NCBI RefSeq assembly: GCF_963921235.1 | Contig: NC_086108.1 | Location: 14,508,001-14,572,000, forward strand | Source of the DNA: Mobula hypostoma | Taxonomy: Eukaryota | DNA: 64,000 nt | Direction: 5' to 3' | Shown: piece by piece, positions 1-64,000 of the stretch | Layout: every line of letters starts with the position of its first letter | How positions within the stretch are numbered: position 1 is the first letter of the stretch | Program-made: the position numbers and the translations under genes | Notes under the pieces: model-generated | Seen by the model: only the letters and a program-made list of their open reading frames with translations | The model's database searches: none | What the model was told of the DNA's origin: nothing

Positions 1-1152
1 AAAGAAAGGAATGATGCAGTTGAGAAAAAGTTTGGCAACCGTATTAATTAACCAAAAATAAACTTTTTTGCCCATATAAAGCAAAAAAAAATTAAACTCA
101 ACAGATTAACAGCCTCCGATCAAACGGAGATAATTAAAAATTATGATTAAGATGTTGAAGGTGAAAATTGATCCAGGTAACTCTGGGCATCCAACGGAGA
201 ATCAAAAAAACGGAAAGCTCCGTCAGGCGTGTGGATCCTTAAACGCACTGGGTAAAGCAGCACTGGTTTTAAATCCATCTTGTAGAGTTCCGACATCACA
301 GATCTGTAACGAACACGTTGATCCCGAATCTGTTTACTGAAGTCTTCCACGAACTGAAAATGAAGATCCGAAAAATCAATGTAACCTTTAGGTCGAGCGA
401 ATCGAAGCAATTTCTCCTTGTCTTGAAAGTAATGAAATCGTAGAATAACTTGTCGAGGTTTATCTGACTTAGACGAATATGATGGAACTCTGTGCGCCCG
501 ATCCAATAAAGGAAATACGGTAGGAAATGAATCTTTTAAAAGTTGAGAAAAAAACTTTATAGGGTTGTCAGATTCAGCAGCTTCACGAATACCAATAATT
601 CGAATATTCTGCCGTCACATTCTGGATTCTAAGTCAGAGTTTTTAAAAGTCAGAAAGTCAAGTTTTTTCTTCATTACAGTAATTGTTTCTTCAATTTTCC
701 CCATCTTGAGTTCATTTTGTTGCGTGGATTTTTGAAGATTAAATATAGCAGACTGATGTTCCGTGATAGATGTTTGCATTTCATCGATTGCATCGGCAAT
801 TTTCTGGAGATTAATTGAAATTTCCGCACGAATCAGCTCCGTTATAGAGGTTGAAATTTCCCTTTGAATTAGATCCGATATAGCTTTCAAAGTTAACGGT
901 GGTTCAGTCGGAGGAAGATCGGTACCTTTCAGTCTAACCGGAGGTTTGCCGTCTTTCCCATTTTTCCCGTTCTTAGACATAGCAGACCATAAAAACATCC
1001 GAATATCAAAAAAACACAATTTGTTTCAAAGTATTATAAAAGTCGATGCCTTAATGGTTAGCTTAAATATAGCTGATCATAGGAAAAAAACTCAGAGGTA
1101 ATGGAGCGAGTCAAGAACACGACTTCACTCCATGAGCTCTACCGGAAGTCCC
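1..1152 (-). mobile_element. LINE-1-clade element: 5' UTR + ORF1, continuing off the left edge
   Basis: Minus strand begins GGGACTTCCGGTAGAGCTCATGGAGTG, followed by an A-rich ORF1 with a coiled coil and RQNIRIIG / DRAHR / PRQVILRF motifs. Confidence 0.8.
147..980 (-). pseudogene. L1 ORF1p with one premature stop
   Basis: ORFs 615..1019 and 147..506 are in the same frame. They join through ...DLESRM*RQNIRIIGIRE...LLDRAHR..., and the TGA at 615-617 sits at an expected Arg (CGA). Confidence 0.85.
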
Positions 1153-3590
1153 CATCAGGCAAATCAAGGTGGATAAATTCCCACGGTCAAACAAGGTGTT
1201 CCCTCGGACCCTACAGGAGGCAAGTGCAGAAATTGCAGGGGCTCTAGCAGAGATATTTAAAGCATCCTTAGCAACAGAAGAGGTACCAGAGGTACTAGAT
1301 GTGTCAGAATAAAGAAAACAAGCATAGGGAGCATTGGTTTTCATGAGATATTGAGGCCCTGTTTAATAAAAAAAAAAGGTGCTATATGGTATAGGCTTTA
1401 GCTTCAAAGTAAATGTGCAAAGAGATAGGTATGGTCTGTTGGTTAAGATTCAGAATTGGAGGAGGGCTGAGTTTGATGCTATCAGAAATGATCTAGTGAG
1501 TGTGGATGGGACAGACTGTTTTCTGGCAGAGGAGTACTTTGAAGGTGGGAGGCCTTCAAAAATGAAATGTTGAGAGTACAAAGCTCCTATTTGCCTGTGA
1601 GAATAAAAGGTAAAGATAACAAGTGCAGAGTCCCTTGGTTTTCAAGAGACATTGAGGCCCTGGTTAAGAAAAAACAAGGAGGTGCATAGCAGGTAAAGGC
1701 AAGTAGGAACAAATGAAGTGCTTATGGAGTACAAGAAATGAAAGAGAACACAATGAACGTTGCTCTAGCAGACAAGGTGAAAGATAATCTCAAGGGACTC
1801 AACAGGTATGTTAAGAGCAAAAGGATTGCAAGGGACAAAACTGGTCTTCTGGAAGACCAAAATGGTGATCCAGGTATGGAGCCAAAACAGGGGGGAGATC
1901 ATATTCGCAGTTATTTTGTAAATAACACTACTCTTTGCATTTCTGATGCATTTCATTGGCTTTGTATCTGTACTCGGCACAATGCAAATAAAGTTGAATC
2001 TAATCTAATAAATAAGTTTTTTGCATCTGTATTTACTCGGGAGACTGATGCAGAGTCTATAGAAGTGAGGCAAGAGCCATTAACTTCATGGACCCTGTAC
2101 AGGAGGTGTTTGCTACCCTGAGGCAAATCAGGGTGGATAAATCCCCAGGGCCTGACAAGGTGTTCCCTTGGACCCCAAGGGAGGCAAGTGCAGAAATTGC
2201 CGGGACCCTAGCAGTGATATTTGAAACATCCTCAGCAACAAAAGAGGTACCAGAGGATTGGAGGATAGCCAGTGTGGTTCCACTGTTTAAAAAAGGCTGT
2301 AAACAGAAACCAGGAAATTGTAGGCCAGCGAGTCTGTCATTAGTTGTGGGAAAGTTATTGGAAGTTAAAGGACCAGATAGATAAGCATTTGGATAGACAT
2401 GGACTGATTAAGAATAGTCAGATTGGCTTCATGCATGGTAGGCTATGTCTAACCAATCTTAGAGTTTTTCGAGGAAGTTACCCGGGAAGTGGATGAAGGC
2501 GTTGTAGTTGACGTTGTCTTCGTGGAAGGTATTTGACAAGGTCCCGCATGGGAGGCTGGTCAAGAAGGTTCAGTCGCTTGGCATTCAGGATGAGATAGTA
2601 AATTAGATAAGATACTTGATTTGAGAGAGAAGCCAGAGAGTGGTAGTCGATGATTGCCTCTCTGACTGGAGGCCTGTGACTAGTGGTGTGCCGCAGGGAT
2701 CAGTATTGTGTCCTTTGTTGTTTGTCATCTATATCAATGATCAGGATAATAATGTGGTTAACTGGATCAGCAAATTTGATCCAGTTAATCACATTAACAA
2801 AGATTGGGGGTTTAGTGGACAGTGAGGAAGGCTATCATGGCTTGCAGAGGGATTTGCAATAGCTGGAATAATAGGCTGAAAAATGGCAGATGAAATGTAA
2901 TACAGACAAGTGTGAGGTTTTGCACTTTGGTAGGGTAGGTCTTACACTGTGAACGGTAGGGCACTGAGGAGTGTGGTAGACCAAAGTGATCTGAGAATAC
3001 AGGTCCATAATTAGTTGAAAGTGGCGTCACATAGGGTTGTAAAGAAAGCTTTTGGCACATTGGCCTTGATTAATCAATAGGTTGAGTACAGAAGATGGGA
3101 TGTTATGTTGAAGTTGTATAAGATATTTGTGGGGCTAATTCGGAATACTATGTGCAATTTTGGTCACCTACCTCCAGGAAAGATGTAAACAAGGTTGAAA
3201 GAGTACAGAGAAAATTTACGAAGATAATACTGGTCTGAAGGACCTGAGTTATAAGGAAAGATAGAATAGGTTAAGACTGTATTCTTTAGAATGTAGAAGA
3301 TTGCGAGATTTGACAGAGGTATACAAAATTATGCAAGATATAGATAAGGTAAATGCAATCAAGCATTTACCCTATCTATGATGGGAAACTTATTCACTCA
3401 GAGGGTTGTGAGAGTGTGAAATGAGTTGCCAGTAAATGTGGTCCATGCGAACTCGATTTCAACATTCAAGAGAAGTTTGAATGGGTATATGGAGAGCCAT
3501 TATTGATGGGAATAGGCTGTTTAAATGGTTTCGGAATGGACTTGATGGGCTGATAGGCCTATTTCTGTGCTGTACTTCTCTATGACATTG
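1153..3590 (+). mobile_element. Decayed CR1 LINE (ORF2 RT + 3' end)
   Basis: KSPGPD, VVPLFKKG..PGNCRP and VTSGVPQGSVL.PLLF.IYIND motifs, with many stops and frameshifts. Confidence 0.85.
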
Positions 3591-3676
3591 GACAGCGTAG
3601 ACAAGTCGGGTCGAAGGGCCAATTTCTGTGCTATATAATTCTGACTCTAAAGTTATTTCCTTCTTGTTTCATCCAG

Positions 3677-3889
3677 GGTCTCCGCTGGCAAGGGCCAGCA
3701 TTAAGAGCACCAAGCTATTGGAGGGTTCATCTTACTTCCGCCGCAAGGAGCGCATGCTACGCATCTCCATTCGTCACATGGTCAAGTCACATGCCTTCTA
3801 TTGGATTGTCCTGGGCCTGGTGGCCCTTAACACAGTGTGCGTTGCTATTGTCCACTATGACCAGCCCTTGTGGCTCTCCAACTTCCTAT
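3677..3889 (+). CDS. CACNA1E: Cav2.3-like calcium channel alpha-1 exon (end of I-II linker + IIS1)
   Basis: Acceptor ttcatccAG at 3675-76 and donor GTAAGT at 3890. Encodes (G)[70 protein letters not shown](Y). [11 protein letters not shown] is Cav2.3-like. 213 bp, phase 1-1. Confidence 0.95.
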
Positions 3890-5257
3890 GTAAGTACATT
3901 TCCTTCTCTTGCCTACCATTTGTTGGCCCACTCATTCAGGTTGAACTGTATTATATCAAAGTGAAGGTTGCAAATCGACCATGAATTAACTGCCATATAT
4001 TCACCTGAACCCCACAATACTTATGATCCTAACAAACTACATCTATCCATTAAAAGCTTAAGTTGATCTCAGCACACTTGCTTATTGGAGGAAGAAGTTT
4101 CTGCATCTCCCCTACTCTCAATATGAAGGAGTGCTCCTCATATCATTGCTGCCTCTCCTAGCTCTCATTGTGAGGGTGTGTCCATTGTCCTGCTCTCCCT
4201 TATGCAGGGAAATCTATCACTTTATCAATTCTCTCAAATGTTCATTGTCTTCGCTTTGTGCCTAAGGGTTTCTTCCTTCACCTTGCCTTCTCCCCACCCA
4301 CACCACTGTCAGGTAATTTTCTGAGATACAGCATATTAAATTCTGGACCCAGACTCTTCCTAGAATCCTTCTCACAATGGAACCACCCCCCCCCCCAAGA
4401 GAAGGGAACTGATATGGAAGCCAGGCAAGTACCAAGTCACCCCAGAGCTAAGTGCAAGGTCCCACCCAAATACTTTTTGATTTGGGGCAAGAGGGTGGGT
4501 AAGATACTTGTCAATCCAGCATCACCCATAATGTCTTTCACAATCTCAGAAAGTACCAAAGTACTTCAGTGTGGATGGAGTAACTTCATGAAAGAGGTGA
4601 TTACATAATGTGATCAAAGGAAACGTATGGCTTTTACTTCCGGAAGTAAATCCTGTCCTGGCTGAGAAGCAGACTGATCAACAGGACACATAGAAAGAAT
4701 AATGGACAAGTCTAGCAAAAGTAGTCAGTACAGCGGAAGGAGTGCTGATTGTTAATATCCAGAGCAAAAGGGCACAGAGGGGTGGAGGTATAAAATCTTG
4801 GTTAGTTGCCCTTGACAAAAGTTAGTCATGACAATAGTTGAGATCAGCCACAGTTAAAGAAGCATAAGCACTGCTGAGAAGTAAAGTGCCTTGGAATAAC
4901 CTGAGTTCTTGAAAAGTATATGAATGCAAATGAATTTTTTGTTATGCCCTATATTTGACAAGAACCAGTGAGGCGCTCTTGCTCTGCAATGGGATACAGT
5001 GCCTGACCTGAAGTGGGAAGCTCTTATTTCTTCAACGCCAACATATGAAGAGTTGCTGTCCTTCTGCTCTGCACCTCCCCCGTCCTTATCCCACCCCACT
5101 CCTAACACCTCAACAAGAGGCACCCAGGGAACAGGCCAGAGCTGGGGATGGACTGGTGCAGCTCTGTGACAACAATGCAGACTGGGGCTGCTCATGGGAT
5201 CTTGCTGTGCCTCTCACACCATCTGGTCTCTCTAATCCGTCCATTTCCTTTTCTCAG

Positions 5258-5370
5258 ACTATGCCGAATTCACCTTTCTGGGTCTCTTTCTGTCCGAGAT
5301 GTTTCTAAAGATGTACGGCTGTGGTCCTCGACTTTATTTTCACTCCTCCTTCAACTGTTTTGACTGTGGG
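5258..5370 (+). CDS. CACNA1E: Cav2.3-like exon (IIS2 to start of IIS3)
   Basis: ttttctcAG acceptor and GTGAGT donor. Encodes (Y)[37 protein letters not shown]. 113 bp, phase matches the previous exon (T|AC). Confidence 0.95.
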
Positions 5371-5414
5371 GTGAGTTCACAAGTATCCATCTCATCAAAG
5401 AACTTTCCTCCATT

Positions 5415-5645
5415 GTGTCTGGTAGCAGACCCCAGCAGAGCTGTAGTAGCAGACCTCTGCAGTACTGTGTGTCTTTGGTAGCAGATCGCTGCAGGACTGT
5501 GTCTTTGGTAGCAGATCGCTGCAGGACTGTGTCTTTGGTAGCAGACCCCAGCGGTGTTGTAGTAACAGACCCTAGCAGTGCTATGTGTCTTTTGTAGTGT
5601 ATCCCTGCAGTGTTGTATGTCTTTGGTTGCAGATATCTACAGGTC
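5415..5645. repeat. 30-bp minisatellite next to the exon donor
   Basis: Unit approximately GTGTCTTTGGTAGCAGATCGCTGCAGGACT. About 6-7 copies, degenerating at both ends. Confidence 0.8.
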
Positions 5646-6101
5646 TGTGTTAATGTACACCGACAGCAGCATGTAGCTAACTAATATCAGACACCATTTT
5701 TGTGTTATGTGAGAATCCCTCTAGCACTTTCTCATGGTATCTTCTATCAGCCATGTAGCTGTGTACAAAATTAGCTGGTATCAGGCATTTGACAGACTGT
5801 GAGAATGCGTCAGATAGCAGACCCCAAAATTCCTATGACTGTCTCACGGATCAGATACCAGGTCATTATTCACAGTTCACTAGATGTTATTATATCTTCG
5901 TAACATTAAATAACTGTGTCCTTATCATTCCTCTGTGGTGCAGTTTGACAATATGTCATGTCTATAATACTGTATAACTGTGTCTGGTTACACTTCCCTG
6001 TTATATTGTACAACTGCAATTGATTGCAGAACATTGTGTCTTTATCTGGTATTGGACTCTAGCCCCCATTGGTACTGTATGCTTGTGGTATCATATGTTT
6101 T

Positions 6102-7020
6102 TAACACAAGAGATTCTACAGACATTGGAAATCCAGAACAACACACAAAATGCTGAAGGAAGGTTGGGCTGCATCTATGGAGGGGAGTAAACAGTCAACA
6201 TTTTGGGCCAAGACCCTTCATCAAGACTGGAAAGGAAAGGGGAAGAAGCCAAAATAAGAAGGTGGGGGAAATGAAGTGAGAAGCTGTGAGGTGATAGGTG
6301 GAAGGGTTAAAGGGCTGAAGAAGAAGTAATTTGATAGGAGAGGAGGGTAGACCATGGGAGAAAGGAAAGGAGGAGGGTTACCAGACAGGTGTTGGTCGGG
6401 TGAGGAGAAAAGAAGGAGTAAGAAGGGAGCCAGAATGAGGAATGGAAAAGAGAGAAGGAAGAGGGGAGAGAAATTAGGAATGAGAAATCGATGTTCATGC
6501 TGTCAGGTTAGAGGCTACCCAGATGGAATATGCGGTGTCACTCATCTAAACTGAGTTTGACCTCTTTGTGGCAGTAGAGAGGCCATGAACTGATATGTCC
6601 TAATGGGAAGTAGGATTAAAATGGATGACCAGCAGGAAGTTACCCCTTTTGTGGCAGACGGACAAAGTGGTCTCCCAATATACCTCAGGTATCACTGGTG
6701 TAGAGAAGGATGCAACAGGGCACACTGGATACAATAGACGTCCCTGACAGACTCACAAGTGAAGTGTCACTTCACCTGGAAGGACTATTTGGGGCCCTGA
6801 ATAGTGGTGAGGAGGGAGGTGGCAGGACAGGTGACAGACTTGTCCTGCTTGAAGAAGTCAGTACTAGGTCAGTGGAGAGGAAGTCACATCAAGAACAACC
6901 CCTGCGGAAAGCAGAGAGTGGTGGCAGGGTGGGGCGGAATTAAAGATGTACTTAGTAATAGATGCTGTCGAAGATGGCAGAAATTACAAAGAATGACGTG
7001 CTGGGTGCGGAAGCTCGTGA
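6102..7020 (-). mobile_element. Old Penelope-like element 3' part (GIY-YIG remnant + terminal repeat)
   Basis: Reverse complement is homologous to 39430-40428, including a degenerate hammerhead near 6194-6229. Confidence 0.7.
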
Positions 7021-8746
7021 GATAACACGAGCCTGTTATCCATGGATTGTTGTATTGTCTGGCTGACTGTAAACATACCTTACAAGCAGCATGCCAGACT
7101 CTTCCACCGCTGTCCTCAGATACATACTATCTGGTCCCTCCTGAAACACTAAATTTTGAATGTACTCCAGGTGCAGGAACTTAACACCAGTAGATGTTTG
7201 GTCACATGGCTAGCACACTTCACACTGGCTAAGTCTGAAGTGATTCTGGTTAGAAGGGGCTTGTGGCAGGTTGTGAGTGAACCAGCACAAGTGAATTTAC
7301 CTGAGCTCAGCCTCCCTCACCTGTCTAACTGTGAGAGATGCACCTATCCCTGATGTTACTTATAAAGATGACCAGTTCTTGTGGAGGTAACATTCAATCT
7401 CTACATCAGTGAATAAGGGATAAACTGAGTAAATACAGGCCAATCAGTTTAACATGGTAAATTGATGTGTACCAAGGTACACAGAAAATCTTTCTTTTGC
7501 ATGCCATCAATATAGATCATTTCATCACTTCAGTATATTTAGGTAGTGCAAGGGAAAAGCAGTTATGGAAAAAGTGCAGTGGAGATGGTGTGAAGTCAGG
7601 AGTTCATCTTGTATACGGGGACCATTCTATAGTCTTGTAACAGTGGGATAGAACAGCGTCCTTGAGCTGGTGATACATGCTGTCATGCTTTTGTATCTTC
7701 TGCCCAACAAGAAAGGGTAGCAAAGAGAATATCTGGTGTGGGTGGAGTCCTTGATACTTTGGCTGCTTTACTGAGGCAGCATAAAGTGTAGACAAAGTCC
7801 TTGAAGTGGAGGCTAGTTTTTGTGATGTACTGAGCTGTGCCCACAACTCTCTGCAGTTTCTTGTGAGTTGGACAAAGCAGTTCCCTTACCAAGAGTAAAT
7901 GCATCATAGAGCACTACTGCACAGAAACAGACCTTTCAGAATATCTAGACCACACTGAGCTGTTCTGCATAGTCCCACCAACTAGCCACACCTGGGCCAT
8001 AGCCCTCCATACCCCTCTCATCCATGTACCTCTCCAAGCTTCTCTTAAGTGGTGCAATGAACCCACATCAACCACCTTTGCTGGCAGCTCATTCCACATT
8101 CTCACCACCCAGACTGAAGAATTTAAGATTCCCCCTAAATATTTCACCATTCAGTCCAAAGCTGTGACCTCAAGTTCTATTCTCAGCCAGTCTCAGGGGG
8201 TAATGCCTGCATCTATTTACACTGTCCAGAAAAATCTCCCTTCATTTCAGGGAATGAAGTCCTAGCGTATCCAAGTGTTACCCTTGTAATGGTGATCGGT
8301 GAGGTACAGAGAATCTGTATTTACCAACAAGAATCGCCCCTTTTAATGATGATCAGTGGGGTACAGAGAATCGGTATTTACCGACAAGTAACTTTTACTG
8401 TTTCAACTAAAAGCACATGGTTCACAAACTGTCTCCCTGTGACACCACGAGAATTCCTTGACTCTCCATGAACATTCAATGAAGAGAAAGGGTATTACCT
8501 GGGAAATGAGTCTGCCAGTTAAATGAGGCAACCCAGTCTAACGAGATTACCGATTGCAGATCTGGCATTTTACATAACAAGTAGCTGCTCCTCTGAGAAT
8601 GGTCTCAGGTATATTGCTCTGATTAGATTGTCCCAGAGTCAAGAATCAGTTCAGAGTCCACGCCCTTTACATAACAAATGGCTACTTGTTTGAGATGGTC
8701 TCAGGTTTAGCAGATCATTACCTGAAGCTTCCTGTGTCCACATTTA

Positions 8747-9921
8747 GGCTACGTCTACACTGGACCGGATAATGTTGAAAACACCGGTTTTGCGTACAAA
8801 CGATAGGCGTCCACACCAGGCGTTTTTTGAAAATACCTCCGTCCACATTAAAACCGGTATTTGGGCGAATCTCCTCCTACTGAGCATGCGCAGCTGTGTA
8901 CATACATCTATTGATGCATCTGGACACATCTTCAGTGATGTTCCTGGAATCATCAGGTGTTTCCGGTCTTTCAACATCATACAACCTTCTCCAGGTGACC
9001 CAGCCGGGGCTGATCAGACCCCAGCTTGTGTCCGGATGGCTAGCTACTTATGACTCCATGGCTCCCCTCTTTTGAGCCACAGCCATCTTGAGGCCCTCTC
9101 TGCCGCATCGGTGGTACTGCGGATGGCACTCCTCTTCCTCTCTCCCTCGATGCCCAAAATGCTGAAGGCCCTCTAACTAAAGAACGGGCTATGAATCCCC
9201 TACAACCAACCTCCACTGGGAGACACCTCGCTCTCCATCCAGCCTGCTGACAGTTGCTGACCAGTCCTGCGTACTTGGAGAGCTTCCTTTCAAAGGCCGC
9301 AGGACACATCTACAGAAAACAAGCAAAGAGAAAACGGTATACTTGGTGCACGTTTGTCCAGTTACAGACTTGAAAAACTTAAAAGGAAATTGCCAAACGA
9401 CGGGCAGCTGTTGGCTCTCACGCAGGAGGGCTTAAAACTAAAAAAACAAATACTCTACCATATGGAGGCAACCGACAGGGAGTTCACGGACAGTATGACC
9501 CGGCTGACAAGGAACACTGAAAAACTGACTAACTCTGTTGCAGAGGATTTGCCCCCCCCCCCCCAGTACTTCTCACCGCCACAATACCAGCCTCACAGCC
9601 ACTACAATAGCTACACATACGGACACACAGACCCCCAGGTGGCCCCACCAACATCTTCCCACTCCCACAGAGACCCTGGAAACATTTCCTACAGCCATAG
9701 TCTCTTCACCGATGAAAGGGACGACAGGCTTTTTAAAACCTCCGGTTACCTCGTACACACTACAACGCCCACCTGGCGTTTTCAGATTTAAACACTCTGG
9801 AGAAGGTTTTAGAAAAGCTCGGTTTTCAGGGGAGGAAACGCCATTTCAGTGTGGACGGAGGGTCAAAACGAAGAGAAGAGTCTTCGGTTACAGATTTATC
9901 CGGTCTCGTGTGGACGTAGCC
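8747..9921 (+). mobile_element. Non-autonomous PIF/Harbinger-like DNA transposon
   Basis: Terminal inverted repeats (TIRs) GGCTACGTCTACAC / GTGTGGACGTAGCC (13/14 match) with 3-bp flanks TTA/TCA. Internal ORF 9354..9791 is coiled-coil + Pro/Tyr-rich and resembles the C-terminus of a Harbinger Myb/SANT-like accessory protein (inference). Confidence 0.75.
8894..9297 (-). mobile_element. 5'-truncated RLE-type (HERO-like) non-LTR retrotransposon nested in the Harbinger
   Basis: AFERKLSKYAGLVSNCQQAGWRARCLPVEVGCRGF matches the restriction-like endonuclease C-terminal motif (ERK..KY / PVEVG.RG). Flanked by CGCAG repeats at 8889-93 and 9298-9302. Confidence 0.75.
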
Positions 9922-10288
9922 TCAGTTGCTCTCATTAGATTATCCAAGAGCAAGAAACTGTTCAGAGTCCACAAAATGGGGGAAACAAAGACGACTGGCT
10001 TGTCGGCTTCCCCTGTCTTTGATCAGACTGAAGTTTCTTCTGGCCAACACAACCTTTCTCTGTAACTCAGGTCCCTGAGTTCGGACAATAGCCTTCTGCA
10101 TCATCCACTACACCTCCAATCTTGATGTTATTCACAAATTTGCTGGTACGGTTCACATTATCATCTAGATCATTAAAGTGGATGATAAACAACAACACCC
10201 AATCCAGAAGTGCCTTTCCCCTGGCGGGATCAACCACAAGTGGTTCTAAAAAGCCATCTCATAGGCATTCTGCAAAGTCCCCCTCTTG

Positions 10289-10731
10289 TGGTGGATTCTG
10301 ATGTTTAAATCAAGGTTCTTTTAGAAGTCAGGAATGAAGCATAAGAAATGTTGCTTCACAATCATTTAATTAACAATTGATAAAACAAAGGGAAGTTGAA
10401 ACAAACAGGGACAGAGGTCTACTACTTACGGAAACTAAAGAAAAGATGGTGCCTAGCACCAAACAGCTACTGTTATACCATAGTGATGAGAAAAATTCCA
10501 TTCTAATCTATAGATAATAATAATCCAATTAGAAAATACTTACTCAATACTGCAGTAAAAAGTTAACCATTGAGAAAAACGCTTATTTACTTGATGCAGT
10601 CCAAAGCTTCCGGAATTATATTTGTATAGCCACTAGAGGCATTTTAAAATGTTATGTATATAAAAGCAACTTAAAATACAATCAGATAATTCATTATTAA
10701 GCTGTAAGGAAAATTACAATTTGATCCAATA
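10289..10731. mobile_element. AT-rich insertion in CR1, possible solo LTR
   Basis: Imperfect inverted ends TGGTGGAT...ATCCAATA with CTTG/CTTA flanks. CR1 sequence resumes on both sides. Confidence 0.35.
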
Positions 10732-10787
10732 CTTAGGTCCAGCACCAACCTGATTTTCCCAGTATACCTGCATATTAAAATCCCCCA

Positions 10788-11082
10788 ATGACGCGTGGCC
10801 AAGTGGTTAAGGCGTTCGTCTAGTGATTTGAAGGTCGCTAGTTCGAGCCTTGGCTGAGGCAGTGTGTGTGTCCTTGAGCAAGGCACTTAACCATTTAACA
10901 ACTTAACCACTTAACTCTGCGTCAACATCAGTGCCAAGCTGTATGGGTCCTAATGCCCTTCCCTTGGACAACATCGGTGGTGGGGACAGGGGAGACTTGC
11001 AGCATGGGCAACTGCTGGTCTTCTGTACAACCTTGCAAGGCACAAATCCATAGTCTCATGAGACTAACGGATGCCTATAAAA
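10788..11082 (+). mobile_element. tRNA-derived SINE with a CORE-like central motif
   Basis: A box TGGCCAAGTGG, B box GTTCGAGCC, motif GTGTCCTTGAGCAAGGCACTTAACC and an A tail. 11-bp TSD AAAATCCCCCA at 10777-87 and 11083-93. Confidence 0.85.
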
Positions 11083-12742
11083 AAAATCCCCCATGACTAT
11101 CATAACATTGCCCTTATTTAAATGTCTTTTCTACCTCCCATTATAATTTGTACCTCACATCCTTGCTACTGTTTGGAGGCCTGTATATAACTCCCATTAG
11201 GGTTGTTTTACCCTTGTTGTTTCTTAACTCTACCCACAAGGATTCTATATCTCCTCATTCTACAGATTTGATTTCATTTTTTTACTGACAGAGCCTTTGC
11301 CTGCCTGCCTGTCTTTTCGATATAATGGGCATACTTTGTTGTTGAGCTCCCAACTATGATCTTTCTGACACAACTCAGTGATGCCAATCTCTAACTGCAC
11401 TACAAGATCATCTATCTTATTCTGTATACCGTGTACATTCAAATATAACACCTGCAGTCCTGTGCTGGTCACACTTGAGAATTTTGCTCCTAAGTTTTAC
11501 TTCAACTTAGCCCACAAGCTGCAACTTTGCTCTATCTGTCCTTCCTCCCAGTCCCACTACACTCTGCATCTAGCTCTATACCAACTGTCCCATCTTCTAC
11601 CCTATCACTCAGGTTCCCACACCCCGCTAAATTAGTTTAAACCCTCCCTAACAAGTCTAGCTAACCTGCCCGCAGGGATATTGGTCCCCGTTGTGTTCAG
11701 CTGTAACCCTTCCTTTTTGTACAGATCGTACCTTCCCCAGAAGAGATCCCAATGATCCAGAAATCTGAAGCCCTGCCCCTGACAATTCTTCAGCTACACT
11801 TTCATCTGCCAAATCATCCTTTTCCTACCCTCACTGGCATGTGGCATAGGCAGCAGTCCAAATGTTACTACCCTGGAAGTCCCGTTTTTCAGCTTTCTGC
11901 CTAATTCCCTATGTTCTTTCTTAAAGACCTGCTCCCTTTTCTTATCTATATTGTCGGTACCAATATGTATCACAACTTCCAGCTAACCACCCCCCCCCCC
12001 ACCTTTTAGAATGTTTGGACCTGTACCGATGTCCCTGATCCTGGCACCTGGGAGACAACATACCATCTGGGTGTCTCTTTCCCCATCGACAGAATCTGCT
12101 TTCTGCTCCTTTAACTATGGAATTCCCTCCATCCCGCCTTTCTGAGCCACAGAGCCAAACTCAGTGCCAAAGACCTGACTGCTGTGGCTTTCCTCTGCTA
12201 GGTCATTCCCCCACCAACATTATTCAAAGTGGTATCCATGTTGTTGAGGGAAATAGCCATGGTGTTACTCTGCAGTAGCTGCCTTTCTCCTCTCCTGACG
12301 GTCACCCTGTTACCTGTGTCCCACACCTTGGGGGTAACCTCCTCGCACCGTATGTCCTGTTAATCAACTCCTCATCCAGTTCCTGTTCCAGTTCCAATTC
12401 CTTAACATGGTCTGTTAGAAGCTGCAGCTGTCTGCACCTCTTGCAAGTGTAGTTATCAGGGACACTGGCCGTCTCCTGCCTTCCCACATCCCACAAGAGG
12501 AGCCTCCCGCTATCCTACCTGGCACCCCCCTCTGCTCTAACTGCAGTAAAAAAGAAAGAAAAATTAAATGAAAATTTTCATCAAAAATTAACAAAGCTTT
12601 ACTCTAGCTTCCAAATCCCTGTTTAGCCTTACCTCTTCCTTTGTAATATAAACAATTCTTTGAGTTGTTTGTGATATTACAATGCCAGCATCTGAATCCT
12701 CTTTGAACATAACAGTATTAATAATGGTGATTAGCACTGTTC

Positions 12743-12795
12743 TATTCTGACTTCTTATTCTGACTTCTTATTCTGACTTCTTATTCTGACTTCTC
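12743..12795. repeat. 13-bp tandem repeat (TATTCTGACTTCT) x4
   Basis: Read directly from the sequence. Lies just upstream of a Penelope-like tail fragment. Confidence 0.85.
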
Positions 12796-13075
12796 ATCTC
12801 TTTTTTCCAGTCCTGATGAAGGGTTCCGGGCCAAAATGTCAACTGTTTACTCTTTTCCATAACTGCCGTCTGGCCTGCTCAGTTCCTTCAGCATTTTGTG
12901 TGTATTATTAATAATGGTAATAGTGACTTTGGTTGTCAAGGCCCCAGGCTCTGGAGTTCCCACTCAACCTCTCAGTTCCTGTCCCTCTCTTTCCCATTTA
13001 GTTGCCCTGTTTTTGGTTACTTATTCCCAATGTCTCCTGGCTCAGAGACTGATAAAGTGTGTGGGGATTTTTGAT

Positions 13076-13548
13076 GCAAACACGAGGAAATCTGCAGATG
13101 CTGGAATTTCAAGCAACACACATAAAAGTTGCTGGTGAATGCAGCAGGCCAGGCAGCATCTATAGGAAGAGGTACAGTCAACGTTTTGGGGCCGAGACCC
13201 TTCGTCAGGACTAACTGAAAGAAGAGGTAGTAAGAGATTTGAAAGTGGGAGGGGGAGGGGGAGATCTGCAATGATAGAAGACAGGAGGGGGAGGGATGGA
13301 GCCAAGAGCTGGACAGTTGATTGACAAAGGGGATATGAGAGGAAAGGATATACGGCTGTGATAGCGAGTCTGAATCAAAATGTGGTCGAAAAGTTGAAGA
13401 GCTGAAGAAATTACAGATGGGGAGCAGTGAGAAATGGTTTCACTGAACTCCCGTCGAAGAGAAGATTTAAACTTTTTCAGTGTAGGCATCACCGGAAGAG
13501 GCTTCACAGTAGTGAATTAAAAACGCAAACACAAGGAAATCTGCAGAT
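13076..13548 (-). mobile_element. Internally deleted Penelope-like element
   Basis: Terminal motif GCAAACAC(G/A)AGGAAATCTGCAGAT occurs at both 13076 and ~13526. Between them lie the ORF start MPTLKKFKSSLRREF...TRYHSRISF and the 3' terminal repeat. Confidence 0.7.
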
Positions 13549-15201
13549 AATGTTAAGGATGCTATGTTATTGCACTGCGTAACTTTATCAGTGGTCAGAC
13601 ATAAACAAAGCATGATGGTAGATCATCTCATCTACTCTGAGAGTGACTCTGGTCTCAGATACTGAAGTCCCCTTGCTACGTGGAAAAGAGGACCTCACAG
13701 AAAACATTCAATAAGTGTCTATAGAAATGTAGTCCATCTGCAGTTCATCAATGTTTCGGTCTCTGATCTGAAGCATTGGCTCTTTTATTTCTTCCCAGAG
13801 ATGTTACCTGCCTTTCTGAGTGTGTCCAGCAGTTTCTGTTTTTATTTCAGATTTTCAGCATCAACAATTTCATTTGATTTCGACACCACTTTAACAGTGA
13901 CCTGTTTGTATGTTCAGACGTACTGTCTGACATTGTACCCCATAGTGAATGACCTTGTATCTATGTGAGTGAGGCTATACACCAGTAGTGTTCTACAAAA
14001 ATGCTTCATGTCAGAGGTTTTCGAACTGTGTAGCTGTGGCTACAGCAGCTCACTGTTGTATTGTAATAAATACAGCAAAAAAATATTCCGGGGTACATTC
14101 CACCCCTGACTCATGTCAAGCTGACGATGGAGGAGGTGAACACCATGATCAGCAATCGTGAGACAGTGTACTCCAACGCCCTCCCGAACATTGCAAGAAC
14201 TTCAACCAGGCGATCTCAGACTGACTACCATTAACATTTCACCTGTAGAACAGAGGAGGCTACGGACGTGATCATTGTTACACCACGGTAGCCGTCAGAT
14301 GTCTATGTTCCGCATTAAGTACGCCATCGCTACTACTCCGGACCAGTGCCACTTTGCCTATCAGGCAAACAGATCAGCCGAGGATGTCACCTCCATTGCT
14401 CACCACGTCGTACTGGAACTCTTGGAGCATATGAGCACCTATGCCAGAATGCTTTTTATTGACTACAGTTCTGCCTTCAACAGCAAACTCTCTAACGGGT
14501 TGACCATTAAGCTACACAAACTGGGACTCAACCATCAACTTGCAACTGGATTCTGGACTTTCTTACGAAACACACCCAGACGGTCGGACTAGGGAAGTAC
14601 ACATCACCTTCCTGAACCTGAACACCAGTGTACCGAGCCCTCTCCTTCATACTCTCTTCACCCCTGCCTATGCCAACAACTCCATCGTCAGACTTGCAGA
14701 TGACACCACAGTGATTGGATTAATTACAAATAACAATGAAACAGCATAGACAGGGGAGGTGCAGAAACTGTCTGAATGGTGCAATAACCATAACCTTTCA
14801 CTCAACATGAAAATAAACAAAGAAATGCTTATCGACTTCAAAAAATCATGAGGTATGAACAAGCTCCACATAAATGGTGAAGCGGTGGAAAGGCTCTCCA
14901 GCTTTAAGTTCTTGGGAGTGAACATCACATAGGAGCTCCTTTGGATCACCAACACCACCTTGACAGTAGGGAAGGTTCTGCAATGCCTGTACTATCTTAG
15001 GAGTTTAAGGAGAGCAAATCTGCCCCAAAGCTGCTGATAAACCTGTATCAATGTGTAACTGGGAGCATACTGACCTACGGTGTGATAGTATGGTACACTA
15101 GCTGCAACAAGATTGACCAAAAAGCACTTCAATGTGTGATCAGGACTGCACAGATCATCATTGGGTTACCACCATCAAATATGGAAAACAATCTACAACT
15201 C

Positions 15202-15352
15202 ACTAGAAAAGAGTAAAACAGTCAACATTTCAGACTGAGACCCTGATGACTGTTTACTCTTTTCCGTAGATGCTGCCTGGCCTGCTGAGTTCCTCCAGCA
15301 TTTTGTGTGTGTTACTTTGATTTCCAGTGTCTGCAGATCTTCTCTTGTTTGT
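15202..15352. mobile_element. Penelope-like mini-insertion with a short inverted 5' piece
   Basis: 12-bp TSD AATCTACAACTC at 15190-201 and 15353-64. Confidence 0.8.
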
Positions 15353-15522
15353 AATCTACAACTCGTGCTGTCTTTGGTGGGCTCACAACATTGTGATGGA
15401 CTCATCCCACCCCAGTAATCACCTAAACGACAGGAATTCTGCAGATGCTGGAAATTCAAGCAACACACATAAAAGTTGCTGGTGAACGCAGCAGGCCAGG
15501 CAGCATCTCTAGGAAGAGGTGC

Positions 15523-15558
15523 AGTCGACGTTTCAGGCCGAGACCCTTCGTCAGGACT
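15523..15558 (-). ncRNA. Minimal type I hammerhead ribozyme motif
   Basis: Reverse complement reads AGUC-CUGACGA-AGG(gucucgg)CCU-GAAAC-GUC-GACU. Confidence 0.8.
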
Positions 15559-15896
15559 AACTGAAGGAAGAGTGAGTAAGGGATTTGAAAGTTGGAGGGG
15601 GAGGGGGAGATCCAAAATGATAGGAGAAGACAGGAGGGGGAGGGATGGAGCCAAGAGCTGGACAGGTGATTGGCAAAAGGGATACAAGAGGATCATGGGA
15701 CAGGAGGTCCGGGAAGAAAGACAAGGGGGGGGACCCAGAGGATGGGCCTCCTGTCCCATGATCCTCTCGTATCCCCTTTTGCCTATCACTTGTCCAGCTC
15801 TTGGCTCCATCCCTCCCCCTCCTGTCTTCTCCTATCATTTTGGATCTCCCCCTCCCCCTCCAACTTTCAAATCCCTTACTCACTCTTCCTTCAGTT

Positions 15897-15932
15897 AGTC
15901 CTGACGAAGGGTCTCGGCCTGAAACGTCGACT
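15897..15932 (+). ncRNA. Minimal type I hammerhead ribozyme motif
   Basis: AGUC/GACU stem I, CUGACGA core, AGG/CCU stem II, GAAA, palindromic ACGU helix III and GUC cleavage triplet. Confidence 0.8.
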
Positions 15933-18900
15933 GCACCTCTTCCTAGAGATGCTGCCTGGCCTGCTGCGTTCACCAGCAACTTTGATGTGTGTTGCCAGTA
16001 ATCACCTGTTCAATCTCCTACCATCTGGCAGGAGATACAGAAACATCTCTGCCCGGACATCCAGACTGGAAAACAGCTGAGCCAGTTCCCCAGGACTGTT
16101 GTGCAACCAAACAAAGCCCCCAACACCCTCCCATAGTCTGTAGGAACTATGGATAATCTCAAAGTTCAATACGTGGGCATGGGTAATATTTGGGTAAATG
16201 GGGCAGCTACCATCCTTTGATTTCAGAGCTATTTGGTTTTTTTCATTTTTTTTTAATTTCAGCTTTAATTCTTGATGCTGTTTTATATTTAATCATTGTA
16301 TTTTATAACATGGACATGTGCAGTGCTTTAATGGGCAACCACTGTTTCTTTTAATTTTAGAGTAATTTGCTTTTAATTCAGGTTTAACTTAGATGTTATT
16401 CTAAATAACTAAGACAATATTTTAAATGTAGTCATTGCGTTTTTAGTAACTGAATTGCCAGTATGCTGTTTTGCTGTTTTCTACTGAATGGTGTAGCAGT
16501 TATTTCATTGTCCTCAGCAATGCCAAAAAAGCTCTAACTAAGCATGCTGTTCCACATCTGCATTTTGGGAAGTCCAATCCCCTGGCTGTACTTACATTCC
16601 TGGCATTCTGGCAGAGACTGAGGACCACAGCACTACTGGAGCAGATTGCAAAAGTGTGGTCAAGGGAGGCAGAGAAGGGCTCACAGGTCTGCTTTGAGAC
16701 TGTTGTATATTCGGATTCATCTTCATTTCTGAATGAATATGCCACAGTTGTCACAGACTTCATCAAGATCTACGTGGATGAGTGTGTGCCTTCAATAACA
16801 TACTTGACATACCCAAAGCAGAAGCCATGGATGAACCAGGAGATCTGCAGTCTGCTGAGGGCTAATCTTTCCTGTCCATTTACCTGTCCGTATGTCGTTC
16901 AGCACTGTTAATGTTCCTGCCTCTTCCTCTGGCAGCTCGTTCATATACTGATCACCATCTGGGTGAAAAAGTTGTGCCTCGTGTTCCTACGAAACCTCTC
17001 CCCTGTCACCTTAAACCTATGCCCTCTGGTTCATGACTCCCCAATCCTGGGAAAACGACTGTGTCCATTCACTCGATTGATAGCCCTCATGACTTTATAC
17101 ACCTCTGAACGATCACCATCATTCTCCTCTGTCTCAAGGAACAAAGTCCAACCTGCTCGTCTTCTCTCCATCACTCTGTCTCAGCAACATACTCGCAAAT
17201 CTCTGCTGCGCTCTTTCCAACTTAATGGCATCTTTCCTGTAGATGGGTGATCATGGCTGAATGCCAAATTCCAAATGTGGCCTCAGCAACATTCTGTGTG
17301 TCTGTTTCTCCAATATTAGTAGCTGTGTTTCTGGATTCAGAGCCTTGTTAGCATCCTGTGACTGTACCTGGTCCTGGACTGCTCCAGATTCCAGCATCTG
17401 CAGTCCCAGTATTACTCCAATATTGTATGATTTCATATTATAGTGACGCTGTATAACTCTGCCTGGTTTACTTTTCCTGTGGAATGGTCCAACCGTATCT
17501 GTTGACAGATATCTGCATGGGAAGCAGTATCCTCGTGATTAAATTATTGCTCTGGTAATCCAGAGGGCTGGTCTAATGGTCTGGAAACAGGAGTTCAAAT
17601 CCCTCCATGGCAATGGGGGAAATTTAAATACTGTTATTAAATAATTAAGCATAAAAAATGATATTAATAATGGTGACCATGAAACTGGCAGATTGTTAAA
17701 AATGTCCATCTGGCACATGGTTGTCCTCCAGGGAAGGAAATCTGCTTTCATTACCAGTCTGGCTCATACAGGGCACACTACAAAGTGGTTGACTTCTAAC
17801 TGTGCTTTGAAAGGGCCCCATACTGCGACCTCAAAATGCAATAAGCTTTGGCTGAGGCAGCGGATTTTGACATTGCACAGGCACACCCAATCTATAATTC
17901 TGAGAAGTCCCTTCTCGCCCAGGACTGATGCCCTCAGCTGGAAGAGCTCTCCCACAGAATAGTCAAGCAGCAATGTGACATAGCAATCCTCAAGGCTTCC
18001 TGGCAAGAACTTGTATTCCGCCATCTCCTCCTCTGATCACCAGATACTCCCAGTTTGTGAGTACCCAAGTTATTTACAGTCCATAGTTACAAGCGAGCAT
18101 ATGGGAGACTAAATCCAGATGCTGGAGGGCTGTAGGCATCTTTTGCCAACTGAAAACTCAGTTAGCAGCCACATTTCTGACTTGACCTGTGAACTGTCCC
18201 AGTTACAAATAGTATCCGGAATGGAATGCTGACAAAACTTGGGGGTTGGGGGGGTTCCTGTGGTGTATGCAGGAGGAAGTGGGATACTCCTTGGTGTTTT
18301 CTGCAAACCTAAAGTTTCCTGACATGAGGGCAAATTACCCTTCCTCAGTACATGTTGAACAGTACATGTAGGGCCATATAGAGTCATAGTACACTACAGC
18401 ACAGAAACAGGCCCTTCAGTCCTTCTAGTCCATGCTAAACTATTAGTCTACCTAGTCCTATCGACATGCACCTGGACCATACCCTCCCATCCAGGTACAG
18501 TACCTACCCAAATTTCTCTTCCAGTAACATGGTGGCACAGTGGAACTCAGCAGCCACTCTGGGTCCAATCAAAGGTGTACTTGTTCATCTTGTATATCTG
18601 TTTTCACAATTGCAAGTCACTGCTGGATACTAAGAACATCAAGTACTGCAACACTATCCTGTCTGCGAGTTGTTCAACAGCGATGGAGCTGGACTTATTG
18701 CATACCATTGTTCTGTTGTCATCTGGACTTGTTATGTACTGTTGGGCAGTGCAAGTGATTGGCTTGGATGTTTTTATTGTGATCGCAAGACCCTAGTAGA
18801 CATTGGTAATGTAGAATGCTGCAAGACTGGTTCACTAGTTCATTGGTGAGACTGGTGGTGGGTGGGGGGGGGGTGTGCGGGATGTTGTGTTCCCTTGGCT

Positions 18901-19181
18901 GTGCTGAGGACCAGTCCAAGGCCGTGGGGTCACTTGTTGCAGCTGACCAGGAGATGAGATGCTGAGGCAATGTGAGATGTGAGAGAGCCCCTGCGGGGCG
19001 CGCTGGAATTCGTACTTGGGTTAGGGGCTGGACCCTTGACTCAGTGCTGCCCTCCAGTGTTCACTCGGTGGTAGAACATGCTGGACCAGGACAACTTACC
19101 ATCAATTCTACAGTCATGGCACTCAGGGACTTGGGCTATATGTTTGTGTTTTTCTTTATGATTGTTTTTTCTGAAACTAAC

Positions 19182-19545
19182 CATCATCATCATGTGCCAT
19201 GTTGTATGACATGGGAGATCATGGTCTTGACCATAATTGTTCTTGTCAATTTTTTCTACGGAAGTGGTTTGCCATTGCCTTTTTCTGGGCAGTGTCTTAA
19301 CAAGACAGGTAACCCCTGCCGTTATTAATACTCTTCAGCGATTGTTTGCCTGGCATCAGTAGTCGCATAACCGGGACTTGTGATATGTACCAGCTGCTCA
19401 TACAACCGTCCACCACCTGCTCCCGTGGCTTCCCATGACCCTGATTGGGAGGCTAAGCAGCTGCTACACCTTGCCCAATGGTGACCTGTAGACCAGCGTC
19501 TTACACCTCCTTTGGTAGAGACATATCTCCACCCTACCACCCAGA
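19182..19545 (-). mobile_element. SINE or LINE tail of RTE type
   Basis: Minus strand has AAGGCAATGGCAAACCACTTCCGTAG, which resembles RTE/Bov-A tails, and ends in (ATG)n. Confidence 0.45.
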
Positions 19546-20519
19546 AACTGCAACCGTATGTGCCTTTGGTGCTATGTGCAGTGTCCTGTGTGCTGTTCGA
19601 AAATGCCTTTTTCACCTTTTCCCCAGAGGAGTGCTTCTTCATTTGTCTATACTCGTGTAGCTGAATGATAATTAAACTTGAACTTAAATGTTGAAATCAA
19701 ACCCGCATCCTCCACTTCCACTGGCAGCTCGTTTCACACTCTCACCACCCGATGAGTGAAGAAGATTCCCCCTCATGATCCCCTTAAACATTTCACCTTT
19801 CACCCTTAACCCATGACCTCTAGTTTTAGTCTCACCCAACCTTAGTGAAACAGAAGCCTGCTTGCATTTACCCTATCTAAATCCCTCATAATTTTGTATG
19901 CATCAAATCTCCCCTCGTTTTCTATGCTCTTGGAAATAAAGTCCTAACCTACTTAACCCTTCCCTATAACTCGGGGTCTCAAGTCCTGGCTACACTAATG
20001 TAAACTTTCTCTGCACTCTTTCAATCTTCTTGACATCATTTCTCAGAATGTAGAGCAAAAAGCAAGGAATGAACTCTCATTATCCTTCCTCATACTTGAC
20101 AGACTAGAACTCCAGAGCTGATGACAGACCGTAACTCTGCTTGATATTCTTCTCACTCATGGACCTATTGTAAATGTTTATGATTGCATTGATAAGAATG
20201 ACTGTTATCCTCTTCTCATGAAGAAATGGTCCCACTTCTACACCATAGGCATCCTCCATTGTGTTTTCTGCTCAGTGTGATCAATTCCAGTTAGCAGGCA
20301 GGAGACATCAAAGACTGGAGCAACGAGCAAGATGTAGAAGGAACCCAGTGAGCCAGGCAGCATCTGAGGAGGAAACTGGAGAGGTAGCAGCACCAGAACT
20401 TCATTCTACCATGATTTGTAACTCCTTAGCCATACATTAAACTGTATAATCTTCCGATTTTTGCCATCACTAGCCATGTGGCACGGAAAGCAATCCTGTG
20501 GTCACAACCCTTGAAGTTA

Positions 20520-22895
20520 GTTTAGGATTTAAACTAATTTGCTAGGGGGATGTGGACCAGAGTGATGGGGCTGAGGATGGGGCAGTTAGTATCCCATCCA
20601 AGTCGATGCAGTGTGTAGTGAGACTGTGAAGAAGGACAGGCAGATGATAAGGCAAAATTGCAGTTGATAGAATGGGTTGAAGTGTAACATGGAGGAAAAA
20701 TTGAAAAATGTGACAAATATAGGTCTGAAGGTGTTATATTTGAATGCACACACTATATGGAATAGGGTAGATAATCTTGCAGTGCAGTTTCAAACTGGCA
20801 GGTATAACTTTGTGGGCATTACTGAGCAATGCCAGAAAGAAGATTATAGTTGATAGCTTAACATCCAAGGATATACATTATATCAAAAGGACAGGCAAGT
20901 AGGCAGAGGGTGTGGGATGGCTCTGTTGGCAAATAATTAAATCAAATCCTTAGAAAGAGGTGATCAGAAGGTGTAGAATCCTTGTGGATAGTGCTAAGGA
21001 ACTGCAAGGGAGAAAAGACCCTGATGGGAGTTATATGCAGGCCTCTGAACAGGAGCCAGCATATGGGCTGCATATGACAACTGGAGATAGAAAAGGCATG
21101 TAAAAAGGGCAATCTTACAATATTCATGGGGGGGGGTTATATGATGCAGATATGCACTTTCATCCAGCAGTGTGATTAATATATCTCAAAGCAGAAGTAT
21201 TCTAAAGGGAGGATAAGGCAACCATGGCATAAAAACAAAAGAGAGGGACGTATAATAGAGCAAAAATTAATGGTAAATTAGAGGATTGGAAAGCTTTTAA
21301 AAACCAGCAGAAGACAACTGAAAAAGCAATAATGAGAAAAACGGTGAAATGTAAAGGTAAGGTACTCAGTAATATAAAAGCGGTTGCCAAAGTTTTTTCG
21401 GATATATAAAGAGTTGATATTGGACTGGTGGAAAATAACACTGGAGAAGTAGTAATAGGGTCCAAAGAAATGGGGGATAAACTTAATAAGTATTTTGAAT
21501 CAGTCTTCGCTGTGGGAGACACTAGCAATATGCCAGAAATGACGGGGCAGAAATGAATGTAGTTGCTGTTACTAAGGGGAAGGGTCTTGGGAAACTGAAG
21601 GGCTTGAAGTAACAGGCAGGATAGATAAAGGAGAGACAGTCGATGTTGCGTACTTGGATTTTCAGAAGGCCTTTCACAAGGAGCTACACATGAGATTGCT
21701 GAACAAGAGAGGAGCCCGTGGTATTATAGGAAAGATACCAGCATGGATAGAAGATTGGTCCTGACGAAGGGTTCCAGCCTGAAACATCGACCGATCTTTT
21801 CTACGGATGCTGCCCGACCTGCTGAGTTCCTCCAGCGTGTTGTGAGTGTTGCTTTGACCCCAGCATCTGCAGATTATTTTGTGTGTAGAAGATTGGCTGA
21901 GTGGCAGGAGGTAAAGACCGAGAATGAAGGGGGCCTTTTCTGGTTGGCTACCAGTGGCAATGGTGTTCCACAGGGGTCTATTTTGGGTCCACTTCTTTTA
22001 ACGTTATATGTCAATAATTTGGATGATGGAATTGATGGCTTTTGGCCAAGTTTGGGAATAATACAAAGATAAACAGAGGGGCAGGTCCTGTTAAGGAAGT
22101 AGGGAGACTGCAGGAGGACTTGGTCAGATTAGGAGAACAGGCAAAGAAGTGGGATATGGAACTGTATGTAGGGAAGTGTATGGTCATGCACTTTGGTTGA
22201 AGTAATAAAGGTATAAACCACTTTCTAAATGGGGAGAAAATTCAGAAATCAGAGGTGCATAGGGACTTGAGAGTCCTCGTGCAGAATTTCCTAAAGGTTA
22301 ACTTGCAGGTTGAGTTGGTGGTAAGGAAACTAAATGCAATGTTGGCATTCATTTGTAGAAGATTAGAATATAAGGATGTAACGTTGAGGCTTTGTAAGTC
22401 ATTGGTCAGGCAGTACTTGGAGTATTGTGGCAGTTTTGAGCCTCTTTTCTAGGACAATGATGTGTTGGCATTGGAGAGGTTCATGAGAATGATCCTGGGA
22501 ATGAAAGGGGTCATGTATGGGCCTGTACTCACTGGAGTTTGGGACAATGAGTGGGATCTCATTGAAACCGGTTAAACATTGGAAGGCCTCAATAGGGTGG
22601 ATGTGGAGATGATGTTTCCTCTAGTGGGTGAGTCTTAGACCAGAGGGCACAGCCTCAGTATTGAAGGACATTCCTTTAGAACAGAGATGAAGAGGAATTT
22701 CTTTTCCCAAAGGCTAGTAAATCTGTGGAATTCATTGCTGCAGTGGCTGTGAACACCAAGTCACTGAGTATATTTGAAGTGGAGGTTGATAGATTCTTGA
22801 TTACTGAGGGCAACAAAGATTATGGGGAGAAGTCAGGAGAATGTGATTGAGAGGACTAATAAATCAGCTCTAATTCTGCTCCTGTATCTTATGGT
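20520..22895 (+). mobile_element. Decayed CR1 LINE (endonuclease to 3' end, internally deleted)
   Basis: LKVLYLNA, YLDFQKAF and GVPQGSILGPLL..YVNNLDDG motifs. Ends ...CCTGTATCTTATGGTC. Confidence 0.85.
21759..21885 (+). mobile_element. Penelope-like mini-insertion starting at a hammerhead motif
   Basis: 11-bp TSD TAGAAGATTGG at 21748-58 and 21886-96. Junction reads GGTC-CTGACGA-AGG..CCT-GAAAC-ATC-GACC. Confidence 0.85.
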
Positions 22896-23306
22896 CACAG
22901 GAAGCTGTTGTTTGAAGAAGACCCTTGCAATGCTTTTCCGTTTTATATATAGAGAGAAGTCCCTCTGCAGTTACTCACGATGGATTATCTTCTTTTGTGA
23001 AGATAGTCACGATAACAGCATATCTGAGTTTATCCGCTCTGTTCTTCTCTTCCCAGAGGGAGAAGATGGTGAGACCCCAGATGAGCTCATTCTCACAGCC
23101 ATCCACTTCATGTTTGCCTCTAAAACAGACATATCTTCCGCAGTAAATCTGCAATATCCTAACACGCTATTAAGTGGTGTTGGATTGGCAGATTTTATTT
23201 AACTCTGGTAGATAATTTGAGTCATGCACAACTTGGACTGAAGAGCTTGCTTCTGACCATGTAACTCCATCGGATATTACCCCAAATAATACCTTCAAAC
23301 ACTTGT

Positions 23307-24465
23307 CAGAATCAGACTTATTATCACCGGCATGTGTTGTGAAATCTGTTAACTTAGCAGCAGCAGTTCAATGCAATACATAATAGAGAAGAAGAAGAAA
23401 AAATAAATAAAAGAAAATAAAATAATAATTAATAAATATATCATTTGCAGTATACGTATATTGAATAGATTAAAAATTGTGCAAAAACAGAAATAATATA
23501 TATTTAAAAAGTGAGGTAGTGTTCACCGGTTCAATATCCATTTAGAAATCGGATGGCAGAGGGGAGGAAGCTGTTCCTGAATCGCTGAGTGTGTGCCTTC
23601 AGGCTTCTGTACCTCTTACCGGATGGTAACAGTGAGAAAAGGGCATGCCCTGGGTGCTGGAGGTCCTTAATAATGGACGCTGCCTTTCTGAGACACAACT
23701 CCTTGAAGATGTCCTGGCTACTTTGTAGGCTAGTACCCAAGATGGAGCCAACTAAATTTACAACCCTCTGCGGCTTCTTTCGGTCCTGTGCAGTAGCCCC
23801 CCCCCACCCCCCGCCCATACCAGACAGTGATGCAAATCATACCTGGTTTTCTGGTAAAGACCTGGATCAGTAAACTTAAATGCCATAGATCTAGCCTTCA
23901 GCAGGCAATGTACCTCCTGGTTCATCTACGGCTTTTGGTATGGGAATGTGCAGTAAGTCTTTGTAGGCACACTCTCATCCACACAGGTTTTAATGAAGTT
24001 GGTAACAACTGCAGCATACTCATCCAGATTCAAAGATGAATCCCTGAATACAGTCCATTTCACTGATTCAAAGCACTCCTGTGCTTCCGTTGTCCATACC
24101 TTCTTGGTCCTCTCTTCTGGTGCTGCAGTCTTCAGTTTCTGCCTGTACTCAGGGAGTAGAAGTACGGACAGGTAAGGGCGTGGATTAGCACATTAGGCGG
24201 GCATTCTTGATGGTGGTGTAGCAATGGTCCAGTGTGTTGTTTCCTCTGGTGTTGCAAGTGATCGGTTGATGGTAGTTGCTTAGTGATTTTTTCAGACTGG
24301 CCTGGTTAAAACCCCCCAAAACGATGGTGAAGGTGTTAGGGTGCACTGTTCTGTGCATGTTGATCCCATTGCTCAGATCATCTAAAGCCTGATAGACATT
24401 GATCTGAGGTGGAATGTATACCACTACCAAAATGATCCCGGAAATCTCCCGTGGTAGGTAAAAGG
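23307..24465 (-). mobile_element. Rex1/Babar-like LINE fragments (3' end and endonuclease pieces)
   Basis: HPGHALFSLLPSGKRYRSL...RFRNSF and VYIPPQ...GGFN...TLDHCY motifs. Confidence 0.7.
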
Positions 24466-25064
24466 TAAATTGTAATTTATCTTTTAGATTTGAGTAGTGT
24501 AATGAACTTTCTAGTGAATCAGTTCAGTTTAGAAAGAATGTGGGACTGAGTATAGGGAGAAGTTAAATAGAGAAGGACTTTATTTTTTGTAACATAGGAG
24601 AATGGAGGGTGATCTTACAGAGGTGTATAATATCATGAGAGGCAGAGATAGTGTGAAAGTACACAGGGTTTGGGAATCAATAACTAGAGGGCATTGGTTT
24701 GAGTTAAGAGGGAAGAGATTTAGAATATAGAACATAGAACTGTTAAACACAGAAACAGGTCCCTTGGCCCACAATGTTGTGCCAAACCAATCAAGTTAGT
24801 AATAAAATGGCCAACTAAACTAATCTTTTCTGCTGACTCAATGCCCATATCCTTCTATTTTCCTCACATTCATGTGCCTATTTAAACATCTCATAAAGGT
24901 CTCTAATGTTTCCGCCTCCACCACCACCCCAGGCAGCACATTCCAGGTACCCATCACCCTCTGAGTAAACAACTTGCCCCCCACATCATCTTTGAAATTA
25001 CCCCCTCTTGCCTCACATGCCTCTGGAAAATCCTTCGAAAAAGATTGTTTATCTTTTTGGCAAA

Positions 25065-26436
25065 AGAAAGGAAATTAATGGCCAATTCGCCTAACATCAG
25101 TGGTTGGGAAATTGCTGGAGTCTATTATTAAGGATGAGGTTTCAGGGTACTTGGAGGCGAATGATAAAATAAGTCAAAGTCAGCATTGTTTCTCTAAAGG
25201 GAAATCTTGCCCGACAAATCTGTTAAGAGTCCATCAAGGAAGTAACAAGCAGGGTGGACAAAGGAGAGGCAGTGGATGTCTTTACTTGGATTTTCAGAAG
25301 GCGTTTGGTAAGATGCCACACATGAAGCTGCTTAACAAGCTAAAATCCCATGGCATTACAGGAAAGCTACTGGCATGGATAGCGGAATAGCTGACAGGCA
25401 GGAGGCAGCAAGTGGGAATAAAAGGGGCCTTTTCTGCTTGGCTGCCAGTGACTAGTGGTGTTCCTCAGGGGTCAGTTTCAGGATTGCCACTTTTCACATT
25501 GTTTGTCAGTGATTTGGACAATGGAATCGATGGCTTTGTGGCAAAGTTTGTGGATGATAGGAAGCTAGGTACGGGGATAGGTAGTGCTGAGGAAGCAAAC
25601 CAATTGTAGCAGGACTTAGACAAATTGGAAGGATGGGCAGAAAAGTGGCAGATGGAATACAGTGTTGGGAAATGTATGATGATGCATTTTGGTAAAAGGA
25701 ACAATAGTTGGACTACTATCTAAATGGTGAGAAGGTTCAAACATCAGAGGTGCAGAGGGACTTAGGAGTCCTCGTGCAAGACTCCCAGAAGGTTAACTTG
25801 CAGGTTGAGTCTGTGGTAAAGAAAACAATGTTGGCATTTATTTCAAGGGGAATAGAATATAAAAGCAAGGAAATAATGCTAAGCCTTTATAAGACAATAG
25901 TCAGGCCACACTTAGAGTATTGTCAACAGTTTTGGGCCCCATATCTCAGAAAGGATGTGTTGTCAGGATGCGAATCCAGAAGAGGTTCACGAGAATGATT
26001 TCGGGAATGAAGGGGTTAACATATAAGGAGCTTTTGGCAGCTTTGGGCCTGTACTCACTGGAACTTAGAAGAATGCGGAGGGATCTCATTGAAACCTACC
26101 GAATGTTGAAAGGACCTGATAGAGTGGCGGGGGTATCCAGAACTGGAGGGTGCTGCCTCAAATTTGAACGGCGACCCTCTAGAACAGAGGTAAGGGTGTT
26201 TTTTTAGCCAGAGAGTAGTAAATCTGTGGAATGCTCTGCCACAGTCTGCGACGGAGGCCAAGTCCGTGTATATATTTAAGGCGGAAGTTGATCGTTTCCT
26301 GATCAGTTAGGGCATCAAAGGATATGGCGAGAAGGCAGGTGTATGGGGTTGAGTGGGATCCGGGATCAGCCACGATGGACTGGCGGAGCAGACTTGATGG
26401 GCTGAAAGGCCTAATTCTGCTCCTATGTCTTATGGT
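25065..26436 (+). mobile_element. CR1 LINE 3' half
   Basis: YLDFQKAF, VTSGVPQGSV, KFVDD and VRPHLEYC motifs. Ends CCTATGTCTTATGGTCT. Confidence 0.85.
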
Positions 26437-28260
26437 CTAATCTACTCTATCTATGCCTCTAATAATCTTATAAACCTCTATCAGATCTCCGCTCAGGCTC
26501 TGCCCCTCCAGAGAAAACAACCCAGGTTTGCCCAATGTCTTGTGATAGCACATACCCTCTAATCCAGGCAACATCCTGGAAAACCTTTTCTGCGCCCTGT
26601 TCAAAACCTTAACATCTTTCCTGTAATGGGGGTGACCACACAATACTCCAGATGTGACCTAACTGGAATTTTATAAAGCTGCAACATAACTTCCTGACTT
26701 TTGAATTCTGTGCCTCAACTAATAAAGGCAAACATGCTACGTATCTGCCTTCTTAACCACCCTATCATCCTGTGCAGCTGCTTTTAGGGAGCTATAAATT
26801 TGGACCCCAAGATCCCGCTGCTCCTCAGTATTGCTTGTAACAGTGTACTATCTCTGCATTTGACCTACACCCTGAAGTACAAGACTTCACATTTGGCCGG
26901 GTTAAACTCCATCTGCAATTTCTCTACCCGTATCTGCAACTGATTTATGTCCGGTTATATTCCTTGCCAGTCTTCTATGCTATCCACAACACCACCAATC
27001 TTTGTGTCATCCGCAAAATAACCGACTCACTCATCTACAGAAGGTCTTAGTTTATATTATGGAAGTTGAAGTCCCCCATGATAACAACCCTATTATTTTT
27101 ACACCTTTCCTTAATATGCCTCAATGTCCCAGTGGCTATTCGGAGGCCTGTCGTATAATCCCAACAGAGTGATTGCATCCTTCCTTTCTTTGAGATCCAG
27201 CCATACAGACTCAGTGGACAAGCCCTCCATTCTGTTCCCCCAAGTGCAGCTGTGAAATTGTCCCTGATTAGTAATATAACTCCACTCCCCTCTTTTACCT
27301 CCCTCTCTAACATTGAAACCCGGAGACATTAAGCACTCATTCATGCCCCTCTCTCAGCCAAGTCTCTATAATGGGCACAACATTACAGTTCTGTGTTACT
27401 GATCCAAGCTCTAAGTTCATCACCTTTACCCATGATACTGCTAGCATTAAAATATACACAATTCAAACAAGCTGTCACATCCAAGAACCTGAAACTCTAT
27501 TCCTGTACCAGTTCTTCAACCACTCATTCATCTGAACTATCATCCTATTCCTGCCCTGACTAGTATTGTGGCACTGGGACTAATCCAGAGATTACTGTCC
27601 TGGATGCCATGCTCTCCAATCTTCCCTAATTCCTTATGTTCACTGTGCAAGACTTCTGCCACCTTTCTACCCATGTGATTGGTGCCAATGTGCACCACAA
27701 CCTCTGGCTGCTCACCCTCCCTCCTGAGAATAATGTGCAGTTGCTCTGAGACATCCTTGACTCTAGCACCTGGGAGGCAACACACCATCCTGACATCTCT
27801 TCCACAGCCTCAGAATCTCCTGTCCATCCCCCTAACTGTTGAGTGTCCAATCACTATCGCACTACCTGACTCTACCCTTCCCTGCTGAGGCTTCGAGCTG
27901 GCCACAGTGCCATTGGCCTGGCTGCTGCTGCTGCTGTGCCCTGATAGGACAAGCCCCAGCAGAATCCATATGGAAGGGGAATGGCCACGGTGGGGGGGGG
28001 GGGGGGAGGGGTACCCTGCACTAACTGCTTACTGCCTTACTTCTCCTGATAGTCACCCATCTACTATCTAAAACCTTTATCACCTCAGTAAATGTCTCAT
28101 TCATGGATGGTCCTGAGTGCATCCAGCTCCAGCTCCAGTTCCTTGGCTTTGCCAGTCAGGAGCTGAAGTGGGGTGCACCTCCTGCAGATGTGGACACTGG
28201 CACCCCGCATTCCCACATCTTGCAGGAGGAACATTCCATTGCCTTAACTGCCATCCTGCC
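26437..28260 (-). mobile_element. Decayed CR1 (ORF1 esterase, endonuclease and RT remnants)
   Basis: VCCLPGARVKDV...VVVHIGTN, VVIMGDFN and KRFSRMLPGL motifs. Confidence 0.8.
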
Positions 28261-29304
28261 TACATGTTATACCTTTGGCTCCGACTTCTTAAGGTTAAGT
28301 TGTACAATTAATTAAATGAGTCTAAATGAATCAGTACCCTTAGCTTTTGCCTGTTCTCACCAAAGATGTTGAGCAAAAGCCTGACTTGAAACCCTGGCCC
28401 AGTCACACAATGGTAGCTCTGATTTTTATTACCCCCTGCTACGTTATTGATAACCTTGTCAATCCCTCTTCTGGCAAACAACTCCCAGCAAGCCCCAGTC
28501 GCTTTTTAAACTTGGCGCGTAAATTCCACAAGGAACTGTCTCCAACTCCCTCTGTAATCTCCCGCTTGGCAGACAAGTCCTGGCAGGCCCTGTTTTTTTA
28601 AACCTGGTGCGTGAAGTCCACAAGGAACTGTCTTCAACTCTTTCTGCGATCTCCTGCTCCACAGTTTAATAGGAACTTGAGGGGCATCCGTTTCACCCAG
28701 AGGAATGAACCACCAGAGTAAGTAGTTGATGTGAACAGCATTTTAAAGGCATTTGAACAGGAAGGGTCAAACATGGGCAAGCTCGTTCACAGGCATAAAC
28801 ATCCTTGTTCTTTTCCTGTCCTTTCATCCAACATTGCTTTTATTCCAGGTGTACTGTGTTAACTCTGTCTAGTATTAGAACTTGTCAGTCCTCTGTTCAA
28901 CTGTTTGATCACACTGGTTTCAGATCTTTGTAAGAAGTCTGCTATCAGACACAACCATACCATGACGGAGCTTTTGCACTAATGCTGTTACTTATCTAAA
29001 TCTGCAGGCTGGTCTACATCCCCATCTCTCTCTTAGCCTATTTCTTGTCTGTTCCCTCATGGGTGTCTCATCCTGTCTCCCAGCTTGTATTCCATTCTAT
29101 ATCCCAATCTGTCCATCATGCTGGCTTGTAGTCTGTATCCCCGTCCGTCTCTGACAGATTGCAGCCTGCATCCCAATATTTTCCTGCACCCTCGTCCATA
29201 TTCCGTCTATGTCTCAGCCAGTGTCCCAGAGTATACCAAGTCCTTCTACCATTGTCTCTCCTAACCTCTGGTTTCCACCTCTAATTCATTCCTTTGCTCG
29301 GCAG

Positions 29305-29417
29305 GTTATTATCGGCAGTATATTTGACGTGGTGTGGACGATAATTCGGCCAGAAACATCTTTTGGCATCAGCGTTCTCCGTGCACTGAGATTACTCCGA
29401 ATTTTCAAAATCACAAA
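29305..29417 (+). CDS. CACNA1E: Cav2.3-like exon (IIS3-IIS4 voltage sensor)
   Basis: ggcAG acceptor and GTAAGT donor. Encodes [37 protein letters not shown](K), with the S4 R/K-x-x periodicity. 113 bp. Confidence 0.95.
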
Positions 29418-30264
29418 GTAAGTGGAAGTTAGACTAGGGACTTTTATGTCAGATTTCTGACACTGGGACCATCTCCTTGTGTGTTCCCACACCCTGCGGC
29501 TGACTGGAATATATAATGGGGGAGAAAGAATGGCAGGCAAATTGGGCAGATACTTTGGTCTGTCCTCATGGAAGAAAACAAAAAATATTGCCAGAGACAC
29601 TGTATAAGGGAACAAAGATCTAGTAAGGATGAGGAAACTGAAGTAAATATTCAATGAAACAATTGAAAAGTCAGTTGCAATTGAAATCAAGTTTATTGTC
29701 ATGTGCAGAATTATAGTAAGATACAGGTTCAATGAAAAGCTTGCTGTGGTATCACAGGCAATTAATTGCAGGCACACACAGAACTTAAATTATACAATAC
29801 AGTGAAAAGGGAAAAACTAAAAGACTGCAAAAAAGTAAGATATCAATGCAAAAAAAAAAACACATTCAGAGACAAACCCCGCAGTGTTAAGTAAGATTAG
29901 GGTTGTGCAGGGTACAGGAAGAACCTGATGGTTGCAGGAAGGCAGATGAAGGTGTGGGACTCAAGACTCCTATACCTCCTGCCTGATAGCAGCTGGAGAG
30001 GGTATGATCCATGATGATAGACATCTTGAGCCAGCCTTGTCTGTAAATGCTGTCAGTGGTGGGAGGCTGTGCCCATGATCACCCTGACTGTGTCCATTAC
30101 GCTCTGCAGCCTCTTGCTTTCCTGTGCATTGGAATTGCGATTCCAGGCCATGATGCAGCCAGTCAGGGTATTTTCAACAATGCACAAGTTTGTGAGAGTA
30201 TCTGGTGATATGCCAAATCTCCTTACACTTCCCAGAAAGCAGAGGTACTGGTATGCCTTCTTTG

Positions 30265-30364
30265 ACGAAGTCCTGACGAAGGGTCTCGGCCTGAAACGTC
30301 GACTGTGCTTCTTCCTATCAATGCTGCCTGGACTGCTGCATTCCACCAGCATTTTGTGTGTGAC
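30265..30364 (+). mobile_element. Penelope-like mini-insertion inside a Rex1-like fragment
   Basis: 10-bp TSD GCCTTCTTTG at 30255-64 and 30365-74. Confidence 0.85.
30269..30304 (+). ncRNA. Minimal type I hammerhead ribozyme motif
   Basis: AGTCCTGACGAAGGGTCTCGGCCTGAAACGTCGACT, identical to 15897-15932. Confidence 0.8.
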
Positions 30365-31377
30365 GCCTTCTTTGTGCTGTGTGTAGTTAGGTCATCTAAG
30401 CCATTTATGCCATGAATTTAAAGCTGGTATCCCTCTTCTTCTCTGACCCTCCAATGGAAACTGGTACAGGGTCTTCCAACTTCATGTTCTGAAGTCAGTG
30501 ATTAGTTCCCTGCACTGAAAGCAAATAAATGACAAGGATCTAGTCATCTTTCTCCCAGAGTTTTGAAGGAAGTAACAATGGAGATAGTGAATGCTATGAA
30601 TATCATCGAGAATTCTATCAGTTTTAATTGTTACTGTGGGTTGGAGGACAGCAAGTGTAATTCCACTATATAAGGATAGTGAAAACAGAAATTTGGCAAC
30701 TGTTGGCATAACATCATTGGCAGGGAAGGTGCTGGAGCTTGTGATAAGGATTGCAACTCCAGAACAAGCTGCAAAGAATAATAGGATTTTGCAATGACAG
30801 CATGGATTTATGGAAGCAAAACACACTAGGAAATGCCTCAAATGGGCTGTGTCTGTGGAAGGAGAAATGGAGTTAACTTCCAATTGAAACGCCCTTTGCT
30901 AGAAGGGTAGGCAACACAAGAAACTTACTCAGATGCAAGCAGGGTGGGGGAGGGTAACAACTCTGATAGAGTGAAACTAAGATACCAACAGAGACAAAAC
31001 AATGTGGAGGTTGTGAAATGCAGAGCAATAAAACATGCCCAACTGGTCAGCATGGGAATGTCTCGGGAATAAAGGGAAAAAGAGGGATTAAAGACCAAAC
31101 AAGCTAAGCTAATGTCACAGATGATTGACAGATACAGACTAATTATATTACCTGAAGTTGTAGAGCTCAACATGAAATCAAACTGTTTTACTGATCTTCT
31201 GGGTGGTTTGAGGATGCAACTCATAGAATAGGTAGAGAAGAACTGGGGATATGATGCATTGGAAATTTCAGAAAAGGTCCTGCACAAGTGGTTGGTTAAC
31301 AAGTTTAGAACACATGCAGTCTGGGGTAAAATACTGTGGATAGAGCATTAGTTAATGAGAAAACAAAGAGTAAGACT

Positions 31378-31592
31378 CAAACAACAGGAATTCTGCAGAT
31401 GCTGGAAATTCAAGCAACATACATCAAAGTTGCTGGTGAACGCAGCAGGCCAAGCAGCATCTCTAGGAAGAGGTGCAGTCGACGTTTCAGGCCGAGACCC
31501 TTCGTCCTCTCGGCCTGAAGCGTTGACTGCACCTCTTCCTAGAGATGCTGCTTGGTCTGCTGCATTCACCAGCAACTTTGATGTATGTTGCT
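31378..31592. mobile_element. Short palindromic Penelope-like insertion
   Basis: Inverted arms of about 85 bp that turn around inside the hammerhead motif. 14-bp TSD CAAAGAGTAAGACT at 31364-77 and 31593-606. Confidence 0.9.
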
Positions 31593-31847
31593 CAAAGAGT
31601 AAGACTAATCAGAATTGGTGCCAGATAATCACAATCTGTAGCAGCGACTTGTCATGATCCTGAGTTTGATGATGATACTAAATGAAGAGGGAGTGTGAGT
31701 AGGGAAGAGATGTAAAGGGACTTCAATAAGATACGGACAGGCTGAATGCATGCATAACAACACGACAAGTAATATGTAACGTCAACAACTGAGAAGTGCA
31801 TTAATCAGAAAAGAAGTGTCACAAAAGTAACAGCTCATCATTCAATA

Positions 31848-32323
31848 CACAGACTGTAGCTCGATCCTCACTGGACCCACAGACGGTAGCTCGATCCTCA
31901 CTGGACTCACAGACAGTAGCTCGATCCTCACCGGATCCACGGACCGTAGCTTGATCCTCACTGGACCCACGGACCGTAGCTTGATCCTCACTGGACCCAC
32001 GGACCGTAGCTCGATCCTCACTGGACCCACAGACCGTAGCTCAATCCTCACTGGACCCACGGACCGTAGCTCGGTCCTCGCTGGACCCACAGACTGTTGT
32101 TCGATCCTCACTGGACTCACAGACGGTAGCTCGATCCTCACTGGACCCACAGACGGTAGCTCGATCCTCACTGGACCCACAGACGGTAGCTCGATCCTCA
32201 CTGGACCCACGGACCGTAGCTCGATCCTCACTGGACCCACGGACCGTAGCTCGATCCTCACTGGACACGCAGACCGTAGCTCGATCCTCACTGGACCCAT
32301 AGACTGTAGCTCGATCCTCACTG
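31848..32323. repeat. 30-bp minisatellite, ~16 copies
   Basis: Unit CAC(A/G)GAC(C/G)GTAGCTCGATCCTCACTGGACC, arranged head-to-tail with no spacers. Confidence 0.95.
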
Positions 32324-33403
32324 AATCCTGCACAATAAAACCAGTTCTTCACTAATTTTCCCCAGAAGTCCGAGCACTTAGTTCATTTCCGTGTCCTGAC
32401 ACCTGCCCTTCATTAACTGCTACAAATAGAGACCTGTTCCTCTTTGACTCCAGCACACACTGGGACCAGCATCTCAGTTCCTCCATGTTGGTGCTAGCAT
32501 AATCCATCCACCAGTCGAATAACATAGTGTCAGGCTCTTCCTTGGTTCTCTTGGGAGAGAAGCAGCACTGGTTCTTCTACTAGACCTTCACTGGTAAAAA
32601 CACAGAGTCACCAGGTACTCACTGGCACATTGATACCAGTATGTCATTAGGACCCACATTGACACCAACGTGTCACTGGCCCTCGCACTGTACATTGGCA
32701 CAGGGGTCTTAAAGGTATTCCTACAGGGAATAAAGCTGCTCACTACATCTAGCACAGAGGGACGGGCACCCCCCTCGATTCTCCACACTGGAACAAGCTG
32801 ATTTCTAAACAAAGGAATTTGCTCTTCCATGGTTCCCACAAACTGGGGCAAACTCCACACCGGTTCCTTCACATCCTCTTTGCTGGTGCGCTGTAGCCTG
32901 TACCTCCCTGGCCTCGGCTCCTCACTACTTCCCACTTCTACTATGACCTCTGTCTCTGTCCTTCTACACTGTAAACAAATCATCTTCCAGCTGGGCAACT
33001 TGTAGCCGTTTGAACTCCGGAATGAAATCAATAATTTTAGATGATCAGCTTTTCCAGTTAGAATCAAAACCAAAACCAAAACTGACCATTAACCTTAACT
33101 ATGTTTATTCCTTTTCACAGATGCTATCTGATCTGCTGTCTCTTTGGAATTCTCTTTTATTTCAGATTTCCAGAAACTGCATTGTTCTTAAAGAGTTGTG
33201 GAGTATTACAGCCCCTTTAGACCAGCTTGTCTGTGCTGACTGTGATGCCCACCAAGCTGATAACATTTGCCTGTATTTGGCCCATATTCCTCCAAATAAT
33301 TCCTGTGCACGTACCTATCCAAGTGTTTAAAATGTTGTTATTGTACTTGGGCAACCACTTCCTCTGGCAGCTCATTACACGTACAGTACCTACCACTGTT
33401 TGC

Positions 33404-36000
33404 ATAGAACATAGAATAGTACAGCACAAGAACAGGCCATTCAGCCCACAGTGTTGTGCTGAACCAGCTAAAAAGCGAATCAAAAACATCCAAACACTAA
33501 TCCCTCCTACCTACTCCATGTCCATGTCCCTCCGTCTTCTCACATTCACGTGCCTATCCAAACACAACTTAAAAGCCTCTAATGTATTTGCTTCAACTGG
33601 CATATTAGGCAGTGTATTCCAGGCATCTACGTCTCTCTGAGTAAAAGTTTTACCTGACACAGCTCCTTTGAAAATGCCCCCTCTCACCTTCAATGTATGC
33701 CCCTTGGTATCAGATATTCAATCCTGGGAAAAAGATACTGTCTGTCCACTCTATCTATGCCTCTCATAATCTTGTAAACCTTTCAGATTTCCCCTTAGCC
33801 TCTGACGCTCCAGAGAAAACAACCCAAAGTTTATCAGCCTCTTTGATAGCACATGCCCTCTAAACCAGGCAGCATCCTGGTAAACCTCTTCTGCACCTTC
33901 TCCAAAGCCTCAACATCCTTCCTATAATGGGGTGACCAGAGCTGTATCCAATACTCCAGATGTGGCCTAACCAGAGTTTTAAAAGTTGCATCATAACCTC
34001 TTGACTTTATCTCAATGCCTCAACTAATAAAAGCAAGCATTCTAAACACTCTAATGTATTTATACTCTCAGCACTGATCTCCTGGTTCTCATTAAGTACC
34101 TCACTCACATTCTCCACTTCCAAGAAAATGTTCCCCTCTTTATCTTTGAATGGGCTTAGCTTCTCTCTAGTTATCCTCTTACTCTTGATATAGAATGCCT
34201 TGGGATTCACCCTAATCCTACTTGCCAAGGACTATTCATGGCCCCTCCTGGCTTCCCTAACTCCCTTCTTGAATTCTTTTCTGGCTTCTTTATAATCCTC
34301 ATGTGCTCAGTTTCATCCTTCCTTCTAAAGCTTTACATACTGTAGTTTTTCTTTTTCTTCTTGACTAAATTCATAACTTCTCTTAACTTTCCACCCCCTT
34401 CCTTCCTTCTCACAGGAACATACCTTTCCTGTGCTCTGTGCAATTGATTTTTTAAACACCCTCCATTTGTCTAATGTGGACTTGCCAGAGAAAAGGTGTC
34501 CCCAATTATCTCTTCTTAGTTCCTACTTAATGCCCTTGTAATTTGCTCTACTCCAAATTAAAATTCTCTCACAAAGACCTTACCTATCCTTTTCTGTAGC
34601 TATCCTGAAAGTTAAGAAGTTGTGGTCACTTTTCCGGAACCATTCACCCACTGAAAGGTCAGTTACCTGGCCAGGCTCATTACCCAACACCAGGTCCAGT
34701 GCAGGCCCTTCTCTCATTGGACCATCCTCATATTGATTTAAGAAACTTTCCTGGATACACATAACAAATTCTGCCCCATTTAAACCCTTTGGAATAAGAA
34801 GGTTCCAGTTTATATTAGGGAAGATGAAATTCGCCATGACAACAACCCAATTATGTTTAGGCATTTCCTTAATCTGATTACATATCTATTCCTCATTAAC
34901 CTGGTGGCTGTAGAGGTCTATAGTACAATCCCATCAGTGTGATTGCACCCTTCCTATTCCCGAGTTCTACCCAAATAGACTCAGTGTCTGACCCCTTTGT
35001 TATGCCTTCCCTGAGTACAGCTGATTAGTAGTGTAACTCCCAACCCTCCTTTTACCTCCTCTATCTTTTCTGAAACTTTGAAAACCTGATACATTAATCA
35101 CCCATTCCTGCCCCTCTCTCAACCAAGTCTCTGTAATGGCTACAACATCGTAGTTCCATGTATTGATCCATGCTTTAAGCTCATCACCTTTACCCATAAT
35201 ACTCCTAGTATTAAAATATTCACACTTTAAGTTATATGACCCAACATCCCTGTTATTTTGATTTTGTCATTCAATACTTCCCCTGATATCTATCTTCTGG
35301 TCCAATCCTTCCCTTACTGACCTGGGGCACTGGTTCCCAGCCCCTGCAAAACTAGTTCAAACTTTCCCAAGAAGCATTAGCAAACCTCCCGGTGAGAAAG
35401 TTGATTCCCCTCCTGTTCAGGTGCAACCTGTCCACCTTGCACAGATCATTGTTTTCCCAAAAGAGGTTCCAATGATCAAAGAACTTGAAACCCTGTCCCC
35501 TGCGCCATCTTCTCAGCCACTCATTCACCCCATTCCTAACTGCACTAGCCATGCTATAGGGAGTAATACCTTGGAAGTCCTGTTTCCTAACTCTATACAC
35601 TCACTGTGTAGGACCTCTTCCCCTTTTCTGCTTATGTCGCTGGTACCAATATGCACTACAACCCTGTTCCCCCTTCCCCTTGAGAATATCCTGCATCTGC
35701 TCTGATACATCATGGACCCTGGCACATGGGAGGCAACACACCATCCTGGTGTCTCTTTTGCAGTAACAGAATCTCCTATCTGTCCCCGTACTCTGGGTGT
35801 GCCCACCTCTTCAAAAGTTTCATCTATAATATCTTCAGCCTCCTGAATGATCCTGAGTACATCAAACTCCAGCTCCAACTCCTTGACCTGGTCAGTCTGG
35901 TGCTGATGCTGAGCGCACTTCCCACAGATGTAGTAATCTGAGAAACCAGCAGATATCCTGAATTCCCAAATCTGACAGGAGGAGCATTCCATCCTGATTA
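33404..36000 (-). mobile_element. Decayed, internally deleted CR1 (ORF1 to tail)
   Basis: CSSC...CGKC zinc finger, VVVHIGTSD, HWN.FW..LHLN, YDVVAITETWL and LDLVLGNEPGQV motifs. Tail reads ATAGAACATAGAA on the + strand. Confidence 0.85.
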
Positions 36001-38207
36001 CTCCATACCAAAAAAAGAAAAAGGCTTGCCTCTTCTTAAGTGTGCCTTTGCCTGTTTTCACCAAAGTCTGTCAAGCCAAAGCCTCCCCACTCTATCACTG
36101 GCCCACTCCAACAATGTCCGCTCCACTCGAGCTTACTTTCCCTTTATTTGCAGCTGAGTTTAGGTCTTTGACACCAACACTTCCCACACCTGCACAGCCC
36201 AAAAATAGTCCTTGCCTGAATCTGCTCCTTTTATACTCTCTCTCCCAACTTCCACAGGGCTCTGACTCTGACATTCACATTCCCTACACCTGAGCTGGCA
36301 AAAAAAGACTGGATTTTTACAAGTCTGCTATTTTTATATTCACGCTCCAAATTTCAGTAAGCCTCTGACACTGACACTTAACCACACCAGCGCAGGCCAA
36401 ATAGACCAGCTTTAACTTAGAAACGTAGAAAATAGGTGCAGGAGTAGGCCATTTGGCCCTTCGAGCCTGCACCGCCATTCAGTATGATCATGGCCGATCA
36501 TCCAACTCAGAACCCTGTACCTGCCTTCTCTTCATACCCCATGATCCCTTTAGCCACAAGGGCCATATCTAACTTCCTCTTAAATATAGCCAACGAACTG
36601 GCCTCAACTGTTTCCTGTGGCAGAGAATTCCACAGATTCACCACTCTCCGTGTGAAAAAGTTTTTCCTCATCTCGGTCCTAAAAGGCTTCCCCTTTATCC
36701 TTAAACTGTGACCCCTCGTTCTGGACTTCCCCAACATCGGGAACAATCTTCCTGCATCTAGCCTGTCCAATCCTTTTAGGATTTTATACGTTTCAATAAG
36801 ATCCCCCCCTCAATCTTCTAAATTCCAGCGAGTGTAAGCCTAGTCAATCCAGTCCTTCATCATATGAAAGTCCTGCCATCCCAGGAATCAATCTGGTGAA
36901 CCTTCTTTGTACTCCCTCTATGGCAAGGATGTCTTTCCTCAGATTAGGGGACCAAAACTGCACACAATACTCCAGGTGTGGTCTCACCAAGGCATTGTAT
37001 AATTGCAGTAGTACCTCCCTGCTCCTGTACTCGAATCCTCTTGCTATGAATGCCAGCATACCATTCGCCTTTTCACCGCCTGCTGTACCTGCATGCCCAC
37101 TTTCAATGACTGGTGTATAATGACACCCAGGTCTCGTTGCACCTCCCCTTTTCCTAATCGGCCACCATTCAGATAATAATCTGTTTTCCTGTTTTTGCCA
37201 CCAAAGTGGATACCCTCACATTTATCCACATTAATTTGCATCTGCTGTGAACTTGCCCACTCAGCTAACCTATCCAAGTCACCCTGCATCCTCTTAGCAT
37301 CCTCCTCACAGCTAACACTGCCGCCCAGCTTTGTGTCATTCACAAACTTGGAGATGCTGCATTTAATTCCCTCATCTAAGTCATTAATATATATTGTGAA
37401 CAACTGGGGTCCCAGCACTGAGCCTTGCGGTACCCCACTAGTCACTGCCTGCCATTCTGAAAAGGTCTCGTTTATTCCCACTCTTTGCTTCCTGTCTGCC
37501 AACCAATTCTCTATCCACATCAATACCATACCCCCAATATCGTGTGCTTTAAGTTTGCACACTAATCTCCTGTGTGGGACCTTGTCAAAAGCCTTTTGAA
37601 AATCCAAATATACCACATCCACTGGTTCTCCCCTATCCACTCTACGTTACATCCTCAAAAAATTCTATGTGATTCATCAGACATGATTTTCATTTCACAA
37701 ATCCATGCTGACTTTGTCCGATGATTTCACCGCTTTCCAAATGTGCTGTTATCACATCTTCCCCACCACCGATGTTAGGCTAACCGGTCTATAATTCCCT
37801 GGTTTCTCTCTCCTTCCTTTTTTAAAAAGCAGGGTTACATTAGCCACCCTCCAATCCTCAGGAACTAGTCCAGAATCTAAAGCGTTTTGAAAAATTATCA
37901 CTAATCCATCCACAATTTCTTGGGCTCCTTCCTTAAGCACTGTGGGATGCAGACCATCTGACCCTGGGGACTTATCTGCCTTTAATCCCTTCAATTTACC
38001 TAACACCACTTCCCTACTAATATGTATTTCCCTCAGTTCCTCCATCTCACTGGACCCTCTGTCCCCTACTATTTCCAGAAGATTACTTATGTTCTCCTTA
38101 GCAAAGACACAACCAAAGTAGTTATTCAATTGGTCTGCCATGTTCTTGTTCCCCATGATCAATTCACCTGTTTCTGACTGTAAGGGACCTATATTTGTCT
38201 TAACCAA

Positions 38208-40428
38208 CCACGCTCTGCTCTCCACTCCCTCCGCATTAATCCTAACCTTACTATAAAACCCGCCGATAAGGGGGGTGCTGTTGTAGTCTGGCATACTGAC
38301 CTCTACCTTGCCGAGGCACAGCGACAACTTGCGGATACCTCGTCTTATTTACTCCTCGATCGTGACCCCACTAAGGAGCACCAGGCCATGGTCTCCCACA
38401 CCATCACCGACTTTATCCGCTCAGGGGATCTCCCATCCACTGCTACCAACCTTATAGTTCCCACACCTCGCACTTCCCGTTTCTACCTCCTACCCAAGAT
38501 CCACAAATCTGCCTGTCCTGGCAGACCTATTGTCTCAGCTTGCTCCTGCCCCACCGAACTCATTTCTGCATACCTCGACGCGGTTTTATCCCCCCTTGTT
38601 CAATCCCTTCCTACCTATGTTCATGACACTTCTCACGCTCTTAAACTTTTCGATGATTTTAAGTTCCCTGGCCCCCACCGCTTTATTTTCACCATGGATG
38701 TCCAGTCCCTGTATACTTCCATCCCCCATCAGGAAGGTCTCAAAGCTCTACGCTTCTTTTTGGATTCCAGACCTAATCAGTTCCCCTCTACCACCACTCT
38801 GCTCCGTCTAGCGGAATTAGTCCTTACTCTTAATAATTTCTCCTTTGGTTCCTCCCACTTCCTCCAAACTAAAGGTGTAGCCATGGGCACCCGTATGGGT
38901 CCTGGCTATGCCTGCCTTTTTGTTGGCTTTGTGGAACAATCTATGTTCCGTGCCTATTCTGGTATCTGTCCCCCACTTTTCCTTACTACATCGACGACTG
39001 CATTGGCGCTGCTTCCTGCACGCATGCTGAGCTCGTTGACTTTATTAACTTTGCCTCCAACTTTCACCCTGCCCTCAAGTTTACCTGGTCCATTTCCGAC
39101 ACCTCCCTCCCCTTTCTAGATCTTTCTGTCTCTATCTCTGGAGACAGCTTATCCACTGATGTCTACTATAAGCCTACTGACTCTCACAGCTATCTGGACT
39201 ATTCCTCTTCTCACCCTATCTCTTGCAAAAATGCCATCCCCTTCTCGCAATTCCTCCGTTTCTGCCGCATCTGCTCTCAGGATGATGACAAGGGAGATGT
39301 CCTTTTTTAAAGAAAGGGGCTTCCCTTCCTCCACTATCAACTCTGCTCTCAAACGCATCTCCCCCATTTCACGCACATCTGCTCTCACTCCATCCTCCCG
39401 CCGCCCCACTAACAATAGGGTTCCCCTGGTCCTCACCTACCACCCCACCAGCCTCCGGGTCCAACATATTATTCTCCGCAACTTCCGCCACTTCCAACGG
39501 GATCCCACCACTAAGCACATCTTTCCCTCCCTCCCTCTCTCTGCTTTCCACAGGGATCGCTCCCTACGCGACTCCCTTGTCCATTTGTCCCCCCCATCCC
39601 TCCCCACTGATCTCCCCCCTGGCACTTATCCGTGTAAGCGGAACAAGTGCTACACATGCCCCTACACTTCCTCCCTTACCACCATTCAGCGCCCCAGACA
39701 GTCCTTCCAGGTGAGGCGACACTTCATCTGTGAGTCAGCTGGGGTGATATACTGCGTCCGGTGCTCCCGATGTGGCCTTCTATGTATTGGCGAGACCTGA
39801 TGCAGACTGGGAGACCGCTTTGCTGAACACCTACGCTCTGTCCGCCAGAGAAAGCAGGATCTCCCAGTGGCCACACATTTTAATTCCACGTCCCATTCCC
39901 ATTCTGACATGTCCATCCACGGCCTCCTCTACTGTAAAGATGAAGCCACACTCAGGTTGGAGGAACAACACCTTATATTCCGTATGGGTAGCCTCCAACC
40001 TGACGGCATGAACATTGACTTCTCTAACTTCCGCTAGTGCCCCACCTCCCCCTAGTACCCCATCTGTTACTTATTTTTATACACACATTCTTTCTCTCTC
40101 TCTCCTTTTTCTCCCTCTGTCCCTCTGACTATACCCCTTACCCATCCTCTGTTTCCACCCCCCCCCGTCTTTCTCCCCGGATCTCCTGTCCCATGATCCT
40201 CTCATATCCCCTTTGCCAATCACCTGTCCAGCTCTTGGCTCCATCCCTCCCCCTCCTGTCTTCTCCTATCATTTTGGATCTCCCCCTCCCCCTCTCACTT
40301 TCAAATCTCTTACTAACTCTTCCTTCAGTTAGTCCTGACGAAGGGTCTCGGCCTGAAACGTCGACTGAAACTCTTCCAATAGATGCTGCCTGGCTTGCTG
40401 CGCTTACCAGCAGCTTTGATGTGTGTTG
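38208..40428 (+). mobile_element. 5'-truncated Penelope-like retroelement (RT + Cys linker + GIY-YIG; Neptune-like)
   Basis: FYLLPKIHK..PGRPIVS, MDVQSLYTSIP, GVAMGT, YIDD (38987-98, frameshifted), CKRNKCYTC and VIYCVRC..C..LCIGET*..RFAEH motifs. 14-bp TSD TTTGTCTTAACCAA at 38194-207 and 40429-42. Confidence 0.92.
40331..40366 (+). ncRNA. Minimal type I hammerhead ribozyme motif in the Penelope-like terminal repeat
   Basis: AGTCCTGACGAAGGGTCTCGGCCTGAAACGTCGACT. Confidence 0.8.
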
Positions 40429-41712
40429 TTTGTCTTAACCAATCTTTTTCTTTTCACATATCTGTAAAAGCTTTTACAGTCAGTTTTTATATTCCCTGCC
40501 AGTTTTCTCTCATAATCTTTTTTCCCCCTCCTAATTAAGCCCTTTGTCCTCCTCTGCTGGACTCTGAATTTCTCCCAGTCCTCAGGTGAGCCGCTTTTTC
40601 TGGCTAATTTGTAAGTTTCTGCTTTGGAATTGATACTATCCCTAATTTCCCTTGTCAGCCACGGGTGCACTACCTTCCCTGGTTTATTCTTTTGCCAAAC
40701 TTTTACCCGAATCTGCTCCTTTTATTCCTTCTCTTCCAATTGTATGAAAAGGTTTCTCATCAGATCCCTGGGTCCTACACTCCTCCACTAGGAAAGATCA
40801 ACTTTTCATGCACTTTCCATATGCTTTTGATATTTGATAGGTTTCACTGATATACCCCCTCACTTGCCTTATAAAGCCTCAGCATTACATCCTTGCTTTT
40901 ATATTCTGGACCTCTCAAAATTAATGCTAACATTGCATTTACCTTCCTTACCACTGACTCAACCTGCAAGATAACTTTTAGGGAATCCTGTACGAGGTTT
41001 TCCTAGTCCCTTTGCACTTCTGATTTCTGCACTTGCTCCCTGTTTAGAAAATACTCTATGCTTTTATTCCTACTACATAACCATACACTTCCCTACACTC
41101 AATTCCATCTGTCAGTTCTTTGCCCGTTCTCCTAATCTGTCTGAATCTTTCTGCAGACTCCTTTCTTCCTAAACACTACCTGCTCCTCCATCTATTTTCG
41201 TATTGCCCACAAACCTGGCAACAAAGCCATCAATTCCATCATCCATATAAAGTAAAAAGAAGCGGTCCCAACACAGACCCTTGTGGAACACCAGTAGTCA
41301 CGTACTGCCGGTCAGAAAAGGCTCCCTTTATTCCCACTCTTTGCCTCCTGCCAATCAGCCAATCTTCCATCCATGCTAGTATCTTTCATATGATACCATA
41401 AGTTCTTGTCTTGTATAGCAGCCTCACGTGTGGTACCTTGTCAAAGGCCTTCCGAACATTCAAGTAAACAATATCCACTAACTCTCCTTTGTCTATTCTG
41501 CCTGTTATTTCATCCAGCAGATTTATCAGACAAGATTTTCTCTTATGGAAAGCAAGCCTATCCAACCTCTCTCTATAACTCAAGCCCCCCCCCCCCCCAC
41601 TGAGTCCTAGCAGCATCTTCATAAATCTTCTCTGCACTCTTTCCAGTTTGGTGTCTTTCCTTTAACAGGACGACCAAAACTGCACACCAATACTCCAATT
41701 CATTAACACAGG

Positions 41713-42355
41713 TGTAAGGGGTTCTTCTTTCATGTTACTTGCTAAGGCTAATAAAGTGGCTTCTCTGCAGTGTTATAATAAAATGGCTTCTCTGTAATGT
41801 TAACTGCTGAGGTAAGGAGTTCTCTGTAGCAGCATGTTTGGGTTATAATTAGTAATAATGGGACTTGTATTCATTTGCTAACCAATTGGGACAGATGTTA
41901 TTCTTTCTTGTGTGTCTGTAAGCTGTTGTTTGCACAGGATTTGGCCAGAACGCGCCATGGGGATGAAGAGAGAAGGCGTACATGAAGAGAAGCTGTGAAC
42001 TGGCTTGCGGAGTGGACCCCGAGCAGGGGCTCAGGACCCGGCGGAGTTCGGAGGAGATCGAATGGTGGAAAGTGGATATTGCGTGAACTCCACGAATTAT
42101 TTGTGCACAGACTGAATAAAGATATAGTGGCACCTTTTTATTTTGTATTTTGGTTCTCTACTAACCCCATAGTTCAAGTAAGAGTTATAAAATCTTAATT
42201 ATTTCACCGCATCATGTGTACAGCTTGTCATTACGGGGTACTGGTTTAAAACAGGGGACACATCGCACAGCATTCACTCAAACGTGAGTTCTAAGGTTTG
42301 GCTGGGCAGGGGATATCACCCCTCGATCATATCGCTAGACTAAGCGAGGGTTGCA
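41713..42355 (+). mobile_element. 5' LTR of a Gypsy-type retrotransposon
   Basis: TGTAA...TTGCA ends, AATAAA at 42115-20, followed by a primer-binding site (PBS). Confidence 0.85.
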
Positions 42356-42358
42356 ATG

Positions 42359-42377
42359 TGGGGGCTCGTCCGTGGAT
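42359..42377 (+). promoter_or_regulatory. Primer-binding site (tRNA-Pro)
   Basis: TGGGGGCTCGTCCG(T)GGAT is complementary to the tRNA-Pro 3' end and lies 3 nt after the LTR. Confidence 0.85.
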
Positions 42378-44757
42378 TTGATTCTGTGGAAGGCTGTGTG
42401 ATCGCCCTGTTTAAATCAGTGCTGCTGTGTCTCTGTGGGATTGCGGTTAGTAACGTGTGTCTCTGTGGGATTGCGGTTAGTAACGTGTGCCTCTGTGGGA
42501 TTGCGGTTAGTAACGTGTGTCTCTGTGGGATTGTGGTTAGTAACGTGTGTCTCTGTGGGATTGCGGTTAGTAATGTGTGTCTCTGTGGGATTGTGGTTAG
42601 GAACGGGTTCAGTGGGGTGGATATTCGTACCCAGGAGGAATTGTTCATTCGATTTCGGAGTTTTGGTAAAGCTGAGGGCGAAGTTGAAAGTGTGGCGCGA
42701 AGGTCTGATAAAATGGCGGGCTCATTCTTTGTCCTAGATCTGACTAGCACTGACATCATGGTAGTGGGACTCCCAGTGTCTGTTGGTGAGGTGGGGTCAT
42801 GGGCTGTCCATACTGTCAGGAGTGAGAGTAAAGAGTGGGCAGAACAAACGTCTTAGTTGTTGGTGAGTGGCAGTGCTCGGCTGAGGAAAAGCGACAGGAA
42901 TTGGTTGGAAGTTTGGATAGGCGGGCTGCTGACATTGTTCGAACTGTCTGGTTTAATTACCCCACAGTGACAGCTGCCAGTTATCTGTAAGCGCAGGACA
43001 AGGCGTTTGGTTCGACTGGGAGCAAAATACAGCTAAATTGGTTGCGGTGCCGGGGGAGGGGGGGTGGTCAGTCAGGCGGCTGAGGTGGATCAGGTAGCCC
43101 CTCCCTCATTTGTTCAGCTGATCAGAGAGGAGATTCAGTTGGGGAACTGCCTGGTGTCTCTTGGGGGAACACATTCCCAGTGGTGTACCAAGGAACTCCT
43201 GAAAGATAAAGACCCTATTTCTGAAGGCCCAGTGGGGCTGCTCTCCAGTGGGTCGTTACGGAGGGTTGGAAGCTATGCTAAAGCCATACTCGGCACCAAG
43301 TCGCAGGTCAAGTTGTTGTACAGTTCGTTTTACAGCTGGTTTCTGAAGCACTTACCCTTGACAATATTCAGGGAACTGGAGATTTGGGGTACCTGTGCTG
43401 GTGATTATCCAGATGACGGTTATTGGTCAGTGAAACTGGAGTTCTCGGAGGCCAATGTGGGGGTCTCTGAGGGTCGTGAATCGTTAGTGCTGATGTGTCT
43501 GGACACTGTTGCGACGGGCAGCATTTCGATTCTGGAGGGGACCAACACCCCGCTGGTGAGGAGGCGCATGGGGGCCTGCCAGGAGAAGGTGGGCGAGAGC
43601 TGTTTTGGGGGCATTGTCTGTGCACCCTGTGTTTTGAGCTGATTGTGAGGACGTGTGTAGCAGCATTGGGCCTGTGCCAAATTTAAATGAGAGCTGATGC
43701 TGGTACGGCCCGGGGCAAGTATCTGAGGGTGAGGCCCTCTTACTGGACACTCCGAAATACCACGGGGGGGGGGGTGGGGGTGCAGGGGAGTTGACCACTG
43801 AAGACACCTTGGTGAGAGAGAGGTCACGGCGACTGGCCCCTGCAGACGTGGAGGACATAGGCAGCGTGTGTGTGGATTATAGGACTCTGAACAGGCGCAC
43901 TGTCCCTGACCAGTATGCGGTCCCGAGAGTCGAAGACGCACTGGTCTGTCTGAGTGGTGCAAAGTGGTTTAATGTGCTGGATCCGAGGAGATGATGTTGC
44001 CAGATGAGTGAGACCGACAAAGAGAAGATGGCCGTTATAGGTCCCCTGGGATTCTTCCAGTCCGAAAAGATGCCCCAGGGCATATTCGGAGCCCTTGCAA
44101 TCTTCCCGCGGGGCATGGGGAAGACGGTGGGGGATGTGGAATTGTTTGGAGTTTTGGTGTATTTGGATTTGCCTTGGAAGACGATGAAGTGAGGCGAGTG
44201 CGGGATCACAGACGACTAGGGGTTAAAGAAGTAAAACTTTCTCTGGGCACATGCCAGGTCTGGCGAAAGTCGCAGCTCGTGAGTGTTCTGCGTTCATTTG
44301 TGGAATTCTGTGGTTATTATTGGAGAAATTATCCAACGCACCAGTTGAATTTCCTGGTGTTGGAACAGACTGTGGTGGTGGGGGAGCTGAGTGACTGTCT
44401 CTACGGGATCAAGTTTGAAGTGGAGACAGAGAAACAGAATTCCAAGCAGAAACTGGAGAAATTGATCCAGAACAGGTTGGAAGACTTGCACATTGGGGAA
44501 GACAAAGGATGCTGTCTGACTAGGTCCAACAGAGAACGGAGAGCACAGAGAGGGGAGTCTGAATACAGTTCAGAGGAGGTGAAGCAATGGCGGACAGATC
44601 CCGGAAGAGGGGAGCAGAAGCTTGAAGGAGACCTAAGATGATCATTGACAGCCTAAATGAAATGGGAAAACTGGAAGTTGAACAGGAAGAAGTCATTAAG
44701 AAGAAAAAGCTGGAGCTAAGTTCAGGGACCACTAAACTGGAGGAGTCCAGGAAGTAC
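42378..44757 (+). pseudogene. Degenerate Gypsy gag-pro-RT internal region
   Basis: PNMA-like gag remnants (SFVQLIREE), protease remnant AILGTKSQV (cf. LDTGSQV), and RT remnants [36 protein letters not shown] and VYLD. Confidence 0.8.
42426..42600. repeat. 30-bp tandem repeat (~6 copies) in the gag 5' region
   Basis: Unit GTGTGTCTCTGTGGGATTGCGGTTAGTAAC, translating as (CLCGIAVSNV)n. Confidence 0.9.
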
Positions 44758-45404
44758 TACAACCCTCCCTTAGTCTAGCGGTATGATCGAGGGGTGATAT
44801 CCCCTGCCCAGCCAAACCTTAGAACTCTCGTTTGTGTGAATGCCGTGCAATGTGTCCCCTGTTTCAAATCAGTACCCCGTAATGACAAGCTGTACACATG
44901 ATGCGGTGAAATAATTAAGATTTTATAACACTTACTTGAACTATGGGGTTAGTAGAGAACCAAAATATAAAATAAAAAGGCGCCACTATATCTTTATTCA
45001 GTCTGTGCACAAATAATTAGTTGGAGCTCCTCACGCAATATCCACTTTCCACCATTCGATCTCCTCCGAACTCCGCCAGGTCCCCAGCCCCCGCTCGGGG
45101 TCCACTCCGCAAGCCAGCTCACAGCATCTCTTCATGTGCATCTTCTCTCTTCATCCCCATGGCGCGTTCTGGCCAAATCCTGCGCAAACAGCAGCTTTCA
45201 GATACACAGGAAAGAATAACATCTGTCCCAATTGGTTAGCAAGTGAATACAAGTCCCATTATTACTAATTATAACCCAAACATGCGGCTACAGAGAACCC
45301 CTTACCTCAGCAGTTAACATTACAGAGAAGCCATTTTATTATAACACTACTGAGAAGCCATTTTTTTAGCCTTAGCAAGTAACATGAAAGAAGAACCCCT
45401 TACA
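44758..45404 (-). mobile_element. Second full-length LTR of the same family, inverted
   Basis: Reverse complement of 41713-42355 end to end (TACAACCCTCCCTTAGTCTAG...AAGAAGAACCCCTTACA), with scattered substitutions. Confidence 0.9.
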
Positions 45405-47900
45405 CAAGAGATAATGCAAATACTGGAAATATTTGTGAAACACACATAAAATGCTGGAGGAACTCAGCAAGTGATGTAGCATCTATGGAGGGAAATAAAC
45501 AGTTGATGTTTCGGCCCACTGGATACAAAAGAAGCAGAAACCAAAATGAAAACAATGGTGGTGAGGGGCTGGAGGGGCAGGGGCAGGTAATAGGTGAGGC
45601 CAAGTGAGGGAGAAGATTGGAGGGGAGGGGGAACGGAACAAGAAGTTGGAAGAGGATAGGTAGAAGAGGTGAAGGGTTGAAGAAGGAATCTAGCAGGAGA
45701 ATGCAGTAGACTATTGAAGAAAAGGAAGGAGGAGGGAAGCCAGAGGGAGGCGAGAAGAGAATGGAGTGAGTGGGTAACCAGACGAGGAATAAAATAAAGG
45801 GAGAAGAAGGGAAGAGAGAAAATTACCGCAAATTAGATAAATCGATGTTCATGCCATCGACTAAGAGGCTACCCAGATGGAATATGAGGTGCTGCTCCTC
45901 CAACCTGAGTTTGGCCTAATTGTGGCAGTATAGGAGACCATGGGCAGACATGTTAAAATGGAAATGGGTTGCCACTGGGAGATCCTACTTTTTGCAAATG
46001 ACAGAGTGAAAGTGCGTGACAAAGCGGTCCCCAATCTACATCATGTTTCACCAGTGAAGAGGGGGACACACCAGGTATAGTACAATATATGACCCTGTCA
46101 GTCTTGTAGGTGAGGGGTCACCTCACTTGGACAGACTGTTTGGAGCCCTGAATGGTGGTGAGGGGGGATGTGTAGGGGCAGGTATAGTACTTGTCATACT
46201 TGCAGGAACAAGTGCCAGGAGGGAGATCAGTGGGTAAGGGAGTCATGTGGAGAGCAATCTCTACAGAAAGCAGAGGGTGGGGCAGGTATGCTTCGTCGTG
46301 GGATGCTGTTGGAGATGCCGGAAGTTACAGAGGCTCGTGAGGTAGTAGGTCAGGATAAGGGGATCCCAATGCCTGGTAGGACAGTGGGAGAATGTGGTGA
46401 GTATAGATGAGCAGGAAATGGAGGAATTGTGAATGAGGGCGATGGAAGGGAAACCTATTCTTTGAAAAAGGAAGATACCTCAGATGTTCTGAAATGGAAA
46501 GCCTCGTCCTGAGAACAGATGCAGCAGAGAATGTGGAACTGAAAGAAGGTAATAGCAATTTTACAAGTGACAGGATGGAAAGAGGCATAGTCAGATAGCT
46601 GTGAGAGTCAATGGGTTTGCAAAAGATATCAGTAGATAGTCTTCCTCCAGAGATGGACACAGAGAGATCAAAAAAGGGGAGAGAGCTGTCAGAGATGCAG
46701 TTGTTTGTGTAGCAGTGAAAACGTTGGGGAGTGTTACCATTGTAGGCTTGGTACATGGACAAAGCCAATGAAACAGCAGGAAGAGCTACAGCCCATGTGA
46801 GTTCACATAGCTATACCTTGAGTTTGGAGAAAACGGGCGGAACTAAAAGAGAAATTTCTTACCCTCAACAATTTCTTTTTCAGTTCCACCAGACAGAGGA
46901 GGGTGGTGGTGGAGAGGAACCGGTCAACTCTGTTGTCCAGAAGGAAGTGGAGAGCTTTAAGGCATTCCTGATGGGGTATAGGAGTGTTTATGGACTGGAC
47001 ATTTGTAATGAAAATAAGGCAATCCTATCCAGGTAACTGAAAGTGGTTGAAGTGATAAAGTGTCACCAATGTAGGTAGAAAGTTACTAAACAAAGGGGGT
47101 CAAAATGGAGTCAAGGTGGTTTCAGTAGGGCAGGAACATACAGAAACAATGGGCCTACCAGTACAGTTAGGTTTGTTGGATTTTGGGTAGGAGGTATAAA
47201 CAAATAATGGTGAGGTTTGTGGCAGTGGATTGGAGATTATGGAGTCAATGAGACTGGTGACTATGAAGGCAAAAATGGCCTGATGCCCTCTTTAAGGGGT
47301 AGGTAGGGAGAAGGGCCTGAGAGATACCATCAGGACTTAGCAAGTTGGAGGTCAGTCCACCAGCAAGCCCCTTGTCAGTAGGTTTGATAGTGAGGTTGGA
47401 ATTGGTGTGAAGAGAGTGGAGGACAGTGTGTTCAGAGGACTTGAATAGGAGAGAGGAATGCTGGAGTCGAGAATTGATGTCTCATTGGCAGTTAGGAATG
47501 AAAAGCAGGGAGAAGGCCAGAGCAATGTGTCTAAGGACAGAAGGAGGGCTGAAGACAGGCGAAAGGGTCATTGGTGGGGCTGGGTAGTTTTTGTCAAAGA
47601 AGTAGGCTGGGAGCCGGAGGCAATGGGAAGAGAGCTCAGCATCATGGCGGGCATGGAATTCATTGAGTTCTGGGTACAGGGGGACAACGGTAAAGCTCTT
47701 GCTGAGGCCTTAGTGAGGGGAAGGTTGGACGGGATGGTGAAAGCATGGCAGCCTGAGACACGAGGGATGGTTGAATAAGAGAAGTGGTAGCACCAGCTGC
47801 AGTGAGAAAGATCCTGGCCTGTGGCCGAGGACAGAGCCAGGGGCTTCCAATACTGCAAGTGTGGTCTCATCAACATCTTATCTCTGTTCCAATTACAATT
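45405..47900 (-). mobile_element. Old decayed Penelope-like element
   Basis: LPFFDLSVSISGGRLSTDIFCKPIDSHSYL is homologous to the RT thumb at 39100-39200. The terminal repeat begins AACA|CAAGAGATAATGCA and is cut by the LTR element. Confidence 0.75.
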
Positions 47901-48895
47901 TTTTTGTTTCTTCTGACCTCAATGATCTGCAGTTTATATCTCCCCAGACAGAGACATGATTATTAATAAGCCTTCACTTCCCCTCTCTCAAATGGTACCA
48001 CCACCACTCTGCCAGCTTATCTCTCTTGGTCTCCATCCCATTCCTTTTGTTCTTTTCACTATTCCTTCTTCCCTGCAACTTAAAACAGATTGGATTTCCA
48101 AGTTCTACTAGTTCTGGTGAAAGGCTGTCAACCCGAAATGTTCTTAGTTTCACTCTCTGCTGATCTGATGAGTATTTCGGGTAATTAACAGTTTTATTCT
48201 TGTTAGAACATGACAAAAGACACAGAAGCAGGGGATAGTTACACCTCTAATTCTTCAAAACCTATGTGTGTGCCAGTTCAGTCTGCTCCACCTCTTCAGA
48301 ATCAGGTTTATTATCACCACCGTGTGTCATGAAACTTGTTAACTTAGCTGCAGTACGATGCAACTCCAGTACGATGCAATACATAATATAGATAGAAAAA
48401 AATAAATAAATCAGTTACATAAAATATATATATATTAAATAATTACATTAAAAATGGTGCAAAGCAGAAATAACATATATAGACAAAAAAGTGAGATAGT
48501 TCAATGCCCACTTAGGAATCATATGGCAGAGGGGAAGAAGTATCTTCGTGTATGCATCACCCAAAAGTCAATCAGCGTACTCCCTCTAGTGTAAACCTGT
48601 CATTCTCCAGGATGGGAGAACAATCTTGTGTACAAAATTCCACCTGGAGTCTCAGCAGAACACTATATAATAAAGAGCAAGATTCAAATCCTCTTGCAAA
48701 CAAGGCAGATGTTTGCTTTGTTTTCCTAATTGCTTGCTGTATCTGTTTGTACAAAGAACCATTGAAACACCAACAGCTTTAGAAGTCATACCATTTTAAA
48801 AAAAATCCTTTTTATTTCTTTCATCTAAAACAAATGATCTCAATTTTTTTTCACATTATATTTCACCATCTATTCACTTAACCTGCCCATATTCC

Positions 48896-48984
48896 AACAC
48901 ACACAAAATGCTGGAGGAACTCAGCAGGCCAGGCAGCATCTATGGAAAAAAGTACAGTCGATGTTTCAGGCCGAAACCCTTCGG
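48896..48984 (-). mobile_element. Penelope-like mini-insertion ending in a hammerhead core
   Basis: Flanked by CATATTCC/CATGTTCC. Sequence ends ...AGTCGATGTTTCAGGCCGAAACCCTTCGG. Confidence 0.7.
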
Positions 48985-49094
48985 CATGTTCCTGAAGCCT
49001 CTGCATCTTCTTCACAGCACACACTGCTAAGAACCATCAGCAAGAGTGTTGGAGCACACCTCCCCTAATCCCTGATATCCCTTCAATATCTTTG

Positions 49095-49715
49095 AGGATC
49101 TGACCTGGTCCCAATGTATCGATGCAGCTATAAAGTGTCTATAATTCATTAAGAGTTTGAGGAGGTTTGGATAGTCACCTAAAAACATTCAAATTTCCAC
49201 AGATGTACCATGGAGAGCATTCTGACAGGCTGCAACACTGTCTGATAACGGGGTGGCGGGGGGGGGGGCTACTGCACAGGATTATAAGAAGCTACAAAAA
49301 GTTGTAAAATTAGTCAGCTCCATCATGGGTACTAGTATCTAAGCCATCTTCAAGGAGCGGTTCCTCAGAAAGGCAGCGTCCATTATTAATGACCTCCATC
49401 ACCCAGGACCTTCCCTTTTCTCACTGTTACCATCAGGAAGAGGGAACAGAAGCCTGAGGACACACACTCAGCAATTCAGGAACAGCTTCTTCCCCTCTGC
49501 CATCTGATTTCGCAATGGACATTGAACCCATGAACACTACCTCAATTTTTTTTGTTGTTTTTGCAGTATTTTTAATTTAACTATTTAACATACATATATA
49601 TACTTACTGTAATTGATTTTTTTCCTATACTTATCATATGCTGCGTTTTAATGCTGCCGCTAAGTTAACAAATTTCACGACATATACCTGTGACATTAAA
49701 CCGGATGCTGATCCA
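49095..49715 (+). mobile_element. Rex1/Babar-like LINE 3' end
   Basis: Reverse-complement homolog of 23307-23830. Confidence 0.7.
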
Positions 49716-50343
49716 GATCACTGATTGGACTGTGAAGAGGTGCGGTCTCTGTACTGACCTTTGCAACACATGACAAGCCTTGCATTTGGAAAATAACTTA
49801 ATTCATATCTGTTTTATTTATCTCAGTTATCCAATCCTGAGTTTGCCCTAGTATATTACCCCAACATGATAATTACGCTTAATAATCCCATTGTAGCAAT
49901 TTATCAAAGACCTCTGAAAACCCAAGTGCAACATCCCAACTGCTTCACTCTAATTGTTCTGCAAGATACAGTCCTAGAAAGTTCCATCCAAACAACAAAG
50001 TGTGTTAATTCTGCCCAGGAGTCTCATCGCTTTGTTCATTGTTGATCCCAGCAATTTCCAAGCTACCGATGACAGTTTAATTGGTATACTTCCCCCTTTC
50101 TGGCTTCTTCTTAAAATTGTGGGGTTATTTAATTGTTTGCTTTTTTTTAGTCTGTGGGAACTGCCATAGTATTTATGAAGCCGTGGAAGATGATGGCCAG
50201 TACATCCATTCTCACCATGGTTACCTCTGACTCCTCCTTAGATAGGTCATTTAGTCCTGATTCTGTCTTAATTTCTTTAGCATTTCCTCAAGCTTCAATA
50301 TAGTTTCTCTTCTCACTCTGTAAAGAACTCACTATTAACTATT

Positions 50344-50730
50344 AACACAAGAAAGTCTGCAGATGCTGGAAATCCAAAGCAACACACACAAAGTGCTGGA
50401 GGAACTCAACAGGTTAGGCAGTATCTGTGGAAATGAATAGACAGTCAAAGTTTCTGACCTTATACCTCTTCTTACCTGCCTCCTTCCCTCCTATTTTGGT
50501 CCACTCACCTCTCCTATCAGATTCTTTCTTTTCCAGCCCTCGACTTTTCCCACCCTCCTGGGTTCACCGATCACCCTGCACTAGCCTCCTTCCCTCCACC
50601 CACCTTTTTATTCTGGCATCTTCTTTCCTTCCCAGTCCTGAAGAGGGGTCTTGGCCCAAAACATAAACTATCTACTCATTTCCATAGATACTGCCTGACC
50701 TGCTGAGTTTCTCCGGCTGAGTGTCACATG
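50344..50730. mobile_element. Older inverted-type Penelope-like insertion
   Basis: A minus-strand tail piece is followed by a plus-strand terminal repeat with a degenerate hammerhead (~50634-50669). TSD AACTATT. Confidence 0.65.
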
Positions 50731-51909
50731 AACTATTGCTGTTTCCTCTTTACACATCTAAAGAAGTTTCTAGAAGTCTAGAAGCTGCATAGCAGATAGC
50801 ACGACGCTATTACAGCTCGGGCCATTCCAGAGTTCAGAATTCAATTCCAACACTGTTCTGTAAGGAGGCTCTGTACATCCTCCCCTTGGAATGCATTGGT
50901 CTTCCCTGGGTCTTCCAGTCTCATCCCACAGTTCAAAGACGTTAATTGGTCAGTGTAAATTGTCCTGTGATTGGGTTAGGGTTAATCGGGGTTGTGGGAT
51001 TGCAGGGGTGGTGTGGTTCAAAGGGCCAGAAGGGCCAATTCCACGCTGTATCACAAAATAAATACATTTTTTGTGTGTGTTTCACACTATTCCATCTTCT
51101 CAATACCATTGCCTTCCTTCGTGAGTTCAAAAGCTTTTCCAGTCCTTTGGCTTACAGCTTCAATTTGATGTTGTCAGCCTAATGGAATATTATCTTTAAA
51201 CCTTCTCAATATTACTTAACCCGTGTCTTACCTCTTACAGTGCTAAATATTAATTATATATATATTACTTACAAATTAACTCTTTAGCCACCACTGGCTT
51301 CACATCTTTTCTTGTTTTCTAAACTATCATTGACAGCCCAAGCTTGTGATTTTATAATTCTCTATTCAGATTTAGGACCTAAACTGACGCTAACTCTTCT
51401 CTGGCTCCCTTTCTCTAGCATCAACTCTTCACTGGGTTTCTGCACACAGAAACCAACTCCTCACAGGGTTCCTACACATTGACATTGGCTGCTTGCTGGC
51501 TTTCTCATAAACTTTCACAAAGAGGGGGGAGGGTACATGGAATGAGCAGCCAGAGGTACAAAATCAACATTCAACATACATTTAGACATTTATACATGGA
51601 TAGGAAAGCTTAGGAGGAATAAGGGTTAAATACAGGCAAATGAGACCAACTCAGATTGGTATATGGTAGGCACAGAGCAGATGGGTCGAAGGACCTGATT
51701 TCTCTGCTATATGATTCTAAATTGTCCAGCTCCTCACTATCTCCCGTACGCTATCAGCTAGCTGATCCCTGTTGTCTTCCTGCACACTGCATTGACTTCT
51801 TACCACAAACATAAATGCAGTCCTGGGCATGGTGTGTACACACAAACACTCTCACTGCTTGTGAACCCTCACACACCCATTCTCATCTATCTGCACAAGC
51901 CTAATCTGT

Positions 51910-54350
51910 TAGACCATAAGACATTGGAGCAGAATTAAGACATTCAGGCATCAAGTATGTTCTGCCATTCCATCATGGCTGATCCATTTTCCCTCCCAGC
52001 CCCAACCACCTGCCTTCTCCCTGTATCCCTTCATGCCCTAACTAATCAAGAATCTATCAGCCTTTGCTTTAAATACACCCAGTGACTTGACCTCCACAGC
52101 TGCCTGTGACAATGAATTCCACAGACTCATCCCACTCTGGCTTTTTAGAATTTCCATTCTAAAAGGACATCCCTCTATTTTGAATCTGTGTCCTCTGGTC
52201 TCAGACTCTTCCACCAGAGGATCATCCTATCCAAGTCCATGCTATCAACGCCTTTCAACATTCGCTAGGTTTCAATGAAGTCACCCTTCATTCTTCTAAA
52301 TTCCAGTGAGTAGAGGCGCAAAGCCATCGAACGCAGCTCATATGACAAACCTTTCAATCCCAAAACCTCCTTTGAAACCTCTCCAATATCAGCATATTCT
52401 TTCCTAGATAAGGGGCCTACAACTGCTCAGAATAATCCAACTGAGGCCTCACCAGTGCATTACATCCTTGCTTTTATATTCTAGTCCCCTCAAGATGAAT
52501 ACTAACATTGCATTTACCTCCCTCATCACGGACTCAACCTGCAAATTAACCTTCAGGGAATTCTGAATGAGGAATCCCAAGTCCCTTTGCACCTCAGAGT
52601 CTTGAATTTTCTCTCCATTTAGAAAATAGTCCACACTTTTACTTCTTCTACCAAAGTGAATGACCATACACTTCCCGACACTGTATTCCATCTGCCACTT
52701 CTTTGCCAAATCTTCTAATCTGTCTGAGTACTTCTGTAGCCTGTCTACCTCCTCAAAACTACCTGCCCCTCCACCTGTCTTCATAATCGCTCTCAAACTT
52801 GGCCACAAAGCCATCAATTCCATTCTCCAAGTCACTGACGTATAACATAAAAATAAGTGGTCCCAACACAGACCCCTGTGGAACACCACTAGTCACTGGC
52901 AGCCAACCAAAAAAGGCTCCCTTTATTCCCACTCTTTGCCTCCTGCCAATCAGCCAATGCTCTATCCATACTAGTATCTTTCCTGTAATACCATGGCCTC
53001 TTGTTAAGCAGCCTCATGTGTGGCACCTTGTCAAAGGTCTTCTGAAAATCCAAGTGTACAGCATCCACCAATTCTCCATTGTCTATCCTGCTTGTTATTT
53101 CTTCAAAGAATTCCAACAAATTTATCAGGCAAAATTTTCCCTTAAGATAACTATGCTGACTCAGTCTATTTTATCATTTGTTTCCAAGTACCCCAAAACC
53201 ACATCATTAATAATAAAATCCAACATCTTACCAACCACTGAGGTCAGACTAATTGGCCTATAATTTCCTTTCTTCTGCCTCTCTCCCTTCTTGAGGACTG
53301 GAGTGACATTTGCAATTTTCTATTCCTCTGGAACCATGCCAGAATCAATTAATTTTTGAAAGATCAGTACTAATGCCTCCAAAATCTCTTCAGCCACCTC
53401 TTTCAGAATCCTGGGATTATACCATCTGGTCCACATGACATCTACCTTCAGACCTGCCAGTATTCTCTTCCAGTCAATTTTTGCCAGCTCCTCTCCTATG
53501 CCTCTGTAATTCCTTTTATTCCACAGTAATACTGATACATCTGACTTTATCTTCTACTTTTCAAATTGCAGGGTGAATTCTATCATATTATGATCATGGG
53601 CCCCTAAGGGTTCCTTTACTTTAAGTGCTGTAATCAATTCTGGTTCATTGCACAACACCCAATCCAGAATAGCTGATCCCCTAGTGGGCTCACCACGAGC
53701 TGCTCAAAAATACCATCTTGTAGGCATTCTAGAAATTCCCCCTCTTGAAATCCAGCACCAACCTGATCTCCCTAATCAACCTACATAGTGACTATTGTAA
53801 CGTTGCCTTTTTGGCATTCATTTTGTATCTCCCGTTGTAATTTGTAGACCACATCTTTACTACTGTTTGGGGGTCTGTGTATAACTCCCATTAAGCTCCT
53901 TTAACATCACTGTTCCTATATCACCACTTTCTAATGATTTGATTTAATTTTTTACCAACAGAGCCACGACACCCTCTCTGTTAACCTGCCTGTCCTTTTG
54001 ATACAATGTGTGTCCTTGGATGTGAAGCTCCCAGCTATAATCTTCTTTCAGCCATGATTCAATGATGCCTACAACATAATACAATCTGTAACTTTAGTAC
54101 AAGCTCATCTATCTTATTCCGTATACTGTGCGCATTCATCACCCGTTTTGATTTTGTCCACATTATACATTGCAACTCATCCTGTTGACTGCAATTTTGC
54201 CCTATCATCAGCATCTCTTTGCTAGTAGTCTCACCACACACTGACTCTGTTTGTAAACTAACTATCTCATCATCAGCACTATCACTCCGGCTCCCATCCC
54301 CCTGCCTAATTAGTTTTAACCCTCCCAAACAGCTGTAGCAAACCGAGGTC
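51910..54350 (-). mobile_element. Decayed CR1 LINE ORF2
   Basis: HLDFQKTFDKVPH, WQMEYSVGKCMVIHFG and NAHSIRNKIDEL motifs. Tail reads AGACCATAAGAC on the + strand. Confidence 0.85.
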
Positions 54351-54579
54351 TGACTTTTAGCCTTCTACCCACTTCCTAAAATCTTCCTTCAGGAGCTCCT
54401 CACCTTTCCTACCTATGTCATTGGTGTCACTATGACCACTACCTCAACATGCAAGTTAACCTTTAGGGAATCCTGCCCAAGTCCCTTTACACTTCTGATT
54501 TCTGAATTTACCCCCCTTTTAGAAAATGGTCCATGCCTTTATTCTTTCTACCAAACTGCATGTCCATACACTTCCTTGC

Positions 54580-55220
54580 ATCAATGGATCTGGGGTTGAG
54601 AGGGTAAACAGCTTTAAGTTCCTCTGCATACACATCACCGAGGATCTCACGTGGTCTGGATGGTGAAAAAGCACAACAGCGCCTCTTTCACCTCAGACGG
54701 TTGAAGAAGTTTGGCATGAGTCTCCAAATCCTAAAGACTTTCTACAGGGGCACAATTGAGAGCATCCTAACTGGCTGCATCACTGCCTGGTATGGGAATT
54801 GTAATTCCCTCAATCACAGGGCTCTGCAGAGAGTGGTACGGACAGCCCAGCACATCTGTGGATGTGAACTTCCCGCTATTCAGGGCATATACAGAGACAG
54901 GTGCATAAAAAGGGCCCGAAGGATCATTGGGGATCATTGGGCACTCCAACCACGAACTGTTCCAGCTGCTACCGTCCGGGGAATGGTATCGCAGCATAAA
55001 AGCCAACAGGCTCTGGGACAGCTTCTTCCACTAGGCCAACAGACTGATTAATTCACACTGATAACAATCATACTTCATGCTATATTGACTGTTCTACATA
55101 CTATTTATTACAAATTACTATAAATTGCACATTGCACATTTAGACGGAGACGTAACATAAAGATTTTTACTCCTCATGGATGCGAAGGATGTAAGAAATA
55201 AAGTTAATTCAATTCTTCTT
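54580..55220 (+). mobile_element. Rex1/Babar-like LINE 3' end
   Basis: KKFGMS..ILKTFYRGTIESILTGCITAWYGNC motif and a (TTCAA)n tail. An inverted relative lies at ~60535-60930. Confidence 0.75.
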
Positions 55221-55229
55221 CAATTCAAT

Positions 55230-56610
55230 TCTTCCATCTGCCACTTCTTTGACAATTCTCCTAATCAGTTTAAGTCCTTCTGCAGCCTCCCTGTTTCTCA
55301 ACACTACCTGTCCCTCCACCTATTTTTTTTTATTGTTTGCAAACTTGGCCCCAAAGATATCAATTCGTCATCCAAACTATTGACATATAACATAAAAAGA
55401 AGCAGTCCCAGCACCAGTCCTTGTGGAACACCAGCAGTCTCTGGCAAACAACCAGGAAAGGCCCTCCTTTATTTATTGTCTTTGCCTCCTGCCAGTCAGC
55501 CAATCTTCTACCCAAGCTAATAATTTTCATGTAATACCATGTGCTCTTATCTTGATTAGCAGCCTCACGTGTGGCATCTGTGAAAGGCCTTCTGAAAATC
55601 CAAGTAAACAACATCCACTGACTCAGAATTCATTTAAGGAAGTCATGCTGACTTTGGACTATTTTATTATGCGCCTCTAAGTACCCTGAAATCTCAATCT
55701 TGAAAATAGATTCCAACACCTTACCAACTGCTCAAATCAGGCTAAGTGGCCTATAATTTCCTGTCCTTGGCTCCCACCCTTCTTAAAGAGTGGAGTGACT
55801 TTTGCAATTTTCCAGTCCTCCAAAACTATTCCAGAATCTAGTGATTCTTGAAAGATCATCACTAATGTCTCCACAATCTCTTCAGCTACCTCCTTCAGAA
55901 CCCTGGGGTGTAGTCCATTTGGTCCACGTAACATACCGACCTTAAGACTTTTCAGCTTACCTTAGTAACTGCTATTGCACTCATTTCTGTCCCCGGACAC
56001 TCACAAATTTCTGGCTCACTGCTGTTGAAGAGTATTGAGAAATAAAGTCTGTACACCATTTCTTTGTCCCCCCATTACTATCTCTCCAGCATCATTTTCC
56101 AGCAGTCTGATATCCATTCTCACCTCTCTTTTAATGTTTCTGAAAAGACTTTTGGTATCCTCTTTTATATTATTGGCTACCTTGCATTCATATTTAATCT
56201 TTTCACTCCATATTGCTTTTTTAGTTAGTTTTTAAAAGCTTCCCAATCCTCCAGCTCAGCAATAATTTTTACTGTATTACATGCCCTCTCTTTTGCTTTT
56301 ATGTTGGCTTTGATTTTCTTGTCAGCCACAGTTGCCTCTTACTCCCTTTAGAAAACTTCATCTTTGGGATGCATCTGTCCTGCACCTTCCAAATTGCTCC
56401 CAGAAATTCCAGCATTGCTGCGGTGCCATCACTTTTGCTTGCTATTGTCCCCCTCCAATCAACTTTGGCCAGCTCCTCTTTTATGCCTCTGTAATTCCCA
56501 TTACTCCACTGTAATTCTGATGCATCTGATTTCGGCTTCTCCCTCCCAAATTTTAGGGTGAATTCTATTATATTATGATCACTGCCTCCTGAGCACTCCT
56601 TTTACCTTTA
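55230..56610 (-). mobile_element. Decayed CR1 ORF2 fragment
   Basis: GPNGLHPRVLKEVAEEI...DWKIAKVTPLFKKG motif. Confidence 0.8.
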
Positions 56611-56692
56611 GCTCTCTGTTCCATGCTTCTCACAAGTTTCTCAAACATGTGTGTAGTCTTTGATTGTCTTGACTTTTATTTCCCTTTGATAA

Positions 56693-56848
<156 letters not shown>

Positions 56849-58422
56849 TGAGTATTCCCCGCACATCTGGTTGATTTAAGTATCAGCTCAGCCTGCCTAA
56901 CTCCTCTTGCTTATCAGGGATATTATTGCCAACTTCTTGCTTGCCCCTCAAACCTACTCCTATACTTTTCTTACCACATTCCATTTCACCTTCACCTACT
57001 CACCTTACCATGTCATCAAACCCACATTCCCTTCCCTATCCGATGACATTCCTCGTCTACCTAGCATTCTCCTGCAACCCCACCTCAACAGCTTCTCACG
57101 GCCATCTGTTCTATATTTCCTACTTCACTCACCAAAGGTGTGGAAAATGGCACCTCATCCATTTGAAATCACCATTGCATGATATTTAATGGAATGTTTT
57201 GCAACCATTCTTGAGATGTGCTGACAAAATTTATTGCCCTTGTGCTTAGTAAGTTTGTGGAGACCTGCCTTGAATTGCTGCCAGTTGGATGAAATGCCAA
57301 ATGCTGTTAGTTTGGAAACATCAGGATTCCAAACCAAACAAAAAGACAAAGAGAGCCAGATTAGAATGGTGTAGGTCTTGGAATGGATTGTGTAAGTTAC
57401 AGTACTCCCACATACCTGGGCATCACCGTAGCGTTGCAGTTAGCACAACACTGTTACAGCTTGGGGCTTTGGAGTTCAGAGTTCAGTTCCGACATCATCT
57501 GGAAGGAGTCAATACATCAACCCCCCCCTTGATACTTTGGTATCCTTCCACAGTCCAAAGATGTACCGGTTAGTTGGTTGATTGGTCATTGCAAATTGTC
57601 CAGTGATTAGGCTAGGGTTAAATTGATGGTTTGCTGGGCAGTGTGGCTTGAAGGGACGGAATAGCCTGTTCTGCACTGCATCTCTAAATAAAATAAACAA
57701 GTATCTTTAGTTTTCATGTAGTGGAGGTTATGGGTGCTTCCTCAAATGTTTTGACGTTGATATTGTGCTTTCTTTGAATAATATGCAGTGTAGCCAAAGT
57801 GCATCAAGACATGGCACTAACTATTGAATATCATGTCGGGTCTGCCACTAGAACAGACTGCATTGGGTATGGGACCCAGCAATTTGGAACATTGTTGGAG
57901 ACTATTCCTTCACACTCTAGATTTTTGCCTTACAGATGGTGGGTGGAAAGTTTAGCAGCCAAGAGGCAAGTCTCACTCGCAGATTTTCCAGACTTGTGGT
58001 AGAGCAGCTTCCTCACAGCATCAGAGACCCAAGTTCAATTCCAGTGTTGGGTACTTTCTGTGTGGAGTTTGCACATTCTCTCTGTGGCTGTGTGTATTTC
58101 TCCAGTGTGTTCGAGTTTCCTCCCACATTCCAGTTTTGTAGGTTAATTGGTGACTATAACCTGCCACTAGAGCAGTAGAATCTGCGGAGCGTAGATGAGA
58201 ATATTGGGAAAAATTTAGAAATGGAAGTAATATAGGATTGGTATAAGTAATGATTGACAGTCAGCATGTACTCAGTGGGCTGAAGGGCCACTATTTCTAT
58301 GCTGTTTCTCTCTATTACTGCACCAACCCATTACTTCCTTATAACGATACATGAGTGACTGATGTTGTTTTCTGTTTCATTGTGCAACCTTAAAGTCCTT
58401 TCACATGTTCTTTTCATCTTAG

Positions 58423-58495
58423 ATTCAACTTTGAGGAAGGTACACCTCCAACCAACTTTGACACCTTTCCCGCTGCAATCATCACTGTGTTTCAG
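58423..58495 (+). CDS. CACNA1E: Cav2.3-like exon (domain II turret and P1 helix)
   Basis: ttcatcttAG acceptor and GTACAG donor. Encodes (Q)[24 protein letters not shown]. 73 bp. Confidence 0.95.
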
Positions 58496-59814
58496 GTACA
58501 GGTGTCCAGCACTTTAAATGAAGGCCTTACTAATGCATGAATAAGTCAAAGTTATGCAGAGATGCATTGAAGAAAAAGAAGTGTGCTAGTCAAAGCACAA
58601 AGATCACTTATCAGAAAATGGTGTATTCCATAGAATGTGTCCCTCTGTGTGTAGCACTTGATAATCATCAGAAAGAGCAAGTAGTATTCATCCAAAGTTT
58701 TTCAGTAATTGTCAGTTAGAAACAAAGATGTGCAATGAGTCAAAGGCCAATAAACTTAAACTATATCCAGTAATCAATGACAAGTCAGTAAGTAATGAAG
58801 ACGTAAAGCTAAGTGGCATAGTGAAGATGACTGGTGACAAAGACATAGAATTATAGAGTCAAATGTGAAGCATTTGTGAAGAGATGTAATAATCTGTGTG
58901 CTTTGAAGAGGTATAACATTGGTGAGTGCAGATGATGTACAAACTCTGTTGTAATTTCTGCTGGCCCTTGAGTGATGATTTTGGATTTACTTGCAAAAGT
59001 AGTCAGGTCCTATTTCAAGCAGATTAACAAAATTGACAAAGCAAGTTTTGGCCAATTGCAACATGAGAGTACAAATCACAACAATATTGTCGCAGTTCCA
59101 TATCGATTCTTCAGATCAAAAACTTTCACTTACTAAGACATTACTGGGCTCTCAAGTCATTGCATTAGGGTGATGTCAGTCAGTCAGTGAATACCGATGT
59201 AATGTTGGTTAATATTAGGTGAAGATTTGCAAAATTAATCAGTGACTGGTGTAATTTGTAATGTGTAATTTTATTGGCTGAGAGGACATATCAAAGTGAA
59301 TTATCACATTGTAGCTATACAAGGCAGGAGTGCTCTTGGAGTACTGCGTGTAGTTCGATAGGAAGGATGTGATTTTGCTGGACAGAGTGTCGAAGAGGTT
59401 CACCAGAATGTTGTTTGCATTAGAGGACATGTGTTATGCAGAAAGATTGGATAAGCTTGGCATGTTTTCCCTGGAGCAATGGAGATGGAGGATGATGTCA
59501 TAGGAGTATTATAGGATTATGAAAGACAAAGACTGGGTAGATAGCCAAAACCATTTTAATAAGGTTAGGCTATCAAAAACAAGGCAGCCTAGGTTTAAGG
59601 TGAGAGGAATGAGATGTGCCAAAGGGCATATTTCTATGCTTTACATCTGTGACTCTATGATCCTATATATGTTATATTAGTGAAGACATTAAATACAGAG
59701 AGATTAAAATGCAGTGAGTGAAGTTACATAATATGAGTCAATTGGAGGTGAGTGCCCTCAATGAGAGATGGACATGTGTACGATTGATCACTCACTGATA
59801 AATACCTAGATAGG

Positions 59815-60395
59815 ATCGAGATGTTTTATTGAAGTTGTACAAGACATTGATGAGGCCTAATTAGGAGTGTTGTGTGCATTCTGGTCACCTACCTACAGGA
59901 AAGATACTCAATAAGATTGAAAGAGTGCAGAGAAAATTTACAAGGATGTTGTCAGGACTTGAGGACCTGAGTTATAGGGAAAGTTCAATAGGTTCAGACT
60001 TTATTCCCTGGAACGTAGAAAAATGGGGGATAGAATTGATAGAGACATACAAAATTATGAGGGGTATAGATAGATTAAATGCAACAGGCTTTTTCTACTG
60101 TGGTTGGGTGAGACTAAAACTAGAGGTCATGCGTTAAGGTAGAAAGGTGAAATGTTTAAGGGGAACATGAGATGAACTTCTTCCTCAGAGAGTGATAAGA
60201 GTGTAGAACAAGCTGCCAGCGAAAATGAAGGGTGGGAGTTTGATTTCAAAATTTAAGAGAAATTTGGTTAAGAACATGGATGTAAGGGTTATGGAGGGCT
60301 ATGCTCCAGATGTAGGTCAATGGGACTAGGCAGATTCATGGTTCAGCATGGACTAGATGAGCCGAAGGGCTTGTTTCTGTAGTGGTCTATGACTT
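59815..60395 (+). mobile_element. CR1 3' end fragment
   Basis: KIERVQRKFTRML.GL motif. Similar to 3090-3590. Confidence 0.75.
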
Positions 60396-62267
60396 TTAAC
60401 AGAACCTCATTCTGTGTGTGGTTAAAAAAAAGCATGTGGTAAATGAGTCAGATAGGGTCATCAGTGAGTGAGTGATGTGAAGATACGCAAATATTAGTAG
60501 ATTTGTACAAATGTAACAAAGGTGATATGTATTTTTTTTATTGAATTGACCTTATTTCTTACATCCTTCACATACATGAGGAGTAAAAATCTTTACGTTA
60601 CGTCTCCATCGAAATGTGCAATGTGCAATCATGGGAATTTATAGTAAATTGAACAGTCAATGTAATATAGAGTACACTCAAATCAGCACGAGTTCATCAG
60701 TCTGATGGCCCGGTGGAAGATGCTGTCCTAGAGCCTGTTGGTCCTGGCTTTTATGCTGTGGTAGCACTTACCAGATAGTAGCAGCTGGAATAGATTGTGG
60801 TTGGGATGGTTTGGGTCCCCAATGATCCTACACCTGTCCTTGTAAATGTCCCGAATCATGGGAACTACAGATGCACTGGGCTGTCCGCACCACTCTCTGC
60901 AGAGTTCTGCGATTAAGGGAGGTACAGTTTTATGGTTAATTGATGAAAATATGGGTCACAAGTCAGTGATGCTATGTAAAGTAACAAGGAAACAAGGACA
61001 TTGGTGAAATCTGTGCGAAAAGGAGTCACTACAGCTGTACAAGTCCTCCCCAGCTTACAAACCTCCGACTGACGGACACTCTGTACCTATGCACAAGCAT
61101 TTGAGAGGCCAGCTGATAGGCATACCCATCTGCCTGCTCTGCTTTCATAGCTGTCTCAGTAATCCTCTCCCACACACTGTTGTTCAATTCCCACTTACAA
61201 ACAGTTCAGGAACAAACCCTGTCGTAATCTGGGCAATACAATGAAGTATGTTACTGACAACGGTGTTGCGCCAAGAACCTGTTATGGACTGTCCAGCTGC
61301 CATGCCGATTATTACTCGGGCCACACCAACTCAAACTGGCATAGCTCTGTGTACAGTTATTCATTGAGACATAACGTGAGGTAGTCACTGGTCATCAAGC
61401 TTATCGAGGAAATCTCTGAGCTGAGGAGAGCTCGCAACCAAACAGAGGGAGGGGCACCAGCACCTTCTAGCACAAGTGATTAGAGAGAGTGACTGCAGGG
61501 CAGACAAAGTTGGATTGCTTCCTCTGGTAGATCAGAGGCTGAGGGACGACTTGATAGAGCTTTATTAAATTATGAGAGGCATTATCAGAATCTTTCTCCC
61601 AGAGTAGAAATGTCAGAGTTTGAAGTATAAGAGCAGCAAGATTTTTTTTTAAACACAGAGTGATGGGTGCCTGGAACATGTTGCCAGGGGCAGTGGGGGG
61701 CCACATGAATATGCACGGATGCAGGGTTATGGATTATGTACAGGCAGAAGGGATTTAGTTTAATTCAGCATTGTGGTTCAGCACAGACAAGGTGTGGCAA
61801 AGTTCTAGATTTTACCCAGGCAGTCTGCCAGCACAGTCATTGCAGGGGGTGCTAGCAGGATGCATTTTGCTTCCCTTATCTGTTGAATAGCCACACCGCT
61901 TGCCCAAGTTCTCCCAGCACATTCCTTGCATGTAGCCGATTTCTGCTGCATTACTGGATGACTCCACACCAAAATATGCAGCAATTAGATCGTCATTGCC
62001 ATTGGCAGGCAGGGCTACACATCAGGTTCCCGGCAGGGCAGCATACAACCCACACATTTGTCTTTTTTTGAGTACTGTGACTGTTTGAACTAGAGGACCA
62101 GGGTTCCAGCTTTCTGTAAACAGGGTACTGGTGTTTTTACTGAGTGGTAATGAAAATCAATGTTAATTTCTGTGCTTCCTTATATTGGTCCCATTATGTC
62201 CACAAGATTTTGATCCAGATCTGACCTTTGCATGTTTGAGTTCCTTCTGCTTATGCAACCAGAGTAA

Positions 62268-62453
<186 letters not shown>

Positions 62454-64000
62454 TGATTAGGAACTCAGGGATCCTTTCAAAATATTCAAAGCCTAGAGTG
62501 AATAATGCACTACCTTGCTGATATGAAAGAAGGGGCTGATGTCATTTTTAAATGATATTGGCCATTCAGTAAAATGTTACTCAACCTCCCCTTCACATAT
62601 GCGAGGTTGCTGGTCGTAAAGGTGTCACTAAAGGAAATAATGTCTTCATAAAGGAGATAATCCAACACATTAATTGCCAGAGTATTATTATCTTACATAT
62701 GCCCTTCTATAATTTTTTCAGCACTTTTCAGTTTATACATGTAAGTTATGGTTAATGCAAGCAAATTGAAGTCACAAGGCTGGAGAGTTTGGCCAATAGT
62801 TAGTCTCTCCTCACACTCAGACTTGGAATTGAAGAAAGATTTAGAAAACTGATGGAGGATTAAGGTCAAATCTGATTCAAAAAGAGGAATAAGCTCATTG
62901 AAGATTAACACAAAGATCAAAAATAGTGGCAGGAAGGAAGTGGAAGGGTCTTTTATTAGGAAAAAGAAATACATACAAGTTTTTAAAACTTCTGGCAACA
63001 AGTTACCAACTTCTTATTTGACCTGGGTGGTTCAGTGACTTGGGAGGAACACAAATCACTTTGTTGAAAGAACCCTAGCATTCTTGATTCTTGAACCTAA
63101 CTTTCTACAGGAATCTTACTGGATAGTTGGGGTGATTGTTCTAGTATTAAGTGTTAGAATCTGGTTTTCCAGGAGAAGTTGAGGGTTAGCACCACTACAG
63201 TCTGGGTCTAGAAATTAAACCATAGACAAATGAAGAGAGATCAATACCAGACATTTCAGTATGAGCTCTTCAGGAAGAATAAGTTGCCGTAGGATTTGTG
63301 GCCTTTGACCATGGCAAAACCATGAAGATTGCCAAACGAAGCAATATTGGAACATTTAAATGGTTGTGTCCCAGGTTGTCTGGGGAGAACAGGAGGTCCC
63401 ACGAGTGAACAGAAGACCATTTTGTTGGGTAGTTAATCAAGATGTTGTCCCTCCATGGCCATTGGATCAGGCAGCACCTGTGGAGGTGGAGGGATCAGGT
63501 CAAGCCTCAATATCAGAACTGCGAGTGTAGAACAGAGATTCCCAACCTGGGGTCCATGGACCCCTTGCTTAATGACATTGGTCCATGGCATGAAAAATAG
63601 TTAGGAACCCCAGGTATAGAGAAGAGAGCCAGAATATGGAATTGTACGGGGACGGTGAGGCAAGGGCTCGTAGGTGATATGTGGAACCAGGTGAGCAGAT
63701 GATGGGCAGTTGGAGCCGACAAGGGGAGGGGCAGCATTGAGACAGAGACTAGTATATGATAGAATCAGATAAGGGAGGAATGATAGGCAGATGGAGATAA
63801 GTTGAGGAAGGAAAAGGAAATTTGAACCAAGGGAGAAGAAACCCAGGAGGACGGGTAAATGGGTGATAGGAAGATGAAATCAAGTTAGAGAGGGTGATGT
63901 CTAACATGGGGTAGAGGAGGGGCAATAGAAAAGTTGAACTGGACTTGTCTGGACTGGTAAGAGTGGGAAAGCAACACAGGGGGAAGAGGGTTAACTGAAG

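Follow-up and report, generated by a model that had tools for sequence, protein, structure and literature searches.

The element bounded by the short duplication in Table 1 is a malformed derivative of Ty3/Gypsy and not an intact member, because its two complete long terminal repeats (LTRs) are inverted relative to each other. It lies in a 64-kb stretch of Mobula hypostoma DNA, referred to here as the window. The best explanation, to which about an even chance is assigned, is that a template switch by reverse transcriptase (RT) gave a cDNA ending in U3 on both sides, and that a helper integrase then inserted it in one normal step. The structure is probably a one-off accident, and probably neither a system nor a new kind of element. 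Judged by its sequence, the copy itself is a member of a Gypsy family of rays that carries myosin sequence and is non-autonomous.

Table 1. Features of the inverted-LTR element, in window coordinates.
Feature	Position	Strand	Basis and remarks
Left target-site duplication copy, CAGG	41709..41712	.	Sequence; one mismatch to right copy
5′ LTR	41713..42355	+	643 bp, TGTAA...TTGCA; alignment and BLAST
Primer-binding site TGGGGGCTCGTCC	42359..42371	+	Sequence; 3 bases past left LTR
Six copies of 30-bp unit	42426..42605	+	In frame with gag start
Decayed gag pieces	42545..43129	+	35-39% to P0003, Hypanus sabinus Gypsy polyprotein
Decayed pol protease region	43163..43820	+	56% to P0003 residues 470-614
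Decayed reverse transcriptase, internal deletions	43797..44326	+	58% to P0003 residues 815-973
RNase H remnant	44324..44431	+	61% to P0003 residues 1177-1211; in-frame fusion to myosin piece
Captured sarcomeric myosin heavy-chain rod piece	44432..44754	+	phmmer, ray gene models, reads; ends short at 44754
Three bases TAC at junction	44755..44757	.	Sequence comparison
Complete inverted LTR	44758..45404	-	647 bp; alignment and BLAST
Right target-site duplication copy, CAAG	45405..45408	.	Sequence; runs on into interrupted Penelope-like tail

The initial annotation described two end-to-end LTRs in opposite senses, and the alignments agree. Global alignment of the 5′ LTR with the reverse complement of the right LTR gives 609 matches, 23 transitions, 11 transversions and 4 gap columns (94.7% identity; 94.1% over 645 columns by BLAST). 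The Kimura two-parameter distance is 0.055, with the differences evenly distributed along the LTR. The same U3 terminus, the LTR start, lies outermost on both sides as had been stated, each reading TGTAAGGGG, and the U5 end of the inverted LTR (TTGTA in its own sense) sits at the inner junction. The paired direct LTRs of Ty3/Gypsy are thus replaced by an inverted pair. The termini TGTAA and TTGCA form a 4-of-5 inverted repeat, AATAAA at 42115 in the 5′ LTR is the likely poly(A) signal, and BLAST found no third LTR copy within the window.

Decayed gag, protease and RT had already been recognized between the LTRs, and their order is mapped by tblastn to P0003. This identification of a Gypsy internal region holds, whereas the myosin cargo behind it had been overlooked. 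The primer-binding site, which we take to be of the tRNA-Pro type, lies directly 3′ of the 5′ LTR, as in Ty3/Gypsy elements. The gag pieces are interrupted by stops, frameshifts and deletions, and are followed, after the protease, by Gypsy-type RT and RNase H in the Ty3/Gypsy arrangement. The internal region has 168 Gypsy pol matches, the best ray match at E 5.7e-20; the eight decayed internal fragments have no Pfam match. No part of it matches the integrase portion of P0003 in tblastn, and no purine run of at least 9 bases that could serve as a polypurine tract occurs past 44709. No transposase was found in the element, judged against the features presumed to define Ginger-type DNA transposons and MITEs, and neither a tRNA gene nor an Rfam family was found in the window.

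The cargo matches myosin-7 residues 994-1059 in phmmer (E 0.0086) and ray gene models at 75-83% identity, with one frameshift near 44634. The second myosin frame (44626-44757) alone matches only designed repeat proteins in the PDB and was assigned through the ray gene models. From myosin gene structure, the piece is presumed to span exon joints. The in-frame RNase H-myosin fusion is common to other copies of the family: identity to P0121 and P0122 is 80% across the fusion, and the internal shortening of the cargo is the same in all three. The cargo is multi-copy in the reads of all four runs, and the family is found in four ray species. Three proteins (P0123, P0125 and P0127) carry the database label MYH16. 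Against metagenome and viral contigs, the exact 21-base LTR pattern has no match and P0121 no related locus.

The family comprises 10 of the 12 cargo-matching proteins; P0245, a lungfish myosin-7-like protein that is a full myosin, and P0141, a Narcine myosin-6-like protein, were excluded. The next myosin piece beyond the cut at 44754 is present in 8 of the 10 cargo-matching ray gene models, and relatives run on for at least 45 further codons; P0129 fell below threshold, yet has the second myosin piece. Because these relatives continue and the polypurine tract is absent, the copy is, on this sequence comparison, 3′-truncated relative to family members. Three of the ten gene models end in same-sense LTR sequence and none holds the peptide read across the inverted junction of this copy, but such models are indirect, as a last exon could derive from any downstream same-strand LTR and open frames are favored. 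No antisense match to the LTR occurs in the 269 proteins screened.

The whole unit occupies a single target site, as was first suggested: its flanks CAGG and CAAG match at three of four positions, a short duplication in the 4-6 bp range, and together rebuild one Penelope-like tail. The uninterrupted AACACAAGA occurs in two other window copies of this tail (near 6103 and 50343), while others differ. Eight-mers within one mismatch of AACACAAG, a motif picked post hoc, occupy 77 of 127,984 positions. At the observed LTR divergence, a 4-bp duplication would be expected to show one mismatch in 20% of cases. The Penelope label is our assumption from motifs in a homologous element at 38184-39800, for which Pfam reports RVT_1 only (E 0.0026). 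The tail to the right of the element is high-copy in the reads.

A cDNA with two U3 ends, one of the origins offered at the outset, is supported by this single 4-bp-duplicated site and by the natural LTR termini at both ends of the flipped LTR. If breakpoints were free, they would fall on natural termini at both ends about once in 1e5 cases and at one end once in 165 (rough figures). Plus-strand strong-stop DNA (U3-R-U5, with no primer-site tail) would have been joined head-to-head to plus-sense sequence within the myosin cargo: it would have either primed on the RNA or acted as template for a stalled plus strand. Completed copying would then yield LTR, internal region and flipped LTR, with both termini valid U3 substrates for integrase. 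The missing sequence would have been lost in the same event, because relatives continue past the cut and no purine tract precedes the flipped LTR. Such a product would be dead on arrival, because it has neither a polypurine tract nor a same-sense R at its 3′ end; decay between the LTRs has since reached about 5.5%. Three of nine right-LTR sites listed as unlike nearly all contigs (44908, 45225 and 45263) have a rare letter common to both LTRs, as expected from one parent template. In the available text of PMC1950507, template switching is the accepted explanation for malformed elements that have duplications at their flanks, and the cargo capture of the family is the same kind of error, going by the available portion of PMC5131818.

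Features of the junction count against the template switch. Normal plus-strand strong-stop DNA bears a copy of the primer site, and this expected copy is missing from the inverted LTR. The TAC at the junction resembles neither the next residue of the relatives nor the spacer after the left LTR; it repeats the three bases with which the flipped LTR begins, and host end-joining would account for three extra bases no less well. A match resembling the primer site at 8 of 10 bases, the best among 2,109 positions, lies 9 bases ahead of the junction; it was considered as a tRNA-mimic priming site and left as weak, being 3 bases out of register and no higher than the top 5-6% in pairing energy.

The main rival to the template switch, itself rather unlikely, is that a single integrase complex used two separate cDNAs, or one cDNA together with a DNA made up of an LTR alone, and inserted the U3 end of each at the same site. 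Two-donor insertion is known from test-tube work. The host would have joined the free ends, trimming one into the myosin cargo and adding three bases, and any second full copy would later have been reduced to a solo LTR. Identical anatomy and the same 4-bp duplication are predicted. The three extra bases and the missing primer-site copy are accounted for, and the shared rare letters fit if one parent locus supplied both donors. The joining by host enzymes of retroviral ends left uninserted by integrase is described in the available text of PMC5041404. Against this, more steps are needed, one donor having to keep its U5 end intact while the other is heavily trimmed, and the term U3-U3 occurs in none of the seven papers listed on the subject.

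Rearrangement after insertion is less probable again. A break in the cargo could have been repaired by backward copying of the 5′ LTR, or the 3′ LTR could have been inverted with a deletion, the short terminal repeat of the LTR serving to rejoin the sequence at the former 3′ boundary. The 4-of-5 inverted repeat could guide one such switch, and repair is compatible with the three extra bases and the rare letters. The inner breakpoint would nevertheless have to fall exactly on the U5 end, at the 1-in-165 chance given above. The precise in-place flip named in the initial annotation is disfavored by the relatives that extend past the cut and by the lack of a purine tract before the flipped LTR, since a simple flip would keep both that tract and the 3′ cargo.

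It is improbable that inverted-LTR Gypsy derivatives form a self-propagating class in rays that needs no polypurine tract, with this element as one member. The 3′ end of a read-through RNA would be primed by plus-strand strong-stop DNA from a helper, complementary to the flipped LTR, and the resulting cDNA, with U3 at both ends, would be accepted by integrase; the geometry appears to permit this scheme. With reads mapped to 42620-45700, summed contig depth in the bin 44680-44782 is 157-266 against about 5-13 for single-copy sequence (about 20 times), but normal copies matching up to the cut explain this depth, which is no copy number. The ten family gene models lend no support to the subfamily with inverted LTRs that had been envisaged, none crossing the inverted junction and eight continuing normally. 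If such a class existed, the junction would occur at other loci with different target duplications.

An assembly artefact that placed the second LTR backwards is very improbable. Among the 32 contig pieces and 15 joints listed, none touches 44757/44758, which is evidence neither way, and no listed contig spans an outer junction. However, the arms differ at 34 sites and so neither is a copy of the other; with a misoriented LTR the purine tract would still be present and the target site would not be restored; and the contigs of organism A show no differences over 203 bases of the interior and 188 bases of the right flank. The slightest chance is given to a nested insertion, common as such events are, in which an unrelated member of the family landed at a later time in reverse orientation and what remained of the first element was deleted: the right LTR has flanks (GTAC inside, CAAG outside) that are unlike each other, its outer flank matches that of the left LTR, and the shared rare letters strengthen the case already made against an independent solo-LTR insertion. 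Self-insertion of the U5 end by integrase was rejected, as it predicts a clean CA junction, where TA and three extra bases are observed, and would leave no free second U3 end.

Among the closest known systems are fish Ty3/Gypsy LTR retrotransposons whose gag is of the PNMA type, of which P0003 (Hypanus sabinus LOC132390922) comes nearest. The element shares with them an LTR starting TGT, a primer site after the 5′ LTR, the order gag-protease-RT-RNase H, 56-61% pol identity and a 4-bp duplication; it differs in having no integrase or polypurine tract, and in its myosin cargo and inverted second LTR. LTR-mediated retrocopies, in the available text of Tan et al. 2016 (PMC5131818), likewise hold host mRNA-derived sequence within an LTR element, in frame with pol, whereas the ray chimera has multiplied as a family in four species and the present element bears a further malformation of later date. 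Complex LTR elements (Sabot and Schulman 2007, PMC1950507; bioRxiv 10.1101/452573) are likewise malformed cDNAs integrated in one integrase event, which, in the portions available, is evident from flanking duplications and similar outer LTRs. These elements have three direct LTRs, in contrast to two head-to-head LTRs and a truncation here, and the word "inverted" does not occur in PMC1950507. Defective proviruses that have inversions or uneven LTRs, as far as the accessible portions of PMC9278108 and PMC5041404 extend, are also integrated products of errors in reverse transcription or integration, among them mis-transferred plus-strand strong-stop DNA; a complete flipped LTR combined with two U3 ends and a short duplication of the normal kind is not described in those portions. 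No Gypsy insertion with inverted full-length LTRs was found in the titles and abstracts searched, a scope that leaves out most subscription journals and is no proof that the structure is unpublished.

DIRS elements, in the available text of PMC7192593, resemble the element in that inverted terminal repeats flank gag and RT. The element differs from them in that its RT is of Gypsy type, it has a tRNA primer site and an integrase-type duplication, and its repeats are full-length and near-identical. The initial reading that no tyrosine recombinase is visible is borne out, as other parts account for all but 85 of the 2,402 internal bases and there is no Pfam match. A search for the DIRS internal complementary region gave best local scores of 15-20 of 120, which 43-195 of 200 shuffles also attained. 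With neither recombinase nor complementary region, DIRS membership was ruled out.

Taken as a one-off, the element is a clean fossil and suggests that a Gypsy integrase accepts two U3 ends in vivo, in a vertebrate germ line. Should the junction recur, it would define a route of replication that dispenses with the polypurine tract. Structure-based LTR finders seek direct repeats, and inverted-LTR units would therefore escape counting. The myosin-carrying family, with members in four ray species, is gene capture of a known kind on a large scale, and it explains spurious "MYH16-like" gene models.

The Gypsy unit is bounded by two LTRs that are inverted relative to each other. End-to-end alignment of the left LTR with the reverse complement of the right one gave 609 matches, 34 substitutions and 4 gap columns (94.7% identity, K2P 0.055), with the differences evenly distributed along the length. 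The outer termini are TGTAAGGGG on both sides, i.e., the LTR start (U3 end). The complete inverted pair described in the initial annotation is therefore real, with its U3 ends facing outward. No third LTR copy was found in the window. The primer-binding site is presumably of the tRNA-Pro type. Summed contig depth was 18,000-60,000 at 45195-45400, the U3 part of the LTR, versus 1,050-12,200 in the remaining LTR, which suggests that this U3 segment is common to many more LTR families.

Features of the unit, in window positions
Feature	Position	Strand	Basis or placement
Whole unit with 4-bp flanks	41709-45408		
Left LTR	41713-42355	+	
Primer-binding site	42359-42371		3' of left LTR
RNase H remnant	ends 44431	+	comparison with P0003
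Myosin heavy-chain rod piece	323 bases after 44431	+	
Right (flipped) LTR	44758-45404	-	

The unit is flanked by CAGG on the left, where the preceding sequence ends in AACA, and by CAAG on the right. The sequence on the right belongs to the tail of a repeat present several times in the window, with uninterrupted tail copies (AACACAAGA) near 6103 and 50343. GTAC, which borders the right LTR on its inner side, has no match. As the near-matching outer flanks rebuild the tail and GTAC is unmatched, the whole unit occupies one target site, as had been proposed. One mismatch in a 4-bp duplication has an expectation of 20% at the age of the LTR pair; an equally close 8-mer occurs at 77 of 127,984 positions, for a motif picked after the fact. 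The interrupted repeat is homologous to the element at 38184-40036. This is a fairly intact Penelope-like element, with putative Penelope-type RT and GIY-YIG-like motifs. At 45472-45512, inside this interrupted tail, contigs of all four runs switch strand, a pattern expected if the genome holds inverted copies of the tail at other places.

Compared with P0003, a Hypanus sabinus Gypsy polyprotein, the interior holds gag pieces, a protease region, RT with deletions and the RNase H remnant in that order, all on the plus strand, with no match to the P0003 integrase. The RT fragment matches 168 Gypsy polyproteins. The gag, protease and RT of the initial annotation are among these parts; the myosin piece was absent from that description. 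Within this cargo, 44441-44638 aligns to myosin-7 residues 994-1059 (phmmer, E 0.0086), and the match to ray gene models is 75-83%. Inverted termini are a DIRS trait, but the interior is not that of a DIRS element as defined in PMC7192593: just 85 of 2,402 internal bases are unassigned and no internal region of the unit is complementary to the termini, which excludes this class. At the gag start, 42426-42605 comprises six copies of a 30-bp unit within a 170-codon frame that stays open (42344-42856). Elsewhere, sixteen 30-bp units (91% matches) lie at 31848-32323, with frames open on both strands and a Pfam match below threshold only, and a short array with a 24-30-bp unit lies at 5422-5545.

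The cargo was matched by 12 of the 269 proteins fetched; two were left out as myosins, giving a family of 10 ray gene models from Mobula birostris, M. hypostoma, Hypanus sabinus and Hemitrygon akajei. The RNase H-myosin fusion (44324-44754) is common to this multi-copy family in the four species, and some copies are annotated by NCBI as MYH16-like or myosin-like genes. In contigs from four runs and two organisms, every bin of 42620-45700, cargo included, lies far above single-copy depth, and other family copies among them show 86-90% identity. The cargo exists in long and short forms, with 42 residues absent from the window copy and from two gene models, P0121 and P0122. From the point where the window copy ends, eight of the 10 models continue into a further piece of myosin (myosin-7 around 1395-1423). 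Three of the 10 terminate in LTR-matching sequence whose sense is that of the cargo, the arrangement expected from a direct 3' LTR. The peptide that would span the inverted junction occurs in none of the 10, and antisense matches to the LTR were absent from the 269 proteins. The models are indirect evidence, being biased to open frames and possibly taking a last exon from another downstream LTR, but they show that the window copy lost at least 45 codons and the purine tract; beyond 44709 there is no run of 9 or more purines.

Among the right-LTR sites listed, the window departs from nearly all contigs at nine; six of these have the common letter in the left LTR, and three have the rare letter in both LTRs. 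These shared letters fit one parent template, and later conversion would look alike. Contigs from organism A match the element's interior and the right flank exactly. In organism B, contigs at single-copy depth show 12 differences over 451 internal bases, a number below that expected of a paralogue from the divergence of the LTR pair (P 0.005), and 2 differences over 216 bases of the right flank. The insertion is probably older than the split of the two organisms, with interior and flank matched by separate contigs in B.

At the junction, the last myosin base (44754) is followed by TAC, where relatives encode lysine. This triplet duplicates the start of the flipped LTR, whose exact U5 end comes next, TTGTA in its own sense versus TTGCA in the left LTR. 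No primer-site copy is attached to this end. Nine bases upstream of the junction, a stretch matches the primer-site complement at 8 of 10 bases, the best of 2,109 positions, but the match lies out of register, its pairing energy ranks only within the top 5-6%, and it carries little weight as a priming site. Among the contig pieces and joints listed, none covers 44757/44758, which says nothing either way on the junction or its recurrence.

The flipped LTR has its breakpoints at the start of U3 and the end of U5, which are also the two ends of a plus-strand strong-stop DNA. This normal reverse-transcription product reaches the other end via the primer site (PMC6894440). We see about an even chance that such a DNA, without its primer-site tail, became linked head to head to plus-sense cargo sequence; the resulting cDNA would carry U3 ends on both sides and would be inserted by integrase with a normal target duplication. 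Two-donor integration followed by host end-joining is a rather unlikely alternative, requiring more steps, though it would yield an identical product and better account for the extra bases. Two-donor insertion is known from test-tube work. Host joining of failed ends is on record in PMC5041404. Later rearrangement of the inserted element is improbable, as a breakpoint must fall exactly at the U5 end. A propagating subfamily with inverted LTRs, possible in principle, lacks direct support and is more doubtful still. An assembly artefact is very unlikely, and a second, independent insertion is the least probable.

Malformed LTR elements inserted in a single step have been described, and those in PMC1950507 and bioRxiv 10.1101/452573 have direct LTRs, in contrast to the present unit. 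Gene capture by LTR elements (PMC5131818) and proviruses bearing inversions or uneven LTRs (PMC9278108) have been reported. In the literature searched, of incomplete coverage and excluding supplements, no account was found of an inserted Gypsy element whose full-length LTRs are inverted. The unit is a real, unusually clean structure, most likely the dead by-product of a Gypsy family that is ordinary apart from being laden with cargo.
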